IMG/VR virus record: IMGVR_UViG_3300028914_000064
Location: 1 to 64,000 of that record
DNA length: 64,000 nucleotides
From: a virus
Lineage: Duplodnaviria > Caudoviricetes
Reading direction: 5' to 3' (one strand)
Shown here: positions 1 to 64,000 of the stretch, one piece after another
How the letters are laid out: each line of letters starts with the position of its first letter
How positions within the stretch are numbered: position 1 is the first letter of the stretch
Made by a program: the position numbers and the translations under genes
Notes under the pieces: generated by a model
Told to the model about the DNA's origin: nothing
The model's input: only the letters and a program-made list of their open reading frames with translations
Databases searched by the model: none

Positions 1-125
1 TGGCATATACAAGTTATTTTTGATGTAGTGGTGAAAAACTTTCCGGATGGGAGTGCGAATTGTCCCCATGACTGAGGAGCTACTACAATCCAATCCGAGT
101 CATAATCTGGATTTTTAAATTTGCT
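1..125 (-). CDS. Partial start-less tail-fibre tip cassette A (runs off the window)
   Basis: Open frame from the crossover-site AGC codon: SKFKNPDYDSDWIVVAPQSWGQFALPSGKFF...; YDSxW is typical of phage fibre C-terminal domains. Confidence 0.65.
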
Positions 126-136
126 AGTTTTAGTAG
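118..136 (-). other. Shufflon crossover site 1 (partial)
   Basis: Minus strand CTACTAAAACTAGCAAATT; has the TAGCAAWT core but lacks the TTCG arm. Confidence 0.55.
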
Positions 137-152
137 AAACAACATTTCAAGC

Positions 153-479
153 TCATCTGGTTGCAACATAAATCAAAGTTTGATCATTTGTAAGCAACTG
201 CCCACCAAAAGTAATAACTTTAGCTATGATACCTGATTGATTCATGGAAAGCTGCACAGACATACAATCCGCAGAGGAATAATAATATCCGCCAACTAAG
301 TTGTATTTGCCAGAAGCAGGCAACATAACTTTGCAAACATGGAAAGATACTGTTCTTACATTCGTATCATCCATTTTTACAAGAATAAAGGCTTCTGTCC
401 ATCCCGATGCGAATGTGATTACTGTGCTTACTACACCGATTCCAGAATAATCAATCGACAAATCTGACTTTAAATTGCT
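153..479 (-). CDS. Start-less tail-fibre tip cassette B
   Basis: Frame SNLKSDLSIDYSG...IYVATR begins at site 2; about 108 aa, beta-rich, no RBS or ATG of its own. Confidence 0.7.
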   Translation of the reverse strand, partial: SNLKSDLSIDYSGIGVVSTVITFASGWTEAFILVKMDDTNVRTVSFHVCKVMLPASGKYNLVGGYYYSSADCMSVQLSMNQSGIIAKVITFGGQLLTNDQTLIYVATR

Positions 480-490
480 ATATTGCGAAA
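472..490 (-). other. Shufflon crossover site 2
   Basis: Minus strand TTTCGCAATATAGCAATTT. Confidence 0.75.
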
Positions 491-560
491 TTAAAAAACT
501 TACTTTCATAATGAAAAAATAAGGCACCTCTTGTCGATATAATATGACAGGAGGTGTTTT

Positions 561-1547
561 ATGGAAGAAGTAATTAATAAAATCGTAAACGCAATGGATG
601 ATTTGTCACCAGAGCAGATCAGAAAGCTTAGGAATGTGTTGATTATCAATCTTAACAATCAACCAAGTCCGAAGAATGAAGTGAGCACAGGTTTTGAAAG
701 TTGGGAGCAGATTCTTAAGAATTATCTTGGCTGTAAGAAGCTTGAGAACTGTGCAGATGGAACTATTATGAACTACCGAAGGATTCTGAGGATAATGTAT
801 TCTGAGATTGGAAAGCCAATAAGAGACATTACTTCTAATGACTTAAGGTTTTTTATGGCTAAGTACATAGAAGAAAGAAAAATCTCAATGCAATACTCGG
901 AAAACATTAGGCACATTCTGAATGGATTCTTTAGATGGTGCCAGGATGAAGAGATTATCCGGACGAATCCTGCAAGAAAGCTTCAAAGGATAAAAGTCCC
1001 AAGGCTGATAAAGAAACCATACACGGCAGAGGAAAGGCTTAGACTTACAAGAACAGCCAAGTGTATGCGAGATATGGCAATCATGGAAGTCTTGTATAGC
1101 ACTGCGGGAAGACTTGGCGAAATCCTAGCTTTGAACAGAGAGGATGTAAAGTTTATTGGCAACAAAGCGGAAATCATAATATATGGACAGAAAGGCAAGG
1201 CAGAGAGAAAAGTCTTTCTTACAGAGCAAAGTGTTTATTATCTGAAGAGTTACCTTGAAAGTCGAACAGATAATGATCCTGCATTATTTGTATCTTTAAG
1301 AAAGCCATTTCATAGGATTGATGAAAGAGCAGTTCAGTTAATGATTAAGAATCTTGGAGAACGGTGCGGAGTAGTGGCACATCCACATAAGTTCAGAAGG
1401 ACTCTCTTAACTGATATGAGCAAACGTGGAGCAAACATTCAGGACATAAAGGAATATGCAGGGCATGTGAAGATTGAAACGACAATGCTTTATGTTTCAA
1501 CCAATGAAGAGTCAGTCAAAGCAGCATTTGATAGATGTATAAGCTGA
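561..1547 (+). CDS. Tyrosine recombinase (XerC/D-like; probable shufflon invertase)
   Basis: N-terminal SAM-like domain; catalytic R (AGRLGE), HPHKFRR, AGH and TTMLY; AGGAGG RBS; flanked by cassettes. Confidence 0.92.
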   Translation: MEEVINKIVNAMDDLSPEQIRKLRNVLIINLNNQPSPKNEVSTGFESWEQILKNYLGCKKLENCADGTIMNYRRILRIMYSEIGKPIRDITSNDLRFFMAKYIEERKISMQYSENIRHILNGFFRWCQDEEIIRTNPARKLQRIKVPRLIKKPYTAEERLRLTRTAKCMRDMAIMEVLYSTAGRLGEILALNREDVKFIGNKAEIIIYGQKGKAERKVFLTEQSVYYLKSYLESRTDNDPALFVSLRKPFHRIDERAVQLMIKNLGERCGVVAHPHKFRRTLLTDMSKRGANIQDIKEYAGHVKIETTMLYVSTNEESVKAAFDRCIS

Positions 1548-1563
1548 TATAATGAGCTTTTTG

Positions 1564-1592
1564 AGGCTGTCCGAGAGGATGGCTTATTTTTC
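1564..1592 (+). terminator. Intrinsic terminator after the recombinase
   Basis: GGCTGTCC-GAGA-GGATGGCT hairpin followed by a T-run. Confidence 0.6.
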
Positions 1593-1629
1593 GTGCAATT
1601 TTTTAATAAAGTATGAGGCGATAAAAAAC

Positions 1630-1648
1630 ATGCGCAATTTAGCAATCT
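1630..1648 (+). other. Shufflon crossover site 3
   Basis: ATGCGCAATTTAGCAATCT, inverted relative to sites 1, 2 and 4. Confidence 0.65.
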
Positions 1649-1753
1649 CATAAAATCTGCCTAGCTACTTATGTGGATAGAAACAGTTTTACACACGGTA
1701 CTCTTGCACAGGTTGGCTTGAATTTTGTTTTGACTTATTACTATACTTCTTGA
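1641..1753 (+). pseudogene. Internally deleted tail-fibre cassette C
   Basis: SNLIKSA* from the site; a shifted frame (1661-1753) reads LATYVDRNSFTHGTLAQVGLNFVLTYYYTS*, resembling a cassette C-terminus. Confidence 0.5.
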
Positions 1754-1770
1754 AAATATTTATCCGTCAA

Positions 1771-2151
1771 TCAAGTAGTTAGGTATGTACAACCAAGAAA
1801 CATTGAGTCATAACCTGTTGTGCTTATTCCGTAGCCTGTTTTAAGTCCTCCATCACTACGCACTTCAAAAGAAACTGCTCTTCTTTGGTTAGGGTCACCT
1901 GATTTTGTTAGAAAACCGCTAAAATATAGATTACTTGCTTGCGGACGAAAACCACTTGGGATAGTGCAAATATTATAGGAATTTGGAATCATATCTTGTC
2001 CATTTGGTCTTGTACAAGCAACTTGAAGTGTGACTACTTTTTGAGATTTTTGTATAAGGTTCACCGTATAGGTAAGCCCCCATCCCGCGTCGCTTACGTA
2101 TGCATTAGATATACTAGGGTCTACTTGGTCTATGCGAGAACTCAAATTGCT
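1771..2151 (-). CDS. Start-less tail-fibre tip cassette D
   Basis: SNLSSRIDQV...ICTIPSGFRPQ...GCTYLTT; xxPxGFRP fibre-tip motif; in-frame stop just upstream of the site. Confidence 0.78.
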   Translation of the reverse strand, partial: SNLSSRIDQVDPSISNAYVSDAGWGLTYTVNLIQKSQKVVTLQVACTRPNGQDMIPNSYNICTIPSGFRPQASNLYFSGFLTKSGDPNQRRAVSFEVRSDGGLKTGYGISTTGYDSMFLGCTYLTT

Positions 2152-2162
2152 ATTTTACGAAC
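2144..2162 (-). other. Shufflon crossover site 4
   Basis: Minus strand GTTCGTAAAATAGCAATTT. Confidence 0.75.
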
Positions 2163-2469
2163 TCATCTACCATGTGTAGACAGAGACCCCGACTTTCGTA
2201 ATGCGATTGTCGGCTTTAGATGGGGTAGAATCTATAAACCTATCCGAGAGGTTGAAGGAGACAACCATAAAAACTCCTTTGCATTAATATGTAAAAGATT
2301 ATTGTTTTTATATATAAGATCATTTTGATATGTTAATAAAAGGAACAATAGACTATTTCGATTTATAAAATTGGGAATGGTCTTTTTATTTTGCATGAAA
2401 ACTCTCACGTATTAACGTGATTGCAATAAAGAGAAACAAGTAAACCATAATCAAAGGAGGAAAAATCAG

Positions 2470-2946
2470 ATGGATAGAATAGTTTTTAACAACAAAACAT
2501 TCAATCTTGCAGTAAATGGAGTAAGCGTATCAACTGATACTCTCGTACTATCAATCGTTAGTGATGATTTCGATAGAGTTGAAAGTGCATGTACTCCGGT
2601 AGAGGAGATTGTTCAGAAACTTGAGGATGGGACTAAGGTTGCAAGTTATGTCGGTTATACAAAACTTGTTTCATTAAATAAAATGTTCCATCAGGTTGTA
2701 GATTACGATCATGATACACATGAAGAACAGCGTCCTAAAGTGGATCCTAATACCGGAGAATATGTTATTGACTCGGAAACTGGAGAGATTGAAACAGAGA
2801 CAGTTGTTGTGACAACAGATATTCCTATTTATGCAGATGTTATTGTTGTTACACTTTTTCAGCCTACTTTAGAGGATATTGTTTCTGATCAGGGAGAACA
2901 GATTACTGAGATTCAGGAAATCATTGACGAGCTTCTTGAAAGTTAA
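2470..2946 (+). CDS. Phage protein, possible tail-fibre assembly chaperone
   Basis: Strong RBS; acidic with coiled-coil C-terminus; follows the fibre locus. Confidence 0.55.
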   Translation: MDRIVFNNKTFNLAVNGVSVSTDTLVLSIVSDDFDRVESACTPVEEIVQKLEDGTKVASYVGYTKLVSLNKMFHQVVDYDHDTHEEQRPKVDPNTGEYVIDSETGEIETETVVVTTDIPIYADVIVVTLFQPTLEDIVSDQGEQITEIQEIIDELLES

Positions 2947-2965
2947 TTAAAAGGAGGGTTCAATT

Positions 2966-3106
2966 ATGATCGATACTTTAGCAAAAGCAAAGAATGCAGC
3001 AAGACTTATCTACAAAGGAAAGAGAACTATTAATGATTATCAGCCTGAAGAACAGGTTTTAATTCGCCAGGCTTATAAAATCATTTATGGAGTAGATCTT
3101 CCATGA
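2966..3106 (+). CDS. Small phage protein (46 aa, XkdX-like position)
   Basis: AAGGAGG RBS; MIDTLAKAKNAARLIYKGKRTINDY...GVDLP; hairpin downstream. Confidence 0.6.
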   Translation: MIDTLAKAKNAARLIYKGKRTINDYQPEEQVLIRQAYKIIYGVDLP

Positions 3107-3178
3107 TACTACTTCTCTCCTATTGGGTGTCAAAACCCCATAGGGGATTTTTTATATTAGTGAAAGGAGGATTGAGGA

Positions 3179-3673
3179 ATGGCTACTTGGTCGGAAATAG
3201 AAAAACAAATATATAAACATGCTAGACGGGCTTGTAGTGCAAGTGCTGCAAAAGTAAGGGATGAACTTTATCAAGAAGCAAAAACTGCTATTTCGGATTT
3301 TTATGCACACTATGAACCAAGATATTATAAGCGTTATGAATGGAATTTTAAAAAGAATAGTTTTAAAAAAAGATACATCGATCATGGTGGAAATTCTATT
3401 ATATATGGTGGAATAGAGCTTACTCCTCAGTCCTTAAAAGATCTTTATAAAGATTCAACGCAAGAAGTATTTGATACAGTATTTTCCGGCTTTCATGGTA
3501 TTGCAGGAAGATATCATATTCCTTCTGGGATTACACTTATTCCTCCAAGGATGACTCCTTCTCCAGAGCAACGACTTTTAGATAAGCAGAAAGAAATAAT
3601 GAAAAAAAAGAAATATTATCAAATATATGGGAAAAAGGTCGCAGCTAGAGAATGTCCTTTGTTTATAAAGTGA
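3179..3673 (+). CDS. Hypothetical phage protein
   Basis: RBS; abuts the tape measure gene. Confidence 0.7.
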   Translation: MATWSEIEKQIYKHARRACSASAAKVRDELYQEAKTAISDFYAHYEPRYYKRYEWNFKKNSFKKRYIDHGGNSIIYGGIELTPQSLKDLYKDSTQEVFDTVFSGFHGIAGRYHIPSGITLIPPRMTPSPEQRLLDKQKEIMKKKKYYQIYGKKVAARECPLFIK

Positions 3674-3674
3674 G

Positions 3675-6600
3675 GTGAGAATAATGCGGAAAAATGAAGG
3701 AAATATTATTCAGATTGGATTTTATAGTGATGTAGAAGGTTTTATAAAAGAAATAAGACAGAAATTGTCATATGTAAAAGATTGGGGATTAAAGGATTCT
3801 TTCAAGGAAGAAGTTGATGACTTAGAAAAAATGCTTTCTAATCTTTCAAAGTCCTTTTCTGATGGAATGAGTGCGAAGCTTGATACAAAGACGTTTGCGA
3901 CTTTCAAGAAGGAAATGGCCAATGAAATAAATGAGGTTGTAAAGCGTATAGAAACCCTTGAAGACACTGTTCAGGGTCTTGTTCTTACGTTTGATTCAGC
4001 GGATGGAGGAAAATTTAAAACATATATTTCTTCTGTTAGCTCAGATGTAAATAACCTTAAAACTACTATTGAATATACTGTTAAAGCAATTGAAGAGCTT
4101 AAAAGTGTAATAAGTAGAAGTGATGGGAAAATTCAATTTGCTGATGATCGTACTACTGTTCTTCTTAATAAGGAACTTTCAGAGCTTCAAGAAATAAAAA
4201 GTCTTCGTGAACAGATAGCCAGTATTATAGATGACAATAAATCTGGAAGTACTGAAATATCTCCAAATATGAAAGAAGCTAAAGAGCAAGTTGAGGATTA
4301 TGGTAAAAAATTAGAAGAAGCTCAAAAAAAATTATCTAAAGGTTTAGCAGGTAGTGTAGGTGGTAGAAAATTGACAACCCTTCAATATGAGTTGGCTGTT
4401 GTCACTGAACAGATAGCATCATTGTTTCAAGATGCAGGAGGAAAATATGGAGATAAAGTAAAAGATGTTTTTTCTTCTAAAATTCGAGAGATGATGTATA
4501 ACGCTGAGGGCGAAGTTCTTACTTTCGAAGAAAGAACTCAAAAAAGAATTGAGAAAGTCAGAGAAGGATTAAATCAGTTAGGAAATCCTTCTGCTCTTTC
4601 AATGGATAAAGCAAGAACTACTTTGTTTGCTCCTTTGGATATTAGTACTTCAAGTAAAGATATAATTGATAAAGCAATTAAGATTATCAATAAAGCTCAA
4701 AAAGAGATAGATAATAATCCTTTAAAAATAGAGTTTGTTCTTTCGTCAAAATATTCCTCTAGAAAGACAAATAGTCTTTTATCAGAATGGCAAAAACAGA
4801 TAGATAACATTGAAGATGATGAATTAAGAGAAAAATTCAAAGGTCTTTATGAAACCATTGCAAAAGATTTTAAAAAAGAGATAAAGTTCACTGTTACCCC
4901 CGACATCAATAATGCTGAAGCAAAAGTAAATAAACTTATTGCAGACATTAAAAAAAAAGTTGAAAGTAAAATTCATCTTCAATTTGAAATCAAAGAAGCC
5001 GATTTAAGAAAAATTCAGGGTAATCTTGATAAACTTACTTCTAATCTTAAAGTAAATCTTTCTGATTTAAATATTGTTGAGGTAACAGATTCAATTAAAG
5101 AAGCAACGGAATCACTTCAAAAGATGTTGGGTGTTTTTTCAAAAGAAGATCTTGATAGTATTTTTGAAAGAATGCGGACATCAATTGAGGGAATAAATGG
5201 AAGTCTCCGTGGTGGTGATAAAAACGAACTTGTTTCACAATTAAAAGAGATTTTAGTTCTTTATAAGCAATATAAGGATATGGGTGGAACTAATACTCTT
5301 ACTGATCTTGGTGGAGCAAAAAATGTACAGAATTGGCTTTCAAAACATGCAGATGATGAGATTCAGACTTCTAATTCTTTTGTTTCTGAAGGCAAAAATG
5401 GAATTCAAGGATATGCAGAAGGTATTCGTGAAGGGATACCAGAAGTTGTGAAGGCAACGGAAGAATTGGTGAAAGCTGCGCTCAAAACTCTTCAAAAAGC
5501 ACAAGAATCTTACTCTCTTATTGGGAAAAATTCAATCAAGGAATATGTAAAAGAATTTGAGAAAGCGACTGATGAATTAAAACGAGTTGCTTCAAAATTA
5601 AGTGACGATACTATTAAGTCATCAAGTATTTCTCAACAAAAGAAAAAGGCTTCAACTCAAAAAACAAAAAAGAAGGCTGATAATGCCTTGGTAAGTGATT
5701 CCCAACCTCTTATTTCGAAAAATGTTTCTAAAGAAATTGAAAAAGCTGCTACTGCTATAGAAAAAGAAGGGAAATCTGCTTCAACTGCTAAGAAAAAAAA
5801 AGAAGACTTTGCAAAAGCAAATGAAAAAGTTGCAAAGGCAAGTAAAAAAACTGCTGAAGAAACTAAAAGTGCTACTGAAGCTATAGAAGCAGAACAAAAA
5901 AAAGCAGAAAAAGCTAGAGAAGCAGCTCTACAATATGAACAAAGAACCCGTAGAGCAAATGATCAAAAAGTGGGTAATGATAGAGAAGCAGCTTTACAGT
6001 ATGAACAAAGGACAAGAAGAGCAAATACTCAGAAAGAAGAAAAAGAAAGAGAAGCAGCTTTACAGTATGAGCAGAAAGTTCAAAAAGCATATACTCAAAA
6101 GATAGATAAAGAAAGAGAATCTGCTTTACAATATGAACAGAGAACAAGAATGGCAAATGCTCAGAAAGAAGAAACGGATAGAGAAGCTGTTTTGCAATAT
6201 GAGCAAAAAACCAGAAGGGCAAATGCTCAGAAAGAAGAAAAAGAGCGAGAAGCTGCTTTACAATATGAACAAAAAACTCGAAGAGCAAATATACAACAAG
6301 AAGAAAAAGATAGAGAAGCTGCTTTACAATATGAACAAAAAGTTCAGAGAGCTTATGCCCAAAAACTAGAAAAAGAACGAGAAGCCACTCTACAATATGA
6401 GCAAAAAACAAGAAGAGCAAATGCCCAAAAAGAAGAAAAAGAAAGAGAAACTATTTTACAGTATGAACAAAAGGTTCAAAAAGCTTATGCTCAAAAGACG
6501 GAAAAAGAGAGAGAAGCCGCCTTGCAATATGAACAGAAAGCTCGAATGGCAAATGCTCAAAAAGCGGAAAAAGAAAGTGAACAGGTTCTTAGAGAAACTC

Positions 6601-9600
6601 AAAAGATAAATAGAGCTAATGCTGCTATAAAGACAGATATGCTCAATTCGATTCTTAAAGACTTAAAAGGAAGTAAATTCAATAAAACTTTTATAAGTCC
6701 TTTTCAAGACCAGATAACTCAACTTCGTGAACAAGTGAAGCATCTTCTATCTCTTGATGATGTTGATTATGATAGTATTAAGAAGCTTCAAACAGAACTT
6801 GAAAGATTAAAAGATAGTGTTTCAGATAAAGATACTCTACGCACTTTAACAAAAGCAGAAACTACGGCTGTTACAAATCTGCAAAGAAAGATTAGTAATT
6901 TTTTAAAACAGAATTCTGCCATGTCTCAAGAATTCAAAGACGAATTGATAGATCTTCTAAAAACTTTAAGTAATGCTGGCGGAATTACTGAAGATACTTT
7001 TAGAAAAGTAGCTGAAAGATTTAATTTAATCGATTCGATAATTTCAGCAATAGATAAAAAGGGTCTTTCATTTGGTGCTCATTTCTTTAAAATGCTTAAG
7101 AGTGCAAATGCTCAATTTCTTGCTACTTATTTTAGTTTCCAGGATCTTGTCAGATATTTGAGAGAAGGTTTGCAAATAATAGTTGAAGTAGATACTGCCC
7201 TTACAGAGCTTAGAAAAGTAAGTGATGCTACTGATAAGAGATTATCACAAAGTTTTAGAGAATCTGCAAAGACTGCAAAAGAACTTGGAGATACTATTTC
7301 AAATGTTATTGGAGTTACAGCTGATTGGGCAAGACTTGGATACTCTGTGGATGATGCAGAAAAGCTTGCCAAAGTTACTACTCTCTTTATGACGGTTGGC
7401 GACAATATGACTTCAGAGGATTCAAGTTCCTATCTTATTTCCACCTTAAAAGGTTTTGGGAAAGCTGCTGATGAAGCTGAAGATATTGTAGATGTTTATA
7501 ATGAAGTTGCTAACAACTGGGCCATTGATACAGCCGGTATAGGTGAAGCTTTACAGAGATCTGCTGCATCCTTTTATGCTGCAAATACTGATCTTGAAAA
7601 AGCAGTGGCTCTTATTACTGCTACTAATACTGTTATTCAAGATCCTTCTTCTGTTGGTACTTTATGGAAAACCTTGTCTGCTCGTATTAGAGGAGCAAAA
7701 ACAGAATTACAAGAGCTTGATGAAGAAGAAGATGAATTTACTGAAACAACATCAAAATTAAGAGATCTTGTAATGGGTCTTACAGGTTTCGATATTTTAG
7801 AAAGTGATCTAAAAACATATAAGGATATCTATGAGATTATTTTGGGCATTGGAGAAAAATGGCAAGATCTCTCAGATATTGAGCAGGCTTCACTTGCAGA
7901 AGCGTTAGCCGGAAAAAGAAATAGTAATGCTCTTCTTGCTGTGTTAAATAATCTTGATACTCTTCAAGGAGCATATAAGTCAGCGCTTGAAGCCGAGGGA
8001 AGTGCAAGAAAAGAGCAAGAAAATTATGCACGTTCTGTACAGTATTCTATTGATGTATTAAAAGCTGCTTCACAAGAATTTTGGACTACTTTAATAAATT
8101 CAGATGGAGCAAAATTTATAATTGATTTCCTTACAAAGGTTGTTGAATTTCTTACAGAGATAACTCGTATCACTCATGGTAGTCTTGCTCTTGGAGGAGG
8201 CATATTATTAGTATTGTTTGGAAAAGATCCGGAAGGGTTCGCAAACAATTTTATTAAGCTTTTAGATTCTTTGGGCAAAGATTTAAAATTCATAACATTA
8301 GAAATGGATTCTATGGGAAGAGTTACAAAAAGGACAGTTGATACTTTTAAAGCATTGCAATTATCAATAAAAGCTGTGATTGCTATTTTAGTAATAGCAG
8401 CTGCTATAAAAGCATGGCAACACTTTAATGTTACTGTAGAAGAAACACAAACTGAGATCGATGAGCTCACTCAAAAGATAAAAGGAATAAAAGATGAAAT
8501 AAGTGAGCTTGAAAATATTGAGTCAAAAACAGATAATCAAAAGGAGAGATTATCTTATCTTAGGAGCGAACTTGAGATAAAAGAAAAACTTCTAAAAATA
8601 GAAGAACGTAGAAAAGCTGCCGAATCAGTAACTTCTAAAAATGATAGTTGGGTAAAAAAATTCACCGATTCTTTTGATAAAGATAATTACACGACTTATC
8701 TAGAAAATTTCAAAGAAGATAAACGTGTAAAAGCTAATGATATGAATCCTGGAGATTTAGCACAAGTAGAAGAAACCTTTCAACCAAATCTTGATATTAA
8801 AGCAGATTCTGAATTATATCAAGAATTAACAGAAAAAGTTAAAGGATATGAAAATCAGCTAGCTAGTCTTACAAAAGGTTCTAAAGAATATAATAGAGTA
8901 AATTCTGATCTCACAAAAACTTCTGCTAAGCGTGATGAAATAGAAAGTTCGATCATAAATAATTACGAAAAGGAATATGAAGATTATCTGCTTTTAACTC
9001 AAAAGCTTAACGAGATTAAAGAAATAAGAGAAGGTTTATCAAAAGATGATCCACTTCAGGGAACTTATATTGAATTAGAAAAAGGCTATGAAGAATATAT
9101 AGAAAAGGAAAGAGATTTTCTTGTTAAAGTCAGAGAGCTTTTGGGTAAAGATACTTCTGATCTTACTATTGATAAAAGACTTAATGAAGCAAATTCTAAG
9201 ATTGCAAAGGGAAATAAAAAAGAACTTGCAAAACTAGAAGAAGAAGTAAAATATTTTTCTTTAGAAGAAAAAGAAGCTTGGATAATTGCTACTGAAGGAG
9301 CAAAAGATGCCGCTGAAGCTCTTAAGATGTACGAAGAATATTTATTGGAAGTACAGGAAGCTGCAGAGAATGGTGTTGCTACTAAGTTTGATCAGGCAAA
9401 ATTTTCTGAACAGGTAAATAAATTAGATGCTCTTCAGTCAGCATATAATACGTTTGTTGAAAACGTAGAAAATGGCGAATCAAAGATTAATCTTGATATA
9501 TCTGATATCGATGCTCTTCGTGAAGATTTCGGATCACTTGAATCTTTTGATGAATTTGAACTTAAAGTTACGGCTGATACTTCTGGTGTTGATGAAATAC

Positions 9601-12600
9601 AAGATGCTTTTGATACTCTTCTTACTGAGCATGTGAATCAAAAAATCGCCTTAAAGAAAATAAACGATGAAAATAAGGATATGATTCGCACTCAGATTGA
9701 GATGGAAGGTGTTACTCATGAAAGTGCTCAAAGATTTGTTGAATATAAGTTAGAAGAAGCAAAAGCTGCAGAGTATGCTTTAGAAAAAGAATCAGAGTTT
9801 CAAGCAAAGTTACAAGAAACTGCACGAATAGCTACACTTTCTCGCGATCAAGTTGAGAAATCGTTAAAAGAGTTCGAACAAGGTGGTGAAGTAAATCTTA
9901 CTCTTCGTCCAAAGGTTGATACTTCTTTGTTGGAAGAAGCTGGTTGGACTGATGCTGGTAATGGAATAGCGACATTGTTTACAAGCACCTTTTCTAATGA
10001 AACTGAAGATGTCGCTATAAATTTCACTCCTATCTTAGCAGATGAGAATGGAAAATTAGATAGAATCCTTTCTCCAGAAGCTCTTCAAAAATATGCTGAA
10101 GAAGTAATTGCCGGAGTTCATGAAGATGATTTGCATCTTCAGATCGGAGCAAAATTCACAGGTGAAGATGCTATTGAACAAGCTGAACAAGCTGCTCAAA
10201 AAATACATCAGCTTCAAGCTATATATTATGATCAAATGGGAGATGATCAATTTGCAGCATTTATTGAAGAAGATGTTTATGCTTTGATGGATGAAGCCGA
10301 ACAATTAGGAATTAACACTACTGCTTTAGCTGCATATAAAGCAGAAAAGTTTGCAACTGGGGAACATCCAATAAGTACTGCTTTAGATCGAGCTGAATTA
10401 TTAGCCCTCGTTCAAATGCTTCAAATTACTGAAGATGAAATGATCACATTGAGAAAGTGTATTGATCTTTTGAATGGCGGCGAGATAATGTCTGAAGAAC
10501 GACGTAATACTATAATACATCGTATTCAAGAGATTACTGCTGAATCAATACAGAAAGCAACCAATGTTAAGGTCAATTATGATTATGGCAAAGCAGCAAA
10601 AGGTGCGTCTAAAGGTGGTAAAGAAGCTGGAGATGCTTATGTTGAAGCTTATGAGAAAGAATTAAAGAAATTAGAAGATCTCAGGGATAGAGGTCTTATT
10701 TCTGAAAAAGAATATCTTAATCGTTTAAAGCCTCTTATTGATAAGTACTTTAAGGACAGAGCAAAGTATGCTGAGAAATATGCTGAAGAACTCAAAAAGT
10801 ATATGGATCAGATGCTGAGCTATTATAATTCTGTAATCTCAGGTGTTACTACTCTTTTGGATAAGAGGATAAATGCTCTTCAAAAGAACAAAGAGACTAC
10901 AATAGATGCTTTAAATAAAGAAAAAGATGCCGCTCAGGAACGTTATCAGGCTGAGATTGATGGAATTCAGGATGAACTTGATGCTTTGGAGGATCGTCAG
11001 GATGCACTTGATGACCAGCAAAAAGCCCTTGATGAACAGATTGATGCATTAAATGAGCAGATTGGTGGAATTGATAAGGAAATCGATAGATATCATGACA
11101 TGATAGATGCCATCAATGAAGCTAATGATGCAAGGCAAAGAGAGATCAATCTTCAGAAGGCACAATATGAACTTGAAAGAGCTCAGAATCAGCGAACCAA
11201 ATTGGTATATACCGGTGAAGTCGGTCAGATGCGTTATGAGAGGGATGAATCTACTGTTCGTGATACTCAGGAAAACGTAAGGCAGGCAAAAGACCAAATT
11301 GCTATTGCTGCTCTTGAAAAGAAGATAGATCTTCTTGAGAAAGAAAAAGAGCGTATCGAGGAAGAGATAGATGTCATTGAGAAACAAAAAGATGCGATTG
11401 ATAAGCAAAAAGATGCTTTAAATGAACAGTCAAAGGATCTTCAGAAACAACAGGAAGAAGTTCAGAAAGCAATGGAATCTTCTTCAAAGTATTATGAAAA
11501 GCTTATAAAAAAGCAGGAAGAATTCTTTGATGCTCAGATTGCTGCTCTTGAGAAGACCAAGACAAAATGGGAAGAACTTGCTGAGATAGATGAGATATCA
11601 AAAGCATGGGGTCTTGTCTCTGATGAGATGACTTCTCTTGGATTTACTGTTGAAGATGTTCTTAATGATGTTCCCGGTGCTTTTGATGCATTTAAAGAAC
11701 AGTATATTGCCGTTCTTCAGGAGATGCATAAAGGAGATCAGGGATATCTTGACGGTCTTAAAGAAAATGCATCTGCTATCCCAACAGAATATGGCAAGGT
11801 AACTCAGTCTGTTACGGAAGCTAAAGGGCCTATTGATAACCTCTCCTCTTCTGTTTCAACTGCATCATCCAATGTATCGACTCTTGGAACTTCTGCATCA
11901 ACTGCATCTACAAGTGTAAATAACTTAAAGACTGCTTCTCAGGGAATTGCTGAAAATTTTGAAGCATTAAATGAGGTTTCATCGCTTGAAAATCTAAATG
12001 ATGCTCTTAAACTTGTAGAAGAATCTCTTATAAATATCAAAACCCTCATCGGAGGTATGGGAGATCCTGGTACCGGTTCTATTTATGGTGCGATCGGTGC
12101 TTTAAATACATTGACACTTGATAATCTAAAGTCTGCATTTGAAGAACTTGCAGGAGCTGTAGGTGGCGTTATCTCTGCTCTTACGGGAAGTATAGTTGGA
12201 AGTTCTGGTGGAAGTACTACTCTGTTTAAGAAGTATACTACTAATACAACTGCTGCAAGTATGACAGGTGGTGGACTTATTAGTGGAATACAAGCAGTAA
12301 AAGATAAGACTGATGACGTGATCGGAACAAGTGCTGAAGAAGACGGTGCTAATGCTATTGGCTCATTTAGAGAACTATTAAAAGCGATTGAAAATGTTGT
12401 AGACCAGATTGGAGTAGATAAAGAAAAGAAGGGTACGCTACTTTATTCTATAGGCCTTATTTCAAAGGTAACTCAGAATGAGATAAATGGTAGTGGTGGT
12501 GCGATAAGTGCATTTAATGATCTTGAGTCAAAGATTGGAAGTGTAAAAAATGCTGCTAATGCTCTTTTATCTGTGCTTAATGATATATCTTCTGTAGAAC

Positions 12601-13181
12601 TTCCAGATCCAGGTTCGCATATGTCAAGCTCTGGAAATCAGCATGGTGGTTCTTCTGGTTCATGGGGAAAATCAAAGGCTCAGGGTGATCCTAATGTAAA
12701 AACAAATGGAAGAAGTCTTGTTGGAGAACTTGGTCCGGAAGTTGTTGTTCGTGGAGATAAATACAAAGTTGTCGGAGTTAATGGTCCAGAATTTGTTAAT
12801 CTTAAAAAAGGAGATATTGTCCTTAACAGTAAAGATACAGAAGAGCTTTTTGATAAAAAGGATCTTCATGGTAAGGCATTTGCTGAAGGAAGTAAGTTTA
12901 CTCCATTCGATCTAAGTGATTCTTATAAAGGACTGCTTGACAAAGTAAAGACCATGGACTTCCCTACAATGCGTGAGATAAAGTCTTCTATCGATAATCT
13001 TACAAGGACTGTGCAGTCAGAGATTCAGAATGTCACAACGACAAGAACCAAAGTTACTCAGAACAATACTTTCAATATAAGTGGAGTTACGGGTGAAGAA
13101 GTTGCCGAGAAGATAAATAATACCCTTGTAAAGACATTTTCAGGAATGAGCCTGAACGCATATCAAAGAAGCATGGCTTAA
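3675..13181 (+). CDS. Tail tape measure protein (3168 aa)
   Basis: TP901-type TMP core (VDTALTELRKVSD...ADWARLGYS...KTLSARIRG), long coiled coils, C-terminal LVGELGPEVVV motif. Confidence 0.9.
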   Translation: MRIMRKNEGNIIQIGFYSDVEGFIKEIRQKLSYVKDWGLKDSFKEEVDDLEKMLSNLSKSFSDGMSAKLDTKTFATFKKEMANEINEVVKRIETLEDTVQGLVLTFDSADGGKFKTYISSVSSDVNNLKTTIEYTVKAIEELKSVISRSDGKIQFADDRTTVLLNKELSELQEIKSLREQIASIIDDNKSGSTEISPNMKEAKEQVEDYGKKLEEAQKKLSKGLAGSVGGRKLTTLQYELAVVTEQIASLFQDAGGKYGDKVKDVFSSKIREMMYNAEGEVLTFEERTQKRIEKVREGLNQLGNPSALSMDKARTTLFAPLDISTSSKDIIDKAIKIINKAQKEIDNNPLKIEFVLSSKYSSRKTNSLLSEWQKQIDNIEDDELREKFKGLYETIAKDFKKEIKFTVTPDINNAEAKVNKLIADIKKKVESKIHLQFEIKEADLRKIQGNLDKLTSNLKVNLSDLNIVEVTDSIKEATESLQKMLGVFSKEDLDSIFERMRTSIEGINGSLRGGDKNELVSQLKEILVLYKQYKDMGGTNTLTDLGGAKNVQNWLSKHADDEIQTSNSFVSEGKNGIQGYAEGIREGIPEVVKATEELVKAALKTLQKAQESYSLIGKNSIKEYVKEFEKATDELKRVASKLSDDTIKSSSISQQKKKASTQKTKKKADNALVSDSQPLISKNVSKEIEKAATAIEKEGKSASTAKKKKEDFAKANEKVAKASKKTAEETKSATEAIEAEQKKAEKAREAALQYEQRTRRANDQKVGNDREAALQYEQRTRRANTQKEEKEREAALQYEQKVQKAYTQKIDKERESALQYEQRTRMANAQKEETDREAVLQYEQKTRRANAQKEEKEREAALQYEQKTRRANIQQEEKDREAALQYEQKVQRAYAQKLEKEREATLQYEQKTRRANAQKEEKERETILQYEQKVQKAYAQKTEKEREAALQYEQKARMANAQKAEKESEQVLRETQKINRANAAIKTDMLNSILKDLKGSKFNKTFISPFQDQITQLREQVKHLLSLDDVDYDSIKKLQTELERLKDSVSDKDTLRTLTKAETTAVTNLQRKISNFLKQNSAMSQEFKDELIDLLKTLSNAGGITEDTFRKVAERFNLIDSIISAIDKKGLSFGAHFFKMLKSANAQFLATYFSFQDLVRYLREGLQIIVEVDTALTELRKVSDATDKRLSQSFRESAKTAKELGDTISNVIGVTADWARLGYSVDDAEKLAKVTTLFMTVGDNMTSEDSSSYLISTLKGFGKAADEAEDIVDVYNEVANNWAIDTAGIGEALQRSAASFYAANTDLEKAVALITATNTVIQDPSSVGTLWKTLSARIRGAKTELQELDEEEDEFTETTSKLRDLVMGLTGFDILESDLKTYKDIYEIILGIGEKWQDLSDIEQASLAEALAGKRNSNALLAVLNNLDTLQGAYKSALEAEGSARKEQENYARSVQYSIDVLKAASQEFWTTLINSDGAKFIIDFLTKVVEFLTEITRITHGSLALGGGILLVLFGKDPEGFANNFIKLLDSLGKDLKFITLEMDSMGRVTKRTVDTFKALQLSIKAVIAILVIAAAIKAWQHFNVTVEETQTEIDELTQKIKGIKDEISELENIESKTDNQKERLSYLRSELEIKEKLLKIEERRKAAESVTSKNDSWVKKFTDSFDKDNYTTYLENFKEDKRVKANDMNPGDLAQVEETFQPNLDIKADSELYQELTEKVKGYENQLASLTKGSKEYNRVNSDLTKTSAKRDEIESSIINNYEKEYEDYLLLTQKLNEIKEIREGLSKDDPLQGTYIELEKGYEEYIEKERDFLVKVRELLGKDTSDLTIDKRLNEANSKIAKGNKKELAKLEEEVKYFSLEEKEAWIIATEGAKDAAEALKMYEEYLLEVQEAAENGVATKFDQAKFSEQVNKLDALQSAYNTFVENVENGESKINLDISDIDALREDFGSLESFDEFELKVTADTSGVDEIQDAFDTLLTEHVNQKIALKKINDENKDMIRTQIEMEGVTHESAQRFVEYKLEEAKAAEYALEKESEFQAKLQETARIATLSRDQVEKSLKEFEQGGEVNLTLRPKVDTSLLEEAGWTDAGNGIATLFTSTFSNETEDVAINFTPILADENGKLDRILSPEALQKYAEEVIAGVHEDDLHLQIGAKFTGEDAIEQAEQAAQKIHQLQAIYYDQMGDDQFAAFIEEDVYALMDEAEQLGINTTALAAYKAEKFATGEHPISTALDRAELLALVQMLQITEDEMITLRKCIDLLNGGEIMSEERRNTIIHRIQEITAESIQKATNVKVNYDYGKAAKGASKGGKEAGDAYVEAYEKELKKLEDLRDRGLISEKEYLNRLKPLIDKYFKDRAKYAEKYAEELKKYMDQMLSYYNSVISGVTTLLDKRINALQKNKETTIDALNKEKDAAQERYQAEIDGIQDELDALEDRQDALDDQQKALDEQIDALNEQIGGIDKEIDRYHDMIDAINEANDARQREINLQKAQYELERAQNQRTKLVYTGEVGQMRYERDESTVRDTQENVRQAKDQIAIAALEKKIDLLEKEKERIEEEIDVIEKQKDAIDKQKDALNEQSKDLQKQQEEVQKAMESSSKYYEKLIKKQEEFFDAQIAALEKTKTKWEELAEIDEISKAWGLVSDEMTSLGFTVEDVLNDVPGAFDAFKEQYIAVLQEMHKGDQGYLDGLKENASAIPTEYGKVTQSVTEAKGPIDNLSSSVSTASSNVSTLGTSASTASTSVNNLKTASQGIAENFEALNEVSSLENLNDALKLVEESLINIKTLIGGMGDPGTGSIYGAIGALNTLTLDNLKSAFEELAGAVGGVISALTGSIVGSSGGSTTLFKKYTTNTTAASMTGGGLISGIQAVKDKTDDVIGTSAEEDGANAIGSFRELLKAIENVVDQIGVDKEKKGTLLYSIGLISKVTQNEINGSGGAISAFNDLESKIGSVKNAANALLSVLNDISSVELPDPGSHMSSSGNQHGGSSGSWGKSKAQGDPNVKTNGRSLVGELGPEVVVRGDKYKVVGVNGPEFVNLKKGDIVLNSKDTEELFDKKDLHGKAFAEGSKFTPFDLSDSYKGLLDKVKTMDFPTMREIKSSIDNLTRTVQSEIQNVTTTRTKVTQNNTFNISGVTGEEVAEKINNTLVKTFSGMSLNAYQRSMA
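5916..6640 (+). repeat. 66-bp (22-aa) tandem coding repeat inside the TMP
   Basis: 10 copies of about REAALQYEQKTRRANAQKEEKE plus one degenerate copy. Confidence 0.9.
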
Positions 13182-13329
13182 GTATGTTCACATATCTTTT
13201 TAGATTCTCATTAAAAGTTTAAATTTTCCAAAGAATCTAAAATGGAATCTAAAAATGATTTGAGTTATTGCTTTACTTTATGGTCAATAAATTGACATAT
13301 TGCAATTCTAAAGATATGTGTTATTATAT

Positions 13330-13660
13330 CTGAAGAAAGATGCTACCGATAGACGGTTAGTTCTAACATCAAAGTTACATATCAAAAAAGACCGTTTCTA
13401 CTTTGCGAGAGTGTTCAGCGGTCTTTTTTGATGGAAAAATTTATTTCTTGAACTTCAAGATGACAGCGATAATAAGGATTATAGTTCCTATTATTGCTAA
13501 GTCCATGCTTAAAGTAATAAGCAATAATCTTAACATCTAAGCTCCATATCAGATTTCCCATAAAAACACCTCCTTTTAAGTAAGGGAGTTCTCAGGTCTT
13601 ACCTGGCAAAGAGCCAACCGCCTACCGCTTTTGGTAGCATCCTTGGTATTTTATCATACC
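13330..13660. other. Type I toxin-antitoxin-like locus 1
   Basis: Minus-strand hydrophobic peptide MLRLLLITLSMDLAIIGTIILIIAVILKFKK (13441-13536); bidirectional terminator AAAAAAGACCG...CGGTCTTTTTT; complementary ends GATGCTACC/GGTAGCATC; convergent promoter-like motifs. Confidence 0.6.
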
Positions 13661-13700
13661 TAAAGCTTAAATCCAATGTTTTTATGGAATCTTATTTGAT

Positions 13701-15092
13701 TTAACAAGCCGTGAGCAAGAAATCCCCCACCTCTAAGCGTAGCGTAGGTGGCGGGATGAATTGCTGTATACACGGCGCTTTTCTTTTGCTTTTAGAACGC
13801 CTGTTTGGTATACTGTTGGTATGAACAAGGCGATCAAGTACAGGTTATATCCCACAACTGAACAGGCTGTCATGTTTCTCAAGACCTTCGGCTGTTGTCG
13901 CAAGGTCTATAATCTTATGCTCTCTGACAAGATCGAGAGCTATAAGTCTACCGGCAAATTTGCTGCTGTGACTCCTGCAAGGTATAAGAAAGAATATCCA
14001 TACCTCAAAGAGGTAGACAGCCTTGCTCTTGCCAATGTGCAGCTTGATCTACAGGAAGCATTCGGGAATTGCTTCAGTAAGTCCCGTAAAACAAACAATG
14101 GCTTTCCAAAGTTCAAGTCTGCAAAGCGCAGCCGCAAGTCCTATACTACCAACTGCCAGTATCCAAAACCGTCAAACAAGCTAAAACAGCCCACGATCCG
14201 TATTTATGATAAAAGCATTGTCCTTCCCAAGGTTGGCTGTGTTAAAGCGGTCATTCACCGCAAACCTTCGGATGGTTGGATGCTTAAATCCGCTACGATT
14301 TCCATGGATTGTGATGGTAAGTTTTTCGCTTCATGCCTGTTTGAATACGAAGCGCTTATTGCCCTCAATAGTTCTACTGATAAAGTCTTAGGTCTTGACT
14401 ATAAATCAGACGGCCTTTACATGGACTCTGATGGCAATATTGGTTCTAACCACAAATACTATCGTGAGAGCCATGATAAACTTGCCAAAGCACAGCGTAA
14501 GTTAAAAAATAAGACCATTGGGAGTAATAACTATCGCAAACAACAGCTTAGGATAAACCGCATCCATAAACATATAGCCAATCAGCGTCTTGAAAATCTC
14601 CACACACTTTCTACCGAGATAGCCAATCGTGTAGATGTGGTATGCGTGGAGTCTCTTAACATGCGCTCAATGTCCAATAAAGGTTTTAGAAATGGCAAGG
14701 CTACAATGGATAACGGCTATGGCATGTTCCTTAACATGCTTGAGTATAAACTTGCTGACAGAGGTAAACGTTTCATCAAAGTTGATAAATGGTTTCCGTC
14801 AACGCAGCTTTGCAGTTGTTGTGGCAGCCGTAAAAAGCTTGCTCTTAATGAACGTATCTACAAATGCAGTTGTGGTCTTACCATTGACCGAGACCTTAAT
14901 GCTGCCATCAACATCAGAAATGAAGGCTTACGCATCCTGCAAAGTGCGTGAGCATCATATATGGTAGGCTAGGAACTAGCCGAACCCAAAGCCTGCGGAC
15001 ACTGTGTAAGACGCATCGTTACATTTCCTTGTAGCCTGCGCAGTGGTGGTTGAAACAGGAAGCTCCGACTTCTATAAGTCGGAGTAGTTCAC
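13701..15092 (+). mobile_element. IS200/IS605-family tnpB-only (IS1341-like) element
   Basis: TTGAT immediately 5'; left-end hairpin (CCACCT...AGGTGG); right-end hairpin CTCCGACTT-CTAT-AAGTCGGAG ending TTCAC; GC higher than flanks. Confidence 0.8.
13821..14951 (+). CDS. tnpB: TnpB RNA-guided endonuclease, catalytically intact
   Basis: MNKAIKYRLYP start; RuvC GLDY, VESL and DRDLNAAINI; zinc finger CSCCG...CSCG. Confidence 0.92.
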   Translation: MNKAIKYRLYPTTEQAVMFLKTFGCCRKVYNLMLSDKIESYKSTGKFAAVTPARYKKEYPYLKEVDSLALANVQLDLQEAFGNCFSKSRKTNNGFPKFKSAKRSRKSYTTNCQYPKPSNKLKQPTIRIYDKSIVLPKVGCVKAVIHRKPSDGWMLKSATISMDCDGKFFASCLFEYEALIALNSSTDKVLGLDYKSDGLYMDSDGNIGSNHKYYRESHDKLAKAQRKLKNKTIGSNNYRKQQLRINRIHKHIANQRLENLHTLSTEIANRVDVVCVESLNMRSMSNKGFRNGKATMDNGYGMFLNMLEYKLADRGKRFIKVDKWFPSTQLCSCCGSRKKLALNERIYKCSCGLTIDRDLNAAINIRNEGLRILQSA

Positions 15093-15243
15093 TTTCTAGT
15101 TACTATGGTTTTGTTTATAACGTATTATATGGGACTGCCACTGTTAAAGGTGGCAGTCTTTTTCTCGTATGTGCCTCATACGACTTTTTTCATTGTGTCT
15201 TTGGTGGTGCAAATATTTTGCACCACCGCCCTAAAAAATAATA

Positions 15244-15501
15244 GTGGAGGAAAGATTAGTGAATGTACAAGAAGAGATTTTTAAATCGATAGAGAATCTG
15301 GCAAAGCCAAACTCTCCTGTCTTTATGGATTTTCCTACTGTTATTTTCGAAGTGGGGAAAGATGCATACAAAGTAAAGATAAATGGAATAGAACGCATGG
15401 CAAAAAATGGTACGGGACTTGAATTTAAAGTCGGAGATGCTGTGTGGTGTCACGCAATGAATGGAAATATCGGACAATTATATATCATTTGTAGGAGGTG
15501 A
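15244..15501 (+). CDS. Small tail/baseplate-region protein
   Basis: OB-like beta pattern (FKVGDAVW); first gene of the tail block. Confidence 0.55.
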   Translation: MEERLVNVQEEIFKSIENLAKPNSPVFMDFPTVIFEVGKDAYKVKINGIERMAKNGTGLEFKVGDAVWCHAMNGNIGQLYIICRR

Positions 15502-15506
15502 AGTAA

Positions 15507-17483
15507 ATGGCAAAACCAATAATAAAGACAATAACTCCATTCGATGCTTCATCTTCTTACAGGGTTAATTTTATATGGACGGGAAATATGGCATATACAA
15601 ACCGTATTATCATATATGATGCGGATACAATGCTTGCCATGTATGATAATACTTATGAGCCCGTTCATAGCCTTTTGTATCATGATATACCGGCTGGAGT
15701 ATTATTAAATAGCAGGAAATATGCTGTAGTTATTTCAGTTACTGATGTTGTTGGAGTTGTAAGTGAGTTTTCTGATAAATATTATTTTTGGTGCATGAAG
15801 AGCCCATCTTTTTATTTTGAGAATCTTGATGCCACCGGACAAAATTATATTTATAACTCGGTATATGAAGCGACTCTTCATTATTCTCAGGATGATGACG
15901 TTCCTCTTTCAAAATTTAGGTTCTTTTTATATGACTCGACAAAAGAATTACTTGATAAGAGTGATGAGATAACATATAGCGATGAAGATTCATTGAGGTA
16001 TACATTCAGGTCTCTTGAAACAAATACTGTATATTATATAAGGGCAAGTGGATATAATGCAAGGAATGTCCCCGTAGATACTGGGGATGTTCTTCTTATA
16101 GTAACATATGAGAATCCTTCTTTATATGCTACTTTTTATGCAAATGTAAATAAGACTATCGGAGTAGTTGATTATTACTCAAATATTGTTGATATAGAAT
16201 CAGACAGACCAAGTGAAGAATATACTTTTGAAAATAGTTATATAGATCTTACGGGTTCTGATCCTAATAAGGTAATGATCATTACAGAATCGAATTCTCT
16301 GTATCCGGATATGGAAGTCACATGGATAAGTTTAAGTGGTGAGATCTTGACAGGTCATGTATTGGACGGCCCAACATTTGAGATACATGATTATAAAGAA
16401 GTCAAGCAGATAACATTAAGTGGAGAATCTGTTCTTACTTCAAAGCCCGTGATAAGTTTGAATAATTATAGGAAAGGCCGCTATGTATATGTTGACCGTT
16501 GTAATCTTACGATTGATAATACATTGATAACAAATATATTAGATTCGTATCCGATTCGAAGGCTTCCAGGTAATAACATGTGTGACAGTGTTACCATCAT
16601 GCAAAACGGAAACAGAGTCCTTCACAGAAGGATTGAAGAAACTGTAATAAATGAGCGTACAGCTCCTGTATCTACCGGTGTTACCAGAAATAATTATGGT
16701 AGGGATATGTTTACTGTTTATTATGATGTGGGAACTACTTGTATATATGGAACAGAAAATCTTATGTGTGATGCTCTTCCTACTACCGGAGATACTTCAA
16801 GAGTTGAGATAATGCCCGATAATACTCTTGCTATCATGTGGGATTATACTGAACTTCCGGTAACAGATTATGTGTCTGCGATGCAATGGCTTGCTCTGCA
16901 TCCTGTTTCAGTTTTATTCCCTCTTGCAGAGCCGATGACTATATATCTAAGTAATGTTACTCTTCCAAAACTTGCAAATGTAAATAGTGTAAGATATTCT
17001 AAGAACTTCGTTATCCCTGCTGATAATGCGACGTTTTCAATAAGGATGGTAGAATGCTTTAAAACATGTGAGGTTCTTAGGGTTCAGACAGAGGGTGTTG
17101 ATGTATTTGTTGTAGATTCAATTATCTATGATGATGATTATTTAAGATATAAGCTGACTGTATTTGGCCCAACAAGTAATTATATTATCTATTCAGAACC
17201 GTTACAGTTCAGGAATTGGGAAAATGATATAGTTACCCTGCATGTCCGAAGGATAAACGGAATATATGATATGTATGTATTTGTAACTATTGAAGATCCA
17301 GATCCTGATAGAAACATATGGTTCATGATCAGTGACCCTCCGGAATATATGACTCAGAATACAGACTTGTGGCTTGATCTTGATTATCCTATACCTTATA
17401 TTGATAAGACACATGTTGTAAGGATTTATCAGCCAAATGAGCCTACGGGACTTAGTGTGCAGAGTATTTGGATTGGAGACTAA
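15507..17483 (+). CDS. Tail protein with FN3-like N-terminal domains
   Basis: FN3-like LETNTVYYIRASG motif; operon context. Confidence 0.65.
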   Translation: MAKPIIKTITPFDASSSYRVNFIWTGNMAYTNRIIIYDADTMLAMYDNTYEPVHSLLYHDIPAGVLLNSRKYAVVISVTDVVGVVSEFSDKYYFWCMKSPSFYFENLDATGQNYIYNSVYEATLHYSQDDDVPLSKFRFFLYDSTKELLDKSDEITYSDEDSLRYTFRSLETNTVYYIRASGYNARNVPVDTGDVLLIVTYENPSLYATFYANVNKTIGVVDYYSNIVDIESDRPSEEYTFENSYIDLTGSDPNKVMIITESNSLYPDMEVTWISLSGEILTGHVLDGPTFEIHDYKEVKQITLSGESVLTSKPVISLNNYRKGRYVYVDRCNLTIDNTLITNILDSYPIRRLPGNNMCDSVTIMQNGNRVLHRRIEETVINERTAPVSTGVTRNNYGRDMFTVYYDVGTTCIYGTENLMCDALPTTGDTSRVEIMPDNTLAIMWDYTELPVTDYVSAMQWLALHPVSVLFPLAEPMTIYLSNVTLPKLANVNSVRYSKNFVIPADNATFSIRMVECFKTCEVLRVQTEGVDVFVVDSIIYDDDYLRYKLTVFGPTSNYIIYSEPLQFRNWENDIVTLHVRRINGIYDMYVFVTIEDPDPDRNIWFMISDPPEYMTQNTDLWLDLDYPIPYIDKTHVVRIYQPNEPTGLSVQSIWIGD

Positions 17484-17498
17484 AGGGGAGGTGGCTTT

Positions 17499-18452
17499 AT
17501 GTTTTTTCTAGGTTTTAATTTTCTAGGAGCAGATGAGCTTGCTTGCCCTATCTCTCCTACTATTCAAAGTGATAATACTTCGGTTGAATTAAGCAGCGTA
17601 AAAGCAGATACCCTTGCTATAACAAGGGATGTGGAATTCACTCCGACGGAAACTGTAAATACGACGTGGGATTTTAGTACTATACTTATTGCCGGTTTTG
17701 ATGGAAATACTATCGCAGGAAATGTCAGTTGGGTTTTAGATAACATATCGCATGTGGTGATAAAAAGACGTGTTGTTGGAACTTATAGGTGGATGACTAT
17801 AGCTGTTAAAGAAGTTCATAGCGTAGAGGATCTTAATATCGGTGGAACTGATATAACGTGTGAATCCTTAGAGTATGAATATGCCGTTGTCCCGATGAAC
17901 AATTCTATTGAAGGTACGTATTCTACCTGTGTTGTTGATGTCACAAATGACGATCTTGTGGTTATTGATAATACTGGTATCTATCATACTCCTTTGACGG
18001 ATGGATATTGTGACGTTGTAGATGTTCATCCTAATTCCGTGCTTGAGCTCTTACACAATAAATATCCTACCGTGGTACGAAATACTATCGCTAATTATGA
18101 GACTATTACAGTTGAAGGTGATTTCCTGCCATATGATGATAAAGATTGTCTGAATCTGAATATTCTTAATGAAGATGATGATAATCATAATGATAGAAAG
18201 AGAATCCTTTACAGAAGAGAGATAAAGGATTTCCTTACAAACGGAAGAACAAAGATATTAAAGAATATAGATGGTCAGTGTTGGCTTGTCTATGTTACTA
18301 CCCCGCCTTCAGATACAGCTGATAATTTTTATAATATCAGAAAGCTCTCATTTGGCTGTACTGAGATAGGTGATCTAAAGAGTGAGCGCGACTTGTATTA
18401 TGCTGGATTACTTGACGTGCCTGAAGAATGGTGGACTAATAGTTATGAGTAG
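17499..18452 (+). CDS. Tail protein (distal-tail-like)
   Basis: FLTNGRTKILK motif; tail operon context. Confidence 0.6.
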   Translation: MFFLGFNFLGADELACPISPTIQSDNTSVELSSVKADTLAITRDVEFTPTETVNTTWDFSTILIAGFDGNTIAGNVSWVLDNISHVVIKRRVVGTYRWMTIAVKEVHSVEDLNIGGTDITCESLEYEYAVVPMNNSIEGTYSTCVVDVTNDDLVVIDNTGIYHTPLTDGYCDVVDVHPNSVLELLHNKYPTVVRNTIANYETITVEGDFLPYDDKDCLNLNILNEDDDNHNDRKRILYRREIKDFLTNGRTKILKNIDGQCWLVYVTTPPSDTADNFYNIRKLSFGCTEIGDLKSERDLYYAGLLDVPEEWWTNSYE

Positions 18453-20481
18453 GATAATCGAACAGTCCGATCTAAATCTTGTTGACCAGCATGTCCTTAA
18501 TCTTTCTATTAGGGTTGAGGTCTACGACAAAGATTTAAACTATCTTGATAGCATGGACTGTGCTTTAATAAGTGGATCTTTTTCAATGGATGCATCCTCC
18601 GATGTAAGGAGGACTGCATCCTTTATTATTTCTCCGAATATAAAACATCAGATTGGGCTCATTATTGAGGAAGACAGTCTTATATGGATAAACAGGAATA
18701 TTGTTTTGTATGTTGGTATTCGGGATCATATTACTTTGGAATATACATATTACAAGCTTGGAATGTTTCTTATAATGACATATGGTTCTTCCTATGATGC
18801 TGTTACTAATCAGCTTACCATAAACTGTTCTGACTGGATGGCAAAGCTTGATGGTACAAAAAATGGTGAACTTGGGGCTTTAGTTACTGAATTTCCAGCT
18901 TATAAGGAGTTCTATTCAACAGAAAGTTCAGGTGGTACTGATTGTTATTATTTTAAGTACCCGGATGTCCATTATGTAAATAAGACATATCAGGTCACTT
19001 CTCCTGCTCATACTAAATATGTAGAGGGAGACTACGTTGTTCTTCAGGTTCCTATGGATAGTCAGGGCGAAGATAAGTTTAGATGGAATAGTCTTGAAGC
19101 AATAGATATATATGACCTTTCTACGGGTCTTAAGATAAGCCCAGGTGCGATGCTTGCAGATTATAATTATGCATTCAGGTTTGGTGACAGGACACTTACT
19201 CTTATGTCACATGTTCCTATAGACAAGGTACAGGATGGTGTTCCTATCGCCTACTATATTATCCGTGATGCCATGATAACAGCTATCACAAGACTTGGCG
19301 GAATTAAGGACTATAACATAGATGATATCGGAGAATTTCAGGCTATGCCACAGTATAATCCTGATTATGCGATGTATAGGAAACAGAATCCTCTTTGGAA
19401 CAATATTCCTTATGATCTTGAATTTAATGTTGGGGATAATGTTTTATCCATAGTAACGACATTAAGAGATCTCTATCCTAATTATGAGACATATTTTGAT
19501 GAAGACGGAATATTTTGCTGCGGAATGGTTCCATCAAGAAATAAAGACGATCCTTTTCTTACTGATGACTATCTTCAGAAAGTACTTATATCTGAAAACT
19601 ATGATATAGATACGACAACAATAAGGAACATCTGTGAAGTCTGGGGTGCTACTTTAGAGGTGGATTTTACGGCGGATTCGTGTGTTCTTTCCGGTACAAA
19701 TTATACAATAGATATTCCGGAATATGGAGACACCATGTTCTCAGGAGACAGGATTGCTGTTCAGGTAGAAAATACAAATCCTGCAAATGCTACTCTTACG
19801 ATACATACTATCTATACAGAATATCAGGGTGAAACAGAGATTGAAAGAGAAAAGACTTTTCCTGCTGTTGGTATCTATGATGAGATGACAGATAAACCTC
19901 TTGCTGCCGGATCACTTGACCCTGGAACGGTTTATGTCTTTAAGATAAAGACTATTCTTGTTGGTGGTGAATATCCCGTAAAGTATGCATACTTCCAATC
20001 TGAATATCAGCCGCAGGCTATGGATGTTTTGACAGATGGTACTGTTTCTACGGAAGACTGGAGATGTGCTGATGGAAGGATCGTAAAGGTTTGGAGTAAG
20101 GATTATTTCGCGGATAAGTTTGGTTGTAAGATAAAGAATATTCATTTTACGGTAGATCCTACAAGTTCTTTTACTATTCAAAAACTTGGTGAGATACTTT
20201 CTGTAAAAAGCGGAGGTGATTTTGAGAATATCACTTCTGATCAGAGAGCTCTTGCACGTGCCATTTGGGAAAATTGGAAGAGGGCAAGGCTTGTGGATAC
20301 TATATCTATTACGACTAAGCTGTCACTTTTTGCCGATGTGAATAAGAAGGTTACTTTTAGAAGACACGATAAGGAAGAAGCGGAGCCATATATCATTACA
20401 GCTGTTTCCCATGATTTTACTGCGGGAACGAGTATGCTTTCACTCTCCCACTTCTATCCTTTGTATGTGGATATGCAATGA
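18445..20481 (+). CDS. Tail/baseplate hub-like protein
   Basis: SDVRRTAS, KLGMF and YFDEDG motifs typical of Clostridia phage tail hub proteins; ATG overlaps the upstream gene end. Confidence 0.6.
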   Translation: MSRIIEQSDLNLVDQHVLNLSIRVEVYDKDLNYLDSMDCALISGSFSMDASSDVRRTASFIISPNIKHQIGLIIEEDSLIWINRNIVLYVGIRDHITLEYTYYKLGMFLIMTYGSSYDAVTNQLTINCSDWMAKLDGTKNGELGALVTEFPAYKEFYSTESSGGTDCYYFKYPDVHYVNKTYQVTSPAHTKYVEGDYVVLQVPMDSQGEDKFRWNSLEAIDIYDLSTGLKISPGAMLADYNYAFRFGDRTLTLMSHVPIDKVQDGVPIAYYIIRDAMITAITRLGGIKDYNIDDIGEFQAMPQYNPDYAMYRKQNPLWNNIPYDLEFNVGDNVLSIVTTLRDLYPNYETYFDEDGIFCCGMVPSRNKDDPFLTDDYLQKVLISENYDIDTTTIRNICEVWGATLEVDFTADSCVLSGTNYTIDIPEYGDTMFSGDRIAVQVENTNPANATLTIHTIYTEYQGETEIEREKTFPAVGIYDEMTDKPLAAGSLDPGTVYVFKIKTILVGGEYPVKYAYFQSEYQPQAMDVLTDGTVSTEDWRCADGRIVKVWSKDYFADKFGCKIKNIHFTVDPTSSFTIQKLGEILSVKSGGDFENITSDQRALARAIWENWKRARLVDTISITTKLSLFADVNKKVTFRRHDKEEAEPYIITAVSHDFTAGTSMLSLSHFYPLYVDMQ

Positions 20482-20499
20482 TAGAAAAGGAGAAATATT

Positions 20500-21828
20500 A
20501 TGGCTACTGTTAAAGAAGTTCTTGATATAGCCCGTAAATATATAGGCGTTGTTGAAAAGCCAAATAATAACGTTATCTTTAATACAAAGTATTATGGAGG
20601 GGAAGTAAATGGCCCTCAGTTTGCTTGGTGCGCAGTCTTTGTTTGGTATTGTTTTAAAGAAGCTGATGCATCAGACCTTTTTTGTGGTGGACAAAAGACT
20701 GCTCTTTGTCAGTTTGCTCTTGATCATTACAGAAAAAAAGGACAGTTTTTTAAAAAAGATCCAAAAGTAGGAGACCTTGTGTTCTTTAAATTTGGTGCAA
20801 ATCAAAGAGAAACTGACCATATAGGCTTTGTTGAGAGTATAAATTCAGATGGTTCCATAAATACCATAGAAGGAAATACTTCTGATTCAAGTCAGAACAA
20901 TGGCGGTATGGTAATGAGAAGAAAACGCTCTTCTAAGATAGTCGGATATGCAAGACCATCTTATGATGAAGAATATCTAAAGATGCCCATAAATGAGGAT
21001 ATTTATCCGCAAAAAGGAATAGATATCTCAAAGTATCAAAGTGGTATAAACTATAAGGCACTTCGCTTAGAAGGTGTTCAGTTTGTTATCTTAAAGATCA
21101 TCCGTAAGGATATGCAAAAAGATGATATGTTTGAGACACATTATAAGGGATGTTTGGAAGCTGGGATACCTGTTAAGGCAGTATATAACTATTCTTATGC
21201 TACTACCGTTGAAAAAGCAAAGATAGATGCGAAAAGAGTAGTTGAGGTCTTAAACGGAAGGCAGATTCCTGTTGTACTTGATGTTGAGGATGCTACTCAG
21301 AAGAATTTAAAAGAAAGACTTCCTCAGATAATAAATGCTTATCAGAGTGTTATCTTGGAAGCAGGTCTTAAGTTCTGCCTATATACGGGACTGTCTTTTT
21401 ATAAAAACTATATAGAACCTTATCTTTCAATGCTTAATACTACTCAGTTTTGGATCGCAAGATATCCTTATAGTGATGAGCTTAGTTTTAAGATAGCTCC
21501 TCCTGCAAATAAAAAGCCCGATGTCAAAGGTCTTATAGGATGGCAGTATACATCAAATGGAAAGATTCCTAAAGCTTATATAGGAAATCTTGATTTTGAT
21601 ATTATGTACTCTCCTATTGCTGACCAAAAAAGAAAGACGGGTGTTATAACTGCAAATTCGTTAAGGATAAGGAGTACTCCAAGTACTTTAGATTTAAATA
21701 ACGTTGTGGGATATCTTAAAAAAGGTGATAACGTTGTTATATATGCTACTGATGTTAAAACGGGTTGGTATCAGATAGATATTGAAGGAAAGAAATGGAT
21801 AAGCAATAAATACGTAAGACTAAATTAA
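20500..21828 (+). CDS. Endolysin: CHAP + GH25 muramidase + SH3b
   Basis: AWCAVFV...DHIGFVE...TIEGN (CHAP); GIDISKYQ...LDVED...GWQYTS (GH25); LRIRSTP...GWY (SH3b). Confidence 0.88.
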   Translation: MATVKEVLDIARKYIGVVEKPNNNVIFNTKYYGGEVNGPQFAWCAVFVWYCFKEADASDLFCGGQKTALCQFALDHYRKKGQFFKKDPKVGDLVFFKFGANQRETDHIGFVESINSDGSINTIEGNTSDSSQNNGGMVMRRKRSSKIVGYARPSYDEEYLKMPINEDIYPQKGIDISKYQSGINYKALRLEGVQFVILKIIRKDMQKDDMFETHYKGCLEAGIPVKAVYNYSYATTVEKAKIDAKRVVEVLNGRQIPVVLDVEDATQKNLKERLPQIINAYQSVILEAGLKFCLYTGLSFYKNYIEPYLSMLNTTQFWIARYPYSDELSFKIAPPANKKPDVKGLIGWQYTSNGKIPKAYIGNLDFDIMYSPIADQKRKTGVITANSLRIRSTPSTLDLNNVVGYLKKGDNVVIYATDVKTGWYQIDIEGKKWISNKYVRLN

Positions 21829-21848
21829 AAAAGGAAGGAGGAAATAAA

Positions 21849-22478
21849 ATGGTCATACTTATGAAGCCAAACAAGGTACTTGTATTGTCAAAGCCAAGTA
21901 AGCTCTTCCAGAAAGAGAATGCTGTTGACGATATAGTTATCTATGTTCCTGAAAAATATAATGACTATGAGTTAAAGGATTTTGTGGCTACTTTGTATTA
22001 TACTAATCCGGCAAATGAAGCATGTAGTGATGCACTTATAGCTGCAGAAGAAAGTGACAAAGAAGGTTTTATAAAATACTCTCTTCCTGTTACAACAAAG
22101 ATTACTACTGTTCCAGGTGTGATAAGTCTTTATCTGTCGCTTGTTCATACAGATATGGAAGCAGGTATTAAATATGTTTTAAAGACAAGTAATCTTGATA
22201 TAACTGTAGAGACTTGGGATGATTACTTTAAGTACATTTCTGATGATTCTTTATCAGCTATAGATGATAAGATTGCACAGCTTGATTCAAAGATCGCGGA
22301 GATAAAGGCAATAGCCCAGACTCAGATTCCGGATGATCTAAATCTTACAGAACAGGGACATCTTAATCTCTCGGTTGACGGAGCATCTATCGGAAGTGGT
22401 GTAAATATAGTAATTACTTCTGAAGATCCTGATGGAACAGATGATGGCGTTATAGATCTTGACGTTGTCGGTATCTAA
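21849..22478 (+). CDS. Baseplate-upper-like structural protein
   Basis: RBS; beta-rich N-terminus followed by a coiled coil. Confidence 0.5.
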   Translation: MVILMKPNKVLVLSKPSKLFQKENAVDDIVIYVPEKYNDYELKDFVATLYYTNPANEACSDALIAAEESDKEGFIKYSLPVTTKITTVPGVISLYLSLVHTDMEAGIKYVLKTSNLDITVETWDDYFKYISDDSLSAIDDKIAQLDSKIAEIKAIAQTQIPDDLNLTEQGHLNLSVDGASIGSGVNIVITSEDPDGTDDGVIDLDVVGI

Positions 22479-22490
22479 GGGGGTAATGTC

Positions 22491-22964
22491 ATGGCTGATG
22501 AAAAATGGATGAAGATTCCTTACTTTGCCAAAGGCAAAGCAGAGAATTTAGATAAGGCTTTACAGGGTGGAAAGTTTGATAACCTTGATAAAGCCTTATT
22601 TTATTTTGCTATAGATACAAAACAGTGGGTTTTGGTTGATGTTGATAAAAGCGTTCATGTGATAACAGGTTATAATGGGCAGCCGACTCCGAGCCCTGGT
22701 GGAGATGGAGGTGTTAAGAGGGTTGATGTTCTTCCTCCTATTTTGGCAGGTGATCTTAATACTTTATATATTCTTGGAGATACTGTTTATTCATTTAACG
22801 GCTCTAATTATGTTCCTACTTATAAAGAGGCTGAAAGTGAAATCGGTACTCTTCCGCCCGGAACAAATGTTGTTGAGTATGTCAATGATGTCAGAGAAGA
22901 AGCTATACAATCTGCCAATCAGTATACTGATGAACAGCTTCAGCTTCATGTTCTCTATGATTAA
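22491..22964 (+). CDS. Structural/fibre-associated protein
   Basis: ORF in the virion operon. Confidence 0.55.
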   Translation: MADEKWMKIPYFAKGKAENLDKALQGGKFDNLDKALFYFAIDTKQWVLVDVDKSVHVITGYNGQPTPSPGGDGGVKRVDVLPPILAGDLNTLYILGDTVYSFNGSNYVPTYKEAESEIGTLPPGTNVVEYVNDVREEAIQSANQYTDEQLQLHVLYD

Positions 22965-22976
22965 AGGAGGTGCACG

Positions 22977-23399
22977 ATGGCAACATTTACTTATTATCTG
23001 ACACCTTCAGAAAAATTCAATCAGATAGATTATCAGCTTGGAAATATCATCTTTGTTGAGGATCTTCACAGATTATATTTCGATGGTATGTATGGAAGAG
23101 TTTGTTATGACTCGATAGTTATCTTTGATACGGAGCTTGAAAGACATGAATATGAGCATCCGTTTGAAGGTTTCTATTTTGTTGAAGAGACAAAGACTCT
23201 TTGGCGTTATTATGAGGATGAGTGGACAAGCATAACAGAACCTCCGACAAATAACGTCGTATTCATACCAAAGAGTGAACTTCCTGAAGAAGGTGAGTTT
23301 GCTGTTCTTTATATATGCGACACCGAGATGTATATCTGGGATGCCGAGAATCATGAATATGTCGGAATGAATACTGAATCTATCTGGCACGAAGTTTAA
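22977..23399 (+). CDS. Structural/fibre-associated protein
   Basis: RBS; LPxxG..LY motif; ends SIWHEV. Confidence 0.55.
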   Translation: MATFTYYLTPSEKFNQIDYQLGNIIFVEDLHRLYFDGMYGRVCYDSIVIFDTELERHEYEHPFEGFYFVEETKTLWRYYEDEWTSITEPPTNNVVFIPKSELPEEGEFAVLYICDTEMYIWDAENHEYVGMNTESIWHEV

Positions 23400-23418
23400 A
23401 GAGAGGAGGGGCTTATAT

Positions 23419-23667
23419 ATGAGTTATTGGATAGATGAATCAGATCCTGGAAGAATCATGTCTTCGTCAAAACAGATACCATTCTGGGCTGATGATGAAG
23501 ATGATATTCCTAACCTTCCTACATCGACTTCTTATGGGGTTCAGCAGGGAGAAGATACTGTATCATACAGACCTTGTGGAAGGGGCTCGACCTGCACAGT
23601 TATAGGCGATGGTACTGGTGCGATCGTTTATGCTTTAAATTCAAGTGATGAATGGAAGAAACTATAA
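23419..23667 (+). CDS. Small phage protein
   Basis: RBS; DIPNLPT...GS.C...Y.LNS..W motif. Confidence 0.55.
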   Translation: MSYWIDESDPGRIMSSSKQIPFWADDEDDIPNLPTSTSYGVQQGEDTVSYRPCGRGSTCTVIGDGTGAIVYALNSSDEWKKL

Positions 23668-23684
23668 AGGAAGGAGGATAGCCT

Positions 23685-24158
23685 ATGGATAAGAAGGCTT
23701 ATATTATTGCTAAGAATTCAAGCGTTTCTTATGTGGATCAGGTTCTTGATGGTGTGACCCTGATCAATGGTAAGAATTGTGAGATCGATTCTATTACTCC
23801 TTCTCCCGATGGAAAATATACGACTGTAACTTTTGGATGGACCGGTAACAGCGGAACACATTACACGTCTGAGATGCGTGTAGATAATGGTAAGGATGGC
23901 CGTTCTATTGAGTCTATGGAGATAATCGCTGATGTCCAGAAAAAGCTTCATCTTTATGTGACTTTTGATGATGGTTCTGCCCCTGTTGATGCCGGTATCA
24001 TTCCTCTCCCAACTTTAGAGGTTGGTACTACTGAGACAGTTGAGTATGACGAACCTGCTGAAGTTATAGAAGTTACTACTGCGACTGGGATAAAGCTTAA
24101 TTTTAAGATTCCCAGAGGTGAACCTGGAACATCCGATCCTATTTGGCATGTAGTGTAA
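23685..24158 (+). CDS. Structural protein
   Basis: LNFKIPRG motif common in fibre proteins; ends PIWHVV. Confidence 0.55.
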   Translation: MDKKAYIIAKNSSVSYVDQVLDGVTLINGKNCEIDSITPSPDGKYTTVTFGWTGNSGTHYTSEMRVDNGKDGRSIESMEIIADVQKKLHLYVTFDDGSAPVDAGIIPLPTLEVGTTETVEYDEPAEVIEVTTATGIKLNFKIPRGEPGTSDPIWHVV

Positions 24159-24175
24159 GGGAAAGGAGGTAAAAA

Positions 24176-26005
24176 ATGTCTTCAAATTTATATGATAAAA
24201 CTACTCATAAGCTGATACCGATTGCAGGAAACAGTGAATCAACAGCAGCATCTTTGGGAAGTCTTTCTGATGTGGTTATAACTTCTCCTACAAATGGTCA
24301 GCATCTTACTTTTGATTTAGCAACTTCTCAGTGGAAGAATGCGGATGCATCGCTTCCTACAATAGAAGTAAATGATCTCTCTGATGTTACGATTATATCT
24401 GTTTCAAACGGACAGATACTTAAATGGAATAGTACAACAACTAAATGGGAAAATAGTAGCTTTAATGACATAACATCTCTTGGAGCTATTCCAAATGTTG
24501 ATATTAGTCAGGTTCAGGATGGAGATATCCTTGTATATGATACGACTTCCGGTAAATGGATAAATACTGCATTGGATATGTCGGATTATCAGACAAAAAA
24601 TCTTTCATCTTCTATTGCGGGGGCAAGTACCGTGGAAGGAGCTCTTGGTGCTGAAGAGACAGCTATTGAAAATGAGATTTCAACCAGAGCAACGCTTGGT
24701 GCTCATAATATTTTTGATAATAAACTGATTACCCAGACCGTAAGTAATGTTGTTTATACTGTAAATAGTGACAAATCAGTATCTTTAACTGTTAATTCTG
24801 AACTTTCATCAAATGCAGGAGCTATTTTAGGATACATTGATGTAAAAGCTGGGGAACGTTATACACTTTCTGGCGGAATAAATGCGATTGTGAGAGTAGA
24901 TTTAAGAAACAGTGATTATTCAATGTGGGTAGATAATATTGAGTCAAAAGAAGTTACGTCTCCTTCACAGAGTTATTCAGTTGATGCATTTACACCGAGT
25001 AATGATGCTACTTTGATGGTATATCTAAGAATTGATTCTTCCGTTCAGACAGGAAATGTAGGAACAGTTTATCCTATGATTCGTCTTACAACAGATACTG
25101 ATAGTACGTATGAACCATATTCTATGACAAATCAGCAAATAACACCGTATATTCAATCCATTAGTAATCCTAATTTATTAGATAATCCGTGGTTTACGGT
25201 TAATCAGAGAGGGTTTACAACAAGCTCTACTCCTGCATTACAATATTTTGCAGATAGATGGTATGTGGCTTATAATGTCTCAAGTGCGGTCGTTACACAT
25301 AATGCAGATGATAGTATAACATTGGACAATACGCCACAACTAGCTTCAGGCGTTTTGTTTTTGGGACAGAGGTTTGAAGGAGATTACTTATGTGGTAAAC
25401 AAGCAACGGTATCTGTTTTACTTTCAAATGGAAGAATTATTACGGGAACAGGTGTCTTTACTACAAAAGGGGCTAACTTAACGAGATTCATTATAGGTAG
25501 AAGCGATTTTGGTGTTTATAGTGAATATCCAAATGCAGAAACTTTGAGACTCATTATAGAAGTTTATAAGAATCAGAGTATTACGGTCAAAGCAGTAAAG
25601 ATAGAACTTGGGTCTGTTTCCACTCTTGCAATGGATACTGTTCCAAATTATCAGCAGGAACTTGCAAAATGTCAGAGATATTTTACTCGTTTTTCGTGGT
25701 CAAGTGGTTATCCGGATATTGCTTGGGGAGTTGAAACAGCAACTAATCAATTTTGGGGTTTTATTACTACTCCTGTTCCAATGAGAACTAAACCTTCAGT
25801 TTCTTCAAATGGATTACAAGCATATAAGCCAGCTCTTGAAACTGCGGTTTCTATTACAGCTGTTGCTGTTGGTTCTTATACTAGTAATAAATTAAAATTG
25901 TTATTTACAGAAAGCGCAAACGGAGTAGTTGGAACTATGGCAGAAGTTCAATTGGCTGATGATGCAGTGGGAGAAGCATATATTGCATTTTCGGCAGATT
26001 TATAA
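24176..26005 (+). CDS. Tail fibre / receptor-binding protein
   Basis: Repeated LxDLSDVxI...GQxLxW units; NPNLLDNPWFTVNQRG; ELAKCQRYF motifs. Confidence 0.75.
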   Translation: MSSNLYDKTTHKLIPIAGNSESTAASLGSLSDVVITSPTNGQHLTFDLATSQWKNADASLPTIEVNDLSDVTIISVSNGQILKWNSTTTKWENSSFNDITSLGAIPNVDISQVQDGDILVYDTTSGKWINTALDMSDYQTKNLSSSIAGASTVEGALGAEETAIENEISTRATLGAHNIFDNKLITQTVSNVVYTVNSDKSVSLTVNSELSSNAGAILGYIDVKAGERYTLSGGINAIVRVDLRNSDYSMWVDNIESKEVTSPSQSYSVDAFTPSNDATLMVYLRIDSSVQTGNVGTVYPMIRLTTDTDSTYEPYSMTNQQITPYIQSISNPNLLDNPWFTVNQRGFTTSSTPALQYFADRWYVAYNVSSAVVTHNADDSITLDNTPQLASGVLFLGQRFEGDYLCGKQATVSVLLSNGRIITGTGVFTTKGANLTRFIIGRSDFGVYSEYPNAETLRLIIEVYKNQSITVKAVKIELGSVSTLAMDTVPNYQQELAKCQRYFTRFSWSSGYPDIAWGVETATNQFWGFITTPVPMRTKPSVSSNGLQAYKPALETAVSITAVAVGSYTSNKLKLLFTESANGVVGTMAEVQLADDAVGEAYIAFSADL

Positions 26006-26095
26006 GAGCTTAAATAATATGAAAAAATTAATGTTTTGAAAAACACTTTAGAAGAGTCCTTAAGGGGCTCTTTTTTATTTTAAGGAGACTATATT

Positions 26096-26455
26096 ATGAA
26101 TGGATTTTACACTAATCCTTATCAGAATCAGCTTTATCAGTCTTATATGCAACCTTTACAGCAGGCTCAGACAACAAACATTGTAAAGGTAAATGGAAAG
26201 CCTGGTGCTGATGCATATCAGCTTGGGCCTAATAGCAGTGCTCTTCTTCTCGATGAAACGGCTGCAATGGTTTGGCTTGTTCAGACAGATGGAGCTGGTT
26301 ATAAAACAGCAACTGCTTATGACATTATTCCTCATAAGGAAGTTAAGCAGGAAGATATGTTCAAAAAACTTGAAGATAGAATAACTAAATTGGAGGATAA
26401 AGTAAATGCTAAATCCAATTCTTCAGATGCTAAATCAAAAAAGTCCGCAGAATAA
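26096..26455 (+). CDS. Conserved gut-phage protein (Q/N-rich cluster gene 1)
   Basis: VNGxxGAxAYxLxPNSSxLLLDE...K/QTDGAGY pattern. Confidence 0.65.
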   Translation: MNGFYTNPYQNQLYQSYMQPLQQAQTTNIVKVNGKPGADAYQLGPNSSALLLDETAAMVWLVQTDGAGYKTATAYDIIPHKEVKQEDMFKKLEDRITKLEDKVNAKSNSSDAKSKKSAE

Positions 26456-26672
26456 TGTTATGATGCAGGCTTTTGGAGCAATGATGAGAGGTGAATCTCC
26501 TCAACAGTTTTTGCAAAAGCTTGCACAGTCAGATCCAAGATTACAAGGTCTTGATTTATCAAACCCAGAAAAAGCTGCTGAAGATTTATATCGTCAAAAT
26601 GGACAAGATATAAATGAAGCAAAAGCTTCAGTAAAAGGTAAGATAAGTCAGTTCCTTAGTAATAAACAGTAA
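26406..26672 (+). CDS. Q/N/M-rich cluster gene 2
   Basis: GGAGG RBS; overlaps gene 1. Confidence 0.65.
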   Translation: MLNPILQMLNQKSPQNNVMMQAFGAMMRGESPQQFLQKLAQSDPRLQGLDLSNPEKAAEDLYRQNGQDINEAKASVKGKISQFLSNKQ

Positions 26673-26708
26673 CTAATAACTAATATTTTTTAGAAAGGGG
26701 AATTTACT

Positions 26709-27242
26709 ATGAACGAATCTACAGGTTTCATGTCAAATGATTGGTTAGGAGCATTTTTGATTATCGCTATTTTATTTGGTGGCGGTTTTGGTGGTTTCGG
26801 AGGACATGGAGTTATGCCAAATTATGCGACAGTTCAGGATGTAAATCAGGCAGTAGATAATCAGGCAACGCAGGCAAGTCTTCAGAATGTATTGCTTAGC
26901 AGTGCAAATAATAACTATGAGACTGCAAGACTTGTTGAGAATCAGACTACTCAGCTTATGAATCAGAACAATACAAATCTTATCAATGCTATTCAGGGAT
27001 TTAATAATGTTTCTCAGCAGATCATGAATCAGACAAATGTTCTTGGATCTAAGCTTGATCAGCTCGGTTTCCAGATGGATCAGTGCTGCTGCTCTATTAA
27101 GACTCTTATTAAGGATAATCAGATTGCAGATCTTACAAATCAGCTTAATAATGCAAATAACGCAGCAATCAATTCTGCTCAGAGTCAGTATCTCCTTTCT
27201 CAGTTGGGCAAGTGGACTCCTTATACATCTACAACAACTTGA
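26709..27242 (+). CDS. Q/N-rich cluster gene 3 (hydrophobic Gly-rich N-terminus, CCC motif)
   Basis: WLGAFLIIAILFGGGFGGFGG...QCCC. Confidence 0.7.
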   Translation: MNESTGFMSNDWLGAFLIIAILFGGGFGGFGGHGVMPNYATVQDVNQAVDNQATQASLQNVLLSSANNNYETARLVENQTTQLMNQNNTNLINAIQGFNNVSQQIMNQTNVLGSKLDQLGFQMDQCCCSIKTLIKDNQIADLTNQLNNANNAAINSAQSQYLLSQLGKWTPYTSTTT

Positions 27243-27252
27243 GGTGATATAA

Positions 27253-27564
27253 ATGTGGATAATCAAATCATTAGTTGAAAAAATAGATGATGAACTCATG
27301 GATGCTGAGAAGTATATAAATTGCGCATATGAAACTAAGATGGATTATCCTGATGTTTCTACGTTATTTTATAAACTTTCTCAGGAAGAGATGAAGCATA
27401 TGCAAATGCTTCATACACAAGTTGTTCAGATAATTGAAGAGCATAAAAAGACTAAAGAAGTTCCGCCTGTTATGAAAGAATTATATAACTATTTGCATCA
27501 AAGACAGATAGAATGGGCGGCAAAAATAGAATTAAAGCAAAAGAATTTTACGACCAATAAGTAA
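27253..27564 (+). CDS. Ferritin-like helical protein (cluster gene 4)
   Basis: DDELMDAEKY...EEMKHMQMLH (ExxH). Confidence 0.55.
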   Translation: MWIIKSLVEKIDDELMDAEKYINCAYETKMDYPDVSTLFYKLSQEEMKHMQMLHTQVVQIIEEHKKTKEVPPVMKELYNYLHQRQIEWAAKIELKQKNFTTNK

Positions 27565-27578
27565 GGGGGTAACAAAAT

Positions 27579-29168
27579 ATGGCTAATGTTATTTTTAAAA
27601 AAGTCATTGCCCAAGGTGGTCAGACAGCAAAGGAAAGATATGATGCTATGACTCATGATGAGGGTACATTTTATCTTGTAGGGTCTGAACTTTATCTTGG
27701 AGAAGTATTGCTTTCTGCCAATATTGCGGAAGAGATTTCATATGATAATACTACAACTTCAATGACAGCAGACGATGTGCAGGATGCTATCGATGAACTG
27801 CATGGGTTAGATGCAGATAAGACTGTTTATATGGAGGATGCTTCATCAGGTCAGAGCGAGTATGCTAAAGTTTATAACTTCTATCAGGGATCGGAAGGAA
27901 GTTCTCTTTCTCCTGTAGTTGGGGAACTTATCGGAACAATCAATATTCCTTTGGATAAGGTTGTTCAGGATGGTTCAGTTGTTGAGGTTGTATTTGTTGA
28001 AGGAACGGGAGGAGATCCTGATTCACTTCACGAAGGAGATGCATCCGGTCCGGATGTAACTGAATTAATTAAAGGATCATCTACTCCTACAGAGGCGGAT
28101 GCCGGAAAATATATAAAGCTTGTACTTCAGAATGTTACAGATCCTTTGTATATCGCAGTTAAAGATCTTGTAGATGTTTATACTGGTGGTACAAATGACG
28201 AAGCAACTGTAACTATTGATGGAAATAATGTCATTACAGTAGCGATTGGAAAAGTTAATGCAACTAAAGTCATCTATCAGGAAGCTTCAGATGCTACATA
28301 TGATCAGGTTGTTGCTCCTGCAACTTTTGATGAAAATGAAACATATTATACATATGATAGTGCAACAGATACTTATTCAGTAGATTCTACAGTAACGGCT
28401 TTGAATTTTGATGATAAGGTTGCCGCTGGATTATATGTTGAAGATACTCCTGCTGTCTCAGAGATCAATGTAAAAGATCAGATTGATACAGTTGATGGAA
28501 AAGTTGATAACCTTGCGGATTATGTAGGCACTTTTACTCCTGAGCCCGGTGTAGAGACAGTTATAGATTATGTTGATACAAAGACAGGTGAAGGTGTTGG
28601 TGCTCTTAATTCTGAGGCTGGTATTGCTTCTGTTTCTTCTAATGTTGTTACTATCAAGGCAGGTATTGTTGAGACGGAAGGTCTTATCAATAACTCTCCT
28701 TCAGCTGTTTCTGGAACTCAGCATGTTGGTTATTATGATGATGGAAAGTTTTGGGAGGAAGCTCTGGTTGAGGGTTATTTGAATACTGTTGATGGAAAGT
28801 TTTATGAGGAAAGTACTTATACAACAGAGATTCCTGCTGTAACGGGACAGATCTATAAAGATCTTTCAACAGATATTACATATGAGTGGGACGACACTCT
28901 TGTAACTCCTGCGTATGTTGAAGCTACAAGAACAGAGATCACACCAAATACAACTGATTATTATACAGATACTCCAAGTAATAAGAATTATAAATGGACT
29001 GGTAAGGCTTATGCTCTTATCTCTGCTGATATTGTTCTTGAAGAAGTCGCTGTAACAGGTGCTGCAGCTGATGTTTCGTATGATAATACGACAAGTCAGA
29101 TGACAGCGGATGATGTTCAGGAAGCTATTGATGAGATAGCCGGAAGACTTACTTGGAATGAAGTTTAA
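27579..29168 (+). CDS. Acidic virion fibre/decoration protein
   Basis: Duplicated SYDNTTxxMTADDVQxAIDE motif near both termini; ends TWNEV. Confidence 0.6.
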   Translation: MANVIFKKVIAQGGQTAKERYDAMTHDEGTFYLVGSELYLGEVLLSANIAEEISYDNTTTSMTADDVQDAIDELHGLDADKTVYMEDASSGQSEYAKVYNFYQGSEGSSLSPVVGELIGTINIPLDKVVQDGSVVEVVFVEGTGGDPDSLHEGDASGPDVTELIKGSSTPTEADAGKYIKLVLQNVTDPLYIAVKDLVDVYTGGTNDEATVTIDGNNVITVAIGKVNATKVIYQEASDATYDQVVAPATFDENETYYTYDSATDTYSVDSTVTALNFDDKVAAGLYVEDTPAVSEINVKDQIDTVDGKVDNLADYVGTFTPEPGVETVIDYVDTKTGEGVGALNSEAGIASVSSNVVTIKAGIVETEGLINNSPSAVSGTQHVGYYDDGKFWEEALVEGYLNTVDGKFYEESTYTTEIPAVTGQIYKDLSTDITYEWDDTLVTPAYVEATRTEITPNTTDYYTDTPSNKNYKWTGKAYALISADIVLEEVAVTGAAADVSYDNTTSQMTADDVQEAIDEIAGRLTWNEV

Positions 29169-29227
29169 TTATAATGGAGAGGATGATAAAACATCCTCTC
29201 CTATTTTTTGAATAGGAGGGAAAATAT

Positions 29228-30511
29228 ATGGCAAAGCCTACATTTACTAGAGGCGGAACTGCTGGTATAGATCTAGAACCCCTCGTTGATGGTCAGATTC
29301 TTTTTGATGAAGGCCGTACTAGAATACTTCTTGATGCTTATATTGATGGAACTCTTACTCGTCTTGTAATGACTGAGAAGGATACTTTTAATGGAACTAA
29401 GGCAGAATGGGATTCTCTTACTAATGCACAAAAAGAGATTTTTACTTATGTAAATATTACTGACGATTATGAATTTAAAAGTGCAGTATTTGTTGGAGCT
29501 ACTGCTCAGTCTGATGGAGAAGCAGGTCTTGTTCCTGAACCTAAAATTGCGGATAGAAATAAAATCCTTTGCGGAAATGGTCAATGGGTTGATCATATTA
29601 TTGATGCAAATTTAGATTCTTCAAGTGAAAATCCTGTTCAGAATAGAACGATAACTAATGCTCTTAGTGGAAAGTTAAATTCGTCATTAAAAGGTGTGGC
29701 AAATGGTCTTGCAGAACTTGATAATACTGGTAAGATTCCAGCTTCTCAGCTTCCAGGTGGAGTTAATCTTCTTGAGAAATACCCTACCGTAAATGATTTT
29801 CCTGCTGTTGGCGATGATTATACTATGTATGTTGCAGAAGATACGAATTTTGTATATCGTTGGACTGGTTCTGATTATGTTCAGATTGATGCATCAATTC
29901 AGATCGGAGAAACATCGCAAACTGCATTTCGAGGAGATCATGGTAAGGTTGCTTATGATCATGCTTATACTAACAAAGGTATTGCTCTTGTAAATGGCTT
30001 ATATAAGATAACAACTAATTCTGAAGGACATGTGACTGCCGGAACTACTGTTACAAAATCAGATATTACAGATCTTGGTATACCTGGATCTGTAACAGAA
30101 TATAGTGTTACGGATGTTTCTGGAGCTATTTCAGATTTAAGTGATTTTGTTAGTAAATCAGCAAAAGGAAAGCTTGTCTCAAACTTTATTATTACTGATA
30201 CTAATAATATTTTTGGACTTGGTTCTGGAGCAACTGTCAGAGGAAGTATTCAGTACACGAATGCTTATGATGGAACAAATGAGGTTGGGGGTAATGGAGT
30301 TATTTATACTTCCAGTTCTATTAATCCTATTTTTATTAAGATTACAGGTACTTCTTCATTCACATTAACAAAGCAGAATATCGTAACGCCTACTAAAGCA
30401 GATATCGGTCTTGGTAATGTGGAAAATTTGGATTATAAAAAGATGTTTACATATTCAGCTTCTGAACCTTCTGGTGTTTGGAATGGATGTGTCTGGGTAG
30501 CATCTTCTTGA
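29228..30511 (+). CDS. Tail fibre-like protein
   Basis: GEAGLVPEP, SENPVQN, KGVANGLAELD, TKADIGLGNVEN fibre motifs. Confidence 0.7.
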   Translation: MAKPTFTRGGTAGIDLEPLVDGQILFDEGRTRILLDAYIDGTLTRLVMTEKDTFNGTKAEWDSLTNAQKEIFTYVNITDDYEFKSAVFVGATAQSDGEAGLVPEPKIADRNKILCGNGQWVDHIIDANLDSSSENPVQNRTITNALSGKLNSSLKGVANGLAELDNTGKIPASQLPGGVNLLEKYPTVNDFPAVGDDYTMYVAEDTNFVYRWTGSDYVQIDASIQIGETSQTAFRGDHGKVAYDHAYTNKGIALVNGLYKITTNSEGHVTAGTTVTKSDITDLGIPGSVTEYSVTDVSGAISDLSDFVSKSAKGKLVSNFIITDTNNIFGLGSGATVRGSIQYTNAYDGTNEVGGNGVIYTSSSINPIFIKITGTSSFTLTKQNIVTPTKADIGLGNVENLDYKKMFTYSASEPSGVWNGCVWVASS

Positions 30512-30530
30512 ATAAAAGGAGGATTAAGTT

Positions 30531-30860
30531 ATGGCAGATTATACGCATGAATATAGTAATTTCCCAGAGACTTTATATACTCTCCATAATTTTTTAGATC
30601 TAAAGGATGCTCCTGCTAATGTAGCCAGTATCGTTTATGAGATAAAGGAACTTATTTTGATGGAAAGTTATAATCAAGCTGCTTTAAAGCTTGAAGAAAA
30701 TAAGAATATTCTTTCTCAGTATTTTATAGATGCTACTTTTATAAATACATTAGATGAGGAACTTAGAAATCTTGAGATCTATACTAAATCAAAAAAGCAA
30801 GCATTATATTATACTCCTGAAGAACCGGAAGGCGTGTCCGGTGATGTTTGGATAAGTTAG
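30531..30860 (+). CDS. Phage structural protein
   Basis: RBS; resembles the next gene (S/VFPE...F.DL...Y..A). Confidence 0.6.
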   Translation: MADYTHEYSNFPETLYTLHNFLDLKDAPANVASIVYEIKELILMESYNQAALKLEENKNILSQYFIDATFINTLDEELRNLEIYTKSKKQALYYTPEEPEGVSGDVWIS

Positions 30861-31195
30861 TCTTGCATAATACAAATACTGTTTTCCCAGAGTCTTTTGA
30901 TAACAGATTTTTCTTTAGCGATCTTCGTCTTCGACACGCCAATATAATGAGAGGATATAGAGATCTTCTTCTAGAAAAAGACTATGTGGGAGCATCTCAG
31001 TATCTTTATAATAATATTGAGGTGGCAAATCGGGACATGGATTACAATGGTGCGTATTTATGGAATACTTTAGAAAATCGTATTTTTGCCATAGAAAATT
31101 ATGTTGTTTCTTTGGGTGGTTCAAACGTTCGCCCACATTATTCTAACGTGCCACCAACACAATTATTGGAGCATATGTCATGGATTTGCGATTAA
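30848..31195 (+). CDS. Phage structural protein
   Basis: Last gene of the operon, followed by a terminator. Confidence 0.55.
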   Translation: MDKLVLHNTNTVFPESFDNRFFFSDLRLRHANIMRGYRDLLLEKDYVGASQYLYNNIEVANRDMDYNGAYLWNTLENRIFAIENYVVSLGGSNVRPHYSNVPPTQLLEHMSWICD

Positions 31196-31199
31196 TTTT

Positions 31200-31234
31200 A
31201 GGGAATTATGGTTTTGGCCATAATTCCCTTTTTT
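31200..31234 (+). terminator. Intrinsic terminator ending the virion operon
   Basis: GGGAATTATGG-TTTTGG-CCATAATTCCC followed by T6. Confidence 0.85.
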
Positions 31235-31289
31235 CGCATTTTCGATTCAGTATTCATCTGATTTGTAGCATAGCATTAAAATTTCCTAG

Positions 31290-32020
31290 CTGTTTTTGAT
31301 TTTTTTATCTTTTTTATATATTTGTCCATTTTAAATATTAAACGTCTTTTATGGGGTAAATTTTGATTTTTAAAATAAATATCACATTTATGATATCACT
31401 AATTTAATATAAGTATATTAATATTATGATATTAGATTATATATAGCACTTTCTATATATTGATATTTTTATATTTATTTATTGATACATATATTATAAT
31501 TCTTATTTATATATAGCAATATTAATATATTTATTTTTATATCGCAGTATTATATATTAGATATTTATATTTCAGTATATATATTTTGATTTTATATTAT
31601 ATAAATTCATATATATATTTTATATATTCAATATATATATTTTTGTTTTATGATATTTATATTCATAAATTGTTTTAATAATATCAATATTATAAAAGCA
31701 ATTTATTTATTTCACTATTATGAAAGCAGATTTTAAATATATGTTTATAAATATCAATATTGACATATCAAATTTTGTATATTACAATTAGAAAACCTAT
31801 TTTATGATTTTAATATTTTGTTATTGATTTATAAATTTGTATTTTTATATTTATATTTGTATATTTTGATTTTTATATTTTGCTATTTTGATATTTATTT
31901 TTTGATTGTATTTTTATGATATTGCTATATTCAAATTGCTATCCATATATCAATTTTATTATTCCTATTTTGTAATTGTGATATTTATATTTAAATATCG
32001 TAATATATATTTTTATTAAT
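31290..32020. promoter_or_regulatory. Extremely AT-rich non-coding tract, probable partition centromere (parS/parC)
   Basis: About 730 bp without ORF; dispersed ATA(T/G)CAAT motifs in both orientations; directly upstream of parA. Confidence 0.55.
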
Positions 32021-32037
32021 CAAAGGAGAATGTAAAG

Positions 32038-32835
32038 ATGAGTATCAACATCGCTATTGCAAATCAAAAAGGGGGAGTAGGAAAAACAACGACTACAATT
32101 ATCTTAGCTGATGCGTTAAAGCATTTTGGGTTAAAGGTACTTGCAATCGATCTAGATCCACAGTGTAATACGACGGACACATATGGAGCAAAAATGGATG
32201 ATGTAAACACTATTTATGATGTTCTTGATGGAGAATGTAAAACGGAAGATGCAATCCAAAAATTAGTACTTGGAGACATTATTCCGGGTGATAAACTTCT
32301 CGCGGACAATCTAGACCATTTTAATGCTAAGATGTCACGTGAGTTACTTCTAAAAAAGAAATTAAAGGAAGTAGAAAAAAAATATGATTTTGTTATTATT
32401 GACACTCCTCCTACACTAGGTTTATATATGATAAATGCACTTGCTGCTTCAAGTGGCTGTGTTATTCCTTTAAAGGCAGAGCGTTATTCCGTTAGTGGTC
32501 TTGGAGAACTTTTTTCAACAATAAAGAACATAAAAGAAGCTGGTGTTAATGAAGACCTTCGTGTCTATGGTACACTGATAACTAATTTTGATACAAGAAA
32601 TGATCTTGATAGAAGACTTAAAATGGAGCTTCCTGAAACAGCACTTCAGTATAATTTTAGAAATTTCAATTCCTATATACGAATCTGTCAAGATATCAAG
32701 AAATCACAAAATCTTGATTTTGAGGAAAATGAGACTATAAATCGTTCTTTGTTTGATAATTTCCCAAACAGTAATGCGGCTGAAGATTATGTTAGATTTA
32801 CAAAAGAGTTGTTGGAGGTAATCAAAAATGGCTAA
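32038..32835 (+). CDS. parA: ParA/Soj partition ATPase
   Basis: NQKGGVGKTT deviant Walker A; IDLDPQ; IIDTPP. Confidence 0.93.
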   Translation: MSINIAIANQKGGVGKTTTTIILADALKHFGLKVLAIDLDPQCNTTDTYGAKMDDVNTIYDVLDGECKTEDAIQKLVLGDIIPGDKLLADNLDHFNAKMSRELLLKKKLKEVEKKYDFVIIDTPPTLGLYMINALAASSGCVIPLKAERYSVSGLGELFSTIKNIKEAGVNEDLRVYGTLITNFDTRNDLDRRLKMELPETALQYNFRNFNSYIRICQDIKKSQNLDFEENETINRSLFDNFPNSNAAEDYVRFTKELLEVIKNG

Positions 32836-33184
32836 ATCAACTAAAACAAGTAATCTATTCTCAGGTTTTAATCCTCCTACATTTTCTTCAACTATATCAG
32901 AAGAGGTAGAGGAAAAGATTTCAAAAGAAATTCCAGAAGTAGTATCTGAGAAAAAAGTTGTTGTAGAAGAGAAGAAAGAAATTGTGAAGAAAAAGCCTTC
33001 TGCACAGCAATTTGTATTTAAGAGAGGTCGTCCAAAAGAACTTGTTGGAAAACAACATCTTTATTCCGCAAGAATAAATGAAGATTTATTTAAACTTGCG
33101 AAGAAAACTGCTGAAAAAAATTTTGATAATAGTGTAAATGCATATCTTAATTATTTGATTGCGAAAGATCAAGGGTTGATGTGA
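32828..33184 (+). CDS. Small ribbon-helix-helix centromere-binding protein (type Ib partner)
   Basis: Overlaps parA; disordered N-terminus, RGRPK, C-terminal YSARINEDLFKLAK...SVNAYLNYLI. Confidence 0.7.
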   Translation: MAKSTKTSNLFSGFNPPTFSSTISEEVEEKISKEIPEVVSEKKVVVEEKKEIVKKKPSAQQFVFKRGRPKELVGKQHLYSARINEDLFKLAKKTAEKNFDNSVNAYLNYLIAKDQGLM

Positions 33185-33404
33185 TGTTATATCAGTTTTT
33201 TGAGATATTTGACTATCATAAAATTTTTGTTATAAAATTCTAAGGTAAAGAAATGATGTATCTGGATTAACAAGACAACAAAAGAGCTAGGAGTTACCGC
33301 TTCTAGCTCTTTTTATCCATTTTGGTTAAGACTGTTTATGTTTTAAGTTCTTTATTCTCAATAGTTATAAAAGGGGATATTAATTAAAAAATATAAATTA
33401 TATT

Positions 33405-33690
33405 GACTATAAGAAAACTTTTGCTATAATGAATTTAAGGCAAGCGATATGATTGGTAATCGTGATGACAAAAGACCTAGAGAGTCACATTCTCTAGGTC
33501 TTTTTATTCCATTTAGGCAGGGCGGATTAAACCCTAGGCTAGTTGCCTTAATAGTTTCCATCTAACCATTTGCAAATGTAGTAAGCTACTATACTTGCCA
33601 TAATGGAAACAAAAAACGATATGAGTAAGTCCGTGATGACACACCCCCTTTCTTGGCCAATATAGAGGGCGGCAACGTTTAAGATTATAA
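33405..33690. other. Type I TA locus 2 (Fst-like toxin plus convergent small RNA)
   Basis: Minus-strand peptide TDLLISFFVSIMASIVAYYICKWLDGNY (33548-33634); + strand TTGACT-N17-TATAAT promoter and AAAAGACCTAGAGA...TCTCTAGGTCTTTT terminator. Confidence 0.72.
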
Positions 33691-33834
33691 CATAATAATA
33701 TTATTATCAAAAGTTATAAAAAGGGATTTTTTTTTGGATTTTTCATAGAAAGGGAGGGTTACACATTCCTACTTTGTGCAACCCTCTAAGACAATTTTCA
33801 CTATTCAATTTATATTATATCATTTTTCAGTATA

Positions 33835-34008
33835 TTATGTTGACCTATATTTTAAAAATTTTTGCTCGTATATTTCATCCCATTCATCATCGAGGATCCA
33901 ATCATCATCCGAAGGAATATCTTCGATTTTTATAGCGTTTTTGTGTAATAATTCTCTGTTCTCTTTAAGAAACTCCTTATAATCTTCAACAGATCTTATA
34001 TTAGCCAT
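33835..34008 (-). CDS. Small acidic hypothetical protein
   Basis: AAGGAGTG RBS; MANIRSVEDY... Confidence 0.55.
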   Translation of the reverse strand: MANIRSVEDYKEFLKENRELLHKNAIKIEDIPSDDDWILDDEWDEIYEQKFLKYRST

Positions 34009-34176
34009 AGAATCACTCCTTTCTATCACGCAATACAATTGTATTATTTTTTTAAAAGATAACAATACTATTTTATTGACAATAGTTGTTGTTATTAATT
34101 GTTATTAATAACAACATATATTAATTCTTTTATATTAGGAGGCTTATAAATCGCATGGTTGAGCCATTTCTTATGT

Positions 34177-34490
34177 TGAATTTCCTAGAATTTGGGTATG
34201 AATTTCCTAGAATTCGGGTATGAGTTTCCTAGAATTTGGGTATGAATTTCCTAGAATCTAGAACAAAAAATGGCATAAAAAAACACCCCAATTTCCTAGA
34301 ATTTGGGTGTGACTTTCCTAGAAATCGGAATGTATCTCCTAGAATTTAGAATCGTTTCCTAGAATTTAGAACATTTTAAAAAAGGCCGTATTTATGGGGA
34401 ATTTTAAAAATAATAAAAATTCTGTTTTCTAGGAGATTTTACGGAATGTTTTATTTACTAAGCTTTAAAATATTCTATATTCTAGGAGAG
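34177..34490. repeat. Iteron array (replication origin)
   Basis: 22-bp tandem units TGAATTTCCTAGAATTTGGGTA (4 copies), a second block of 4 TCCTAGAA units at about 34290-34370, and inverted TTCTAGGAG copies near 34427 and 34480. Confidence 0.88.
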
Positions 34491-34597
34491 TAATTTTCTG
34501 GATTCTAGTACATTGCCAAATTCCCTATAAAAATGGGATTGACAGTTTATTTTTTTTTAATTACAATTAAAAGAACTGAGAGAGGGGCGGTATAATC

Positions 34598-35839
34598 ATG
34601 GGGCGAGAAAAGACACAAGATAGTATCACTGAAATTCTTTCAAGTAAAAAATATACAAAATCTAATGCTTTGGTCAATGCGAAAGGGAAGGCTGGATTGT
34701 TAGCTGAAAAACTTTTTGCTGTAGGAATTCAACGAGCAGTTGAAGATGAAAAGACCGGCATTCTTACAACAACAATCCGAGGAATAGAACTAAAGAAAAT
34801 ATTTCAAACTAATAGAGGATCTTTTTATGCTGATGTCAGTGCTTTAGTAGATCCTCCGACGAATGATTCTCCCTCTTTACTTGATTGGAGAATCATCTAT
34901 AAGGACGATAACTCACAAACTATTGAAGCAATGAATGTTATTACGGATTGCTCTTTTAAAAAAGGTGTTTTCGAGATAAGATTTAATAGCAAGATTACTC
35001 CACAAGTAAGAAGATTACAAGCGAATTATACTGTTTTTTCACTTGCAGATACGATGCCATTAAAAAGTATCTATTCGTTTAAGCTGTATGAAATTTTAAA
35101 GTCTGAATATGATAAACAGGACTACGTAGCAAAGAAAGAAGAATCTTGGCAGCCTAATGCTGTTTATATAATGGACATGCATATAGTAGACTTAAAATTA
35201 AGAGTAGGAGTTATTGATAGTTCATGGAGTAGTGAGATATCAGAAGAACTTAGAAAATTAGAGCCAAATTATGATATTATTGAAAAGATAGTAGACGAAC
35301 AGCTAAAGAACGAAGGAGTTATTGATAAAAACAAGAAAACTTATAAAAGTTATAAGAGGATAGATAATTTTAAAAAAAATGTTCTTGATAGAGCAAGAGA
35401 TGAATTAAAAGAAAAAACGTCCATTAAGTTTGAATATAAAAATTTAACAGGTGGACCTGGAGGAAAAATAAATGGCATAAGATTTTTTATTTCTCGGAAC
35501 ACAAAAGACTCTGACAATATTGAAATTAGTGAGAATCCGAAAGAAGCTTTATCGAAAGAAGAAAAATTTGAAATACTTGATTCTATTGCTGATATTATAG
35601 GAGACTCATTCTCATACAAAGAAATCAAAATAATTGCTGAAAAATCTGAATATAATATTGAGAAAGTTAAAAGCGCTTATAATGTTATGAGACAAAGTAA
35701 AACAAGAATAGATAACCCAATAGCATGGATGATAAGTGCTATAGAAAATAATTATCAGAACAAAAATAATAGTTTCAGCAATTTTAAGCAGAACACTTAT
35801 GATTTTGCAAAATTGGAAGAGCAGCTTTTGGAAAATTAA
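34598..35839 (+). CDS. Plasmid replication initiator (Rep_3/RepB-type)
   Basis: KSNALVNA; LKSIYSFKLYEILKS; FKKNVLDRA..EL; C-terminal FSNFKQNTYDFAKLE; adjacent iterons. Confidence 0.85.
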   Translation: MGREKTQDSITEILSSKKYTKSNALVNAKGKAGLLAEKLFAVGIQRAVEDEKTGILTTTIRGIELKKIFQTNRGSFYADVSALVDPPTNDSPSLLDWRIIYKDDNSQTIEAMNVITDCSFKKGVFEIRFNSKITPQVRRLQANYTVFSLADTMPLKSIYSFKLYEILKSEYDKQDYVAKKEESWQPNAVYIMDMHIVDLKLRVGVIDSSWSSEISEELRKLEPNYDIIEKIVDEQLKNEGVIDKNKKTYKSYKRIDNFKKNVLDRARDELKEKTSIKFEYKNLTGGPGGKINGIRFFISRNTKDSDNIEISENPKEALSKEEKFEILDSIADIIGDSFSYKEIKIIAEKSEYNIEKVKSAYNVMRQSKTRIDNPIAWMISAIENNYQNKNNSFSNFKQNTYDFAKLEEQLLEN

Positions 35840-35973
35840 AATTGTTAAATCATTTAAAGGGAAAAGCAAATAGATAGTTGTTGTTTTTGCTGATTCTCAA
35901 TCATTATATATCTAAATTAAAATCATTATTTTTATTTATTATAAGTTCCCAAAAAACATAATCGGAGGAAAAC

Positions 35974-37452
35974 ATGTACGGACCGCATACAAAGGAAGAC
36001 TTCAAGCTTTTTCTCAAAGATGTAGAGGACTGTAAGAGATTAAGTGGAAAATCGGAATATGATTTTAGATTAAGAAGAAGGACATTAAATGTTGTTTGGA
36101 TGATTACTGATTCTCTTAGAGAGATTCCATTTGAAGAACTAATGAGTAATATGTATTTTAAATGTTCCGATGATATGAAACCAATCTTAAATTTTTATGA
36201 AGACTGTCTTATTGATAGCAAACTTAATAATGATCAATTTAGATTGAAATTACATGATCGATTATTGGTTTTTCGTGATAAGATTAAAGCTGAGCACAAG
36301 CAATGTATTTTAGTTGAATTTTTTAACATATTGACACAAGCTTGTATAAGAAAAGATTATTCTAAACCTATAATTAAAAAGATATTCAGTGCATATCTTT
36401 CTTTAGTACAACAAAGCATTACATATTTTTATGATGATATTCATAAATATTTTTATGCAGTAAAAGATGATGGAACATTTTTAACAATAGATGATCCTTG
36501 GCCTATGATTGATTGGGCTCATGAAGAGTATGCTGATAAGACATTTAAAAGCATAGTAGAAGGAAAGGAAATTGATACAAAAAGGCTATTAGAAGAAACT
36601 AAGAAGAGATATGCGAAATATGGAATGATAGTTCATGATGTCGAAGATATGATCCAGATAAGCACGATTTCTAATAATTTTGGAAATGTAACAGCGTCTA
36701 TGGCTTATTATATGTCTGAGCAGACCAAGGATATGCTTCCTCAAAATGAAGTGGGGCTTAAAATTGAAAGCAATCCAAAAAAATGGTTGAATACAGAGTA
36801 TTATAAAGAGAGACTGCTTAAGAGAAATTTTGCATTGCCCGGATGCATAAAAACAACATGTGAATTTGCGGGAGATATTAAGGAAGTATATTTTAGAGAA
36901 GTTATCAAAGATGACAATGTTGTTATGCTTTATAGAGTAGTGACAAAAACTAGGGGAGAATATTCGGATATTCCAGGTTATTATATTCCTAATGAAAAGT
37001 TTATGTTTTTGTATTACAACGTTGCTGAAGGAGCAAGAGAAGAAAGTTCAATTATAGAAAATTTTATCTTGGAATTATATTTTCTTCTTACTGTTAGGCG
37101 TACTGAAGAAGAAAAACAAATGAAACCTTATTCGTTACCACTTATTGCAGAAGAGTATGAAGATGTTTATAAGGAACCAAGATGGAAAAATCAACCGATA
37201 ATATCCTTCTCTTTATATGGGCGAGAAGAAAAGAAAGGAAGGGAACAAAAAAGAGCGTATAAACAAGGTGTTTATGAATATGATGATGCCAAAATTGGAT
37301 GTTTTATAAGAAGATTACCTGTAGGACAGACAGCTTCTTGGGAAGCAATAACAAATGCTGCTAAATATGGGTATGAGCTTGAAAAAGGATATACATTTGT
37401 TACACCATTTGCTAGAAAACAACGTCACATAAAAGTCTTAGGAGGACTATGA
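35974..37452 (+). CDS. Hypothetical protein (492 aa)
   Basis: Long ORF with RBS; no family recognised. Confidence 0.7.
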   Translation: MYGPHTKEDFKLFLKDVEDCKRLSGKSEYDFRLRRRTLNVVWMITDSLREIPFEELMSNMYFKCSDDMKPILNFYEDCLIDSKLNNDQFRLKLHDRLLVFRDKIKAEHKQCILVEFFNILTQACIRKDYSKPIIKKIFSAYLSLVQQSITYFYDDIHKYFYAVKDDGTFLTIDDPWPMIDWAHEEYADKTFKSIVEGKEIDTKRLLEETKKRYAKYGMIVHDVEDMIQISTISNNFGNVTASMAYYMSEQTKDMLPQNEVGLKIESNPKKWLNTEYYKERLLKRNFALPGCIKTTCEFAGDIKEVYFREVIKDDNVVMLYRVVTKTRGEYSDIPGYYIPNEKFMFLYYNVAEGAREESSIIENFILELYFLLTVRRTEEEKQMKPYSLPLIAEEYEDVYKEPRWKNQPIISFSLYGREEKKGREQKRAYKQGVYEYDDAKIGCFIRRLPVGQTASWEAITNAAKYGYELEKGYTFVTPFARKQRHIKVLGGL

Positions 37453-37934
37453 AAACAGAGTATATTCATTACGGATTTTCTGAATTGTTACCCATAAAAC
37501 CGATTAGAAATGAAAGAAATTTTTGGAAGCCTCAAGGGGGATTATGGGCAAGCCCAGTAGATTCTCCTTTAAGTTGGAATATATGGTGTGAAAGTAATCA
37601 TTTTAGAAAAAATGAATTAGGGAATTCTTTTATGTTCACATTGAAAAATGATGCTAAGATAATTCATATATATAGTGTGGATGATTTAAAAGGACTACCA
37701 AGACAAACTACTAACATTTCATTTTTTAATGATCATGCTTGTTATTTGGACTTTGAAAAAATTGAAAAAGAATATGATGGTATTGAATTACATCTATCTG
37801 AGGAACGTTTTGGAGATTCAAAAAATGGAGATGGAATTCATTATGGATTATATTTTACGTTGTATGGATGGGATTGTGATTCTATCATACTTTTTCATAA
37901 TAAAGCAATAGAAAAATGGTGGAAATCGCGATAG
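37449..37934 (+). CDS. Conserved phage hypothetical protein
   Basis: YIHYG...KPQGGLWASP...YDGIE...YGWDCDS. Confidence 0.7.
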   Translation: MKTEYIHYGFSELLPIKPIRNERNFWKPQGGLWASPVDSPLSWNIWCESNHFRKNELGNSFMFTLKNDAKIIHIYSVDDLKGLPRQTTNISFFNDHACYLDFEKIEKEYDGIELHLSEERFGDSKNGDGIHYGLYFTLYGWDCDSIILFHNKAIEKWWKSR

Positions 37935-38031
37935 AAGATAAGTAAATCTACATTTTCGTAAAATTTCGGTTTTACGAAAAACTTATGAGGATAAATTTTG
38001 ATTTTATATAATATTATGGAGAGGGAGAAAA

Positions 38032-38313
38032 ATGGAAAAACAGATATATTATGATTTTGCAAGGAATTTAAAGGAAAAGTTAATAAATGAATGTCATGGA
38101 TATGTAAAGACTGAGATTTATCCAGATATTGATACAATAATAATTAAAATTACTTTTAAAGAGTTTGAGTTTCGTTATCCAATAAATGAAATTGCTGATT
38201 CTTTTTATTGCGGATCATCAGATCAGATAGTAAATAAAATAATAGATAAATATAAGAAGGCGATTTTAAAAGGTTTCTTTAAATCAAAAGAAAAGAAAGA
38301 ACAATATATATAA
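38032..38313 (+). CDS. Hypothetical protein
   Basis: RBS and ORF. Confidence 0.6.
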   Translation: MEKQIYYDFARNLKEKLINECHGYVKTEIYPDIDTIIIKITFKEFEFRYPINEIADSFYCGSSDQIVNKIIDKYKKAILKGFFKSKEKKEQYI

Positions 38314-38355
38314 ATTTGAAAGTATTTTGAGAAAAATGCATTATGTGTTATAATT

Positions 38356-38529
38356 TTACAACAAGTGGTAGCAGTACCCTTGAAGTATAAAAAGCAAATA
38401 AAAACCGCTCAACTTCGCAGGGTAGGAGCGGTTTTTATTATTCTCTATAAATTTGAGAACAAGCTCGATAATGTTAATCAAGCAGTTAATCACTGCTACA
38501 ATAGCTGTTACTAACTTGATATAATCCAT
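38356..38529 (-). CDS. Small hydrophobic peptide, type I toxin-like (locus 3)
   Basis: MDYIKLVTAIVAVINCLINIIELVLKF; GGGAGG RBS; overlapping AAAAACCGCTC...GAGCGGTTTTT hairpin. Confidence 0.5.
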   Translation of the reverse strand: MDYIKLVTAIVAVINCLINIIELVLKFIENNKNRSYPAKLSGFYLLFILQGYCYHLL

Positions 38530-38889
38530 ATCGATGCCGTTCCTCCCTATCAATTACTATCAGTTGTATGCATTATATTTTTTTATTTATAATCTTTATT
38601 TTTAAATATTGTTAATAAGATAATATTTGAAAGTATTCGTATTCAATAGTTTTTATATTTTTCATATATCTTTTAGACGTTCAGTCCTCTTCTATCAAGA
38701 TAAAAATCCCATATTATAGTTTATTGAAAAGTTGTTCTTTGTAATTTTTTTTATAATAGAATTTGAGAAAACAACAAAAAAATATTAATTTTATAAAAAA
38801 AAGATATTTTTTTGTATAAAAAAGTGAATATTCTGTCATTTTAGTGTAAAATAAGAAGAACATATAAATTTTAAAGACGGAACATCAAG

Positions 38890-39432
38890 TTGAGACAAAA
38901 GGAGATAATTATGAGTTTTATCAGATCGATACCGCCAAAAACATTGCACGAACAGTTTGGATTATATCATGGGAATTGGTTCCCTGAAATGGATAGGTCT
39001 TGGGAAGATTTTGATAGAGGTTATTCCGTTTGTTCGAGAATGATAAACACGAAATTTGGGAATGTTGAACATGTTTCAATTGTTAAACATAGAAAAGAAG
39101 GTGAGCCATTAGTAACATTTGATGGAGAAAGAAATCTTACGTGGGCAGAAAAAATGATGATTAAAAATGAGCTTTTTGGAGAAGATCGATTTGCAATAGA
39201 GGTTTTTCCAAAAAAAGAATATCTTGTAGATACTGCTGACACATATCATTTATGGGTATTTAATAAAAAATATGATATGATTTTTGGCATTCATCCAAAA
39301 GAGTATTCAAAGGCAATTAATAGAGGGGTTGCCCCATTGTCTAAGGACGAGCTTACCTTACTTCAGAAAAAATTTGATGAACAAAAAGATAATGGTGTTG
39401 ATTATGAACAACTTTTTAATTATTTATGCTGA
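38890..39432 (+). CDS. Conserved phage hypothetical protein
   Basis: W.E...IKNELFGE..AIEVFP...LVD.A..YHLWV motif. Confidence 0.65.
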   Translation: MRQKEIIMSFIRSIPPKTLHEQFGLYHGNWFPEMDRSWEDFDRGYSVCSRMINTKFGNVEHVSIVKHRKEGEPLVTFDGERNLTWAEKMMIKNELFGEDRFAIEVFPKKEYLVDTADTYHLWVFNKKYDMIFGIHPKEYSKAINRGVAPLSKDELTLLQKKFDEQKDNGVDYEQLFNYLC

Positions 39433-39946
39433 ACAATTATGTCAAGGGGTTCCAGGAACACTATCTTTTTTATTTAATGTAGCAACAAGGTATAAAAATT
39501 CGAATGAAAAGATAAAAGCTATATCAGGTTTTAGTCGTATGCTAGATAATAAGATAGTGGGTTCAAAACTATATATGTTATGGAATGATTGTCTTAATAG
39601 AGATATAGATAAAACAATATATGTAATGCTGCATGATTCTATAGATGAGATTAATAGGCATATCAATTTTGAAAGCGGAAAAGGAATCCCCTATTTAAGT
39701 AATGAACCAAAACCATATATCAAAGAACATGATGAATGGTGGATCTTTACATTTTTAAATGGTGATTCTGAAAAGGTTGGAAAATGTATAAAAATTAGAG
39801 GAACTTATGGCGAAGCTAGAAATAAAATGGTAAGTCGTTATGGAACTTATTTTGGGTTTCAATATAGTGAAAAAGAATGGGCAGAAAAATGGAATGATCC
39901 CAATAGGGATTATCAAATGGAAGATATTTTAGAGATTATAAAATAA
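39404..39946 (+). CDS. Hypothetical protein
   Basis: GSKLYMLWNDC motif; probable start at MNNFL. Confidence 0.6.
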   Translation: MNNFLIIYAEQLCQGVPGTLSFLFNVATRYKNSNEKIKAISGFSRMLDNKIVGSKLYMLWNDCLNRDIDKTIYVMLHDSIDEINRHINFESGKGIPYLSNEPKPYIKEHDEWWIFTFLNGDSEKVGKCIKIRGTYGEARNKMVSRYGTYFGFQYSEKEWAEKWNDPNRDYQMEDILEIIK

Positions 39947-40013
39947 AACATTTCATAAAAAAAAGAACAATATATATTCCTAAAATCAAACTAGAAAAAG
40001 GGGCAAGAAAAAT

Positions 40014-40415
40014 ATGAGTGGTTTATATAATCTGATATATGGATATAATCCGGCATGTGTTCTATTCCTTCCTATGCTTGGTAGAAAATACGATGAATAT
40101 CCAAGATTTAGAGATTGTTTTATTTTTAAAGAAGATAATAAATATTATATTGATGTTTATACAAGAGTTGGCAGTTGTTATCATAATCAAGGTTATGGGG
40201 AAGAATTATTGTATGAAGATGAAAATTTTGTAAAGACATTTGATGATGACTTTGATCCAACTTATGCTACTTTCAGATTTAATATTCCAAAAAAATGGGA
40301 AAAAGATTTTAGTCTTTTAATCAATGGAAAGAAAGAAGGCTTATCAAAAGAATATTTTATTGAATTAAAGAAACATTATTCTGAGGAATTAATAAGCAAG
40401 TTTTTCCAAAAGTGA
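40014..40415 (+). CDS. Conserved phage hypothetical protein
   Basis: PRFRDCF...VYTRVG...DDDFDPTYATF. Confidence 0.65.
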   Translation: MSGLYNLIYGYNPACVLFLPMLGRKYDEYPRFRDCFIFKEDNKYYIDVYTRVGSCYHNQGYGEELLYEDENFVKTFDDDFDPTYATFRFNIPKKWEKDFSLLINGKKEGLSKEYFIELKKHYSEELISKFFQK

Positions 40416-40458
40416 GAAAATTGAGGAAGTTAAAGATGAATGTAGAAAGGTTATATAA

Positions 40459-40825
40459 ATGATAAAAAATGATAGTTATGAGAATTGGCTTTTAAATACA
40501 GAACATGGAATATATGATTGTACGAATAATGGTAAGTGTAGCGGATGTGGCGACTGTTGTAGCAATATTTTACCTATAACAAAAAAAGAGATTAATGAAA
40601 TAAAGAAATATATAAAAGATTATGGTATTAAAAAACAGGAACATAGATCCTTCTTTTTAAGTGCAGACACGATTGATAAAGTGTACGATTTATCCAGTTC
40701 GTCCTTCTATTTGTAGAATCTTTTTATGTTCTAACGCTGCAAAAAGAGAAATTCATTTAAGTGATGCAGGGAGAAAAAACGTTAATATGAATGAAGTGTT
40801 TTTTGTTGGGAGGATAAATAAATGA
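40459..40825 (+). pseudogene. YkgJ-like cysteine-cluster protein, frameshifted
   Basis: CSGCGDCC N-terminal half; KCTIYPVRPSICRIFLC in another frame after about 40678. Confidence 0.7.
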
Positions 40826-41127
40826 CATTTGATGAATTTATGGCAAAATATGAAGATCGTTTAAAAGATATATGCAAACCCAAACCAGCAAGTGTTTTTT
40901 ATGAATTGGATGAAAAAGGAGGTATGCATACTAGAATGAAAGGAAGAAATATAGATATTCAATTTGTAGTAGCTATAATAATAAAAGACCTTGTAAAAGA
41001 TTGTAATTTAACTTATGATGAGTATTTTGGTTTGGTAAAAGAATTATCTCGTCATATGAATGATGAAAAAAAAGAAGAGAATAATTCAACTTTTAATAAA
41101 ATGTTTAAAGATTTTTTCGCAAAATAG
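40822..41127 (+). CDS. Hypothetical protein (paralogue of 42710-43078)
   Basis: Shared KPA..Y..DE.G....KGRN.....VA.II.D motif. Confidence 0.65.
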   Translation: MTFDEFMAKYEDRLKDICKPKPASVFYELDEKGGMHTRMKGRNIDIQFVVAIIIKDLVKDCNLTYDEYFGLVKELSRHMNDEKKEENNSTFNKMFKDFFAK

Positions 41128-41133
41128 CAAAAT
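41115..41133 (+). other. Remote shufflon crossover site 5
   Basis: TTTCGCAAAATAGCAAAAT; 16/19 identical to site 2. Confidence 0.75.
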
Positions 41134-41437
41134 CAATGCCGAGTGTATCGGCTGGAACACAACGGCTAAAGATGTAACATCTTATTCCTTCACAACTTCA
41201 ACCACTTGGGCGGCGCCGTATAATGGATATTTTTGCATCCAAGTAGCTTCAAACACCGACACTCAACATGATGTTAGTATAACTTGCGGTAATAAACAGG
41301 TAGCGGGTCAATATTTCGTATATAAATATCAAAAACTGATGGCATATCTGCCATTAAGAAAAGGAACGGGGCTAGTAATCACAGGTAATGTCGATATTCT
41401 TATGATAACTTGTATGACGGGCGTTTTTAATCCGTAA
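41126..41437 (+). CDS. Start-less tail-fibre tip cassette E
   Basis: SKINAECIGW...WAAPYNGYF...LPLRKG fibre-tip pattern. Confidence 0.7.
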   Translation, partial: SKINAECIGWNTTAKDVTSYSFTTSTTWAAPYNGYFCIQVASNTDTQHDVSITCGNKQVAGQYFVYKYQKLMAYLPLRKGTGLVITGNVDILMITCMTGVFNP

Positions 41438-41439
41438 AA

Positions 41440-41733
41440 TCAATAACTGAATGGATAAAAGATAGCGGTCGCACCAGAGTCAATTCTTGTAGTCTTAAGC
41501 TTGGTTCCTTTTTTAACGTATATGGCAGAACCTGAACCTAAGTTATTAACTGGCGTTACTTCAAAAACGTTAAACATAAAGGCACTATTTTTATCATAAA
41601 ATTCAACTACCACAGCCGTACCAGCGCCAGCGCCTCCCGCTATTTTCACATAGCCATCAGAAGTTGTTGTATACAGAACGTTTAAATCAAGGGCTACCGC
41701 GGTTCCTTTCGCTCCAGCGTTTGCCAATTTGCT
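41440..41733 (-). CDS. Start-less tail-fibre tip cassette F
   Basis: SKLANAGAKG...YTTTSDGYV...IYVKKG...FYPF. Confidence 0.72.
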   Translation of the reverse strand, partial: SKLANAGAKGTAVALDLNVLYTTTSDGYVKIAGGAGAGTAVVVEFYDKNSAFMFNVFEVTPVNNLGSGSAIYVKKGTKLKTTRIDSGATAIFYPFSY

Positions 41734-41744
41734 AAATGACGAAA
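41726..41744 (-). other. Remote shufflon crossover site 6
   Basis: Minus strand TTTCGTCATTTAGCAAATT. Confidence 0.72.
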
Positions 41745-42069
41745 TAAAAAGAGTATGTGATAAATGGAAAAATTTATATCAATGACTTCAAATAAATATA
41801 AAAATATTGACAAAGTTATTCCAAGTATTTACGGAAAAAAGAGACAAAAGATTTTTTATTTAAGTTTAACAACATATAGTTTAATTCCGGTTGATAATAA
41901 AATATCTTATATTACAGGAAAGGTGATTAAATTTAGAGATATATAGTACTTTCATATAAAGAAATTTTTTATAAGTACTCTTCTCTCCTCTTTTCTATTT
42001 TTATAACAAAGAAAGTAAAAAATAGGCTTATAGTATACTGTTACGCTATAAAAAATGGGAGGTAAAAAA

Positions 42070-42249
42070 ATGGCTAAAATATGTGATGATAGATGTGAAA
42101 ATTGTCTATATATTTGTGAAGGTGACTTTATATGTACAGAGATCAATGAGCTTGTGATAGTTGATTGGGTTCCGATTTATGGAACTTGTATTAAGCATAA
42201 AAAAAGAAACCTTTTTAATGATTTAAAGAAAAAAGCGGCCAAAGGATGA
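42070..42249 (+). CDS. Small Cys-rich protein
   Basis: GGAGG RBS; CDDRCENCLYICEGDFIC. Confidence 0.6.
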   Translation: MAKICDDRCENCLYICEGDFICTEINELVIVDWVPIYGTCIKHKKRNLFNDLKKKAAKG

Positions 42250-42665
42250 TTATTATGCGTTCAAAAAGATTTAAAGAAGCAATGAAGGCTGAAGCAATAA
42301 AACGGATGCAAAGACTTGGAATATCTAATGAAGTTATTACTATCTTTAAATCTGAAAATAAATTGCTTTGTTCATATCATGTAGTACAAGTAGATGTTCC
42401 ATCTGAAATAATATCGGAACTTCAAAATTGGGAAAAAGAATCTGGGAATATAATCTATCATGTTGTTTATAGTAGATTATTTGGTTATGAAATTTACAAT
42501 GCATTAATAGTCTCTAAATATATTGAAGATTGGGATTATGAAACAATTATGATAGATAAAGGAAGGACAATGGCTTATACAATAAACGTTTCTAAACCAG
42601 ATTATTCAGAATTAGGAACGATTATTCTTGAAAATCATCATGGAGTATTACAGAGAACATATTGA
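42246..42665 (+). CDS. Hypothetical protein
   Basis: Coupled ORF. Confidence 0.6.
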   Translation: MIIMRSKRFKEAMKAEAIKRMQRLGISNEVITIFKSENKLLCSYHVVQVDVPSEIISELQNWEKESGNIIYHVVYSRLFGYEIYNALIVSKYIEDWDYETIMIDKGRTMAYTINVSKPDYSELGTIILENHHGVLQRTY

Positions 42666-42709
42666 TTAAATTATTTCTATAATAATAAAAAAAATATGGA
42701 GGAATTGTT

Positions 42710-43078
42710 ATGAAGGATGATTTTGAATTTGAATTAATAAAAGCTGAATTACTTGATGCTTTTTTTGAACAACTTACTAATGTTAAACCAGCTAAAATAG
42801 AATATAGTGTAGATGAACATGGTGTAGTTAAAGGGTATATAAAAGGAAGAAATGCTGAATTACTGCTACTTGTGGCGACAATTATTAGCGATAGAATAAA
42901 AAAAATAACGGAAGATATTGAGGGTTTTTCTGATACATATTTAAAACTTTTAAAAGAAATTATTTGTGTGCTTCAAGATTATAGTATGACTTTTGAAAAA
43001 TCTAATGAACAAAATAAAAAGAATGATGAGAATTCATTAAAAAAATTCAATGATATTTTTAAGGACTTGGATTTATAA
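42710..43078 (+). CDS. Hypothetical protein (paralogue of 40822-41127)
   Basis: RBS; shared motif. Confidence 0.65.
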   Translation: MKDDFEFELIKAELLDAFFEQLTNVKPAKIEYSVDEHGVVKGYIKGRNAELLLLVATIISDRIKKITEDIEGFSDTYLKLLKEIICVLQDYSMTFEKSNEQNKKNDENSLKKFNDIFKDLDL

Positions 43079-43292
43079 AAAAGGGAGGATTCTTTTCGAT
43101 GATAAGTCAGGATGAAGCAATTTTGATTGAAATTATGAGAGTAAATAGAAAAGAAATGGCTTTATTATATCTTGAACATTATGTTCAACGATTTGGGCCT
43201 CTTAGAAATGAAGTTGGGGATATAATTAAAAAGATTTTGGAAGAAAAAGAATAAGAAATAAATTTATAAAATATATTTAATGGGAGTTACTA

Positions 43293-44459
43293 ATGATTAA
43301 ATCTATGAAAGTAATGTTACTTCCTAACAACGTTCAAAAGACAAGGCTATTCCAACACGCAGGAGCGGCAAGATTTCTTTATAATTGGGCTCTTTCAATG
43401 GAAGAAAAGAATTATAAATTAGGCGGAAAATTCATATCATATTATGAGCTTGCAAAAGAACTTACAGAGCTTAAGAGAACAGATGAATATGCATGGCTTA
43501 ACGAAATATCAATCACAACATGCCAAAAGGCTATAAAAGATGCCTGTGATGCCTATTCTAACTTTTTTAAGAAAAGGGCAAAATTTCCCAAATATAAATC
43601 AAAGGATAAGACAAAACCAAGTTTCTTTCAGACAGACCAGGTTATAGAATTTACCGATACACATGTAAAGCTAAGTTGTTTGTCCCTTAGCAGGAAGGCA
43701 AATAGAAAACAATTAAACTGGGTAAGACTTGCAGAACATGGCAAGATACCAATAAATGTAAAGCATAGCAATCCGAGGATAACTTACGATGGTCTTAATT
43801 GGTGGATAAGCGTAGGGATAGAATATCCTGATAAGAATGTAAACTTATCTGAAGAAGGATTAGGTGTTGATCTAGGAATAAGGAACCTTGCTGTGTGTTC
43901 TGATGATAGCATTTATCCTAACATCAATAAGACCAAGGCGATCAAAGATTTAGAGAAGAGAAAACGAAGATTGCAACGAAGTATATCCAGGAAATATGAG
44001 ATGAACAAAAAGGGGGATGAATTTGTAAAGACAAAAAATATAATAAAAGATGAAAAAAAGTTATTAAAGATGCACCACAGGTTGAGTAATATTAGGAAAA
44101 ACTATTTACATCATACATCAAAAGAAATAGTTGAAAAGAATCCTAAATTCATCTGTATTGACGACCTAAATATTCAGAGCATGATGAAGAATAAATACCT
44201 TGCAAAAGCAATTCAGGAACAGTCACTTTATGAATTTTCAAGGCAGCTTGAATATAAGAGTAATTTCAAAGGAATCCAATTTATAAAAGCAGACAGGAAA
44301 TTTCCATCATCTAAGAAATGCAGTCAATGTGGCAGGATAAAGAAAGATTTAAAACCTTATCAAAAGACATATAAGTGTGAGTGTGGAAATGTTATTGATG
44401 TACATAAGCAAGCGGCGCTCAATCTTAAAACATATGGAGAAGAGAATATTGCAGAATAA
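43293..44459 (+). CDS. tnpB: IS607-type TnpB derivative with degenerate RuvC active site, CRISPR-associated
   Basis: MIKSMKVMLLPN..Q HTH start; RuvC-I GVDLG intact; RuvC-II CIDDLN (E to D); RuvC-III IDVHKQAALNL (DRD to DVH); zinc finger intact; no tnpA nearby. Confidence 0.85.
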   Translation: MIKSMKVMLLPNNVQKTRLFQHAGAARFLYNWALSMEEKNYKLGGKFISYYELAKELTELKRTDEYAWLNEISITTCQKAIKDACDAYSNFFKKRAKFPKYKSKDKTKPSFFQTDQVIEFTDTHVKLSCLSLSRKANRKQLNWVRLAEHGKIPINVKHSNPRITYDGLNWWISVGIEYPDKNVNLSEEGLGVDLGIRNLAVCSDDSIYPNINKTKAIKDLEKRKRRLQRSISRKYEMNKKGDEFVKTKNIIKDEKKLLKMHHRLSNIRKNYLHHTSKEIVEKNPKFICIDDLNIQSMMKNKYLAKAIQEQSLYEFSRQLEYKSNFKGIQFIKADRKFPSSKKCSQCGRIKKDLKPYQKTYKCECGNVIDVHKQAALNLKTYGEENIAE

Positions 44460-44466
44460 TATTATT

Positions 44467-44634
44467 GTACCGAAAGCTGGTTCGGGAATTTACGCCTATG
44501 GAGAGTACTTGAACTTGTTAGTAGACAGCACCATCGTCGAAAGCATACTCGATGAAATAGGAATGGATCATAAAAGTATATCTTTTTATAAGTATTCAGC
44601 CGGGATTTAGTCCCTTGCATCTTATGAATTTGAC
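44467..44634 (+). ncRNA. omegaRNA-like scaffold with 3' anti-repeat (tracrRNA-like)
   Basis: CCGAA-AGCTGG-TTCGG hairpin whose loop can pair with TCAGC (44596-44600); CCTAT/ATAGG and GAGTA/TACTC stems; 44613-44634 complementary to the CRISPR repeat. Confidence 0.7.
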
Positions 44635-44934
44635 CTTTTAGAAGTATGTAAATTTGCATGGGTGTAAAGCCAGTGACTTTCTTTGCTTTGTATCCAGTAT
44701 CTTTTAGAAGTATGTAAATTTGCATGGGTGTAAAGCAGAAAAGGCTGTCAGCTACGTTAAATCCATCTTTTAGAAGTATGTAAATTTGCATGGGTGTAAA
44801 GCTTACAGACATGTCACCTTGTTCATAAAGTTCTTTTAGAAGTATGTAATTTTATATGGGTGTAAAGCAAGAAGTCACATTGAAACTATATTCGGATACT
44901 TTTAGAAGCATGTGATTTTATATGGGTGTAAAGT
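44635..44934 (+). CRISPR. CRISPR array, 5 repeats of 36 nt and 4 spacers of 30 nt
   Basis: CTTTTAGAAGTATGTAAATTTGCATGGGTGTAAAGC at 44635, 44701 and 44767; degenerate copies at 44833 and 44899. Confidence 0.95.
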
Positions 44935-44957
44935 ATTGATGGCTATGTGAGGATTTC

Positions 44958-45215
44958 ATAGATGCAAAGCGTCTTTTTGAGAAAATAACTAAAAGGCGGG
45001 CAATAGATGCAAAGCCCTCTCGCTTGCTATGTAATGCGTGACTATTATGGATGCAAAGTTGAAGTGTTTCAGAGTTAAAAGAAATAAGCTTGGGAACAAA
45101 TTATTAGCAGATATTGCTTTTAGGAGCCAAAACACCAAACCTGTTATTGTATACCTCTAACAAGGCTCCTAAAAGCTTATCAAGATGCAAAGCTAGACTA
45201 TAATGGATTCAAAGT
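44958..45215 (+). repeat. Dispersed 13-nt mini-repeats (ATRGATGCAAAGY)
   Basis: Copies at 44958, 45003, 45047, 45181 and 45203. Confidence 0.7.
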
Positions 45216-45248
45216 GAGGAATGAAGCTTTTCAAACTAGGAGGGGAAA

Positions 45249-45431
45249 ATGGGGATAGAAGGACTTAAGTTAATAATATGCTTACTTAGCATAAATGTGA
45301 TGATTATAGCTTTTTTGATGTTAAAAACTATTCTATTGCAGAAACGAATGCTCAATATTATTGAAGATATTTTAAATAGACAAAAAAATATATTTAAAGA
45401 TTTTTTAGATATTGATAATGAAGGAAGTTAA
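45249..45431 (+). CDS. Small membrane protein
   Basis: GGAGG RBS; one transmembrane segment. Confidence 0.55.
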   Translation: MGIEGLKLIICLLSINVMIIAFLMLKTILLQKRMLNIIEDILNRQKNIFKDFLDIDNEGS

Positions 45432-45775
45432 AAAATAAATATAAGAAGAATTACTAAAAGGAGAAACGTATGGAAATTGATATAGAAAAAGCAATAGATA
45501 GTCTTTTAGAAACAAATGTTGATGAAATAACATATAGTATGGATATACAAAGAAACAAACAGAAATATAGTATTGAATTTACAATAAAAAAAGAAGCTAA
45601 CGAAAATTTGGATAAAACTGATTAGAAGAATTTATTTTATAATATGGATAATATTACTAACTTGAATAAAAATGGCTAATATGTTATGCTTTGATAAAGA
45701 AAAGGCGGCAACCCCGCTTAATCATTAGTTAGTTTTAAGAAATAAAACCGCCATGAATGACCAGTTCGGGGCGGT

Positions 45776-45856
45776 TTATTTCTTTATCTGAAGAACCAAT
45801 GTTATAACAGCCACAAGCATTATTACAAAAGTAAATAATTCCATATAAGTTACCAT
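45776..45856 (-). CDS. Type I toxin-like peptide (locus 4)
   Basis: GGAGGTG RBS; MVTYMELFTFVIMLVAVITLVLQIKK; AAAACCGCC...GGCGGTTT hairpin; AGGCGG/CCGCCT complementary ends. Confidence 0.7.
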   Translation of the reverse strand: MVTYMELFTFVIMLVAVITLVLQIKK

Positions 45857-46161
45857 TGGCATCACCTCCTCGCATACGCGAGGCTACCGCCTAAAAGATC
45901 ATATAATATACAAAAATATAAAAAGAAAACCTTTTATAATAAAAAAGTTTTCTTTTTATATATCTCTTTTCAATATTTCTGCAACATCATCAATATTTTT
46001 TTTTACAATAAATGGCGTTTTCATTCCTTCACAAAAAATATTTGTACATATAGATGGATTTCCATGTAAGAAGGATGGAGTAAGTCCATTTACATTCTTG
46101 GGATTTATGTATATATTATCAATTTTAATCAAGTTCACTTTATTTATTCTCCTTTATATGC

Positions 46162-46533
46162 TCATTTTAATATCTCTAATTCTTTATATGGTGCGTTCCA
46201 AAAATCTTTAGAGTAATGATGCTGATATTCCTTATTTTCCCCCATTACAACAACAATATTCTCTAATTCCATAACTTTTTCACTAGGAAACATCATCCTT
46301 CTAATATCCCCATTAGTCGCATTGTTGGGAATTGGTATTGCCTGAACCGTATAATAATCTAGTTCAAGTGTATTCCTAGCCCACTGCAAAGCCCATAAAT
46401 AGCCAATTTGTCCGCCATCTTTTACTGTTCCGCAAGGTTCATCCCTTTTTAGTTGTTTTGCAACAATATCCGCTGTAGTGTCGATATTGGCGCGCAATCT
46501 CTCCATGTATTCATCTGCGTTAATTACTCTCAT
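46162..46533 (-). CDS. Hypothetical phage protein
   Basis: MRxIxAD start; TNGD...FP...W.APYK motif. Confidence 0.6.
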   Translation of the reverse strand: MRVINADEYMERLRANIDTTADIVAKQLKRDEPCGTVKDGGQIGYLWALQWARNTLELDYYTVQAIPIPNNATNGDIRRMMFPSEKVMELENIVVVMGENKEYQHHYSKDFWNAPYKELEILK

Positions 46534-46815
46534 TCACTCACCTCCTTTGTATGGTTCGGGTGATTGCATCCAAGCTACTACATTTGCCCAGTATTCAAGT
46601 TCTCCAATCCAAATACCAAGCGTCATATATCCTTCTTTTACTGTGACTAAATATGTTCCGTATTTTTCAGGCAACCGCTCACTAATAGGAATCCATTCCG
46701 TCTGATTTAGTAGGTCAATAATCATTTTGCTTGCTTGATATGTTCCACTATTAGGAGCGAGTTCAATCGCTTTCATCATTTGTTCACAATGTTTTCTAAG
46801 ATCTTCTCTTGTCAT
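46534..46815 (-). CDS. DUF551-like phage protein
   Basis: WIPISERLPE...VVAWMQSPEPY. Confidence 0.7.
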   Translation of the reverse strand: MTREDLRKHCEQMMKAIELAPNSGTYQASKMIIDLLNQTEWIPISERLPEKYGTYLVTVKEGYMTLGIWIGELEYWANVVAWMQSPEPYKGGE

Positions 46816-47123
46816 TACTCTTCTTCCTTTTCTCCTAACAACTTAGCCATAATATCACAAAGTTCATGATAACTAATTACAAGTGCTCCTCCATCATATA
46901 GTTCTTCTGCATAATCGATTATTGCTATATCTTTGACTCGATTTCGAAGTTCATCGAAATAGGATTGGACTATTGCTAGTTTAACAGTTTCATTATTAGA
47001 AACACAGATGCCTTTTGATACTGCTTTCCATATTTTTTCACAATTAAGTAATGAAATATAGTTAGTATTGTTTTTTGCATCTTTTACCATATCATTGGGA
47101 ATATCAATAAGTATTTTTGCCAT
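46815..47123 (-). CDS. Hypothetical phage protein
   Basis: ORF in operon. Confidence 0.55.
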   Translation of the reverse strand: MAKILIDIPNDMVKDAKNNTNYISLLNCEKIWKAVSKGICVSNNETVKLAIVQSYFDELRNRVKDIAIIDYAEELYDGGALVISYHELCDIMAKLLGEKEEE

Positions 47124-47206
47124 TTCAAGTTCTCCTTTTTAAACTGATAAATCGTAAGGATTTATTTACTTCAACATATAAAAGAGAAAAGCAAAAAGAA
47201 TATAAG

Positions 47207-47983
47207 TTATTTTCTGCAATATTTATTTTCGGCAAAGTATAATTCTTTAAGCGAATATATTGTTGTCCCATCATTAACAACATATGCCTGGAAATCCTTA
47301 TTTGAGAACTTCATAACATGACGCAAATTTATAATAAAATCTTTTTCTTTAGAAAACTTCGTAATCCATTTTGCGCAGTTATCACCGCATGTCGATGCAT
47401 TAAAAATCATATCTGGATTGTTATATATCAGCATCAAAGTTTTTGCTCCACCGGAAAGTTTTGTAGGTGGCATAACCCCAAATATAGGACTATTAATACT
47501 ATTTGCGTTTATAACTTCTGACTTGTCCACGCTTTTAATCATTTTCTGCATTTCAGGATTCTCAAACCAAACATTTTCATATTTATTATTAAAGTACATA
47601 TCTGTGTTATATATACTTCCATTGACAGAATCCCCAAAAACAATATTTAACTTAGAAAGTGGAATCCCATTTTTCTTACAATATAATTTAAGTGCACTTA
47701 GTAGATAAGCATATCTCTCATCAGATTGCTTATCAATCAGCCATATTTTAAATTCCTCAATCCCTTTTAGATCAATATAATCGTCCTTATTCTGTGTATT
47801 AAAAATACGAATAATTTTTTTGCAATCTTCGGCTTGTTTTATTTCGTGAAAAAAGAGATTTATTTCATCTGAAAAAGATTTTTTTGATTTACTACTGATA
47901 TTTTGTATGGCTTTCTGTACTATTGACATTAATTTTGGTAGATATATATTCAATTTATCATCCATTGAATTTTTATAATTCAT
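47207..47983 (-). CDS. DUF4869-like protein with N-terminal extension
   Basis: LSGGAKTL...FNASTCGDNCAKW. Confidence 0.65.
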   Translation of the reverse strand: MNYKNSMDDKLNIYLPKLMSIVQKAIQNISSKSKKSFSDEINLFFHEIKQAEDCKKIIRIFNTQNKDDYIDLKGIEEFKIWLIDKQSDERYAYLLSALKLYCKKNGIPLSKLNIVFGDSVNGSIYNTDMYFNNKYENVWFENPEMQKMIKSVDKSEVINANSINSPIFGVMPPTKLSGGAKTLMLIYNNPDMIFNASTCGDNCAKWITKFSKEKDFIINLRHVMKFSNKDFQAYVVNDGTTIYSLKELYFAENKYCRK

Positions 47984-48219
47984 ATAAAATACCTTAATTG
48001 AGGTGACTTTTTTATTTTGAAATTTTATCAGATTCGGAATCTATAGATTTTTCTTTTATTTCATCATTTGCATCAGATCCATCACATTCCTTTTGATGTG
48101 AACATAAGTTACAATTACATTCATATGTATAATTTCCGGTTCTAAAACATCTTTCATTTGCATTCATAATAAATACCTCTAATAAGTTGAGATTGTATTA
48201 TTTATTTTTTTCTTAAATT

Positions 48220-48657
48220 TTAAACATATTCCAGAGCTATATGAATATAATCATGAAGAGTATTTATTTTTTTATTTTCATTGATAATGCCTATTTCGAG
48301 ATTTTTACAATTGTCAAAAGGCATATAATATCTTAAATTAACAGAAACGTCTTTTTTTTGACCTATTTCTAATAACCATTTAGCACAATTTTCTCCACAG
48401 CTGGTAGCATTAAACATAAGATCTGGTCTTTTATATATACAAATAAGTGTTTTTAATCCACCAGATAATCTTTCCGGAGGAATTGGCCCAAGTAGATCAC
48501 TTACAATTAATTGTCCACCTTTATAATGTGATTTGTCTATATCTTCCATCATTTTAGATATAAATGGATCTTCAAACCACTCTTCTTTATAATTAAATAT
48601 AAACCAAGATGGACCATATATTACGTCTTCTTTTTCACCAAAAAATATACTCAACAT
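48220..48657 (-). CDS. DUF4869-like protein
   Basis: MLSIFFG...LSGGLKTL...FNATSCGENCAKW. Confidence 0.65.
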   Translation of the reverse strand: MLSIFFGEKEDVIYGPSWFIFNYKEEWFEDPFISKMMEDIDKSHYKGGQLIVSDLLGPIPPERLSGGLKTLICIYKRPDLMFNATSCGENCAKWLLEIGQKKDVSVNLRYYMPFDNCKNLEIGIINENKKINTLHDYIHIALEYV

Positions 48658-48764
48658 TTTATTTGTCCTTACAAATATATTGTTATTTTTATGAAGGGGC
48701 GGAGCAAAGATTGCTCCGCTTGGGGGAATGTATATTTTATGTTTGTGGGGGACAAACATAAAGC

Positions 48765-48947
48765 CTAAATTGTAATAGTTTTATTCATATTACTATCGAT
48801 CCATTGGATGAATTTATCACGTGGAATAATGTATTGTCTATTTATTTTTATTTTTGGGAAGTCATCTCTTTTTACTAAAGAATAGGTTTGGTTAATTCCT
48901 AGTCCGAGTAGTTTTGAAATTTCTTTAACCGTCATCATTTCTTTCAT
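48765..48947 (-). CDS. Excisionase-like HTH protein
   Basis: MTVKEI..LG.G....Y.L....FP..KI.....IP...F..W. Confidence 0.8.
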   Translation of the reverse strand: MKEMMTVKEISKLLGLGINQTYSLVKRDDFPKIKINRQYIIPRDKFIQWIDSNMNKTITI

Positions 48948-48956
48948 GATTATACC

Positions 48957-49187
48957 TCACATTTGGTTTAAAAATGCTTGTGCTGTATTTCTATTATTGT
49001 ATATATTTCCTTCGTCTTCTATACCAATCATATAAGCACATCCCTTTTCTTCCCAAGCAATAATCATATTAGGATATACTTTTGAAATTTTAAGTTTATA
49101 GACTTTTTTTGTTTTAGTTAATTCATTATGATATGCATAATAAATTTCCATACCAGGACTATATTCTTTAGTATAATCAATATTCAT
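48957..49187 (-). CDS. Hypothetical protein
   Basis: Coupled ORF. Confidence 0.5.
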   Translation of the reverse strand: MNIDYTKEYSPGMEIYYAYHNELTKTKKVYKLKISKVYPNMIIAWEEKGCAYMIGIEDEGNIYNNRNTAQAFLNQM

Positions 49188-49680
49188 GTTGTTTTTCCAA
49201 TTTTGCTGAATAATCTAAAATATTAGAAACATATTTACTGGGATTAGATGCAGATATATTTTTCTCACCATGATAAATTGCAAGAACAACAGCTACATCT
49301 TCATATTCTTCAAACAATTCTGAAAGAATATCGGCTGCGATTAAAATATTATTATAAGGGTTGCAAATATCACTTTCGTCAATATTTAATTTTTGCAATC
49401 TTCTCCTATGACTTGAAAGATGTATTTGCATAAGTCCATAGCAGCCTTCTGAATTTTTTATATCAGCAACATATCTACTTTCATAATATGCGATAGCTTC
49501 TAATAGTTCCGGACTTATATTATATTTTTCGCCTACTAAATTTGCTGCAATCACAACATTATTGGGAATTTCTTCATATTCTGAAGATTGGAAATATTCT
49601 TTTGTAAAATTATCACCTGAAGCATAAGTTGTTGGACACATAAGAATAAAGATTCCCAAGAATACTAAGAATTTTTTCAT
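49177..49680 (-). CDS. Secreted lytic transglycosylase (SLT domain)
   Basis: Signal peptide; AIAYYES, GLMQI and P..NI motifs. Confidence 0.82.
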   Translation of the reverse strand: MKKFLVFLGIFILMCPTTYASGDNFTKEYFQSSEYEEIPNNVVIAANLVGEKYNISPELLEAIAYYESRYVADIKNSEGCYGLMQIHLSSHRRRLQKLNIDESDICNPYNNILIAADILSELFEEYEDVAVVLAIYHGEKNISASNPSKYVSNILDYSAKLEKQHEY

Positions 49681-49861
49681 ATTACTTCCTCCAACTGATA
49701 AATTAATGATAAAGCATTTTAACTTGTGGTGTCAACCAATAATTTTAACACTTATAAAATCATTTATAATCACTTGTTTTTATTGTATTGAAGCGTATTT
49801 TTATAATATAGTATCTCATGGTGATAGTGGTTTTCCTTGAAATAATAGGGAAAGGAACATA

Positions 49862-49975
49862 ATGCCTATGACTGCTTCAGAGTTCATTGCATTCTGCAAT
49901 TTGCTTTTGAATATCATAAGACTGTTGTTCGATATTCTAAAGAATAAAAAGAACAATAAAAAAGACCGCTCCTAA
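49862..49975 (+). CDS. Type I toxin-like peptide (locus 5)
   Basis: MPMTASEFIAFCNLLLNIIRLLFDILKNKKNNKKDRS; RBS; AAAAAAGACCGCT-type hairpin. Confidence 0.5.
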   Translation: MPMTASEFIAFCNLLLNIIRLLFDILKNKKNNKKDRS

Positions 49976-49998
49976 CCTCACAAGTTAAGCGAACTTTT

Positions 49999-52900
49999 TT
50001 ATATATGATATTCTACAATAGAATATTTTGTCACTAATAATTCCTTATCTTCTAATTGTTTCCATTCTTCTTTACCCTTTTCATTTATTATTTTTTTCCA
50101 TTTAAAATCATTAGACCATTCTTTTATACGTAATATCTGGCCTTCTTCAAATGGATTTTTATCAAAAAGTTTTTTACGGAACTTAGCTATTATACTAGAT
50201 CCAGTCTTAAGTTGATATAATGTCACAAGTTTAGACTGCTTTCCTTTAATTACAGAGGCAACATATATGTCTTCAGACAAATTTGGCAAAACAATTTTAA
50301 GATATCCAAGGCACTCCAATTCATTTTTTATTTTGTCGTAAGCAGTAGTTTTGGGCTTTTTACATTTGGCAATAAGATTTCTAATTAATGGAATAGTATC
50401 CTCAATGATAAGCTTCTTATTAGTGGATTTATGAGCACATTTTTCAAAATCGTTATAATCATATGCAGATATCAATATTTCCTCTTTTTTAAATTCTTTT
50501 CTGTTATAAAACTCATCAAATATTTTTGTTTGGTTTAGGAGTTCATTAATATTGCCAAACATAGAAAAATAATCTATTTTGATGAGTATAGTAAGCTGAC
50601 GAGAATCAATACTTGTCTTATTTTTTATATCAGCTAAGACTTCAATAAAGTCAGTATATTTATTATCTTTTAATTGATAAAGTTCTTCTGCTATTATACG
50701 ACTCATATTGATTATAGCCGGTAAAGCAGGGATAATTATATTATTATGAGGATCTGCTTTAAATTTTCTATTATCATTTTTAAATGAATAAACCCCTTCT
50801 GATATTCCAAATCCCTTTTTCATTTCATGTTTAAGAGCCATAACTTTTGATTTATTACCTTTTTCTGTATAATAATTTAATAAAGTTTCATAAAATTCAT
50901 AGGGATAATGTGCTTTTTGCCATGCCTGATAAAGCCCATCAAGTGCTACTGCATATGCATGAGAGCTATTAAATGAATATCCGCAATTATCATCTATGAT
51001 AATCCATACTTTTTCTGCACTTTCTTGAGCTTTATCTTCTGATAAATGCTCTTCTTCTATCAGTTTTTGTTTGAATCCTTTAATAAATTTGGTTTTTAAT
51101 GGTTTTACTTTTTCAGGATGTTTTTTGGCAATCGCTTTAATTGCACTATAACATTCACTCATAGGAAATCCTGCATAATTAAGAACCATCATGCATTGTT
51201 CTTGAAAAAAGATATAGGAAACAGGAAGTTCCTCTGTTCGTAATAGGTTATCTAGAGTTGGTATCCCATAAGAAAAATCTTCTCTGCTTTCGAACTTGGA
51301 ATACATGGATTTAAAACCAGGTCTTATTGCAGCAACAAATGCACTAAGTTCTGATATATTATGTGGCCTATATCTCATGCATTTATTCTTTGTTCCTTCT
51401 TTTTCAACTTGATTTATACCTATTGTCAATCCATTAGCATAAATATCCCATGTCTTTTCGTCATTTTTGGTTTTATCTATTAATGTATTAACATCAAAAT
51501 GATTTATTCCAATACGTTTAAAAACAAGATCTATTAAAAGAACGACATCAACTTTGAGGATGTCATTTTTTAGAAATTTATAATTTTCGGCTATAACTCC
51601 GTCAATTACACATGTAATATATTCTTTTTTAGATGTTCTACTTTTACATTTAATCAGACCTATTTCTTTTCTGATGTCCCCATCATATAAAAGATAGGCG
51701 CTTGGAGCAGGTTTTTTGTCTGAAATAACTCCCCAATAGTCCTTACTTTTTTCTATATATTCAGAGTATTTCTCATCAACAAAATCATAAATATTTATTT
51801 CATCCTTTTCTTCTTCAGGAGCATTATTAACAGCTTCATCATATTGATTTATCTGTTTTGAGATTGTATTTGCGAGTTCAAAATCCATATTTTGAGCTTT
51901 TGCATATATTTTAAATGCAGATAGTTTTTTTAAAGTACCAAAAGCGATCATAGCAACAGCATGATTTTCTCCTAATACTCTTTTTTGCGCTTGTTCAAAT
52001 ATTTCCGGTGTTCCTACATTTAGATCTATGTCTGGAAGAGATCGTGTTTCAAGAATTCTGGTTGTTGAAATAAATCTTTCAGGATACAATTTGATAGCAG
52101 ATTTAAATCTATCTATTTTGGAGAATCCACAAAGAGTATTTGTAAAAAAACCAACAGCTGATCCTCTTCCGGTATCTGTTATAAGTCCGCCATGTTCAAT
52201 ACCATCTTTTACAATAGCATAATCTAAAAGTGGATAATCGCACATACCAGTATCTTTATAAGTCTTAACTTCTGCTTTTACACCTTCATAATATTTTTGA
52301 TAATCTTCTTTAGGAATATTTTTCATATATTCTTTAAACTTTTTGGTAATAAGTCTTGAATACTTTTTATCTTTTTCTTCTTTTGTTAAATCCGGATATA
52401 AAGATGGTAATTTTATATCTTTAGTAAATATACGGACATTATCATAATCACAAAAGTCTAATGCTATGTCAGTATTATCCATTGCATGACAAATAAGCTC
52501 TTGAGAAAAGACTCCTTGAGCTTTAAATCTATTTATTACTTCATCATCATTTGGATAATCTAAAAACCATCCCTCTTCTTCTTCATAATGGACATCTTTT
52601 GCTTCTAGCATATAATCTCGTAGTTTTTCGTCTTTTTTATGGATATAATGAGAATCGAGTCCAACGATAAAATCTAAATTATATTTAGAAGCCAGTTCAA
52701 GCTGATGATAAGACCAATCTTTTTGTTTTTCAGTATTATGATATTGTGCTTCTAAAAAGAAATTTTCTCCAAAATGATCATGAAACTGACTTACAATATC
52801 ATCTATATCTTCATATCCAGAAAATGCGATGCAAGCAGAAGAAACAACAACATCTTTTGGAGGGAGACTAAGAATTAAAGGAATATCGATACGAGGTCTA

Positions 52901-53250
52901 TAGTAGTATCCTGTTATATTAGCCTCTGATAAAATATCATTTATCGCTTCTCGTCCTTGATTTGATTTTGCCCAAATACAAATATGATGATTGGATCTGT
53001 CTTTTTCAAAGCGATCTTTGACCCAATATGCTTCTGCTCCAATTACAGCTTTTAAATTGTACTTTTTTGCAAGTTCATATGTCTGAAAATAATACCCCTG
53101 CCATCCATGTTCGACAGATGACAGAACCTTATGACCTAATTCAACTGCTCTTTTTGCATAGTCTTCATTTGAGACGACTGAGTCCGTAATCATAATATTT
53201 GAATAAGAAGTATGACGATGTAAATTTTGCATTATAATCTCCTCAGGCAA
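49999..53250 (-). CDS. dnaE: DNA polymerase III alpha subunit (family C)
   Basis: PHP domain HRHTSYS and DSHY; GRGSA; PDIDL; RPG; YSFNSSHA.AY. Confidence 0.92.
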   Translation of the reverse strand: MPEEIIMQNLHRHTSYSNIMITDSVVSNEDYAKRAVELGHKVLSSVEHGWQGYYFQTYELAKKYNLKAVIGAEAYWVKDRFEKDRSNHHICIWAKSNQGREAINDILSEANITGYYYRPRIDIPLILSLPPKDVVVSSACIAFSGYEDIDDIVSQFHDHFGENFFLEAQYHNTEKQKDWSYHQLELASKYNLDFIVGLDSHYIHKKDEKLRDYMLEAKDVHYEEEEGWFLDYPNDDEVINRFKAQGVFSQELICHAMDNTDIALDFCDYDNVRIFTKDIKLPSLYPDLTKEEKDKKYSRLITKKFKEYMKNIPKEDYQKYYEGVKAEVKTYKDTGMCDYPLLDYAIVKDGIEHGGLITDTGRGSAVGFFTNTLCGFSKIDRFKSAIKLYPERFISTTRILETRSLPDIDLNVGTPEIFEQAQKRVLGENHAVAMIAFGTLKKLSAFKIYAKAQNMDFELANTISKQINQYDEAVNNAPEEEKDEINIYDFVDEKYSEYIEKSKDYWGVISDKKPAPSAYLLYDGDIRKEIGLIKCKSRTSKKEYITCVIDGVIAENYKFLKNDILKVDVVLLIDLVFKRIGINHFDVNTLIDKTKNDEKTWDIYANGLTIGINQVEKEGTKNKCMRYRPHNISELSAFVAAIRPGFKSMYSKFESREDFSYGIPTLDNLLRTEELPVSYIFFQEQCMMVLNYAGFPMSECYSAIKAIAKKHPEKVKPLKTKFIKGFKQKLIEEEHLSEDKAQESAEKVWIIIDDNCGYSFNSSHAYAVALDGLYQAWQKAHYPYEFYETLLNYYTEKGNKSKVMALKHEMKKGFGISEGVYSFKNDNRKFKADPHNNIIIPALPAIINMSRIIAEELYQLKDNKYTDFIEVLADIKNKTSIDSRQLTILIKIDYFSMFGNINELLNQTKIFDEFYNRKEFKKEEILISAYDYNDFEKCAHKSTNKKLIIEDTIPLIRNLIAKCKKPKTTAYDKIKNELECLGYLKIVLPNLSEDIYVASVIKGKQSKLVTLYQLKTGSSIIAKFRKKLFDKNPFEEGQILRIKEWSNDFKWKKIINEKGKEEWKQLEDKELLVTKYSIVEYHI

Positions 53251-53456
53251 TTTTTATTTTGATTCAAATATTCATCTACTTGATCCATAGAATATTCAAC
53301 AGTACCTTCTCCTCTTCCTAATGTTAGTTCATTATCTGCTTCATCAAAAAGATATTCTTTAAGACATTTGTTATTTTGTGTTTGACAAAATTTTTTTCCT
53401 TTATAAATCCAATACCAATTATCTAATTCACAGCCACACCATTCACAATATTCCAT
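53232..53456 (-). CDS. Small zinc-finger protein
   Basis: CEWCG...FC.....C. Confidence 0.55.
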   Translation of the reverse strand: MEYCEWCGCELDNWYWIYKGKKFCQTQNNKCLKEYLFDEADNELTLGRGEGTVEYSMDQVDEYLNQNKNCLRRL

Positions 53457-53458
53457 TG

Positions 53459-54025
53459 TTATTCTTGCCCTCTTTTGTCAATAAATGTTTTAATCCTAAT
53501 AAAACGGAAACCTTTTGTTTGGGTAAAAGTCCCATTTAAAACTTTATTTATTGCTTTTAAATTGGCTCCGGTTGCTCTTGCTGCGGAAGTTTGAGAATTA
53601 TAAAGTACAGCATTATGATCCTTATCAACTACCAAGATGTCTGTTTTTTGAGATTTAGGAATCAAATTATCTTCATGTGCCATTTGAGAATTTCTTCTTC
53701 TTGTAGTCCATTGAAGATTTTCAGCAGTATTTTCTTCTTTATTATTATTTTTATGATCCACAACATCAAAATGTATTGGATCTGGATTTGGAACAAAAGC
53801 TTTCGCAACAAGAATATTTACTCGTTTTCTTTTTCTAAAAATATTACATGTATAATATCCGTCTCTATCTTTGGCTTGTTTAAGTAGATGTGTTTTTCTT
53901 TTAACTCGGCCTTTGTTGCTTATATAATAATCTTGAGTACCTTCGATTAAGACCCATTTTTCTCCAGGTAAAGTTGGAACTGGCATAAACTTCCTCCTAA
54001 ATTTCTGACGTTGCACCCTCGACAT
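53459..54025 (-). CDS. NUMOD4/HNH homing endonuclease-like protein
   Basis: EKW..I.G...Y.ISNKGRV; LVAKAF.PNP; DHKNNNK..N...NLQW. Confidence 0.85.
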   Translation of the reverse strand: MSRVQRQKFRRKFMPVPTLPGEKWVLIEGTQDYYISNKGRVKRKTHLLKQAKDRDGYYTCNIFRKRKRVNILVAKAFVPNPDPIHFDVVDHKNNNKEENTAENLQWTTRRRNSQMAHEDNLIPKSQKTDILVVDKDHNAVLYNSQTSAARATGANLKAINKVLNGTFTQTKGFRFIRIKTFIDKRGQE

Positions 54026-54176
54026 TTATACTGAAAGATGTTCGCTTAAAGCCTAGTATTCATGCATGTTTGATGCTGTTTTAAATTTCTTGTTATTTAC
54101 TCGCTTTTAATACCCATAATAAAACATGTTAAAAATCTAAAGATAAAATTCACTCAATCATAAAAAACAAAGAATA

Positions 54177-54754
54177 TTAATCTTTAATTTTATCAACATA
54201 ATCCACCAAGTTATCCACATTTCGATAATAATTTTCTCGACCGGGTAACATTTGTCCTAAAATTGCAACGATACAATTTGGAACAAGACCATTTCCCGCT
54301 GCTTTATACAATGCAGAATTAGATGCAACTTTTTTAGCATCTTCAAACTCTTGCTCTGAAAGTCCCATCAAAAGGAATGTTTCTTTTGGAGTTATTTTCC
54401 TTATTCTATAAGCATATCCATTTTTAATAACTTCAACTTTATCCATATTCTTCTCCGTCTTTTTTCTTTCAAGAACCATATTATCTTTAGAGACAGATGT
54501 TAAACAACCACATATGCCACCCTCTATAATCTCAAGTCTTTGTTCGAGTTCTATTCCTGCTCTTCTGTCAGATGGATCATGAGGATTTCTTCCTCTTGAG
54601 GCTACAATATATTTTTCAATAATGATAGGTTGTCTGTTTCCACCACCCAAAACTTGATTGTTGGGCAAAGGCCACTTGGATCGTATGCATTTCCTCCAAA
54701 ATTTCCTCCTTCATTTTCCAAATATATATTACCAAGTCGTTTAATTCCATTCAT
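54177..54754 (-). pseudogene. C5 cytosine methyltransferase C-terminal part (TRD + motifs IX-X), frameshifted near 54655
   Basis: ATG at 54754 reads MNGIKRLGNIY...GLCPTI; continues in another frame GGGNRQPII...RKITPKE..LMG...YKAAGNG. Confidence 0.7.
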
Positions 54755-55845
54755 TTATTGACACCTTTCTCTATCATCACTCTTGCCGGATCTTTATAAG
54801 AAGTAGATGTTACACATGGACATACACCATTTTCATTAAATACCCAATTTCTTTGATGTATTTTCTCATTATCCGCGGGAGTAATGTTTCCCAGTGGACT
54901 ATTTAAAGGTAAATCTTTAAGTCCACCACGTTCTAATAGTTTTAAAATCAAAGCTTTTGCTTTGGGAGTATTAAGATAATATCTTTCATCCACATTATCT
55001 TCTAAATAATCTTTCATACAAGAGTTTAAAGCTATTGGTTCAGGAAAGGTATAATTAGCAGTTTTATCTAAGATACTTAATATAAATGTTCTATTACGTG
55101 ATTGGGGAATGCCATAATCTTTAGCATTCATATCACTCCAAAAAGTTTTATATCCAAGTGAATCAAGAGTTTCCAACCAACTGTTAAACTGAACTAGAAA
55201 TTTTTTACTATGACAAGCTGCCACATTTTCTGCTAATAGAATTTGTGGAAGACAATCCTTATTTTTACATTCTTCTAATATTCTTCCAATCTCCCATAAT
55301 AAAGAACTAGATGTTCCCGAACCTTTTTCATAGCCTTCTTGCTTTCCAGCACAAGATATTGCTTGGCATGGATATGAATAGACAAGAATGTAAGTATAAT
55401 CTTGACGATCATGTATCTCTAGGTCTTCCGCATGGACATTTGTTATCGATCCTATATTGTGAGTTGCAATAAAATTATTATAGGTTTCAATAATCCATTT
55501 GCTTCCCTTTCTTTCTATTTTTTCACGTGTCAAAGGGACTTTACCATCAATAGATACTCCTTTCATAAATAAATAATCTATAAGTTCGTTAAGATTTTTA
55601 TCTTTTGCATAATCAGTATAATCTTTGAAGTGCATAGCATTATATATCTTGACTGCTTGCGCATCCCATTCAGATGTTATGTAATCTTCATAAGGAAAAT
55701 CCAATTTTTTCAATGCGCTAATCTGACAACCAATACCACTAAAACATGATATAAATCTAATAGGTTTGGTTATTTTATATGGTTTATCTTTATTTTCTTG
55801 CATGTAATCATCAAAGGTCATTTGCTCTCCCCACACAATATTCAT
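54751..55845 (-). CDS. C5 cytosine methyltransferase N-terminal part (motifs I-VIII)
   Basis: FSGIG, YPCQ, ENV, PQSRNR. Confidence 0.88.
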   Translation of the reverse strand: MNIVWGEQMTFDDYMQENKDKPYKITKPIRFISCFSGIGCQISALKKLDFPYEDYITSEWDAQAVKIYNAMHFKDYTDYAKDKNLNELIDYLFMKGVSIDGKVPLTREKIERKGSKWIIETYNNFIATHNIGSITNVHAEDLEIHDRQDYTYILVYSYPCQAISCAGKQEGYEKGSGTSSSLLWEIGRILEECKNKDCLPQILLAENVAACHSKKFLVQFNSWLETLDSLGYKTFWSDMNAKDYGIPQSRNRTFILSILDKTANYTFPEPIALNSCMKDYLEDNVDERYYLNTPKAKALILKLLERGGLKDLPLNSPLGNITPADNEKIHQRNWVFNENGVCPCVTSTSYKDPARVMIEKGVNK

Positions 55846-55862
55846 ATCATGCTCCTTTAATT

Positions 55863-56534
55863 TTATTCATTAAGATAATCAATTGTAATATTTGCTATAG
55901 CTTCAATCAGTTTTATAGGATAAGTACTCCTATCTTTTGCTCCTTTTATTGCTTGAGTCCCAAAAGCCCTTGAACCTCTTGGAGTTTTAGGATGGCAACT
56001 ATCCCCATAATTACATGGTGGGATAAGATCGGGATTTGGAATATTGGTCCAAAGATTAGTTGCTTTCATACGTCGCTCATTTAAAGGCAGTTCAGTCATA
56101 TATTTGCAATATGTGACTGTATGTTTGTATTTTTCATATGGTTTCATCCATGTCATTTTTTGAAGACAAGCTCTTGGATTTTCAATCCAAAAAACTTTGG
56201 GATTTAATAATTTGAGTAATTGTAAAACATGCTGATCTGTTTCATCACATTGTTTAGCATAATCTGATATAGGGTCTAGATTCCCAGTCTCCTTATTTTT
56301 TATTCTATGATGACTTATTGCAGCAAGACTAAAAGTCGTACAATCTGGGGCCATCCAGACCACGTCTGGATTTCTAAATTTTTCTGGCAAATCTTCTAAT
56401 TTAAGTTTACCGATATCACAATGCATATCTGCATTAAGTTTTTCATTCCAATCTATTGTAAAAGATTCAAAACCATGTTTGCGAAACTCCGCTGAGATTT
56501 CTCCGGTTCCAGAAAATAATTCAAGTATGGTCAT
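55863..56534 (-). CDS. Small C5-methyltransferase-like protein
   Basis: LELFSGTG; APDC; IENP; TYCKY; KATNLW. Confidence 0.75.
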   Translation of the reverse strand: MTILELFSGTGEISAEFRKHGFESFTIDWNEKLNADMHCDIGKLKLEDLPEKFRNPDVVWMAPDCTTFSLAAISHHRIKNKETGNLDPISDYAKQCDETDQHVLQLLKLLNPKVFWIENPRACLQKMTWMKPYEKYKHTVTYCKYMTELPLNERRMKATNLWTNIPNPDLIPPCNYGDSCHPKTPRGSRAFGTQAIKGAKDRSTYPIKLIEAIANITIDYLNE

Positions 56535-56751
56535 TTTTTTTCCTCCAAATTTATTTGAAAACAATTATCTGGATCATTAATTTTAACTTCTTCAAATTCT
56601 AATGCAGATTCTGCATAGCCTTCATTTATCACTTTATAATAATTATTACAATCTATACAATTCAAAATAATATCATTACTTTTACAAGTTCTGATTTGAC
56701 CACCACATTTAGGGCAGATACCGATTGATCCTTTGTAATAAATGATATACC

Positions 56752-57393
56752 TCATAAATACTCCTTAAGATAAGTTCTTAATGGTTCTTGAATATAACTA
56801 TTTTTGTTTTTTAATTCATATAGATATTCTTTATCTATTTGATATACGAGCCAAAAATTCATATTCGCATATTTACCTTCTTTAAAAAAATAAGATTCAG
56901 GATCTGGAAGGGCTTCTTGTCGAATAAGGCTTATAATATTAGGTTCAAGGGAACTTTTAATGCTTAAATAATCGCAGAAACAGATAAGTGCTGCAGTATT
57001 TTTTTTATAATCAAGATCAGTACATTTTCTAAATAAATCTATCTGATTGGCGATATAATCTTTGAGTTTTTGTTTTACATCATGGGAAACTTTTGTGTTT
57101 CTTATCCAATCAGTTTTATCTATATATCTAAAGCATACAGCTATACGAATACTGTCTCTCATTTTAGGGAAAGGAAATCTTTCTTGAAATTCATTTAATT
57201 TAAAAAAACAATTACATAAATTACATCCTTTAAGTGTTTGCATGACAAGACCACCTGGACAATCATGAGTTATTGTTGTCCAACTCCAAAAATCTAAAGG
57301 TGTTCGAGTAAGTAATTCCTCACAGTAATCATGCATTGATTCAGTTTCAAAAGATTCTAAAAAATTTTTAAAAATCAATAATCTATTTTTCAT
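56752..57393 (-). CDS. Degenerate HD-domain-like protein
   Basis: H..PGGLV..T pattern; canonical HD motif absent. Confidence 0.4.
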   Translation of the reverse strand: MKNRLLIFKNFLESFETESMHDYCEELLTRTPLDFWSWTTITHDCPGGLVMQTLKGCNLCNCFFKLNEFQERFPFPKMRDSIRIAVCFRYIDKTDWIRNTKVSHDVKQKLKDYIANQIDLFRKCTDLDYKKNTAALICFCDYLSIKSSLEPNIISLIRQEALPDPESYFFKEGKYANMNFWLVYQIDKEYLYELKNKNSYIQEPLRTYLKEYL

Positions 57394-57751
57394 TGAATAA
57401 CCAATCCTTTAAGACGTGAATAGAATCAACAACTTCAGAAGAGATGTTTGGGCATATGGTCATATAATTACAAATTTCTGCAAGACCTTTTATCGCTTCC
57501 GCTTTTTGTTCAAGTATCTGAATCTCTTTTTTCATTTTTTAATTCCTCTATAAATTCATCAAGAATCCGATATATCTCTATGATGTCATCAAGTTTATAT
57601 CCGTCTCGATAATTATAATCTGCATAATAATATGCTAATTTGATTTTTTTATTTTCGAGATTTTGAGCTAAGACAGTAACTTCTCCATATTTGGTAAAAT
57701 CTATAACATAATGAATATTATTTTCAACTGCATCATCTTTAAATAGTTTCA

Positions 57752-58825
57752 TCAAAATAAATCATCCTCATTTTTTGATTGCTCAAATTGATCTATGAAG
57801 TCGCTTATGTAAGGACACGTCCTTTTATGTGGGCATAAATTGGTACAATAATAGATGTCATTTATAACTTTTCCATTTTTTTGAGTTCTTGTAAAATTAC
57901 GATGAGTATTCATCTTATCTTCTTTAGAAAAGGATTCCCACATTTTAATAGTTCCTTCAATATATTCAAGACATTCTTTTTTGGTTTCTTCAGTAAAATC
58001 ATATTCAATGACACAAGGTCGAACTTTAAATTGTTTAGATAATTGTAAAGGAATTGTATTTGTTCTTTTAAAATCTTCTATGATTAGTTCTATATCAAAG
58101 TTGTGATAGTTCATTTCTTTTAAAGCGTTTGATATAGGATCTGATAATTCAGCATATATTTTTCTGCGTTCGATAATTTTATGTATATCTGTTTTTTTCT
58201 TACTTTTGATTGTTTTATATCCGACGTAGTTTACATCAACATATTTTGTAAATATCCAATTGATACTTCGTACTTTATATCCTTGAGCTTCAAGTGCAAT
58301 ACCATAAAAAACAAGTTGTCTGCCATGTTCTTTTAAATCTTTTTTAGAAAAAAGAGAACTTGTTTTATAATCATAGATATCCACGACATTGTCATGCTGC
58401 CATATAAGATCTACATACCCTTGCATAGAATATCCTTTAGGTGTGGTATATTTTATAAGTTCTTCTGCTTTCAGGTATTTTTTCTTAGGAGATTTATAAT
58501 TGGTACAAAAATGAGTCATATTTGCAATCCAATTGCTTCGTATAGAGTCTTCTCCCTTTATGTCTTTAGGAAATTCAAGTCCGATCATGTTAAGTGTTTC
58601 TAACTCTTTTTGCATAGCAGGAAGCAAGTCTTTTTCTGTTGCCTTATTATTTATTATTTTTTCAAGACATTCATGTATACTGCTTCCCAAAATTGTATAA
58701 ACATTTTTATCTCCACGTTCTTCTAAAACATAGGTCCTATATGCTTCATAAAGGCATCTGTTTATAGAGTCTAATCTCGATATCGAATAGATAGTATTAT
58801 TATTCATAATGCTCCTTATATTCAT
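57752..58825 (-). CDS. PD-(D/E)XK nuclease (Cas4/AddB-like)
   Basis: YSISRL...C; GSSIHECLE; GYVDL; IYDYKTS; QL..Y; C-terminal C..LC.....C. Confidence 0.82.
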   Translation of the reverse strand: MNIRSIMNNNTIYSISRLDSINRCLYEAYRTYVLEERGDKNVYTILGSSIHECLEKIINNKATEKDLLPAMQKELETLNMIGLEFPKDIKGEDSIRSNWIANMTHFCTNYKSPKKKYLKAEELIKYTTPKGYSMQGYVDLIWQHDNVVDIYDYKTSSLFSKKDLKEHGRQLVFYGIALEAQGYKVRSINWIFTKYVDVNYVGYKTIKSKKKTDIHKIIERRKIYAELSDPISNALKEMNYHNFDIELIIEDFKRTNTIPLQLSKQFKVRPCVIEYDFTEETKKECLEYIEGTIKMWESFSKEDKMNTHRNFTRTQKNGKVINDIYYCTNLCPHKRTCPYISDFIDQFEQSKNEDDLF

Positions 58826-59819
58826 AAATATTTTCTTTGAACAACTTTTTAAAAGTATCTATTCCAAAATCACTTGGACTTGCTTTAGAGTCTTTTGGTA
58901 ATCCGCCATAGAGATAAAATACTTTGTTATGATAAACAGAGTTATTTACATATACTTGAGCACAAGCTTTTTTTATTTCTTGTAATGAAACACCTTCATC
59001 AAAAGCAATTATAATTTCATCGCACATAAGAGATTTTATTATCGAAGCTTGAGAAACAGAAATATCATGTCCCATTATTGCGGAAGCAATATTGCACCCA
59101 AAGTCAGAACATTGCATTACGGATTTTTCTGCTTCTAAGATTATGATCTTACTTTTTTTAACGATACTTTTATAGTTCTGCGAAAGCCCATATACTACTG
59201 AAGATTTTTGAAAAGGAATTTCAGCCCAATATTTATTTACGAGAATATCTTCGTTTTTCCTAGCTTTGCAGCCTATTAGTTCGTCCTGGATATTTGTAAT
59301 GGGGATTAAGATAGCATTGTTTTCAAGATCAAATCTTAAATCAAATTTTTCCTGAGTAAGATATGATATGCCATCTTTATAAAATCTGAGATTACAGGCT
59401 TTTGGAGGAAGGATACTACGGTCATATTTTTTTAGTTCTGTATCCATTATTTTTTTAGTTGTATTGAGTTCTTTATAAAATCCACCAAAAGGCCGGATAA
59501 TCTGTTCATCGTTAAACTTATAATCGATCCAACCTGCAATGATTTTTAATGCTTTTGGAAAAGAAACCTTTTTCATATCCATTACAAGAGAATATATGTT
59601 ACCTCTTGAACTTCTTGTTGTGCAGATATAATTTAGACTTTTCGTATATATTATGTACCCAAATAGATTATCTGCTGAAGGATCTGGTCTAGGAGAGGTA
59701 ATCATTTGTTTCGAAGCATGGTACTTGATCTTATCTTCTGGGAAGTTTAATTTGATCAAAACTCTGATAATCAAATCCGGATTTTGTCGAAGTTGTTCGG
59801 ATAATTCTTCGACATTTAT
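58800..59819 (-). CDS. DNA primase-like TOPRIM protein
   Basis: ILEAEKSV and IIIAFDEG TOPRIM motifs; frame extends to an ATA 8 nt after GAGGAGG. Confidence 0.75.
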   Translation of the reverse strand: MNVEELSEQLRQNPDLIIRVLIKLNFPEDKIKYHASKQMITSPRPDPSADNLFGYIIYTKSLNYICTTRSSRGNIYSLVMDMKKVSFPKALKIIAGWIDYKFNDEQIIRPFGGFYKELNTTKKIMDTELKKYDRSILPPKACNLRFYKDGISYLTQEKFDLRFDLENNAILIPITNIQDELIGCKARKNEDILVNKYWAEIPFQKSSVVYGLSQNYKSIVKKSKIIILEAEKSVMQCSDFGCNIASAIMGHDISVSQASIIKSLMCDEIIIAFDEGVSLQEIKKACAQVYVNNSVYHNKVFYLYGGLPKDSKASPSDFGIDTFKKLFKENIYEYKEHYE

Positions 59820-59843
59820 AATTACCGCCTCCTCTCTGGTAAA

Positions 59844-61007
59844 TTAACTTCTTAGTATTTTTATGTCATATACTAATTTTTCACAGAATTCATTTACTTC
59901 TTTAAGAGTCGTATCATTGCTAAGGCTTATCCTTATTGAACTATTTGCTTCTTCGTCAGAGCATCCGATAGCTTTAAGTACATGAGAAGGTTCTTTGGAA
60001 TTAGAATTGCAAGCGGAACCGGTAGAAACATAAATTTCCTGATCATCAAGCATTGCAACAAGTTCTTCTCCTCGTACTCCTTTAATAGATATGTTTAATA
60101 TATTTGGTGTATGGTTTGGATCTGTTACAAGAGATCCATTCATTTTTATATTGGATATGTTTGCATTTAAAAAATCCCAGATATATGAACTTAACTTACG
60201 GACTGCCCAAGAACATTCTAATTTCTGTTTAGCAAGTTCACATGCTTTTGCAAAACCAACAATATATGGAACATTTTCTGTCCCTCCACGCATTCCGGAT
60301 TCTTGCTGCCCTCCATAAATAAGAGGGGAATAAAATTGTTGCGCATCTTTCCTAATATATAAAGCACCAATACCTTTTGGAGCTCCAATTTTATGTCCAG
60401 AAATTGATAAAGATGTTATTCCACTATAGTCTTTTATTGAAAGAGGAGAAATAACATATTCATTAATGCAAATAGGAATATGCCCAAATGCTTGAACTGC
60501 ATCAACATGGAAAAAAATACCTTCTGTTTTACATATTTTTGCTATGTCAGCAATTGGTTGTATCGTTCCGATTTCGTTGTTAACCATCATTACTGTTATG
60601 AGAGGGGTGTCTTGCTTAATTTTTGCAATCAAAGAATTTGTATCTATCTCACCATCAAACCCAACATCTATGTACTCTGCTTCGATACCATCAGAATTAA
60701 TAGAATTCAAGATAGAATGATGTTCAATTGGAGAACTAAGAATTTTACCAGAGTATATGCAATGCAAACCTCGGATTGCCCATGTGTTTGCTTCGCTTCC
60801 GGAGCTTGTAAAAAAGATTTCGTCTGGAGAAGCACCAATAGATTCAGCTACAACTTTACGTGCCGCACTTATAGCTTTATGTGCGTTTCTTCCTATCAAA
60901 TATTTACTTGAAGGATTTCCCCAATCTGAAGAGAGCCATGGGCTCATGGCTTCTAAGACCTCTTTGTTTATAGGTGTCGTTGAAGCATTATCGAAATAAT
61001 AAGGCAT
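59844..61007 (-). CDS. iscS: Cysteine desulfurase (IscS/NifS family)
   Basis: YFDNASTTP; GNPSS; HVDAVQ; SGHKIG (PLP Lys); STGSACNS (catalytic Cys). Confidence 0.92.
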   Translation of the reverse strand: MPYYFDNASTTPINKEVLEAMSPWLSSDWGNPSSKYLIGRNAHKAISAARKVVAESIGASPDEIFFTSSGSEANTWAIRGLHCIYSGKILSSPIEHHSILNSINSDGIEAEYIDVGFDGEIDTNSLIAKIKQDTPLITVMMVNNEIGTIQPIADIAKICKTEGIFFHVDAVQAFGHIPICINEYVISPLSIKDYSGITSLSISGHKIGAPKGIGALYIRKDAQQFYSPLIYGGQQESGMRGGTENVPYIVGFAKACELAKQKLECSWAVRKLSSYIWDFLNANISNIKMNGSLVTDPNHTPNILNISIKGVRGEELVAMLDDQEIYVSTGSACNSNSKEPSHVLKAIGCSDEEANSSIRISLSNDTTLKEVNEFCEKLVYDIKILRS

Positions 61008-61066
61008 AACTACCTCCCTTACAATTAGGTTATTTTAATTATACTTCCAATGCTTAATTTTGGCAA

Positions 61067-61408
61067 TCATACAATAAAATGCATCCCACATTTTTCACAG
61101 TATCCACTGGCAGTTTGCCATTCTAATGTGATTGGATTCCGCACATATAAAGTTCTGACACATTTTTTACCACCACAACCAAAAAACTTATTTTTATTGC
61201 AATCTTCATACTCAATCTTTGTTTCTTCTCTAAGAGTTAGCCATTCTTTCATTTTAGGATCTGTGACAGATACTTTTTTCCTACAATTAACACATAAGTA
61301 AGAACCATCAGTATTTTTCCAAATAGGCGCTCCACATTCAGGACAACTTGGACGTGAAAAACATTTGTCAGTATGAATATCATAATCCATTTCCCAAATA
61401 GCTTTCAT
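61067..61408 (-). CDS. Zinc-ribbon phage protein
   Basis: Multiple CxxC pairs. Confidence 0.55.
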   Translation of the reverse strand: MKAIWEMDYDIHTDKCFSRPSCPECGAPIWKNTDGSYLCVNCRKKVSVTDPKMKEWLTLREETKIEYEDCNKNKFFGCGGKKCVRTLYVRNPITLEWQTASGYCEKCGMHFIV

Positions 61409-62044
61409 CAATAATCCTCCTCCAAATAGATTAAAATGCAGCAATAATCAGTAAAATGAATAGCAATTATATCAGATTTACTTACAATTTTATGATTAAG
61501 GAAATCAACTAATTGTATTTCTGATTCAAAACTTTCAATCTTATACATTGCTTAGTCTCCTCTCTGATTGATGGTGTTCTTTCGAAATGCTTTTATAAAT
61601 TTATCATAATCGGATATACATCTATCACAGACTAAAGGTCTAATAATAATACCTTTTATTTTTTTTGGCATCATATGCAAATATTCTTGCTTATTATATT
61701 CTGCACCGCATATATCACACTTATAAATAATCATCTGTATCATCCTTTTTTTTATCAAAAATTTTAAGATAATCAGTATTCATAAAATCATTTAAAGCTT
61801 TTTCATATCCGGCAGAATAACCTTTTGTATAAGATTCTGCTTCTATGAGTTTTATTATATTTATTATATTTTCAACCCAATCACTCATATTTGTCACCTT
61901 ATTTTTTTTGAGCTAGATTACGTTCATTTTTATCTGCCCATTTGAGCCATTTTCCACATTTGCTACAATAAATCCCTACCTGACTTTTCTTTGAAAGAAA
62001 AAAGAAATCCTCACTACCACACTTGCATTTGTAATCTTTAATCT

Positions 62045-62227
62045 TCATGGATTTCTCCTTTCTAAATTATCTGCAATAACAGCAAGACTTTTTGATATTT
62101 CCATAAGCATCGTTGCAATTGCTCCTTGTTGTATTGATGAAATTTCTTCATAAGACCCAGAAGCCATCTCTTTTGCCTGCATTTTTATATTCTCAATTAT
62201 CTTTTCGTTTTCTTCATATCTACTCAT
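62045..62227 (-). CDS. Small phage protein separated from its RBS by the IS3
   Basis: EISKSLAVIAD motif; ATG at the IS junction. Confidence 0.55.
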   Translation of the reverse strand: MSRYEENEKIIENIKMQAKEMASGSYEEISSIQQGAIATMLMEISKSLAVIADNLERRNP

Positions 62228-62296
62228 ATAATGGTAGCGTAATTTAAGACACTTTTTGAGACATTTAATAATGAATCTGATACACTCATTTTATCA

Positions 62297-62662
62297 ATGA
62301 AAGGAATCATTACTATGTCTCGTAAAAGAAGAAATTTCACATCAGAATTCAAAGCTAAACTTGTTCTTGAGGTTCTCAAAGGAGAAAAGGAGCTCAACGT
62401 CATCGCTACCGAAAATGATATCCAGCCAAATCTCCTTAGAAACTGGAAAAGAGAGTTCCTCAATAAAGCATCATTGGTTTTTGATGATTCCCGCGAGGAT
62501 AACCTGCGAGAGAAGCTTGCTTCCGAGCGTAAAGAAAAAGAACAATACGCCAAGAAAGTCGGTCAGCTCACCATGCAGGTGGACTGGCTCAAAAAAAAAT
62601 CTGAAGAAGTTATCGGACCTGACTACGAGAGTAAATATAGTCCGAAACCATTCGAAGACTAA
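62297..62662 (+). CDS. IS3 OrfA
   Basis: RRNFTSEFKAKLV HTH. Confidence 0.9.
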   Translation: MKGIITMSRKRRNFTSEFKAKLVLEVLKGEKELNVIATENDIQPNLLRNWKREFLNKASLVFDDSREDNLREKLASERKEKEQYAKKVGQLTMQVDWLKKKSEEVIGPDYESKYSPKPFED

Positions 62663-63500
62663 CAATAAAGGCATCTCCGTCAGCGATGCAGCCAAGTTGT
62701 GCGGTGTTAATCGTACCAGCATTTACTATAAAGGGCATCCCGTTTCTGAAACTGAGATCATCTGCAAGAAGATAATCGACATGCTCCATACTGAAAATCC
62801 CACCTGGGGAGCAAGGCAAATGTCTGCTCAGCTTAAAGAACGCGGCTACAAGATTGGGCGCAGAAAAGCTCGCAGATTCATGACTGAGATGGCAATCGAT
62901 CCAATATATCCAAAGATGAATCTTTCTAAGCGTCAGAAGTATGCTGAGGTTGTACCATATCTACTTCGTAATGCTGATATAGAGCGTCCCAATCAGGCTT
63001 GGTCTATTGATATAACATATATTCCAATGAAGCACGGTTTCTTGTATCTGACTGCAATCATTGATTGGGCAAGCCGTTGCATTGTCGGCTGGGAGCTTGA
63101 CGATACACTTGATACCAGGGCTGTAATTGAGGCTTGTAAAAAGGCATTTAAAGTTGCTAAGCCTGAAATCTTCAACAGCGATCAAGGCTGTCAGTTTACC
63201 AGTCATGAATACAAACAGCTTTTAAAGGATAACGGCATCAAGCAGAGCATGGATGGAAAAAGCCGCTGGGCTGACAATATCATGATTGAGCGCTGGTTCC
63301 GCTCCCTCAAATGGGAAGAGGTATACCTCACTGAATATGCCAACCTGAAAGAAGCAAGGGCGGCTATTGGCAAATACATCTATAAATATAACTTTGAACG
63401 TTGTCACTCTGCTATCGGCAATGTTCCTCCTGCATCCATGTACTATCCGGCATTTCTTTACGATTATGCGCTGGAAGCTGTCGGATGTTATGCTGCATGA
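62591..63500 (+). CDS. IS3 OrfB DDE transposase (expressed by -1 frameshift)
   Basis: WSIDITY; NSDQGCQF; DNIMIERWFRSLK. Confidence 0.9.
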
Positions 63501-63611
63501 TATTGGTTACTGTGGGGGAGGGGCTCCCTCTCTCCCTTTAACATAGATTCATTATAAAATGACAAAAAATTTGTCTTGAAAACTAAGCCACTATATCATG
63601 CTTCCTCCTTT

Positions 63612-63800
63612 TTATTTTTTAAAATGATTTGATTTTTCTAAATTTTCTTTTTCTTTTAATGCTTTCTCTGTTTCATTTTGAAATTCAGTTGTAAGTTCTT
63701 GAAATTGATCTTTAAGAACTTCTATACCAGATCTAAACCCAATAAAAAAACCAATAAAATAAATGATAATGATAATCATAATTTCAAGAAATAATCTCAT
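63612..63800 (-). CDS. Small membrane protein
   Basis: N-terminal transmembrane segment. Confidence 0.5.
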   Translation of the reverse strand: MRLFLEIMIIIIIYFIGFFIGFRSGIEVLKDQFQELTTEFQNETEKALKEKENLEKSNHFKK

Positions 63801-63802
63801 TA

Positions 63803-63997
63803 TTAGTTTTCCTCTTTATCAAGCATATATGCTCCGCAGTGTGGACAATATTTAGGATAATTATGTTTAACATCCTGGCCTATAGGATAACCATGTTTAT
63901 CTAGTTTATTTGTATCTCGATGACAGTTAGAACATTCAAAATAGCCATGTCGTTTTTCTATCCATCTTGCAGTAACTATAGTCTTGACATCATCCAT
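63803..63997 (-). CDS. Zinc-ribbon phage protein
   Basis: ARWI...CSNC...YCPHCGA.M. Confidence 0.65.
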   Translation of the reverse strand: MDDVKTIVTARWIEKRHGYFECSNCHRDTNKLDKHGYPIGQDVKHNYPKYCPHCGAYMLDKEEN

Positions 63998-64000
63998 TTT

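Follow-up and report, generated by a model that had tools for sequence, protein, structure and literature searches.

Silent fibre-tip cassettes of a large phage in a probable second docking locus, 39-42 kb away from its main shufflon

In the window analysed here (the whole stretch of 64,000 nucleotides at positions 1 to 64,000 of IMG/VR record IMGVR_UViG_3300028914_000064), a 630-bp block at 41115-41744 carries two intact start-less open reading frames (ORFs), cassettes E and F, placed tail to tail. The source is a circular genome of about 126.4 kb of a large gut or rumen phage. The pair is probably a silent set of fibre tips of the phage's own shufflon, parked in a second docking locus 39-42 kb away. 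We place E and F in the shufflon, and in a conserved second docking locus, because of their sites, their homologies and the arrangements in two relatives (L018 and L017); the observations show which sites and reading frames are present, what the cassettes are, that the locus is conserved and that breakpoints fall at the site core.

Layout of the remote cassette block

An earlier note, made from the letters alone, had proposed two start-less ORFs here, and both were recovered, with stops separated by 2 bp (Table 1). A plausible start codon of its own is absent from each. Both open from the flanking site in the frame TCG nnn nnn AGC AAx, which is the frame of the recombinase-proximal sites. The cassettes had been described as more GC-rich than their flanks; measured values are 0.40 for E and 0.41 for F against 0.26-0.27, the same as in the recombinase-adjacent cassettes (0.37-0.39). 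The distance from the recombinase, put at about 39 kb in the note, is 39.6 kb to S5, and S1 and S6 lie 42.2 kb apart. Tail and replication genes separate the E/F block from the main shufflon, so that the two do not form one contiguous cluster.

Unrelated accessory genes surround the block. The TAG within S5 is the stop codon of the 101-aa gene on its left, as had been noticed; judged by eye from the two translations, this gene resembles a putative paralogue at 42710-43078. Frameshifting at the T-run of S5, as a candidate way to join the 101-aa protein to E, was set aside, E lying in the +1 frame and the protein being of an accessory, non-structural type. The inverted sites SB and S5 bracket the intervening 38.95-kb segment, the cassette side of each pointing outward, and no inverted form of this segment was observed.

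Table 1. Features of the remote cassette block, the main shufflon and their crossover sites. Positions are those of the window unless marked as genome positions; bits are weight-matrix scores.
Feature	Position	Strand	Details
Silent cassette D, 5' part	1-136	-	degenerate site, core TAGCAA at 122-127
Silent cassette A with site	153-490	-	site at 472-490
Site A (SA), TTTCGCAATATAGCAATTT	472-490	-	belongs to silent cassette A; 29.5 bits
Tyrosine recombinase, 328 aa	561-1547	+	presumed shufflon invertase; Pfam Phage_integrase 2e-28, Phage_int_SAM_4
Site SC, TGCGCAATTTAGCAATCT	1627-1652	+	slot after recombinase; 16.9 bits
Silent cassette B with site	1771-2162	-	site at 2144-2162
Site B (SB), GTTCGTAAAATAGCAATTT	2144-2162	-	belongs to silent cassette B; 24.3 bits
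Tail, replication and accessory segment	2163-41114		38.95 kb; all genes on +
Accessory gene, 101 aa	40822-41127	+	last three codons and stop inside S5; out of frame with E
Site S5, TTTCGCAAAATAGCAAAAT	41115-41133	+	cassette frame reads S-Q-N-S-K-I; 22.7 bits
Cassette E	41117-41437	+	stop 41435-41437; 106 codons; silent; receptor-binding tip domain
Cassette F	41742-41440	-	stop 41440-41442; 100 codons; silent; receptor-binding tip domain
Site S6, TTTCGTCATTTAGCAAATT	41726-41744	-	inverted relative to S5 and S1; reads S-S-F-S-K-L; 20.7 bits
Constant fibre gene	genome 125570 onwards		other contig end; contains S1
Site S1	genome 125964-125982	+	in constant fibre gene; 28.7 bits

Crossover sites

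We built a weight matrix from 19 shufflon sites (17 from other loci plus the phage's own A and B, with S5 and S6 excluded) and scanned the complete genome (126,091 bp) with it on both strands. The six highest scores are exactly A, S1, B, S5, S6 and SC, and the next best position reaches 11.8 bits. S5 and S6 rank fourth and fifth genome-wide, 9 bits above background, and all six sites stand at least 5 bits above it. S1, SC and S5 lie on the plus strand; SA, SB, S6 and the degenerate SD lie on the minus strand. All sites have a common frame, TCG/ACG nnn nnn AGC AAx, at the junction between a constant 5' part and a start-less 3' segment, and those at the E/F block are 18-19 bp long. Matrix ranks and shared frame uphold the proposal that the block is bounded by inverted sites matching, in the same phase, those beside the recombinase.

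Each position has its own left half-site: the fibre has TACGCAAAT, the slot behind the recombinase TGCGSAATT and the remote locus TTCGCAAAW. The cassette carries the TAGCAA core and the sequence rightward of it, and the left half stays with the position, a half-site pattern typical of a shufflon. The left half of S6 deviates from the usual one where the 19 training sites are themselves less conserved.

Predicted products of cassettes E and F

Over 100% of its length, E is 89% identical in amino acids to the expressed C-termini of two receptor-binding proteins from unrelated phages: P0001 (384 aa), whose gene is the second one behind a Dit_N gene, and P0002 (550 aa), which has a BppU_N N-terminus and is encoded after a Prophage_tail gene. 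The DNA homology of E to both genes begins at the site and finishes at the stop, and dN/dS for E is 0.09-0.11 at a dS of 0.5-0.6. In phmmer searches F matches the C-terminal ends of the fibre-like proteins P0097 (195 aa) and P0098 (685 aa, repeat-rich), as well as silent-cassette ORFs such as P0094. The sequences support the assignment of E and F as receptor-binding tip cassettes whose sites belong to one family with those of the recombinase-proximal shufflon. Joined to the constant fibre part, E and F are predicted to yield in-frame proteins of 238 aa (fibre-E) and 232 aa (fibre-F), each with one stop only, at its end, and the fibre-E junction would read TQISKINAECIGW, as against SQISKINSECIGW in the natural fused proteins P0001 and P0002.

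AF2 models are compact in both cases, an all-beta sandwich for E (pLDDT 74) and a beta sandwich for F (pLDDT 89). Foldseek searches of the PDB with both models returned nothing at E <= 0.001; the weak matches (TNF/C1q-like, CBM35/36 and toxin receptor-binding domains) are those of a non-specific beta-sandwich, and because they are weak and non-specific we leave the fold search out as functional evidence. Pfam and PHROGs searches with E and F gave zero matches, blastn of the block against GenBank phages gave none, and searches of IMG/VR with E and with the 101-aa protein found nothing. No significant similarity links the cassettes with one another or with the active tip, the 18-bp site alone being common to them.

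Main shufflon

The recombinase is Xer-like by NCBIfam, at scores below the curated cut-offs. Its gene has the same position in L005, L018, L019 and L025, and its placement beside cassettes is conserved in five relatives (these four and L021). The record's contig breaks inside the main shufflon, and compared with an ENA contig of the same phage it lacks 346 bp there, into which the remainder of cassette D falls. In contig L008 the same cassette D has a canonical left half-site, and the two sequences part at the core. SC is followed here only by a short remnant, the slot holding a full cassette in L018, L019 and L021. In PHROGs, cassette B weakly matches the C-terminus of a minor tail protein.

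Variants between samples at the main locus break at site cores, and contigs terminate at cores. L004 ends at the core and L005 2 nt past it, the final 119-mer of L017 starts from the TAGCAA of S5, and L008 and L007 part ways at a core. The system has the marks of a shufflon (a recombinase gene, at least three sites in both orientations and a common frame), but its cassettes are not all gathered in a single cluster beside the constant gene and the recombinase.

Relatives and cassette turnover

In L018, whose constant fibre part is 93% identical to that of this phage, E-like (68%) and F-like (57%) cassettes lie tail to tail directly after the recombinase, and in L019 an F-like cassette (63%) lies between fibre and recombinase; F is thus 57-63% identical in amino acids to main-shufflon cassettes of these two relatives. 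L017 is 94% identical through the TAGCAA of S5 and then continues into an unrelated cassette, the homology ending at window position 41130. Its orthologue of the 101-aa gene (90% amino acid identity) ends in the same site with a different cassette next, and a second remote pair is present at L017:1611-2299. Synteny in related phages, proposed with the original observation as a check, therefore turns up the pair in the main shufflon of L018 and the remote locus with another cassette in L017. These alignments support the view that the remote locus has exchanged cassettes exactly at the site.

One cassette, bounded by a site on its left, occurs in three unrelated phage backbones; outside this phage the right-hand site is seen in L002 only. 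In two small phages (L002 and L004) no recombinase was found within about 10 kb of the E-type pair. A complete 83-kb relative, whose recombinase is 96% identical, has all four of its sites adjoining the recombinase, and the remote locus is therefore not required by this recombinase family.

Arrangement of the remote pair in assemblies

Across S5 and S6 all contigs show one arrangement at 99.9-100% identity. ENA assemblies ERZ27257203, ERZ27257204 and ERZ27257207, SRR9008937 and JGI 3300037453 contain this phage, and ERZ27291671 a relative. The set comprises 10 contigs with the left neighbour gene and 8 with the right, from at least five samples and three assembly sources, and, being made of consensus assemblies and of collections possibly without near-identical records, it is weak for minority arrangements. 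A k=31 Logan contig (L009) passes unbroken through S5 and S6. Two signs of activity named in the earlier note did not appear: the E/F block has the same orientation and context in all 8-10 contigs, with no inverted copy, and junctions of the constant fibre with E or F are absent from fibre homologues (0/89 with an E or F tip) and from JGI contigs, in an exact-pattern scan that may omit near-identical records. Either fusion requires the 42-kb inversion. Exact-pattern scans of JGI and IMG/VR for the g101-site junction, which missed a known JGI contig (L012), also returned nothing.

Contig breaks within E/F (41399-41511; ERZ27257203 and one JGI contig) were rejected as a sign of rearrangement. 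At 41399-41511 the two ENA contigs have 113 bp in common, a length below k, and their identity to the window is 100%, which fits a coverage gap and not a graph branch.

The note's idea of a distributed archive or relocated cassette block holds in general, because of the site family, the L018 counterparts and the L017 exchange at the site; signs of current use, the other part of that idea, were not seen.

Explanations for the remote pair

We favour, as probable, the reading that E and F are a silent tip pair of the phage's own shufflon in a second docking locus. At this locus a small accessory gene has the inverted sites S5 and S6 at its 3' end; the locus is kept in at least one related phage, and its contents have been replaced through recombination in the core. 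The pair would most likely serve as a seldom-reached reserve and not as a frequently flipping switch. We infer that S5 and S6 are substrates of the recombinase at 561-1547, and two routes can be envisaged. The pair would be swapped if two phage genome copies, or two co-infecting phages that share the site family, crossed over at both sites. Alternatively, F would be joined in frame to the constant part of the fibre once the 42.2-kb arc between S1 and S6 had inverted, a local flip between S5 and S6 would then present E, and inversion between SB and S5 (39 kb) could finally return the tail and replication genes to their original orientation. Against this reading stands the effect of the 42-kb inversion, which would turn the tail genes against head-to-fibre transcription and may be costly to the phage. 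Relocation of the pair by two inversions alone was considered and fails, as the outer site ends in direct orientation with a hybrid site. A wider reading, which we regard as tentative and rather doubtful, is a split shufflon in which two tip blocks bracket the 39-kb segment and are exchanged by paired 40-kb inversions or double crossover, site-flanked pairs being traded among unrelated phages of the same host, some of them without an adjoining recombinase.

Routine long-range phase variation would have the 42-kb S1-S6 arc inverted regularly, E and F flipped and the 39-kb segment free to turn between SB and S5, so that some virions carry fibre-E or fibre-F. All four sites needed are present, high-scoring and rightly oriented, both fusions are in frame, and E and F are intact and under purifying selection; the last 119-mer of the L017 contig starts at the TAGCAA of S5, and such an end is the de Bruijn branch point expected if, in that sample, the remote L017 cassette were also joined to another left half-site. 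We nevertheless consider it unlikely: the 8-10 contigs, L009 included, hold no alternative arrangement, neither fusion proteins nor junctions were found, the tail module would be reversed relative to the late head genes, and described phage shufflons (Rin, BV01-like) work over 1-3 kb. The pair might instead be an inert passenger, a portable unit that landed after the 101-aa gene through pseudo-sites or illegitimate recombination, is unused and will decay. Its unrelated accessory neighbours, its foreign GC content, the similar pairs found elsewhere (among other accessory genes in L017, beside the receptor-binding genes in unrelated small phages) and the arrangement fixed in every assembly would suit such an origin, which we rate as quite improbable. 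Neither cassette is disrupted, comparison with expressed homologues gives a dN/dS of about 0.1 at a dS of 0.5-0.6, the site scores lie far above background, and a 94%-identical relative has the same locus with another cassette joined exactly at the core, which argues for repeated use of the site and not for a single accident.

That no site-specific recombination is involved at the remote locus, the 18-mer being a conserved shaft/tip coding junction (S-Q-x-S-N/K-L/I) and cassettes moving by homologous recombination, is very improbable. The motif is indeed translated in fused proteins (SQISKINSECIGW in P0001 and P0002, for example), and the L002 and L004 phages carry their pairs without a recombinase within about 10 kb. 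However, 15-18 bp is very short for homologous exchange, S5 is untranslated in the cassette frame at its present place yet is a perfect site, and left halves are position-specific even where non-coding (SC, S5, S6 and the outer silent-cassette sites); moreover, the sites always form inverted pairs round tail-to-tail cassettes, with the recombinase embedded among them in five relatives. Misplacement of the block by the assembler can practically be dismissed: the record's contig does break in the main shufflon, but identical S5, S6 and both flanks recur in independent ENA (MEGAHIT, three samples) and Logan (SRR9008937) contigs, and a JGI contig (3300037453) spans the left flank, S5 and E.

Other mechanisms were rejected. 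An insertion sequence or transposon does not fit a block that has only the E and F ORFs and no duplication in the bases outside S5 and S6. The TnpB gene at 43293-44459 lies outside the block, 1.5 kb away, and carriage of the pair by IS605/TnpB was discarded; the TnpB beside the second remote pair of L017 is a different element (30% identical), and the geometry is contrary. A gene-conversion archive of the pilS type was discounted, extended homology being absent and the 18-bp site alone being shared.

Significance

Since E and F are stored about 40 kb from the fibre gene and the recombinase, the alternative fibre-tip set is spread over two places in the genome, which is not known to have been described for this kind of system. 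Phage shufflons have so far been understood as compact local switches. If they can be dispersed, site-specific recombinases could remodel tens of kilobases of a phage genome, the fibre locus alone would not reveal a phage's host-range repertoire, and annotation pipelines would overlook spare receptor-binding tips among accessory genes. The site-bounded cassette in three unrelated backbones suggests that phages of the gut and rumen share a site-based market in modules for host recognition, which bears on host range prediction.

Comparison with known systems

In the R64 shufflon (Rci) and in Min of p15B, multi-site inversions exchange the C-terminal part of a fibre or adhesin. The R64 site has a conserved arm that moves with the segment and a variable second arm, the pattern seen at the sites here. 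Both systems are contiguous clusters, Min having a serine recombinase, and we know of no segment tens of kilobases long between sites in either. Neisseria pilE/pilS likewise has silent cassettes, without promoters or starts, at loci distant from a single expression locus, but these are copied in by gene conversion that depends on RecA, is non-reciprocal and relies on extended homology, whereas here a site-specific recombinase is encoded and only the 18-bp site is shared. In laboratory Cre/FLP cassette exchange, a segment flanked by inverted sites is swapped between DNA molecules by double reciprocal crossover. This geometry matches the E/F unit and its presence in unrelated phages, although the Cre/FLP version is engineered; in the literature searched we found no description of natural trading of receptor-binding tips by cassette exchange in phages.

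The earlier note's statement that known shufflons keep their cassettes next to the invertase is true of the Rin and BV01-like systems; it does not extend to the two small phages, whose E-type pairs lie more than about 10 kb from any recombinase found. In BV01-like Phocaeicola phages (PMC13596623), as here, a multi-cassette shufflon overlaps the distal tail-fibre gene with a flanking recombinase; reads showed all configurations within a 1.7-kb window, the motif is different and dispersed cassettes are not reported (PMC13596623). The closely comparable Rin shufflon of Bifidobacterium prophages (Mavrich et al. 2018, PMC6109161) is also phage-encoded, with a tyrosine recombinase, a constant N-terminal gene on one side and dissimilar C-terminal receptor-binding cassettes (6-30% identity), each behind a short asymmetric crossover site. 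The Rin site is the 11-bp TTCCCTAACCC, whereas the sites here belong to another family, ..CGCAAAWTAGCAAWWT; every Rin cassette lies between the constant gene and the recombinase (PMC6109161), whereas here the recombinase sits amid the cassettes and one cassette pair lies 39-42 kb away.

A remote cassette pair bounded by shufflon sites

The virus record is a single contig of 126,091 bp, and its first 64 kb make up the window. Structural genes match the SPbeta-type Pfam families YonD, YonB, YomW and YomU, and the genome also has a Rep3 replication gene. Both record ends fall inside the main shufflon (window 1-136; genome 125570-126091, L001:13571-14092), and the constant fibre gene, which terminates in the site S1, starts at genome 125570 at the far contig end. 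The same phage is represented in ENA by a contig (L007; 126,578 bp, k141; ~126,437 bp as a circle) that spans this junction and contains 346 bp of the main shufflon that the record lacks (L007:10523-10868). The expressed fibre is P0005 (247 aa); a naive circular join of the record gives a false 197-aa fibre instead. Past the main locus lie tail, replication and accessory genes, which fill 39 kb and are uniformly on the + strand; a 101-aa gene comes next, with S5, E, F and S6 beyond it. S1 and S6 are separated by an arc of 42.2 kb, and SB (the site of cassette B) and S5 by a segment of 38.95 kb. Window 3675-13181 encodes a tape-measure-like protein of 3168 aa with ~14 tandem units of ~22 residues (..EREAALQYEQ(K/R)TRRANAQKEEK..) at residues ~720-1010.

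Features of the main shufflon and of the remote locus (window coordinates)
Feature	Position	Strand	Remarks
Main locus 1, constant part with S1, then active cassette		+	S1 at end of constant fibre gene, ATACGCAAATTAGCAATTT; reads T-Q-I-S-N-L
Main locus 2, cassette D		-	degenerate site
Main locus 3, cassette A		-	site 472-490 (-)
Main locus 4, tyrosine recombinase	561-1547	+	
Main locus 5, site SC		+	then only a remnant
Main locus 6, cassette B		-	site 2144-2162 (-)
Site S5	start of E	+	19 bp, TTTCGCAAAATAGCAAAAT
Cassette E	41117-41437	+	open frame, no usable start codon
Cassette F	41742-41440	-	open frame, no usable start codon
Site S6	start of F	-	19 bp, TTTCGTCATTTAGCAAATT

The earlier note had described E and F as two start-less, tail-to-tail ORFs more GC-rich than their surroundings, and both points hold: the stops are 2 bp apart (window 41115-41744), and GC content is 0.40-0.41 in the block, 0.26-0.27 in the flanks and 0.37-0.39 in the recombinase-proximal cassettes. 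Its claim that the bounding sites match those beside the recombinase in the same phase is confirmed by a shared frame (TCG nnn nnn AGC AAx, as at recombinase-side sites A and B) and by a matrix scan. As a chance test, a weight matrix of 19 shufflon sites (17 from other loci plus the phage's own A and B, with S5 and S6 left out) was run over the whole genome on both strands. The top six scores were exactly the six sites (A, 29.5; S1, 28.7; B, 24.3; S5, 22.7; S6, 20.7; SC, 16.9 bits), and the next-best position scored 11.8 bits. The TAG stop of the 101-aa gene (40822-41127) does lie within S5, as had been noted, and the left half of S5 encodes the final residues of its protein. By eye and unaligned, this gene resembles a possible paralogue of 122 aa 1.6 kb downstream (42710-43078), with similar ends (..MFKDFFAK and ..DIFKDLDL).

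Sequence evidence for E and F as receptor-binding tips

Comparison with other phages indicates that E and F are genuine receptor-binding tips. Over its full length, E is 89% identical to the C-terminal 106 residues of P0001, a 384-aa protein encoded two genes past a Dit_N gene on a small siphophage-like contig (L002, L003), and of P0002, a 550-aa protein with a BppU_N N-terminus encoded downstream of a Prophage_tail gene (L004). Aligned over the three contexts of E, DNA homology begins exactly at the site (TTCGCAAAWTAGCAAAAT) and ends at the stop codon. F matches the C-termini of two fibre-like proteins, P0097 with 195 aa and P0098 with 685 aa and long repeats, as well as short ORFs that open with the site motif, such as P0094. 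AlphaFold models of both are compact beta sandwiches (pLDDT 89 for F, 74 for E); fold searches of the PDB gave weak, non-specific matches, which carry no weight in the assignment.

The E-type tip of L002 and L004 is followed, tail to tail, by a second cassette, which terminates in an inverted site in L002; the L004 contig terminates exactly at the core of that site. These two unrelated small siphophage-like contigs, which differ in their receptor-binding N-termini, have both the E-type cassette and its partner in common, with a site as left bound (L002:10008-10729; L004:8513-9225). No recombinase was called within ~10 kb of the pair in either contig; an enzyme whose gene lies elsewhere, or one from a different phage, may flip it. 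Directly past the outer site of the L002 partner lies a long perfect hairpin (L002:10775-10830), whose arms contain TTCGCAAT, a sequence similar to the left half of a site; the hairpin may be no more than a terminator.

Cassette repertoire and the remote locus in relatives

In the relative L018, whose constant fibre part is 93% identical, the recombinase is directly followed by a + site, an E-like cassette (68% amino acid identity), a tail-to-tail F-like cassette (57%) and an inverted site, and in L019 the stretch that separates fibre and recombinase contains an F-like cassette (63%). The E/F pair is therefore part of the repertoire of this shufflon family and occupies the expected place in a relative. 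A RelB / YafQ-ParE toxin-antitoxin pair separates the L018 shufflon from the first tail genes (L018:13605-14152) and is missing there in the window. Among the fibre homologues, the site motif is restricted to the closest, P0003-P0007, and those further removed have a different, fixed domain at their end.

The second locus is conserved in L017, whose DNA matches window 36756-38315 and 38779-41130 at 93-94% identity. This homology ends exactly past the TAGCAA of S5; the cassette that follows, in the same frame, is unrelated. A second pair of remote cassettes with inverted sites lies in an accessory region of L017 (L017:1611-2299), flanked by a 93-aa gene and TnpB; window 38316-38778 is without counterpart. 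This TnpB is an ordinary IS605-type copy, 97% identical to that of L018 and 30% to that of the window. In a complete 83-kb phage whose recombinase is 96% identical, there are only four sites, each of them beside the recombinase, and no remote locus. Contig L021 (JAFYHY010000145.1, 38.9 kb), whose DNA is otherwise unrelated, encodes a near-identical recombinase and shares the site family; it is binned in a water-buffalo 'Aeriscardovia' MAG; the binning is probably an error for a phage contig, and the record points to a ruminant gut habitat.

Exchange breakpoints at the site core and possible routes to E and F

Left half-sites are position-specific, with TACGCAAAT at the fibre gene, TGCGSAATT past the recombinase and TTCGCAAAW at the remote locus, and across loci the sequence to the right of TAGCAA goes with the cassette. 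This is the pattern expected from crossover at or next to the core. Breakpoints fall at the core in four comparisons: window and L017 at S5, L008 and L007 at D, E in its three backbones, and contig ends. L008, from another sample, is 99.9% identical to L007 over fibre gene, active cassette and D and diverges exactly at TAGCAA (L008:1074-1213; L007:10986-11004), where D of L008 has a left half-site of the canonical form and other DNA downstream (terminator, new gene start). Besides L004, L005 ends 2 nt past the SC core, and the last 119-mer of L017, a k119 contig, begins exactly at the TAGCAA of S5. A de Bruijn graph would branch at this position if the cassette also had another left half-site in that sample, which a single contig can only suggest.

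We infer that the recombinase of the main locus recognises S5 and S6. Recombination between S1 (+) and S6 (-) would cause a 42.2-kb inversion, from which an in-frame fibre-F of 232 aa (junction TQISKLANAG) would result. Flipping of the pair by S5 x S6 would put E on offer, giving a fibre-E of 238 aa with the junction TQISKINAECIGW; natural fused proteins read SQISKINSECIGW at the equivalent junction. SB (-) and S5 (+) lie at either end of the 39-kb segment and have their cassette sides turned outward; a second inversion between them, after S1 x S6, would restore tail-gene orientation with the cassette blocks having traded places. Alternatively, a double crossover at both sites, between genome copies or co-infecting phages, would swap the pair with no large inversion, which fits the E-type pair common to L002 and L004 and site-bounded on the left. 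The window shares only E with these contigs, its partner F being a different cassette. For the first creation of the remote locus, no derivation by inversions alone succeeded.

Weighing of the readings

E and F are probably a parked reserve in a conserved docking locus that is rarely reached. Routine long-range switching, for which the in-frame junctions would serve, is unlikely: none of 89 fibre homologues carries an E or F tip, and a degenerate pattern for fibre-E and fibre-F junctions found none in JGI contigs, a scan that may miss near-identical records. The 101-aa gene was found on ten contigs and the right-hand neighbour ORF on eight; every readable contig has the window's arrangement at 99.9-100% identity, in assemblies that show the majority form only. 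Together, these negatives argue only weakly against rearranged forms. Three fibres with 100% identical constant parts have three different tips, two of them absent from this genome; turnover of cassette sets between strains is therefore rapid. Misassembly of the locus is of negligible probability. One of the contigs in the window arrangement, a k=31 Logan contig, crosses S5 as well as S6.

That the pair is an inert passenger is quite improbable. Between E and the expressed L002 and L004 tips, dN/dS is 0.09-0.11 at dS 0.5-0.6, and E is therefore no dead relic that has been drifting for any large part of this divergence. Exchange by homology only, in which cassettes would move by homologous recombination at the short shared site motif, is very improbable.

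Comparison with known systems

Tyrosine-recombinase phage shufflons are known from Rin of Bifidobacterium prophages (PMC6109161) and from BV01-like Phocaeicola phages (PMC13596623). The main locus is a new member of this group and has a site family of its own. In this phage the six cassettes have no sequence relationship to one another, and those of the Rin shufflon are likewise mutually unrelated (PMC6109161). The literature searched contained no report of a phage whose shufflon cassettes are dispersed. The dispersed E/F pair departs from shufflons in one descriptive feature, contiguity, and shares with them the recombinase gene, the short sites in both orientations and the common reading frame at the junction. 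It is stored like a pilS-type silent copy, but would work like a shufflon cassette.

Follow-up and report, generated by a model that had tools for sequence, protein, structure and literature searches.

We found that a TnpB-type protein encoded by a tailed phage very probably serves a minimal type V-like (TranC- or V-U-like) CRISPR system as its effector; the system lacks adaptation genes and is carried by the phage against other phages, the protein itself being a domesticated IS607-type TnpB. In the window (the whole stretch of 64,000 nucleotides analysed here, part of a 126-kb viral record), the gene is followed on the same strand by a guide-RNA scaffold and a CRISPR-like array. The anatomy of this locus, its conservation, the selection acting on it, the turnover of its array and its phage targets are observed directly.

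An intact TnpB gene outside a transposon

The effector gene (P0001; 43293–44459, + strand) is an intact open reading frame of the IS607/RAGATH-18 type encoding 388 aa, and direct reading of the sequence places a ribosome-binding site, GGGAG (43282–43286, + strand), 6 nt before its ATG. The TnpB domain set (HTH-OrfB, RuvC and zinc-ribbon) is present, with matches to NCBIfam guided_TnpB (1.2e-83) and to Pfam HTH_OrfB_IS605, OrfB_IS605 and Cas12f1-like_TNB, and the AF2 model (pLDDT 82.6) confirmed the TnpB fold. The best solved relative is ISFba1 TnpB (8IAZ; sequence E 8.6e-70, fold E 5.8e-31). The zinc finger (C343, C346, C362 and C364; 44319–44384, + strand) occupies invariant columns of alignment A1, and its cysteines are kept in 54–55 of 55 members of the clade described below. 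A second TnpB in the window (13761–14951) shares 27% identity with P0001 and retains D/E/D. The initial annotation had read the locus as an intact 388-aa IS607-type TnpB with a ribosome-binding site and zinc finger, and had noted another TnpB with D/E/D elsewhere in the window; all of these features were found.

The carrier is a gut-type tailed phage that encodes two tyrosine recombinases but lacks ParB; the earlier description of it as a phage-plasmid was not substantiated. No transposon context was found: no serine recombinase (resolvase) occurs in the whole 126-kb record, tnpB is single-copy, and the scaffold ends differently from those of the outgroups and is followed by the array. Neither Cas1 nor Cas2 is encoded anywhere in the 126-kb record, and Cas1 was not found in the related genomes G002–G004, one of which is complete. 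The lack of a transposase, first noted upstream of the gene, and of cas1/cas2, first noted for the window, thus extends to the entire record.

Phylogeny and selection

P0001 belongs to a clade of 55 distinct, intact, full-length relatives (SH-aLRT 100), which is nested within canonical TnpBs and subtended by a long stem branch of 0.7 substitutions per site. LaTranC is distant from P0001 (E 3.7e-11 across 118 residues). Cas12m2 matches with E 1e-8 and a TM of about 0.36–0.5 of the query, whereas TnpB and Cas12f chains score far higher, and P0001 groups with neither Cas12m nor Cas12c by sequence or fold. The clade therefore appears, from this phylogeny, to have arisen inside canonical TnpBs, at a distance from LaTranC and Cas12f, in agreement with the independent origin from TnpB that had been proposed.

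Within the clade, dN/dS is 0.04–0.10 with dS of 0.2–2.9, so synonymous sites are near saturation. A dead transposon copy decaying beside a chance repeat might be imagined from the missing transposase and the one changed catalytic residue, and we regard this as extremely unlikely: the dN/dS values and the 55 intact relatives exclude neutral decay, the arrays are conserved, and their spacers match phages. Array-less closest homologues combined with neutral decay had been named as one outcome that would overturn the original proposal; instead, the clade evolves under constraint, and its members with enough downstream DNA carry arrays. Because array linkage, array register and the RuvC-III change are all conserved under strong purifying selection, the comparison supports a domesticated IS607-type TnpB, without a transposase, whose function is tied to an array of its own.

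A RAGATH-18 scaffold precedes the array

The guide-RNA (reRNA/omegaRNA) scaffold was delimited at 44460–44600 (+ strand) by aligning nine clade and five outgroup loci, and it may begin within the 3' end of the effector gene. Its RAGATH-18 core (44495–44563, + strand) matches Rfam RF03064 with 64.4 bits against a cut-off of 44.9 (E 1.6e-10), which bears out the omegaRNA-like element recognised earlier on the 3' side of the gene. In the alignment, the scaffold is conserved with ordinary relatives as far as the end of theirs, and covariation in cis is seen in its last stem. Next comes a clade-specific extension (44601–44634, + strand), present in all clade loci and in none of the outgroups, which consists of a small hairpin and then a conserved stretch of about 20 nt. 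This stretch occupies the position of the guide in ordinary TnpBs, and we interpret the extension as an array leader that may also act as an anti-repeat.

Pairing between the repeat and this region was evaluated in several registers, and the candidate pairings showed no covariation and in most loci were not clearly above shuffled controls. For 44612–44634, the predicted energies range from -8 to -14.5 kcal/mol, mostly not clearly better than with shuffled repeats; the register is inconsistent, and only an 8-bp G-U-rich helix is common to four loci, which makes this an unconvincing anti-repeat. Another candidate within the scaffold (+29 to +66 past the stop codon) gave -22.7 against -17.9 ± 2.5 for shuffled sequences, with 22 of 500 shuffles as good; it was unconvincing too, as it overlaps the RAGATH-18 P1 stem and fails in L004 and L005. 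Swapping of the 5' end of the repeat into the last scaffold stem was likewise discarded, because that stem covaries in cis and the repeat does not track it. The extension has neither another copy nor a target elsewhere in the 126-kb record, and no fixed "guide 0" directed at the phage was found. Folding of the whole region gave a z-score of -0.9, and a scan for promoters and terminators returned no more sites than in shuffled sequences.

A conserved array with variable spacers

The CRISPR-like array (44635–44934, + strand) consists of five 36-nt repeats, starting at 44635, 44701, 44767, 44833 and 44899, and four 30-nt spacers (S1, 44671–44700; S2, 44737–44766; S3, 44803–44832; S4, 44869–44898), with a period of 66 nt and TRF scores of 230–303. 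Repeats 1–3 are identical, and repeat 5 is about 85% identical. The distal end has decayed (44935–45215, + strand), leaving 13-nt pieces of the 3' end of the repeat, separated by spacer-like distances, and a homologue of this stretch occurs in L021 and L022. The initial annotation of a 5-repeat array 175 bp past the stop codon was accurate, and the same start, about 175–176 nt past the tnpB stop, recurs in the clade loci. Arrays in this register were found in the window and at all eight relative loci with enough downstream DNA, which represent seven distinct relatives (L004, L005/L006, L009, L010, L011, L021 and L022); the sequences of L007 and L008 end at the first repeat. None of the five outgroup loci has an array.

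Spacers differ between relatives. L009, L010 and L011 have distal spacers in common and unique proximal ones, a pattern indicating that new spacers are added at the tnpB-proximal end. The repeat forms a hairpin that is 84% paired when read as the + strand and 70% as the - strand; it shows compensatory changes, and about 30 G-U cells are workable on the + strand alone. No Rfam CRISPR repeat family was matched. A match of the repeat to a "Listeria phage" lies inside a coding region and was dismissed as chance.

The lengths of the repeat (36 nt) and spacer (30 nt), like the ends of the repeat, may resemble those of type II-A and VI-D arrays. An orphan array feeding a host effector (type II-A, or VI-D if transcribed from the - strand), with the TnpB adjacent for some other reason, would fit this likeness and the absence of phage Cas1/Cas2, and - strand transcripts would make five of six guides antisense to the target mRNAs. 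Host machinery is needed in any case, since no Cas1/Cas2 is phage-borne. We consider an orphan array very unlikely: its register beside the scaffold is constant in the clade while ordinary relatives are array-less, the hairpin pairs better on the + strand, growth occurs next to tnpB, the repeat falls in no Rfam CRISPR family, and the gain of the array coincides with the burst on the stem branch and with a change at the TAM contact.

Spacers match other phages

Two of the four window spacers match elsewhere over their full length: S2 matches a complete phage genome of 45 kb (30/30, inside an HNH gene), and S3 matches 30/30 to a metagenome contig. Spacer 1 of L021 matches the same 45-kb phage (27/30), in a gene with sub-cut-off portal-like Pfam matches. 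This target phage is unrelated to the array-bearing phage and has 40% G+C against 32%. Window S1 and S4 have no exact 22-nt match in the viral and genome collections, and comparison of spacers with a GenBank phage collection gave nothing convincing. As two of four window spacers match perfectly in other phage DNA, the array is directed at rival phages; of the earlier suggestion that rivals or host genes are silenced, the first part agrees with these matches to other phage DNA, but no host target was found.

Two related phages carry self-matching spacers. The newest spacer of L010 (spacer 1) matches 30/30 in its own complete 83-kb genome, in a small ORF near ribbon-helix-helix-like genes, and the site is also present in two sister phages; spacer 10 of L009 matches its own genome at 28/30. 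These matches, together with an Xre-type HTH gene that overlaps the tnpB start in three relatives, would suit an array that mainly regulates genes of its own or closely related phages, as a multi-guide TldR-like repressor. Against this, no spacer of the window array has a self-target within the 126-kb record, the unrelated 45-kb phage accounts for the best matches of both the window and its nearest relative, and the spacers turn over fast whereas TldR guides are fixed. We therefore judge regulation of self or kin to be improbable as the main role.

The 5' flanks of foreign protospacers are T-rich rather than AGGAG, with T at -3, although no PAM consensus could be fixed from seven protospacers. 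Both self-matching protospacers lack this T and their flanks are not T-rich, so an absent PAM could explain why they are tolerated. In the protein, K78Q is fixed in the clade; this residue corresponds to the TAM contact K83 of ISFba1 and to Q80 of ISDra2. Of the six protospacers that could be scored, five are on the coding strand, a bias that is not significant.

A histidine in the RuvC-III motif

Asp193 of RuvC-I (GVDLGI; codon 43869–43871, + strand) is retained in P0001, is Asp in 55/55 clade members and aligns to D194 of ISFba1. Position 290 of RuvC-II (ICIDDLN; codon 44160–44162, + strand) is Asp, where relatives read IEDLN and outgroups have Glu; across the clade it is Glu in 30 members, Asp in 25 and non-acidic in none. 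Position 371 of RuvC-III (codon 44403–44405, + strand) is His (IDVH, against IDRD in relatives), replacing the catalytic Asp and aligning to the Ala of the D371A mutant chain in 8IAZ (ISFba1 TnpB). In the 55 clade members this position is His in 52, Asn in two, Leu in one and Asp in none, compared with Asp in 36/36 outgroup proteins (alignment A1). D369 is kept in 53/55 members. The canonical D-E-D triad is thus absent from P0001 (D193, D290 and H371), and the clade has lost one position of the three and kept two. No acidic residue is gained through any of the 22 changes that are fixed and specific to the clade, which leaves no compensating carboxylate.

These counts modify the initial annotation. 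Both of the RuvC alterations that it listed are present in P0001, but only Asp-to-His defines the clade; homologues accordingly conserve the His371 change together with the array, while the Glu-to-Asp difference varies. The label "nuclease-dead" was not borne out, as residue 193 is Asp throughout, only acidic residues occur at position 290 and the His at 371 is conserved in its own right, a pattern that resembles a working metal site. RNase H-fold nucleases can use His at the equivalent position, as in the DEDH set of Argonaute and His983 of the Cas9 RuvC domain, and the His of this clade may still support catalysis.

Activity of ISFba1 TnpB needs D194, E290 and D371, and D371A is inactive (Ren et al. 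2024, PMC11061315; PDB 8IAZ). Conserved RuvC rearrangements have been argued to be possibly still active (Altae-Tran 2023, PMC10691335; Nety 2023), and a conserved RuvC-III Asp-to-His change was presented as a possible rearranged active site, by inference and without an assay (PMC10691335). One RuvC-II-rearranged TnpB was demonstrated to cut in published TnpB work on RuvC rearrangements.

Possible outcomes at the target

Because the RuvC-III His is lineage-wide and no carboxylate compensates for it, we favour interference by DNA binding without the usual double-strand cut, a reading that we give not quite an even chance. Also counted against cutting are the dependence of ISFba1 cleavage on D371, the two self-matching spacers (30/30 and 28/30), the coding-strand position of five of six protospacers, K78Q at the TAM contact and the T-rich flanks. 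Roadblocks by dCas12a operate with protospacers in this orientation.

A serious competitor, which we rate as plausible but somewhat short of even, keeps the same system and RNA logic and has P0001 act as an RNA-guided DNA nuclease, with a RuvC site of Asp, Asp/Glu and His, perhaps aided by Asp369, that would destroy the DNA of rival phages in the manner of other TranC and Cas12f-like effectors. The conservation of positions 193, 290, 369 and 371 described above suits such a site, and the non-T-rich flanks of the self-matching protospacers would be compatible with it; the published inference that RuvC-III Asp-to-His branches keep activity and the RuvC-II-rearranged TnpB that cuts point the same way, as does CauTranC9, a phage-borne, TnpB-sized TranC9 with nuclease activity whose native spacers match phages (bioRxiv 10.64898/2026.03.27.714800). 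However, in the TnpB and RuvC-rearrangement literature we found no TnpB or Cas12 with a RuvC-III His that was demonstrated to cut, ISFba1 D371A is inactive, the clade gained no carboxylate, and position 371 can also be Asn or Leu. Three TranC clades (4, 6 and 24), which may include the present one, moreover gave no PAM depletion in a 2026 screen (bioRxiv 10.64898/2026.03.27.714800).

How the RNAs assemble, which PAM is used and what happens at the target we infer as follows. The gene, RAGATH-18 scaffold and array would be transcribed from the + strand; the repeat-spacer units would give 30-nt guides, and the scaffold would serve as the protein-binding, tracr-like RNA. Spacers would enter on the tnpB-proximal side, presumably through host Cas1-Cas2. 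In the binding mode, the complex would settle on its DNA target beside a short, T-rich motif on the 5' side and, without the usual double-strand cut, prevent the rival phage from being transcribed or replicated; the D, D/E, His pocket would then have been conserved to process guide RNA or, at the very most, to nick. In its most specific form, with a RuvC pocket used only for guide maturation, template-strand silencing of rivals and sometimes kin, a T-rich PAM and refilling of the array by host Cas1-Cas2 through repeat mimicry, the proposal for a non-cutting effector is more doubtful, and we offer it tentatively.

Relation to described systems

The concept itself is already published, both for array-linked TnpB-sized effectors, including IS607-derived and phage-borne ones, and for DNase-free type V effectors. 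TranC, with IS607-derived clades, has been described (Jin et al., Cell 2025, as reported in PMC13565253 and PMC13639567), as have V-U* branches of TnpB-sized, array-linked effectors (Altae-Tran et al. 2023, PMC10691335). As far as these accounts go, the likeness extends to TnpB size, a downstream array, the lack of cas1/cas2, an origin from IS605 or IS607 TnpB and the use of transposon RNA as scaffold, whereas the present locus has a whole, cis-folding reRNA scaffold with no clear repeat/anti-repeat split and a clade-wide RuvC-III His. Stable array linkage and variable spacers matching mobile elements are likewise seen here; the comparison was made with descriptions only, and the present clade may be one of those groups. 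CauTranC9, also compared by description only, is similar in being phage-borne and about TnpB-sized, without added REC/WED, and in its short array (five repeats of 38 nt reported) and phage-matching spacers, with a compact PAM; it differs as a reported active nuclease, from a clade averaging 414 aa against 388 aa here.

ISFba1 TnpB, the closest solved protein, matches P0001 in size, zinc finger and RNA core motif (RAGATH-18-derived reRNA), but is transposon-borne and has a single guide, D194/E290/D371 and an AGGAG TAM, whereas here there is no transposase, an array is present, the site is D/D/H, Gln replaces Lys at the TAM contact and target flanks are T-rich. The RIIIr-4 TnpBs share a conserved RuvC-III Asp-to-His change at the same position, also in viruses, but constitute a major clade of their own, without the zinc finger and RHH/MazE-linked (PMC10691335); the present clade belongs with the "typical" DRDxN proteins, has retained its zinc finger and is array-linked. 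If binding alone is the mode of action, it would resemble Cas12m, Cas12c, Cas12k and TldR, in which RNA-guided DNA binding blocks expression, and Cas12c, which retains its RuvC domain for RNA processing. These are unrelated lineages, Cas12m/c/k are much larger, and none is reported with a RAGATH-18 scaffold. TldR uses one fixed guide against a host promoter, whereas the array here has several fast-changing spacers against phage coding regions; the TldR arrangement of one conserved guide, a targeted promoter of the host and a linked host gene was not found.

The clade comprises 55 or more variants, has native guides and known targets, and can be tested directly. If the His-containing RuvC site is inactive on DNA, it would provide a very compact, naturally programmable DNA binder and a natural experiment on the RuvC-III Asp-to-His change, on which TnpB studies have not decided; if it is active, the known chemistry of Cas12/TnpB nucleases would be widened. 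Should the most specific form of the non-cutting proposal be true, no smaller natural multi-guide DNA binder directed by RNA would be known, and an unsplit transposon RNA scaffold would have been caught first serving an array. The lineage represents an early stage in the birth of a CRISPR system from a transposon, in which protein size is unchanged and the scaffold is whole, and in which a working array already undergoes polarised spacer turnover without adaptation genes, inside phages that aim it at other phages.

The effector gene and its guide RNA scaffold

The tnpB-like ORF (388 aa) lies at 43293–44459 on the plus strand, with a GGGAG ribosome-binding site read from the sequence 6 nt 5' of the start codon. 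The product was identified as a TnpB by NCBIfam (guided_TnpB, 1.2e-83) and by the Pfam families HTH_OrfB_IS605, OrfB_IS605, and Cas12f1-like_TNB. Its nearest solved relative by sequence is ISFba1 TnpB (PDB 8IAZ, E 8.6e-70), which was also the best fold match (E 5.8e-31) of an AlphaFold model (pLDDT 82.6). Rfam detected a full RAGATH-18 motif, the guide RNA core of IS607-type TnpBs (PMC11061315), at 44495–44563 (64.4 bits). Locus alignment showed that scaffold conservation reaches as far as the scaffold end of ordinary relatives and that the last scaffold stem covaries in cis; between scaffold and first repeat, the clade described below has added a small hairpin and a conserved stretch of ~20 nt (44601–44634). 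An Xre-type HTH gene overlaps the tnpB-like start by 8 nt in three relatives (L004:592-921, L008:3682-4011, L021:3094-4008); the window and relative L022 instead carry ORFs of 122 aa and 51 aa that match no family.

Conservation of the clade and its RuvC residues

A protein search returned a tight group at 78–96% identity, followed by a gap down to ≤64%. This clade (55 distinct full-length members) is monophyletic (SH-aLRT 100), and in the tree it arises from among canonical TnpBs on a stem 0.7 substitutions per site long. Pairwise dN/dS is 0.04–0.10, at dS from 0.2 to 2.9. Judged from these sequences, the tnpB-array locus is a conserved unit under selection, and neutral decay of the copy, raised in the initial annotation, is contradicted by these ratios.

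The RuvC positions of the effector are D193, D290, and H371. The active site of ISFba1 is D194/E290/D371, and its cryo-EM construct carries D371A (PMC11061315); the alanine of this construct was aligned to H371 by HMMER. IEDL and DRD are found in all of ~100 ordinary relatives, whose identity to the effector is at most 64%. Within the clade, D193 is invariant, position 290 is Glu (30/55) or Asp (25/55) and never non-acidic, and position 371 is His (52/55), Asn (2/55), or Leu (1/55) and never Asp. As 290 switches between Asp and Glu and 371 is never Asp, the clade-defining change is a single Asp-to-His at RuvC-III. The two altered RuvC positions reported initially thus hold for the window copy; across the clade, array linkage and, in 52 of 55 members, the RuvC-III His are kept, but the RuvC-II Asp varies. 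The second TnpB of the window (13761–14951, plus strand, listed as 396 aa, 27% identical) is unrelated and keeps an intact D/E/D, as first noted. It lies between the 3168-aa tape-measure gene and tail genes, and Rfam found no RAGATH-18 motif beside it.

The CRISPR array

The array begins at 44635 on the plus strand and comprises five 36-nt repeats and four 30-nt spacers with a 66-nt period. Repeats 1–3 are identical, the last is degenerate, and decayed repeat ends are present past 44935. Linkage was judged in every relative with sufficient downstream DNA (L007 and L008 break off within repeat 1), and arrays begin ~176 nt past the tnpB stop, in one register, in L004, L005/L006, L009, L010, L011, L021, and L022. 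No array was found in five ordinary relatives (L001–L003, L012, L013), in which the scaffold ends and unrelated DNA follows; this DNA is their guide. The first 12–13 nt of the repeat are similar to the last strand of the scaffold, and the sequences fit an origin by duplication of the scaffold end with its guide, which Altae-Tran 2023 (PMC10691335) proposed generally for array birth. Candidate pairings between crRNA and scaffold were all weak and without covariation. The earlier claims of tnpB domestication, array coupling, and independent origin stand, with the clade inside canonical TnpBs and its arrays in a shared register.

The repeat forms a 6-bp hairpin with compensatory changes, 84% paired on the plus strand (~30 G-U cells) and 70% on the minus strand; the better plus-strand pairing points to transcription in the same direction as tnpB. 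Spacers adjoining tnpB are unique and distal spacers are common to L009, L010, and L011 in the same order, indicating polarised spacer addition at the tnpB side. Neither Cas1, Cas2, nor a serine recombinase was found in the 126,091-base record, and Cas1 is also absent from a complete 83-kb sister genome, so spacer uptake must depend on something external to the phage. In L009, one 30-nt spacer containing a repeat-end-like motif occurs twice (positions 1 and 7; 5379–5408 and 5773–5802).

Spacer targets and flanking sequences

The second window spacer has a 30/30 match in a complete 45-kb phage, within a gene for an HNH endonuclease; this phage has 40% G+C, compared with 32% for the window phage. 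The third matches a metagenome contig (30/30). These matches bear out the proposed targeting of rival phages. The first spacer of L021, the closest relative, also matches the 45-kb phage (27/30); Pfam gives the gene concerned weak portal-like hits that stay under the cut-off. In L005, 22 contiguous 5' bases of spacer 1 match another viral contig. Host-gene silencing, also suggested, was not borne out by the matches, which fall in phage, viral, and metagenome-contig DNA.

The four window spacers have no match in their own 126-kb record. In L010, the newest spacer (spacer 1) has a 30/30 match elsewhere in the same complete genome, at a distance of 13.5 kb from the array; the site (G003:C1:46746-46775) lies in a 56-aa ORF adjoining ribbon-helix-helix-like genes and is conserved in two sister phages (L033 in G002, and G004:C1:47159-47186). 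A self match is also seen for spacer 10 of L009 (28/30 in its own record), and another L010 spacer matches a sister phage (27/30).

The 5-base 5' flanks are TTTAA, ATTTA, TTTTG, GGTTC, and CGTAT for foreign and kin protospacers, and ATGAC and TCAAA for the two self matches; none of the seven resembles AGGAG, the TAM of ISFba1. In every clade member, Gln takes the place of Lys78, the counterpart of ISFba1 K83, which reads the TAM (PMC11061315), and of ISDra2 Q80; this sequence change is in line with flanks unlike AGGAG.

Cutting or binding only

Binding without a double-strand cut is a tentative reading of the effector, approaching an even chance. It is favored by the requirement of ISFba1 for D371, the Asn and Leu also seen at 371, the gain of no acidic residue among 22 fixed clade changes, and the tolerance of self-matching spacers in sister phages. 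The coding strand holds five of six scorable protospacers, a suggestive bias that falls short of significance; this geometry fits a roadblock. That the effector is still an active nuclease is possible, at somewhat less than an even chance. The clade maintains His371, D193, D369, and acidity at position 290, the T-rich flank is missing at self matches, and a His at the RuvC-III-equivalent position can function in RNase H-fold enzymes. The literature also considers that a conserved Asp-to-His at RuvC-III may represent a rearranged active site, activity of a rearranged RuvC in TnpB having been tested for a RuvC-II variant only (Altae-Tran 2023, Nety 2023). As D193, the acidic 290, and His371 are maintained, the description "nuclease-dead" was not upheld. 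Alternatively, the clade may have retained the pocket to mature guide RNA, as TnpB, Cas12c, and Cas12j do through RuvC; this middle reading is compatible with both sets of facts.

The phage record

The IMG/VR virus contig (126,091 bases, estimated 67% complete) carries tape-measure, tail, endolysin, DNA polymerase, and replication initiator genes and two tyrosine recombinase genes (window 561–1547 and G000:C1:80481-80930), and ParB was not found in it. It is thus a tailed phage, and the assignment as a phage-plasmid is unsupported. A 22-nt unit (3.7 copies, 93% matches, 34177–34257), ~340 nt upstream of a phage replication-initiator-family gene (34598–35839), looks like iterons at an origin. 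Dense A+T-rich tandem repeats (periods 8–56) occupy the intergenic gap at 31454–31922, and the giant tape-measure gene (3675–13181) contains a 66-nt (198-nt) tandem repeat at 5899–6581 (~10 copies, 75% identity). Just past the array, on the opposite strand, lies a DUF4869 paralogue pair (47207–47983 and 48220–48759); in L022, the DNA ~1.5 kb past the array encodes a HicA/HicB toxin-antitoxin pair (4347–4989).

Relation to known systems

The core observation of a TnpB with altered RuvC, scaffold, and array was confirmed, and its interpretation is partly supported. TnpB-sized proteins with arrays and without cas1/cas2 are known under the names V-U6 to V-U45, and in some of them the catalytic site is altered (PMC10691335); they are also described as TranC, which arose repeatedly from IS605 and IS607 TnpBs (Jin 2025, cited through PMC13565253). 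TranC9 is reported to be phage-borne, TnpB-sized, and active, with spacers matching phages, and three TranC clades to lack a detectable PAM (bioRxiv 10.64898/2026.03.27.714800). TldRs are also already known, as are type V effectors that lack DNase activity. The locus therefore belongs to the V-U/TranC landscape, whose general concept is published, and this lineage may already be one of the numbered clades. Its particulars are the whole RAGATH-18 scaffold, the lineage-wide RuvC-III His, the spacer matches to kin and self, and its occurrence within a family of phages.

What the first reader, a model, noticed from the sequence alone, without database searches (positions are those of the whole stretch)
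44467..44700. omegaRNA extended by an anti-repeat: a natural tracr-crRNA fusion
Seen: the scaffold keeps a hairpin (CCGAA-AGCTGG-TTCGG) whose loop can pseudoknot with TCAGC just before a GG, the usual IS607 end. The 30-31 nt that follow, where the guide would sit, contain CCTTGCATCTTATGAATTTGAC (44613-44634). This can pair with repeat positions 14-35 (about 19 bp, three G-U pairs, small bulges). Because it abuts repeat 1, the transcript could fold as scaffold, anti-repeat, 13-nt loop, repeat, spacer 1, like an engineered sgRNA, or act in trans on the other crRNAs. A second candidate, TTTACGCCTATG (about 44489-44500), pairs over 12 bp (2 G-U) with repeat CATGGGTGTAAA. Inference: a snapshot of the omegaRNA-to-tracrRNA/crRNA transition.
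Basis: partly seen in the sequence, partly recalled or inferred. Interest (0 to 1): 0.82.

Follow-up and report, generated by a model that had tools for sequence, protein, structure and literature searches.

The report
Dead phage TnpB fused to captured Cas9-type array
A phage carries a probably non-cutting TnpB protein whose guide-RNA scaffold runs, through a conserved 30-base linker, into a CRISPR array copied from its host's Cas9 (type II-A) system; the linker is mainly the array's leader end plus at most a short anti-repeat, not the long tracr-crRNA fusion first proposed.

Summary
The sequence features are real. An intact IS607-type omegaRNA scaffold (Rfam RAGATH-18, 64 bits; stems covary) ends at 44604. 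Exactly 30 nt follow, then five 36-nt repeats with 30-nt spacers.

The TnpB has substitutions at RuvC-II (E to D290) and RuvC-III (D to H371). It belongs to a clade (78-96% identity) that always has this layout and is under strong purifying selection (dN/dS 0.04-0.10).

The 30-mer is conserved while the spacers turn over, so it is not an ordinary spacer. The proposed 19-bp anti-repeat:repeat helix does exist in the window. However, it shows no covariation, its energy is no better than chance in most relatives, and consensus folding does not predict it. The second candidate anti-repeat is rejected.

New finding: the array is homologous to Lachnospiraceae type II-A arrays next to cas9-cas1-cas2-csn2. 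The repeat is about 29/36 identical, and the 30-mer ends AATTTGAC|C against the II-A leader end ATTTGAG|G. The array was therefore captured, not made from the omegaRNA.

Only a 9-bp core (44613-44622) stays complementary to the repeat's 3' tail and to about 60 downstream mini-repeats. This makes a short anti-repeat plausible (about 40%) but unproven.

The scan has noted other phage dead-TnpB arrays on other DNA. Verdict: a new variant of a known kind.

The parts
43293..44459 (+). TnpB-like gene of 388 aa. RuvC-I D193 is kept, RuvC-II is E to D290, and RuvC-III is D to H371. The protein is probably nuclease-dead (TldR-like).
   Evidence: Pfam finds HTH_OrfB_IS605, OrfB_IS605 and Cas12f1-like TNB. 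Alignments with active relatives and with PDB 8iaz place the substitutions. dN/dS is 0.04-0.10.
44467..44604 (+). omegaRNA scaffold. It comprises hairpin H1 (44470-44485), the RAGATH-18 core (44495-44563), a terminal stem-loop (44564-44598) and a pseudoknot of 44476-44479 with 44597-44600.
   Evidence: The Rfam hit scores 64.4 bits. In 15 loci 98.6% of cells are paired, and 0 of 500 shuffles reach the covariation score. Similarity to array-less elements ends here.
44602..44614 (+). Predicted small hairpin, GGGA (44602-44605) pairing with UCCC (44611-44614). Its loop of 4-5 nt is the only variable, indel-bearing part of the linker's 5' end.
   Evidence: It appears in the RNAalifold consensus and the alignment. 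The stem is invariant, so there is no covariation evidence.
44605..44634 (+). Conserved 30-nt linker in the position of the omegaRNA guide. It serves as the residual leader of the array.
   Evidence: It is conserved in all dead-clade loci while the spacers differ. It has no match elsewhere in the phage or in four candidate host genomes.
44613..44622 (+). Invariant core C.UUGCAUCU, a candidate short anti-repeat of 9 bp for repeat positions 26-35.
   Evidence: 94.4% of cells are paired in 15 loci, with one-sided compatible changes only and a C.A mismatch in 5 loci. It is the best of 162 possible partners of the repeat tail. It is complementary to the mini-repeat AGATGCAA.
44627..44634 (+). AATTTGAC, the homologue of the type II-A leader-anchoring motif (ATTTGAG) at the leader-repeat junction.
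   Evidence: Host arrays end ...AATTTGAG|GTTTTAGAAG. PMC5382924 describes ATTTGAG/GTTT as the II-A leader end. The motif is invariant in the alignment apart from single substitutions in L177 and L189.
44635..44934 (+). CRISPR array of five 36-nt repeats (starting at 44635, 44701, 44767, 44833 and 44899) and four 30-nt spacers. It is derived from a type II-A array.
   Evidence: Tandem and direct repeat tools find it. The repeat is about 29/36 identical to the Lachnospiraceae II-A repeat next to cas9-cas1-cas2-csn2. Spacer turnover is polarised, at the omegaRNA-proximal end.
44958..45215 (+). Mini-repeats ATAGATGCAAAGC and variants at 44958, 45003, 45047, 45181 and 45203. They keep only the 3' tail of the repeat.
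   Evidence: See: all four exact GATGCAAAGY matches in the 64-kb window lie here. About 60 copies occur in 11 related loci, with unrelated sequence between them.
45116..45176 (+). Hairpin at the end of the array. A repeat-5'-like arm GCTTTTAGGAGCC pairs with its perfect complement GGCTCCTAAAAGC across a 35-nt loop.
   Evidence: Inverted repeat I3 is 13 of 13 complementary. It is conserved with changed but still pairing arms in L008, L183, L189, L184 and L297.

Best explanation
The finding is the non-coding 3' part of a domesticated IS607-type TnpB. An intact omegaRNA scaffold (44467-44604) is joined by a conserved, two-part 30-nt linker (44605-44634) to a CRISPR array captured from a type II-A system of the Lachnospiraceae/Clostridia host.

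Shown:
- The protein clade has lost two RuvC catalytic residues and is under purifying selection.
- The scaffold is structurally conserved.
- The repeat (36 nt), the spacers (30 nt), the polarity of spacer turnover and the last 8 nt of the linker (AATTTGAC|C) are homologous to host II-A arrays (ATTTGAG|G).

Inferred:
- The host Cas1-Cas2-Csn2 machinery writes new spacers at this junction, because the phage record has no cas genes.
- Transcription of tnpB and the omegaRNA reads into the array.

The 5' two-thirds of the linker is an extension of the scaffold. It is a small GGGA/UCCC hairpin followed by the invariant core CUUGCAUCU. I think the core's most likely role (about 40%) is a short anti-repeat of about 9 bp. 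This would hold RNAs made of repeat 3' tail plus spacer next to the end of the scaffold, so that the non-cutting TnpB is armed in trans and binds target DNA as a repressor or blocker.

The long 22-nt anti-repeat, an sgRNA-like hairpin with repeat 1, and the second candidate at 44489-44500 are not supported.
For: Dead clade:
- All of P0001-P0017 have D[VI][HN]KQAA, and most have IDDLN. All relatives at 64% identity or less have IEDLN and DRDxQAA. PDB 8iaz places H371 at the catalytic Asp.
- dN/dS is 0.04-0.10.

Scaffold: the Rfam hit and covariation.

Capture from type II-A:
- A genome scan found arrays with GTTTTAGAAGTATGTTATTTTGAATGGAAGTAAAAC, 30-nt spacers and the leader end AATTTGAG, next to csn2-cas2-cas1-cas9.
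- The literature describes the motif (PMC5382924).
- Distal spacers are shared and proximal spacers are unique between L006/L188 and L008/L205.
- There is no cas1, cas2 or cas9 in the 126-kb record.

Linker conservation.

Short anti-repeat:
- 94.4% pairing across 15 loci, and rank 1 of 162 positions.
- The repeat positions that differ from host repeats in every phage repeat (A29 to T, A35 to G) both create pairs with the core (read).
- Decayed repeats keep only the complementary 3' tail, in about 60 mini-repeats.
Against: - No two-sided covariation is possible because the core never varies. The repeat variant TACAAAGC gives an uncompensated C.A mismatch in 5 of 15 loci.
- Duplex energies are not better than chance in most loci.
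- Folding programs prefer other partners for the core: repeat positions 12-17 in the window, and the GGGA/UCCC hairpin.
- TTGCAA is palindromic, so the core could simply be a relic of a repeat arm.
- Spacers chosen by a II-A machinery carry a 3' PAM, not the 5' TAM that a TnpB needs. Few such spacers would be usable by TnpB.
- Repeat positions 2-15 are identical to host repeats, as expected if host Cas9 and its tracrRNA (found at L314:3966-4090) use these crRNAs.
- No protospacer was found, so the target side cannot be read.
- D-D-H also occurs as an active RNase H-fold triad in Argonaute (established knowledge), so loss of nuclease activity is likely but not shown.
Confidence: 0.45

Rival explanations
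1. Cas9 hijack only. The array is an orphan type II-A mini-array that the phage uses with the host's Cas9, tracrRNA, RNase III and adaptation proteins, for example against rival phages. The 30-mer is just its truncated leader. The dead TnpB and omegaRNA serve another purpose, such as providing transcription into the array or an unknown regulatory role, and never read the spacers.
For: - Repeat positions 2-15, the part that pairs with the tracrRNA, are identical to host repeats. The leader-anchoring motif, the 36/30 geometry and polarised acquisition are all kept.
- There is no covariation between linker and repeat.
- Duplex energies are at chance level.
- A 3' PAM set by II-A adaptation does not fit a TnpB that needs a 5' TAM (established knowledge).
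Against: - It does not explain why every member of a strongly selected dead-TnpB clade keeps the array exactly 29-31 nt after its scaffold.
- It does not explain why the core outside the roughly 10-nt leader-anchoring region is invariant.
- It does not explain why decayed repeats keep only their 3' tails, which are useless to Cas9.
- It does not explain why the junction changed from G|G to C|C.
Confidence: 0.3
2. 44613-44634 is a 22-nt anti-repeat that folds back on repeat 1 (positions 14-35, with a 13-nt loop) to make a natural single-guide RNA carrying spacer 1. It also acts in trans on the other repeats.
For: The helix can be drawn in the window with 19 pairs. 88.8% of cells are paired across 15 loci, against 23-53% for slid controls. 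The stretch is conserved.
Against: - Shuffles reach the observed values in 136 of 500 trials.
- Pairs 160-196 and 166-189 fail in 6 and 10 of 15 loci.
- Repeat positions 11-26 form their own covarying hairpin.
- The 3' end of the stretch is the II-A leader motif.
- RNAalifold and per-locus folds do not give this helix.
Confidence: 0.08
3. Fixed-guide TldR. The 30-mer is the guide of a TldR-like repressor aimed at one conserved host or phage promoter, and the array is incidental.
For: The stretch is conserved, sits exactly in the guide position, and the protein has two RuvC substitutions as in TldRs (10.1101/2023.11.30.569447).
Against: - The TAM-proximal 5-6 nt, which would be the seed, are the only variable part and carry an indel.
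- No target was found in the phage genome or in four candidate host genomes beyond control level.
- The only outside match is 21 nt in a phage structural gene, without the seed.
Confidence: 0.07
4. DNA-level sites. The core CCTTGCATC and the (G)ATGCAAAGC mini-repeats are inverted and direct binding sites for a DNA-binding protein. A candidate is the XRE-type regulator encoded just upstream of tnpB in several loci, which could control the locus.
For: The motif recurs at irregular spacing (19-134 nt), which fits operator clusters better than crRNA units. An HTH_3 gene overlaps the tnpB start in L177, L179 and L183.
Against: The window's own locus has no HTH gene upstream. The motif is plainly the 3' end of the CRISPR repeat.
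Confidence: 0.08

Closest known systems
TranC / type V-U systems: TnpB-derived effectors with a downstream CRISPR array (Jin et al., Cell 2025, cited via PMC13565253 and PMC13639567; Altae-Tran et al., PNAS 2023, PMC10691335)
   Same: A compact TnpB-like protein has a CRISPR array immediately downstream in the same orientation. An omegaRNA-derived scaffold lies between gene and array, there are no adaptation genes, and the system is phage-borne.
   Different: In TranC the reRNA is functionally split into a tracrRNA and a crRNA. Here the repeat is homologous to host type II-A repeats, and the whole omegaRNA, including its 3' pseudoknot strand, is kept. The RuvC site is substituted. The protein is only distantly similar to LaTranC (E 3.7e-11 over 118 residues). 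The PNAS paper says only that insertion of tnpB next to a pre-existing array 'cannot be ruled out'.
TldR, TnpB-like nuclease-dead repressors (10.1101/2023.11.30.569447; 10.64898/2026.09.22.753285)
   Same: Two RuvC DED positions are substituted in a whole clade. The fold, zinc finger and adjacent guide-RNA scaffold are intact. The system is phage-borne, has no tnpA, and is under purifying selection.
   Different: The two TldR papers searched describe a fixed guide and do not mention a CRISPR array next to TldR. Here no fixed target was found, and the scaffold runs into a turning-over array.
Type II-A CRISPR arrays of Lachnospiraceae/Clostridia (cas9-cas1-cas2-csn2; leader end ATTTGAG/GTTT, PMC5382924)
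   Same: The repeat is 36 nt and about 29/36 identical, the spacers are 30 nt, there is a leader-anchoring motif, acquisition is leader-proximal, and degenerate repeats lie at the far end.
   Different: There are no cas genes or tracrRNA in the phage record. The junction is GAC|C instead of GAG|G, and the repeat ends AAAGC instead of AAAAC. The leader is replaced by a TnpB gene and its omegaRNA. [quoted passage not shown]
Nuclease-deficient Cas12 effectors (Cas12k, Cas12m, Cas12c), as summarised and PMC10691335
   Same: These are RNA-guided DNA binders without target cleavage that use CRISPR arrays lacking their own adaptation genes.
   Different: They are larger, long-established Cas12 families with their own repeat types. 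This protein has TnpB size and is 59-64% identical to active IS607 TnpBs.

Membership tests
IS607-type TnpB/omegaRNA element | A TnpB protein with HTH, RuvC and zinc-ribbon domains | tested here: met
   Pfam finds PF12323, PF01385 and PF07282. PDB 8iaz matches at E 8.6e-70.
IS607-type TnpB/omegaRNA element | An omegaRNA scaffold at the 3' end of the gene | tested here: met
   RAGATH-18 scores 64.4 bits, above the 44.9 cut-off. Covariation is seen in 15 loci.
IS607-type TnpB/omegaRNA element | An adjacent serine-recombinase tnpA and mobile ends | tested here: not met
   The active relative L005 has a MerR plus Resolvase TnpA. The window's upstream ORFs have no Pfam hit. The genomic position is fixed in all loci.
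TldR | Two or more substitutions in the RuvC D-E-D triad, conserved in the clade | tested here: met
   E to D290 and D to H/N371 occur across P0001-P0017. All relatives at 64% identity or less keep E and D. E to D is conservative, so activity is not excluded.
TldR | A fixed guide complementary to a conserved promoter target | tested here: not met
   The seed positions vary and carry an indel. No target was found in the phage or in four candidate hosts.
TldR | RNA-guided repression without cleavage | not testable with these tools
   This needs a reporter or interference assay.
TranC / type V-U | A TnpB-like effector stably linked to a downstream CRISPR array | tested here: met
   All of about 15 dead-clade loci have the array 29-31 nt after the scaffold.
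TranC / type V-U | A guide RNA split into tracrRNA and crRNA, with a repeat:anti-repeat duplex | tested here: inconclusive
   A 9-bp complementarity is conserved. There is no covariation, and the energies are at chance level.
TranC / type V-U | A repeat derived from the 3' part of the reRNA/omegaRNA | tested here: not met
   The repeat is about 81% identical to host type II-A repeats. Only its first 13 nt resemble 44582-44595.
Type II-A CRISPR array | A 36-nt repeat, 30-nt spacers and the leader end ATTTGAG/GTTT | tested here: met
   The motif is present with two junction changes (GAC|C).
Type II-A CRISPR array | Adjacent cas9, cas1, cas2, csn2 and tracrRNA | tested here: not met
   There are no cas1, cas2 or Cas9_REC hits in the 126-kb record, which is about 67% complete. 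The Cas9 search had no positive control. csn2 and a tracrRNA were not searched for in the record.
Natural single-guide (tracr-crRNA fusion) | An anti-repeat and repeat 1 forming a conserved hairpin in one transcript | tested here: not met
   There is no covariation. The helix is absent from the RNAalifold consensus. Per-locus folds are inconsistent.

The most novel reading that the evidence does not exclude
This would be a cross-type hybrid CRISPR system. The host's type II-A adaptation machinery writes spacers into a phage array, and a phage-encoded, non-cutting TnpB reads them. It would do so through a roughly 9-bp anti-repeat that evolved in the former guide position of its omegaRNA. That would be direct natural evidence that a type V-like effector can arise by capturing a foreign array rather than by duplicating its own guide RNA.
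Probability: 0.3. Interest if true: 0.85.

Novelty: new variant of a known kind. Interest (0 to 1): 0.6.

Why it matters
Two routes have been proposed for how TnpB became Cas12. In one, the array grows out of the omegaRNA. In the other, the transposon lands beside an existing array. In the literature I could read, the second route is only said to be one that 'cannot be ruled out' (PMC10691335).

This phage clade is a clear natural case of the second route. The array is of recognisable foreign (Cas9-type) ancestry, and the old leader motif is still in place. The clade also couples that capture to loss of the nuclease.

If the short anti-repeat works, it would show how little RNA change is needed to turn a fixed-guide omegaRNA into a tracrRNA. 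It would also offer a very compact, multiplexable DNA binder. If it does not work, the locus is still an unusual example of a phage carrying a Cas9-compatible array with no cas genes.

Tried and rejected
- **Scans by the linker pattern and by a 14-nt repeat word in IMG/VR.** They returned mostly chance hits. Only the three known relatives were real.
- **Protospacer searches.** None was found in the phage's own genome or the fetched loci, in INPHARED with three arrays, or in IMG/VR with two shared spacers. The TAM or PAM side therefore could not be read.
- **Host spacers against the phage.** No convincing match, so the host was not confirmed.
- **Model in which the repeat's 5' end pairs in trans with the 5' arm of the omegaRNA terminal hairpin.** Rejected: that arm changes (ATAAAAG, ATATAAG, ATTAAAG) with compensation in cis, while the repeat stays CTTTTAG.
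- **Alternative register (30-mer positions 2-15 with repeat positions 21-34).** It works only in the window's own lineage (hand count).
- **Promoter or terminator explanation of the linker.** Nothing stood out.
Not adopted. The leader motif, the polarity and 81% identity to II-A repeats fix the orientation. I could not check the Cas13d repeat sequence.
- **The 21-nt match of the linker in L036.** It lies inside a phage structural gene, lacks the first 9 nt, and came from a scan built on that pattern. I treated it as chance.

Full report
**What is there.**
The window is part of a 126-kb IMG/VR phage record. A 388-aa ORF at 43293-44459 is a TnpB, with HTH_OrfB, OrfB_IS605 and Cas12f1-like TNB domains. 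Its closest solved structure is TnpB 8iaz (E 8.6e-70). LaTranC matches only at 3.7e-11.

Downstream, Rfam finds RAGATH-18, the omegaRNA core, at 44495-44563 with 64.4 bits. Active, array-less relatives in phages and Lachnospira genomes are 56-64% identical. One of them sits in an IS607 element with a MerR-resolvase TnpA. These relatives align up to ...CAGTAACGG and diverge after it. This places the end of the scaffold at window 44604.

Exactly 30 nt follow (44605-44634). Then come five 36-nt repeats with four 30-nt spacers (44635-44934).

**The protein clade.**
Seventeen 90%-identity clusters, 78-96% identical to the window protein, all carry D[VI][HN]KQAA where relatives have DRDxQAA. Most carry IDDLN where relatives have IEDLN. 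The next relatives, at 64% identity or less, keep E and D. H371 aligns with the catalytic Asp position of 8iaz.

Pairwise dN/dS is 0.04-0.10, with dS of 0.4 to above 2. The protein is therefore functional and old.

By the published criterion of two or more DED changes, it counts as TldR-like. E to D is conservative, and D-D-H is an active triad in Argonaute (established knowledge). Loss of cleavage is thus likely but not shown.

**Checking the observation.**
In every one of about 15 distinct dead-clade loci the same segment of 29-31 nt separates scaffold and array, while the spacers differ completely.

The 19-pair helix with repeat positions 14-35 can be drawn in the window. Across loci 88.8% of cells pair, but 136 of 500 shuffles do as well, and several pairs fail in 6-10 loci.

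- RNAduplex gives -13.3 kcal/mol in the window, in another register (p 0.04-0.08). It gives chance-level values in 10 of the 11 other loci.
- RNAalifold predicts instead a GGGA/UCCC mini-hairpin whose loop is the variable part of the linker. It also predicts an internal hairpin in the repeat. That hairpin does covary: 3 of 500 shuffles reach its score.
- Per-locus partition functions disagree with each other.
- The second candidate (44489-44500) lies in the P1 stem of RAGATH-18, is invariant in array-less elements, and loses half its pairs in other lineages.

**Where the array comes from.**
A scan of one genome per prokaryotic species with a relaxed repeat pattern found chromosomal arrays in Lachnospira rogosae, a goat-caecum Lachnospiraceae MAG and several Clostridia MAGs. 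Their repeat is GTTTTAGAAGTATGTTATTTTGAATGGAAGTAAAAC, their spacers are 30 nt, and their leaders end AATTTGAG. They lie next to csn2, cas2, cas1 and cas9. A tracrRNA lies upstream of cas9.

This is the textbook type II-A leader-repeat junction, ATTTGAG/GTTT with a 36-nt repeat (PMC5382924).

The phage repeat is about 29/36 identical to these repeats, and positions 2-15 are the same. The linker ends AATTTGAC|C. Related phages share distal spacers and differ in the spacers next to the omegaRNA. This is what leader-directed acquisition produces.

The phage record has no hits to cas1, cas2 or the Cas9 REC lobe. The record is about 67% complete, and the Cas9 search had no positive control.

I conclude that the array was captured from a type II-A system. 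It was not generated from the omegaRNA. The 3' third of the proposed anti-repeat is the leader-anchoring motif.

**What remains of the anti-repeat idea.**
The invariant core of the linker (TCCCTTGCATC, 44611-44621) lies outside the roughly 10 nt known to suffice for II-A leader function. It is conserved despite saturated synonymous divergence.

The repeat's G/A and T/C changes fall opposite U or G. G30 to A gives an uncompensated C.A mismatch in five loci.
- Sliding the partner over all 162 positions of the upstream RNA, the core is the best match to the repeat tail.
- The two tail positions that differ from host repeats in all phage repeats (A29 to T, A35 to G) both create pairs with the core.
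- Downstream of every array lie decayed units that keep only (G)ATGCAAAGC, the exact complement of UUGCAUC. There are about 60 copies in 11 loci, with unrelated sequence between them. All four exact copies in the 64-kb window lie within 233 bp.

This pattern is not expected if only Cas9, which reads the 5' part of the repeat, used the array.

Against the idea:
- The motif contains the palindrome TTGCAA.
- The spacing of the mini-repeats is irregular.
- Spacers picked by a II-A system have a 3' PAM rather than a 5' TAM.
- No protospacer was found that could show which flank matters.

**Mechanism, with odds.**
- Architecture: a dead IS607 TnpB with an intact omegaRNA, a linker that is a II-A leader end plus a scaffold extension, and a captured II-A array. 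About 0.9.
- The core acts as a short anti-repeat that arms the TnpB in trans: about 0.4.
- The array serves host Cas9 only: about 0.3.
- The long sgRNA-like fusion: below 0.1.
- A fixed-guide TldR: below 0.1.
- DNA operator sites: below 0.1.

**Comparison and novelty.**
TnpB-to-Cas12 intermediates (TranC, V-U) and dead TnpB repressors (TldR) are both published. This scan has also met other phage dead-TnpB arrays on other DNA.

What I did not find described is a TnpB clade joined to an array of demonstrable type II-A ancestry that still carries the II-A leader motif. The PNAS survey excluded arrays linked to other CRISPR types. It states that insertion next to a pre-existing array 'cannot be ruled out'.

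I could not read the TranC paper or its clade tables. The clade may already be listed there.

Noticed in passing
window 13824-14927 (+): A second TnpB gene in the same phage, 29-31% identical to the first, that keeps the usual motifs (VESLN at RuvC-II, DRDLNAA at RuvC-III). The phage therefore carries one apparently active and one dead copy.
   Followed up: partly
window 44958-45215: Five mini-repeats (ATAGATGCAAAGC and variants) follow the array at spacings of 45, 44, 134 and 22 nt. They keep only the last 13 nt of the repeat. The same kind of cluster follows the array in all related lineages, with different sequence between the copies.
   Followed up: partly
window 45116-45176: A 13-bp perfect hairpin closes the array. 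One arm looks like the first 12 nt of a repeat and the other is its complement, with a conserved loop (ACACCAAAC...TGTATACCTCTA). The arms change but still pair in L008, L183 and L189. It could be an RNA end structure or a second anti-repeat aimed at repeat 5' ends.
   Followed up: partly
window 44634/44635 and all related loci: The leader-repeat junction is GAC|C in every phage locus, against GAG|G in every host type II-A array found. Both nucleotides flanking the expected integration site changed together.
   Followed up: no
window 44582-44595 versus repeat positions 1-13: The 3' arm and tail of the omegaRNA terminal hairpin (CTTTTTATAAGTAT) resemble the start of the repeat (CTTTTAGAAGTAT): 12 of 13 with one gap. 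This could be chance in AT-rich sequence or microhomology that helped the capture.
   Followed up: no
window 45716-45844: A GC-rich hairpin (AAAACCGCC...GGGGCGGTTT) gives a weak sub-threshold Rfam match to ohsC (21 bits). It overlaps the end of a 22-codon hydrophobic ORF on the minus strand (45844 to 45776, MELFTFVIMLVAVITLVLQIKK). This looks like a type I toxin-antitoxin pair. The same element follows the arrays in L179 and L180.
   Followed up: no
L036:7880-7900 (IMGVR_UViG_3300045988_166170): 21 nt of the linker (CTTGCATCTTATGAATTTGAC) occur exactly inside a phage structural-looking gene. The first 9 nt of the linker do not match. It could be chance, because the scan was built on this pattern, or the trace of an old protospacer.
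   Followed up: partly
L177, L179, L183 (loci of relatives): In several dead-clade loci a 109-aa XRE-type HTH gene overlaps the start of tnpB. The window's own locus has small ORFs with no Pfam hit instead.
   Followed up: partly
alignment A2, columns 13 and 135 (window 44477/44599): The pseudoknot pair C-G is broken (C.A) in 4 of 15 dead-clade loci. The cis 3' strand of the omegaRNA may therefore be under weaker constraint than the rest of the scaffold.
   Followed up: no

Follow-up and report, generated by a model that had tools for sequence, protein, structure and literature searches.

Truncated repeat ends trail the CRISPR array beside a phage-borne, predicted nuclease-dead TnpB

TnpB, RNA scaffold, and CRISPR array of the locus

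We analyzed a 64-kb stretch of DNA (64,000 nucleotides, here called the window) from a 126-kb phage genome; the features described below lie on its plus strand. An IS607-type TnpB of 388 amino acids is encoded at positions 43293 to 44459 and is predicted to be nuclease-dead, based on Pfam domains, a structure match, and alignment. It carries the domains HTH_OrfB_IS605, OrfB_IS605, and Cas12f1-like TNB, and its best solved relative is the IS607 TnpB 8iaz. In the alignment, IDVH or IDIH takes the place of the IDRD that array-less relatives (at most 64% identity) have kept. The RuvC-III aspartate is histidine in every array-bearing relative (asparagine in L127), and the RuvC-II glutamate is aspartate in most array-bearing members. 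TnpB dN/dS is 0.05 to 0.09, indicating that the altered protein is under purifying selection. In several relatives (L126 to L130), an overlap of a few bases joins the TnpB start codon to an upstream gene for an HTH_3 (XRE-type) protein of 109 to 112 amino acids, suggesting that a classical repressor-like protein is co-translated with an RNA-guided one; the matching position of the window holds an unrelated 51-amino-acid open reading frame (ORF).

Following the gene is a reRNA/tracr-like scaffold (44460 to 44614), identified by a RAGATH-18 match at 44495 to 44563 (Rfam RF03064, 64.4 bits) and two hairpins. In IS607 TnpBs, the guiding reRNA has RAGATH-18 as its core (PMC11061315). One hairpin lies at 44570 to 44589; the other, a small GGGA-loop-TCCC hairpin at 44602 to 44614, is kept among relatives with differing loops. 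Maps of 15 related loci delimit a further 20 nt (44615 to 44634) between the scaffold and the first repeat. This stretch begins with TTGCATCT(T) at 44615 to 44623, nearly invariant in the clade and in all 15 loci, then becomes variable, and closes with the conserved leader end AATTTGAC (44627 to 44634) directly before repeat 1. Positions 44599 to 44633, which include TTGCATCT, are 86% identical over 35 nt to the coding sequence for the DTPGFSSL region of an rsgA GTPase in a Lachnospiraceae metagenome-assembled genome (MAG; G001:C61:151890-151925, L110 485-525; E value of 0.002 for that genome). Either the flank of the original transposon or a guide once directed at the host could have left this resemblance behind.

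The CRISPR array, found by repeat search at 44635 to 44934, consists of five 36-nt repeats (starting at 44635, 44701, 44767, 44833, and 44899) and four 30-nt spacers. Repeats 4 and 5 are degenerate, with 92% and 82% identity to the reference copy. Among the relatives compared, such arrays are confined to a TnpB clade with at least 78% protein identity. The 36-nt repeat, with its 30-nt spacers, resembles Firmicutes type II-A repeats, and about 23 of its 36 positions agree with the Streptococcus pyogenes repeat. No cas1 or cas2 was found in the window, so host machinery may acquire spacers in trans. A repeat search of 401 Lachnospiraceae genomes gave no match, which says little, as the search pattern had one letter too many.

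Of three regular spacers tested, two have a match in IMG/VR. Spacer 2 (44737 to 44766) matches a complete 45-kb phage at 30 of 30 positions (G404:C1:17044-17073; L115, L118), on the sense strand of a small Cys-rich ORF, with CTTTTTAA as the 5' flank and TTATAAGG as the 3' flank. Spacer 1 matches a provirus over its first 20 nt (G405:1698-1717), and the third spacer matches solely its own arrays. One full protospacer match is too few to define a TAM. Together, the TnpB, RAGATH-18, the array, and the phage-matching spacers indicate a TranC-like system carried by a phage and directed against other phages, its dead effector being of TldR-like character. The altered RuvC residues and low dN/dS point to what may be a binding-only effector, coupled to an array that is still gaining spacers.

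Repeat ends in the tail of the array

The array is followed by three truncated units of 36, 45, and 44 nt (44935 to 45059), each ending in the 13-nt repeat end (44958 to 44970, 45003 to 45015, and 45047 to 45059). A hairpin unit containing an inverted repeat, together with a fourth motif copy (45181 to 45193), occupies 45110 to 45193, and a degenerate fifth copy with a GATTCAAAGT core and two mismatches lies at 45203 to 45215. A sequence-only reading of this DNA had placed copies at all five positions, had given gaps of 32 and 31 nt for the first three, and had these differ from the last 13 nt of the CRISPR repeat by transitions alone; we found the same in each respect. Successive units are spaced by 36, 45, 44, 134, and 22 nt.

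The degenerate motif RATGCAAAGY has four matches in the window against 1.04 expected, all on the plus strand between 44961 and 45193. Both strands of the whole phage genome hold seven matches, four of which fall within 230 nt just 3' of the array. A genome-wide regulatory motif is ruled out by the count of only three other copies in 126 kb. Iterons or an operator array for a DNA-binding protein were set aside on the same count and on the irregular spacing. A protein-coding tail is ruled out by indels that vary among relatives, and a known RNA family in the tail was rejected because Rfam gave no match.

In the hairpin unit, the 5' arm (45116 to 45128) resembles the 5' end of the repeat, the loop carries the invariant ACACCAAAC, and the 3' arm (45164 to 45176) is followed by TTATCA and then the motif at 45181 to 45193. 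Across six loci, 5 of the 17 predicted pairs show compensatory changes. A second block in this region (45110 to 45181), TATACCTCT, is also present in L076, L131, and L018. A consensus scan placed a promoter-like site (TTATCA-16 nt-TATAAT, 10 of 12 matches) at 45177 to 45204, overlapping the fourth motif copy; by our own reading of the loci, its -10 element is weaker in relatives. Farther 3' lies a small hydrophobic ORF of 60 amino acids (45249 to 45431), taken from the ORF list and by synteny, which follows the tail in most relatives, in synteny at 39 to 48% amino acid identity.

The tail as the old end of one array

In related phages, where conservation of the motif bears directly on the sequence-only reading, the tail pattern was found in most relatives with at least 78% identity. 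In most of these, full repeats pass without a break, on the same strand, into degenerate full-length repeats ending in AGATGCAAAGC and then into units of 17 to 54 nt, which retain about 10 nt of the spacer-proximal end and nothing more of the repeat. At the distal end come the conserved hairpin unit and a small number of additional short units, and these lead up to the small hydrophobic ORF. Variable spacers lie on the TnpB side, and common spacers and the common tail lie distally, which identifies the tail as a trailer. Spacers and units are common to L001 to L003, L017, and L034, and likewise to the window, L076, L013, and L131.

The tail is contiguous with the array, on its strand, with repeat identity that falls away from the leader and with old units common to relatives. 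Thus, from the comparison of loci, the tail is the truncated old end of one array, and the separate second array of mini-repeats that had been proposed gives way to the trailer end of the adjacent one. An independent CRISPR array would have regular repeats of about 23 to 50 nt and similar spacers; the repeats here are 10 to 13 nt, and since unit spacing in relatives is irregular (17 to 149 nt), they do not form a regular array. The alternative already raised in the sequence-only reading, that these are trimmed old array units, fits the relatives, in which every intermediate form was seen. Several short units are repeats with visible internal deletions, and two 28-nt units in L001 to L003 are tandem duplicates. 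The 44-nt unit at 45016 to 45059 is also present in L076 and L013 and measures 17 nt in L131, where a deletion between two TGC microhomologies rebuilt the motif at the junction.

A sequence logo of 54 distinct units has information at RATGCAAAGC and none in the flanks on either side. Hence, of the proposed 13-nt mini-repeat, the copies are real, and the length conserved among relatives is closer to 10 nt.

One relative, L124, has an 81%-identical dead TnpB, the TTGCATCT block, and five identical repeats, and no tail there (L124 3763-4142 and downstream), indicating that the tail is dispensable. Its gene context differs, with an FtsK/TrwB-like neighbor, which indicates that the module moves between element backbones. 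A search for relatives through the upstream 122-amino-acid ORF, as an empty-site test, found none. In L001, one spacer containing GATGCAAAGT occurs twice (4379 to 4408 and 4773 to 4802) as part of a duplicated array block; it matched none of the fetched tails.

Guides carried by the short units

Guides matching mobile-element or host targets, expected of crRNA units and exemplified by spacer 2 of the regular array, were not found for the mini-guides. For those that follow 44970, 45015, and 45059, IMG/VR yielded no exact 20-mer match. The tail guides gave no match in GenBank phages, in the phage's own genome, or in any of the fetched loci, nor did they match the two phages matched by regular spacers. 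Guide sequences are not conserved between subclades. The suggestion that the units are ancestral fixed guides is unsupported, given this lack of conservation and the three mini-guides without a target.

Pairing with the block 3' of the scaffold

Three copies of the motif carry AGATGCAA, the exact complement of TTGCATCT (44615 to 44622), and the motif is a better Watson-Crick match to that block than the full repeats are, as the sequence-only reading had also observed. The mini motif forms its best predicted duplex at this block, with an energy of -10.5 kcal/mol against -7.1 ± 1.8 for shuffles, a lead of about 1.8 standard deviations that does not set it clearly apart. Only 6 bp (ATGCAA/TTGCAT) are consistently pairable, and in 17 of 54 units an A faces the C of TTGCATCT. 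The block varies only in L036 and L130 (TTGCATTT) and in L124, too few for covariation with the motif. The case for pairing between the motif and the block is thus a weak one, and the selection for tracr pairing that had been proposed is not demonstrated by 6 consistent base pairs, an A in nearly a third of the units, a modest energy difference, and a relative with the block and no tail.

By analogy with IS607 reRNAs (PMC11061315), TTGCATCT would sit where the cis guide starts. The 5' end of the repeat resembles the 3' strand of the scaffold hairpin at 44570 to 44589, suggesting that the reRNA was probably split there. With a split in the loop of this hairpin, the crRNA would need the 5' part of the repeat, which is absent from the mini units.

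Retention of the motif

Six tails contain 30 exact copies of GCAAAGC against 0.1 expected, and 16 copies with one mismatch, 11 of which have one of two transitions that also occur in working repeats. The 5' end of the repeat is represented by one or two near copies per tail, so 3' remnants exceed 5' remnants by about 10 to 1. Between subclades, TnpB dS is 0.7 to 2.5, synonymous sites are saturated, and the tails are unalignable except for the hairpin and the motifs. The tail consensus ATGCAAAGC is the same across subclades, although the genomes concerned now carry different repeats (GTGTAAAGC, GTACAAAGC). Judged from these alignments and counts, retention of the motif is not neutral: in homologous loci, it is conserved far above neutral expectation.

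In close pairs, a substitution test found motif columns to change no more slowly than the rest of the tail (P of 0.1 to 0.9), at low power and with some misalignment, the alignment near the ORF being shifted. The tails of L001 and L002 differ by 1.3% and their TnpB genes at 33% of synonymous sites. Tails this much closer than the genes beside them must recombine, and their true age may be less than one would read from the gene tree.

What keeps the repeat ends

The explanation that we tentatively favor, and put somewhat short of an even chance, is that old trailer units have been truncated and that their guide-proximal handle is still used by the dead TnpB. New spacers enter on the TnpB/reRNA side, leaving the oldest units distal. 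Internal deletions, along with some local duplications, have cut these down until the spacer-proximal RATGCAAAGC was left, an older version of the repeat end than that of the current repeats. Trailer origin and shortening can be seen in, or follow directly from, the comparison of loci; from there on, we infer that the repeat end was kept because, in TnpB/type V-style RNAs, it is the portion that remains joined to the guide 3' of it. From tail transcripts, the nuclease-dead TnpB would thus still receive short RNAs made of handle and guide, or else decoys of the handle, and the handle may dock by pairing with the invariant TTGCATCT directly 3' of the reRNA scaffold. Any tail guides would act by binding rather than cutting, as the effector is without the RuvC-III aspartate. 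The ISFba1 TnpB can do without the 21 nt adjoining the guide (PMC11061315), and TldR relatives work with guides down to 9 nt (bioRxiv 10.64898/2026.09.22.753285), which makes conceivable a handle of 10 to 13 nt that pairs with the block and carries a guide. Such docking would explain why the guide-proximal repeat end is the only part retained. That the tail goes further and serves as a working bank of hard-wired guides, each loading the dead TnpB through an approximately 10-nt handle on the TTGCATCT block, we consider unlikely. If it does, the phage combines an adaptive array with inherited regulatory guides, and the locus is a stepwise record of how short a repeat still works.

A serious rival, to which we give a smaller but substantial chance, is that the tail is purely fossil, a decayed trailer of no present function whose 3' ends survive through mechanistic bias. 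Such ends could arise by out-of-register spacer integration inside the repeat, duplicating its last ~14 nt and giving units of about 44 to 45 nt, and units of 43 to 45 nt (a 30-nt spacer plus ~14 nt) do recur in the window, L001, L076, and L127; the units of 17 to 30 nt cannot be explained in this way. Microhomology deletions that rebuild the motif at the junction would be a second route, exemplified by the TGC deletion in L131, but these should spare the 5' end of the repeat equally, against the roughly 10-fold excess of 3' remnants. Decay alone would agree with the missing short-term constraint in close pairs, the tailless L124, the mini-guides without targets, and the recombination between tails seen in L001 and L002, by which tails may be of more recent date than the gene tree implies. 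It does not readily account for one motif version persisting across subclades with saturated synonymous sites, unlike the current repeats. The converse history, an independent proto-array of ~13-nt repeats that predates the 36-nt repeats, draws on the distal units being shortest and on the tail motif being the most palindromic version, and so possibly ancestral. We regard it as very improbable: degenerate full-length repeats stand among and before the short units, several of which are visibly repeats with internal deletions; spacing is irregular and guides are not conserved between subclades; and L131 shows a long unit turned short.

Two further explanations, both of which we hold to be quite improbable, place the function of the motif outside crRNA-like units. 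The motif copies may be DNA operators, bound by the dead TnpB through a fixed short cis guide starting TTGCATCTT; the minus strand reads GCT and then TTGCATCT, and the complex would be a TldR-like repressor or roadblock before the small ORFs that follow. Position 44614 is the last of the scaffold hairpin, which would put TTGCATCTT at guide positions 1 to 9, 20 nt from repeat 1 (PMC11061315 for scaffold lengths), and the conservation of these first 9 nt with a variable remainder recalls a short TldR guide (bioRxiv 10.64898/2026.09.22.753285). The best site (9 nt, 45181 to 45193), which is also the best-conserved copy, overlaps the promoter-like element at its -35, and the invariant AGC of the motif could be explained as a TAM. 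Weighing against operators are matches of only 6 to 9 nt, the flanks of one full and one partial protospacer (TTTAA and AATCA), which disagree with a GCT TAM, a -10 element that is weak in relatives, and the persistence of the TTGCATCT block in L124 without tail sites. Alternatively, the tail could be a regulatory 5' leader or RNA element for the downstream ORFs, independent of guides and affecting, for example, how the transcript is processed or how stable it is, or soaking up the tracr-like RNA or an RNA-binding factor. No terminator was found that would separate the array from the ORFs, the tail goes together with the small-ORF context and is absent or minimal where that context is absent (L124, L127), and the hairpin, with its five compensatory pairs and conserved loop, may belong to such a leader. 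The motif itself, however, is the repeat end, tied to the array by intermediates, and is not used elsewhere in the genome, and known RNA families gave no match in the tail.

Meaning of the tail and comparison with known systems

If the truncated ends favored above as handles are still read, they would define the minimal crRNA handle of a TnpB-derived effector and would reveal a phage system, acting by binding only, in which adaptive and fixed guides naturally coexist, bearing on how the reRNA split into tracrRNA and crRNA and on compact guide RNA design. If they are fossils only, they document that this array decays through truncation in which the spacer-proximal repeat end is strongly favored to survive. 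Tails of this kind escape CRISPR finders and can serve for orienting and dating arrays.

Trailer decay, TranC, and TldR are known; as far as searchable texts go, a tail of guide-proximal ends behind a dead-TnpB array has not been described. The tail resembles degenerate CRISPR trailer repeats in position, strand, polarity, progressive decay, and old units common to relatives. It departs from ordinary trailer decay in its truncation to the ~10-nt spacer-proximal end over 4 to 12 successive units and in having one motif version across subclades. Solitary repeat units and mini-arrays of phages act as RNA anti-CRISPRs that mimic whole host repeats. Like these, the tail has repeat fragments that a phage carries apart from a regular array and that could titrate CRISPR components or bind them, although here they are 10- to 13-nt ends of the phage's own repeat.

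ISFba1 (PMC11061315) has the closest solved relative of the effector (8iaz), the same RNA family, and a similar protein length; it differs in its active nuclease and in a single flank-derived guide without an array. TranC systems are TnpB-CRISPR intermediates (Jin et al. 2025, as cited in bioRxiv 10.64898/2026.03.27.714800). They combine a TnpB-sized effector, a transposon-derived reRNA scaffold, and a short array without cas1 or cas2, typically of about five 36-nt repeats, and phage-borne examples exist. The locus likewise has a TnpB-like effector adjoining an array with a reRNA-derived scaffold between, as in TranC and type V-like systems. The intact RuvC catalytic triad, a second mark of TranC, is absent in the TnpB alignment, the effector here having lost the catalytic aspartate, and a tail of truncated ends is not described for TranC in the parts of the literature that were searched. 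With TldRs, some of which are phage-encoded and for which 9-nt guides can suffice, the locus has in common a nuclease-dead TnpB under purifying selection, and it has a conserved 9-nt block where a cis guide would be expected. TldRs use one fixed guide without an array; here, the dead RuvC is found beside an array with changing spacers and a tail.
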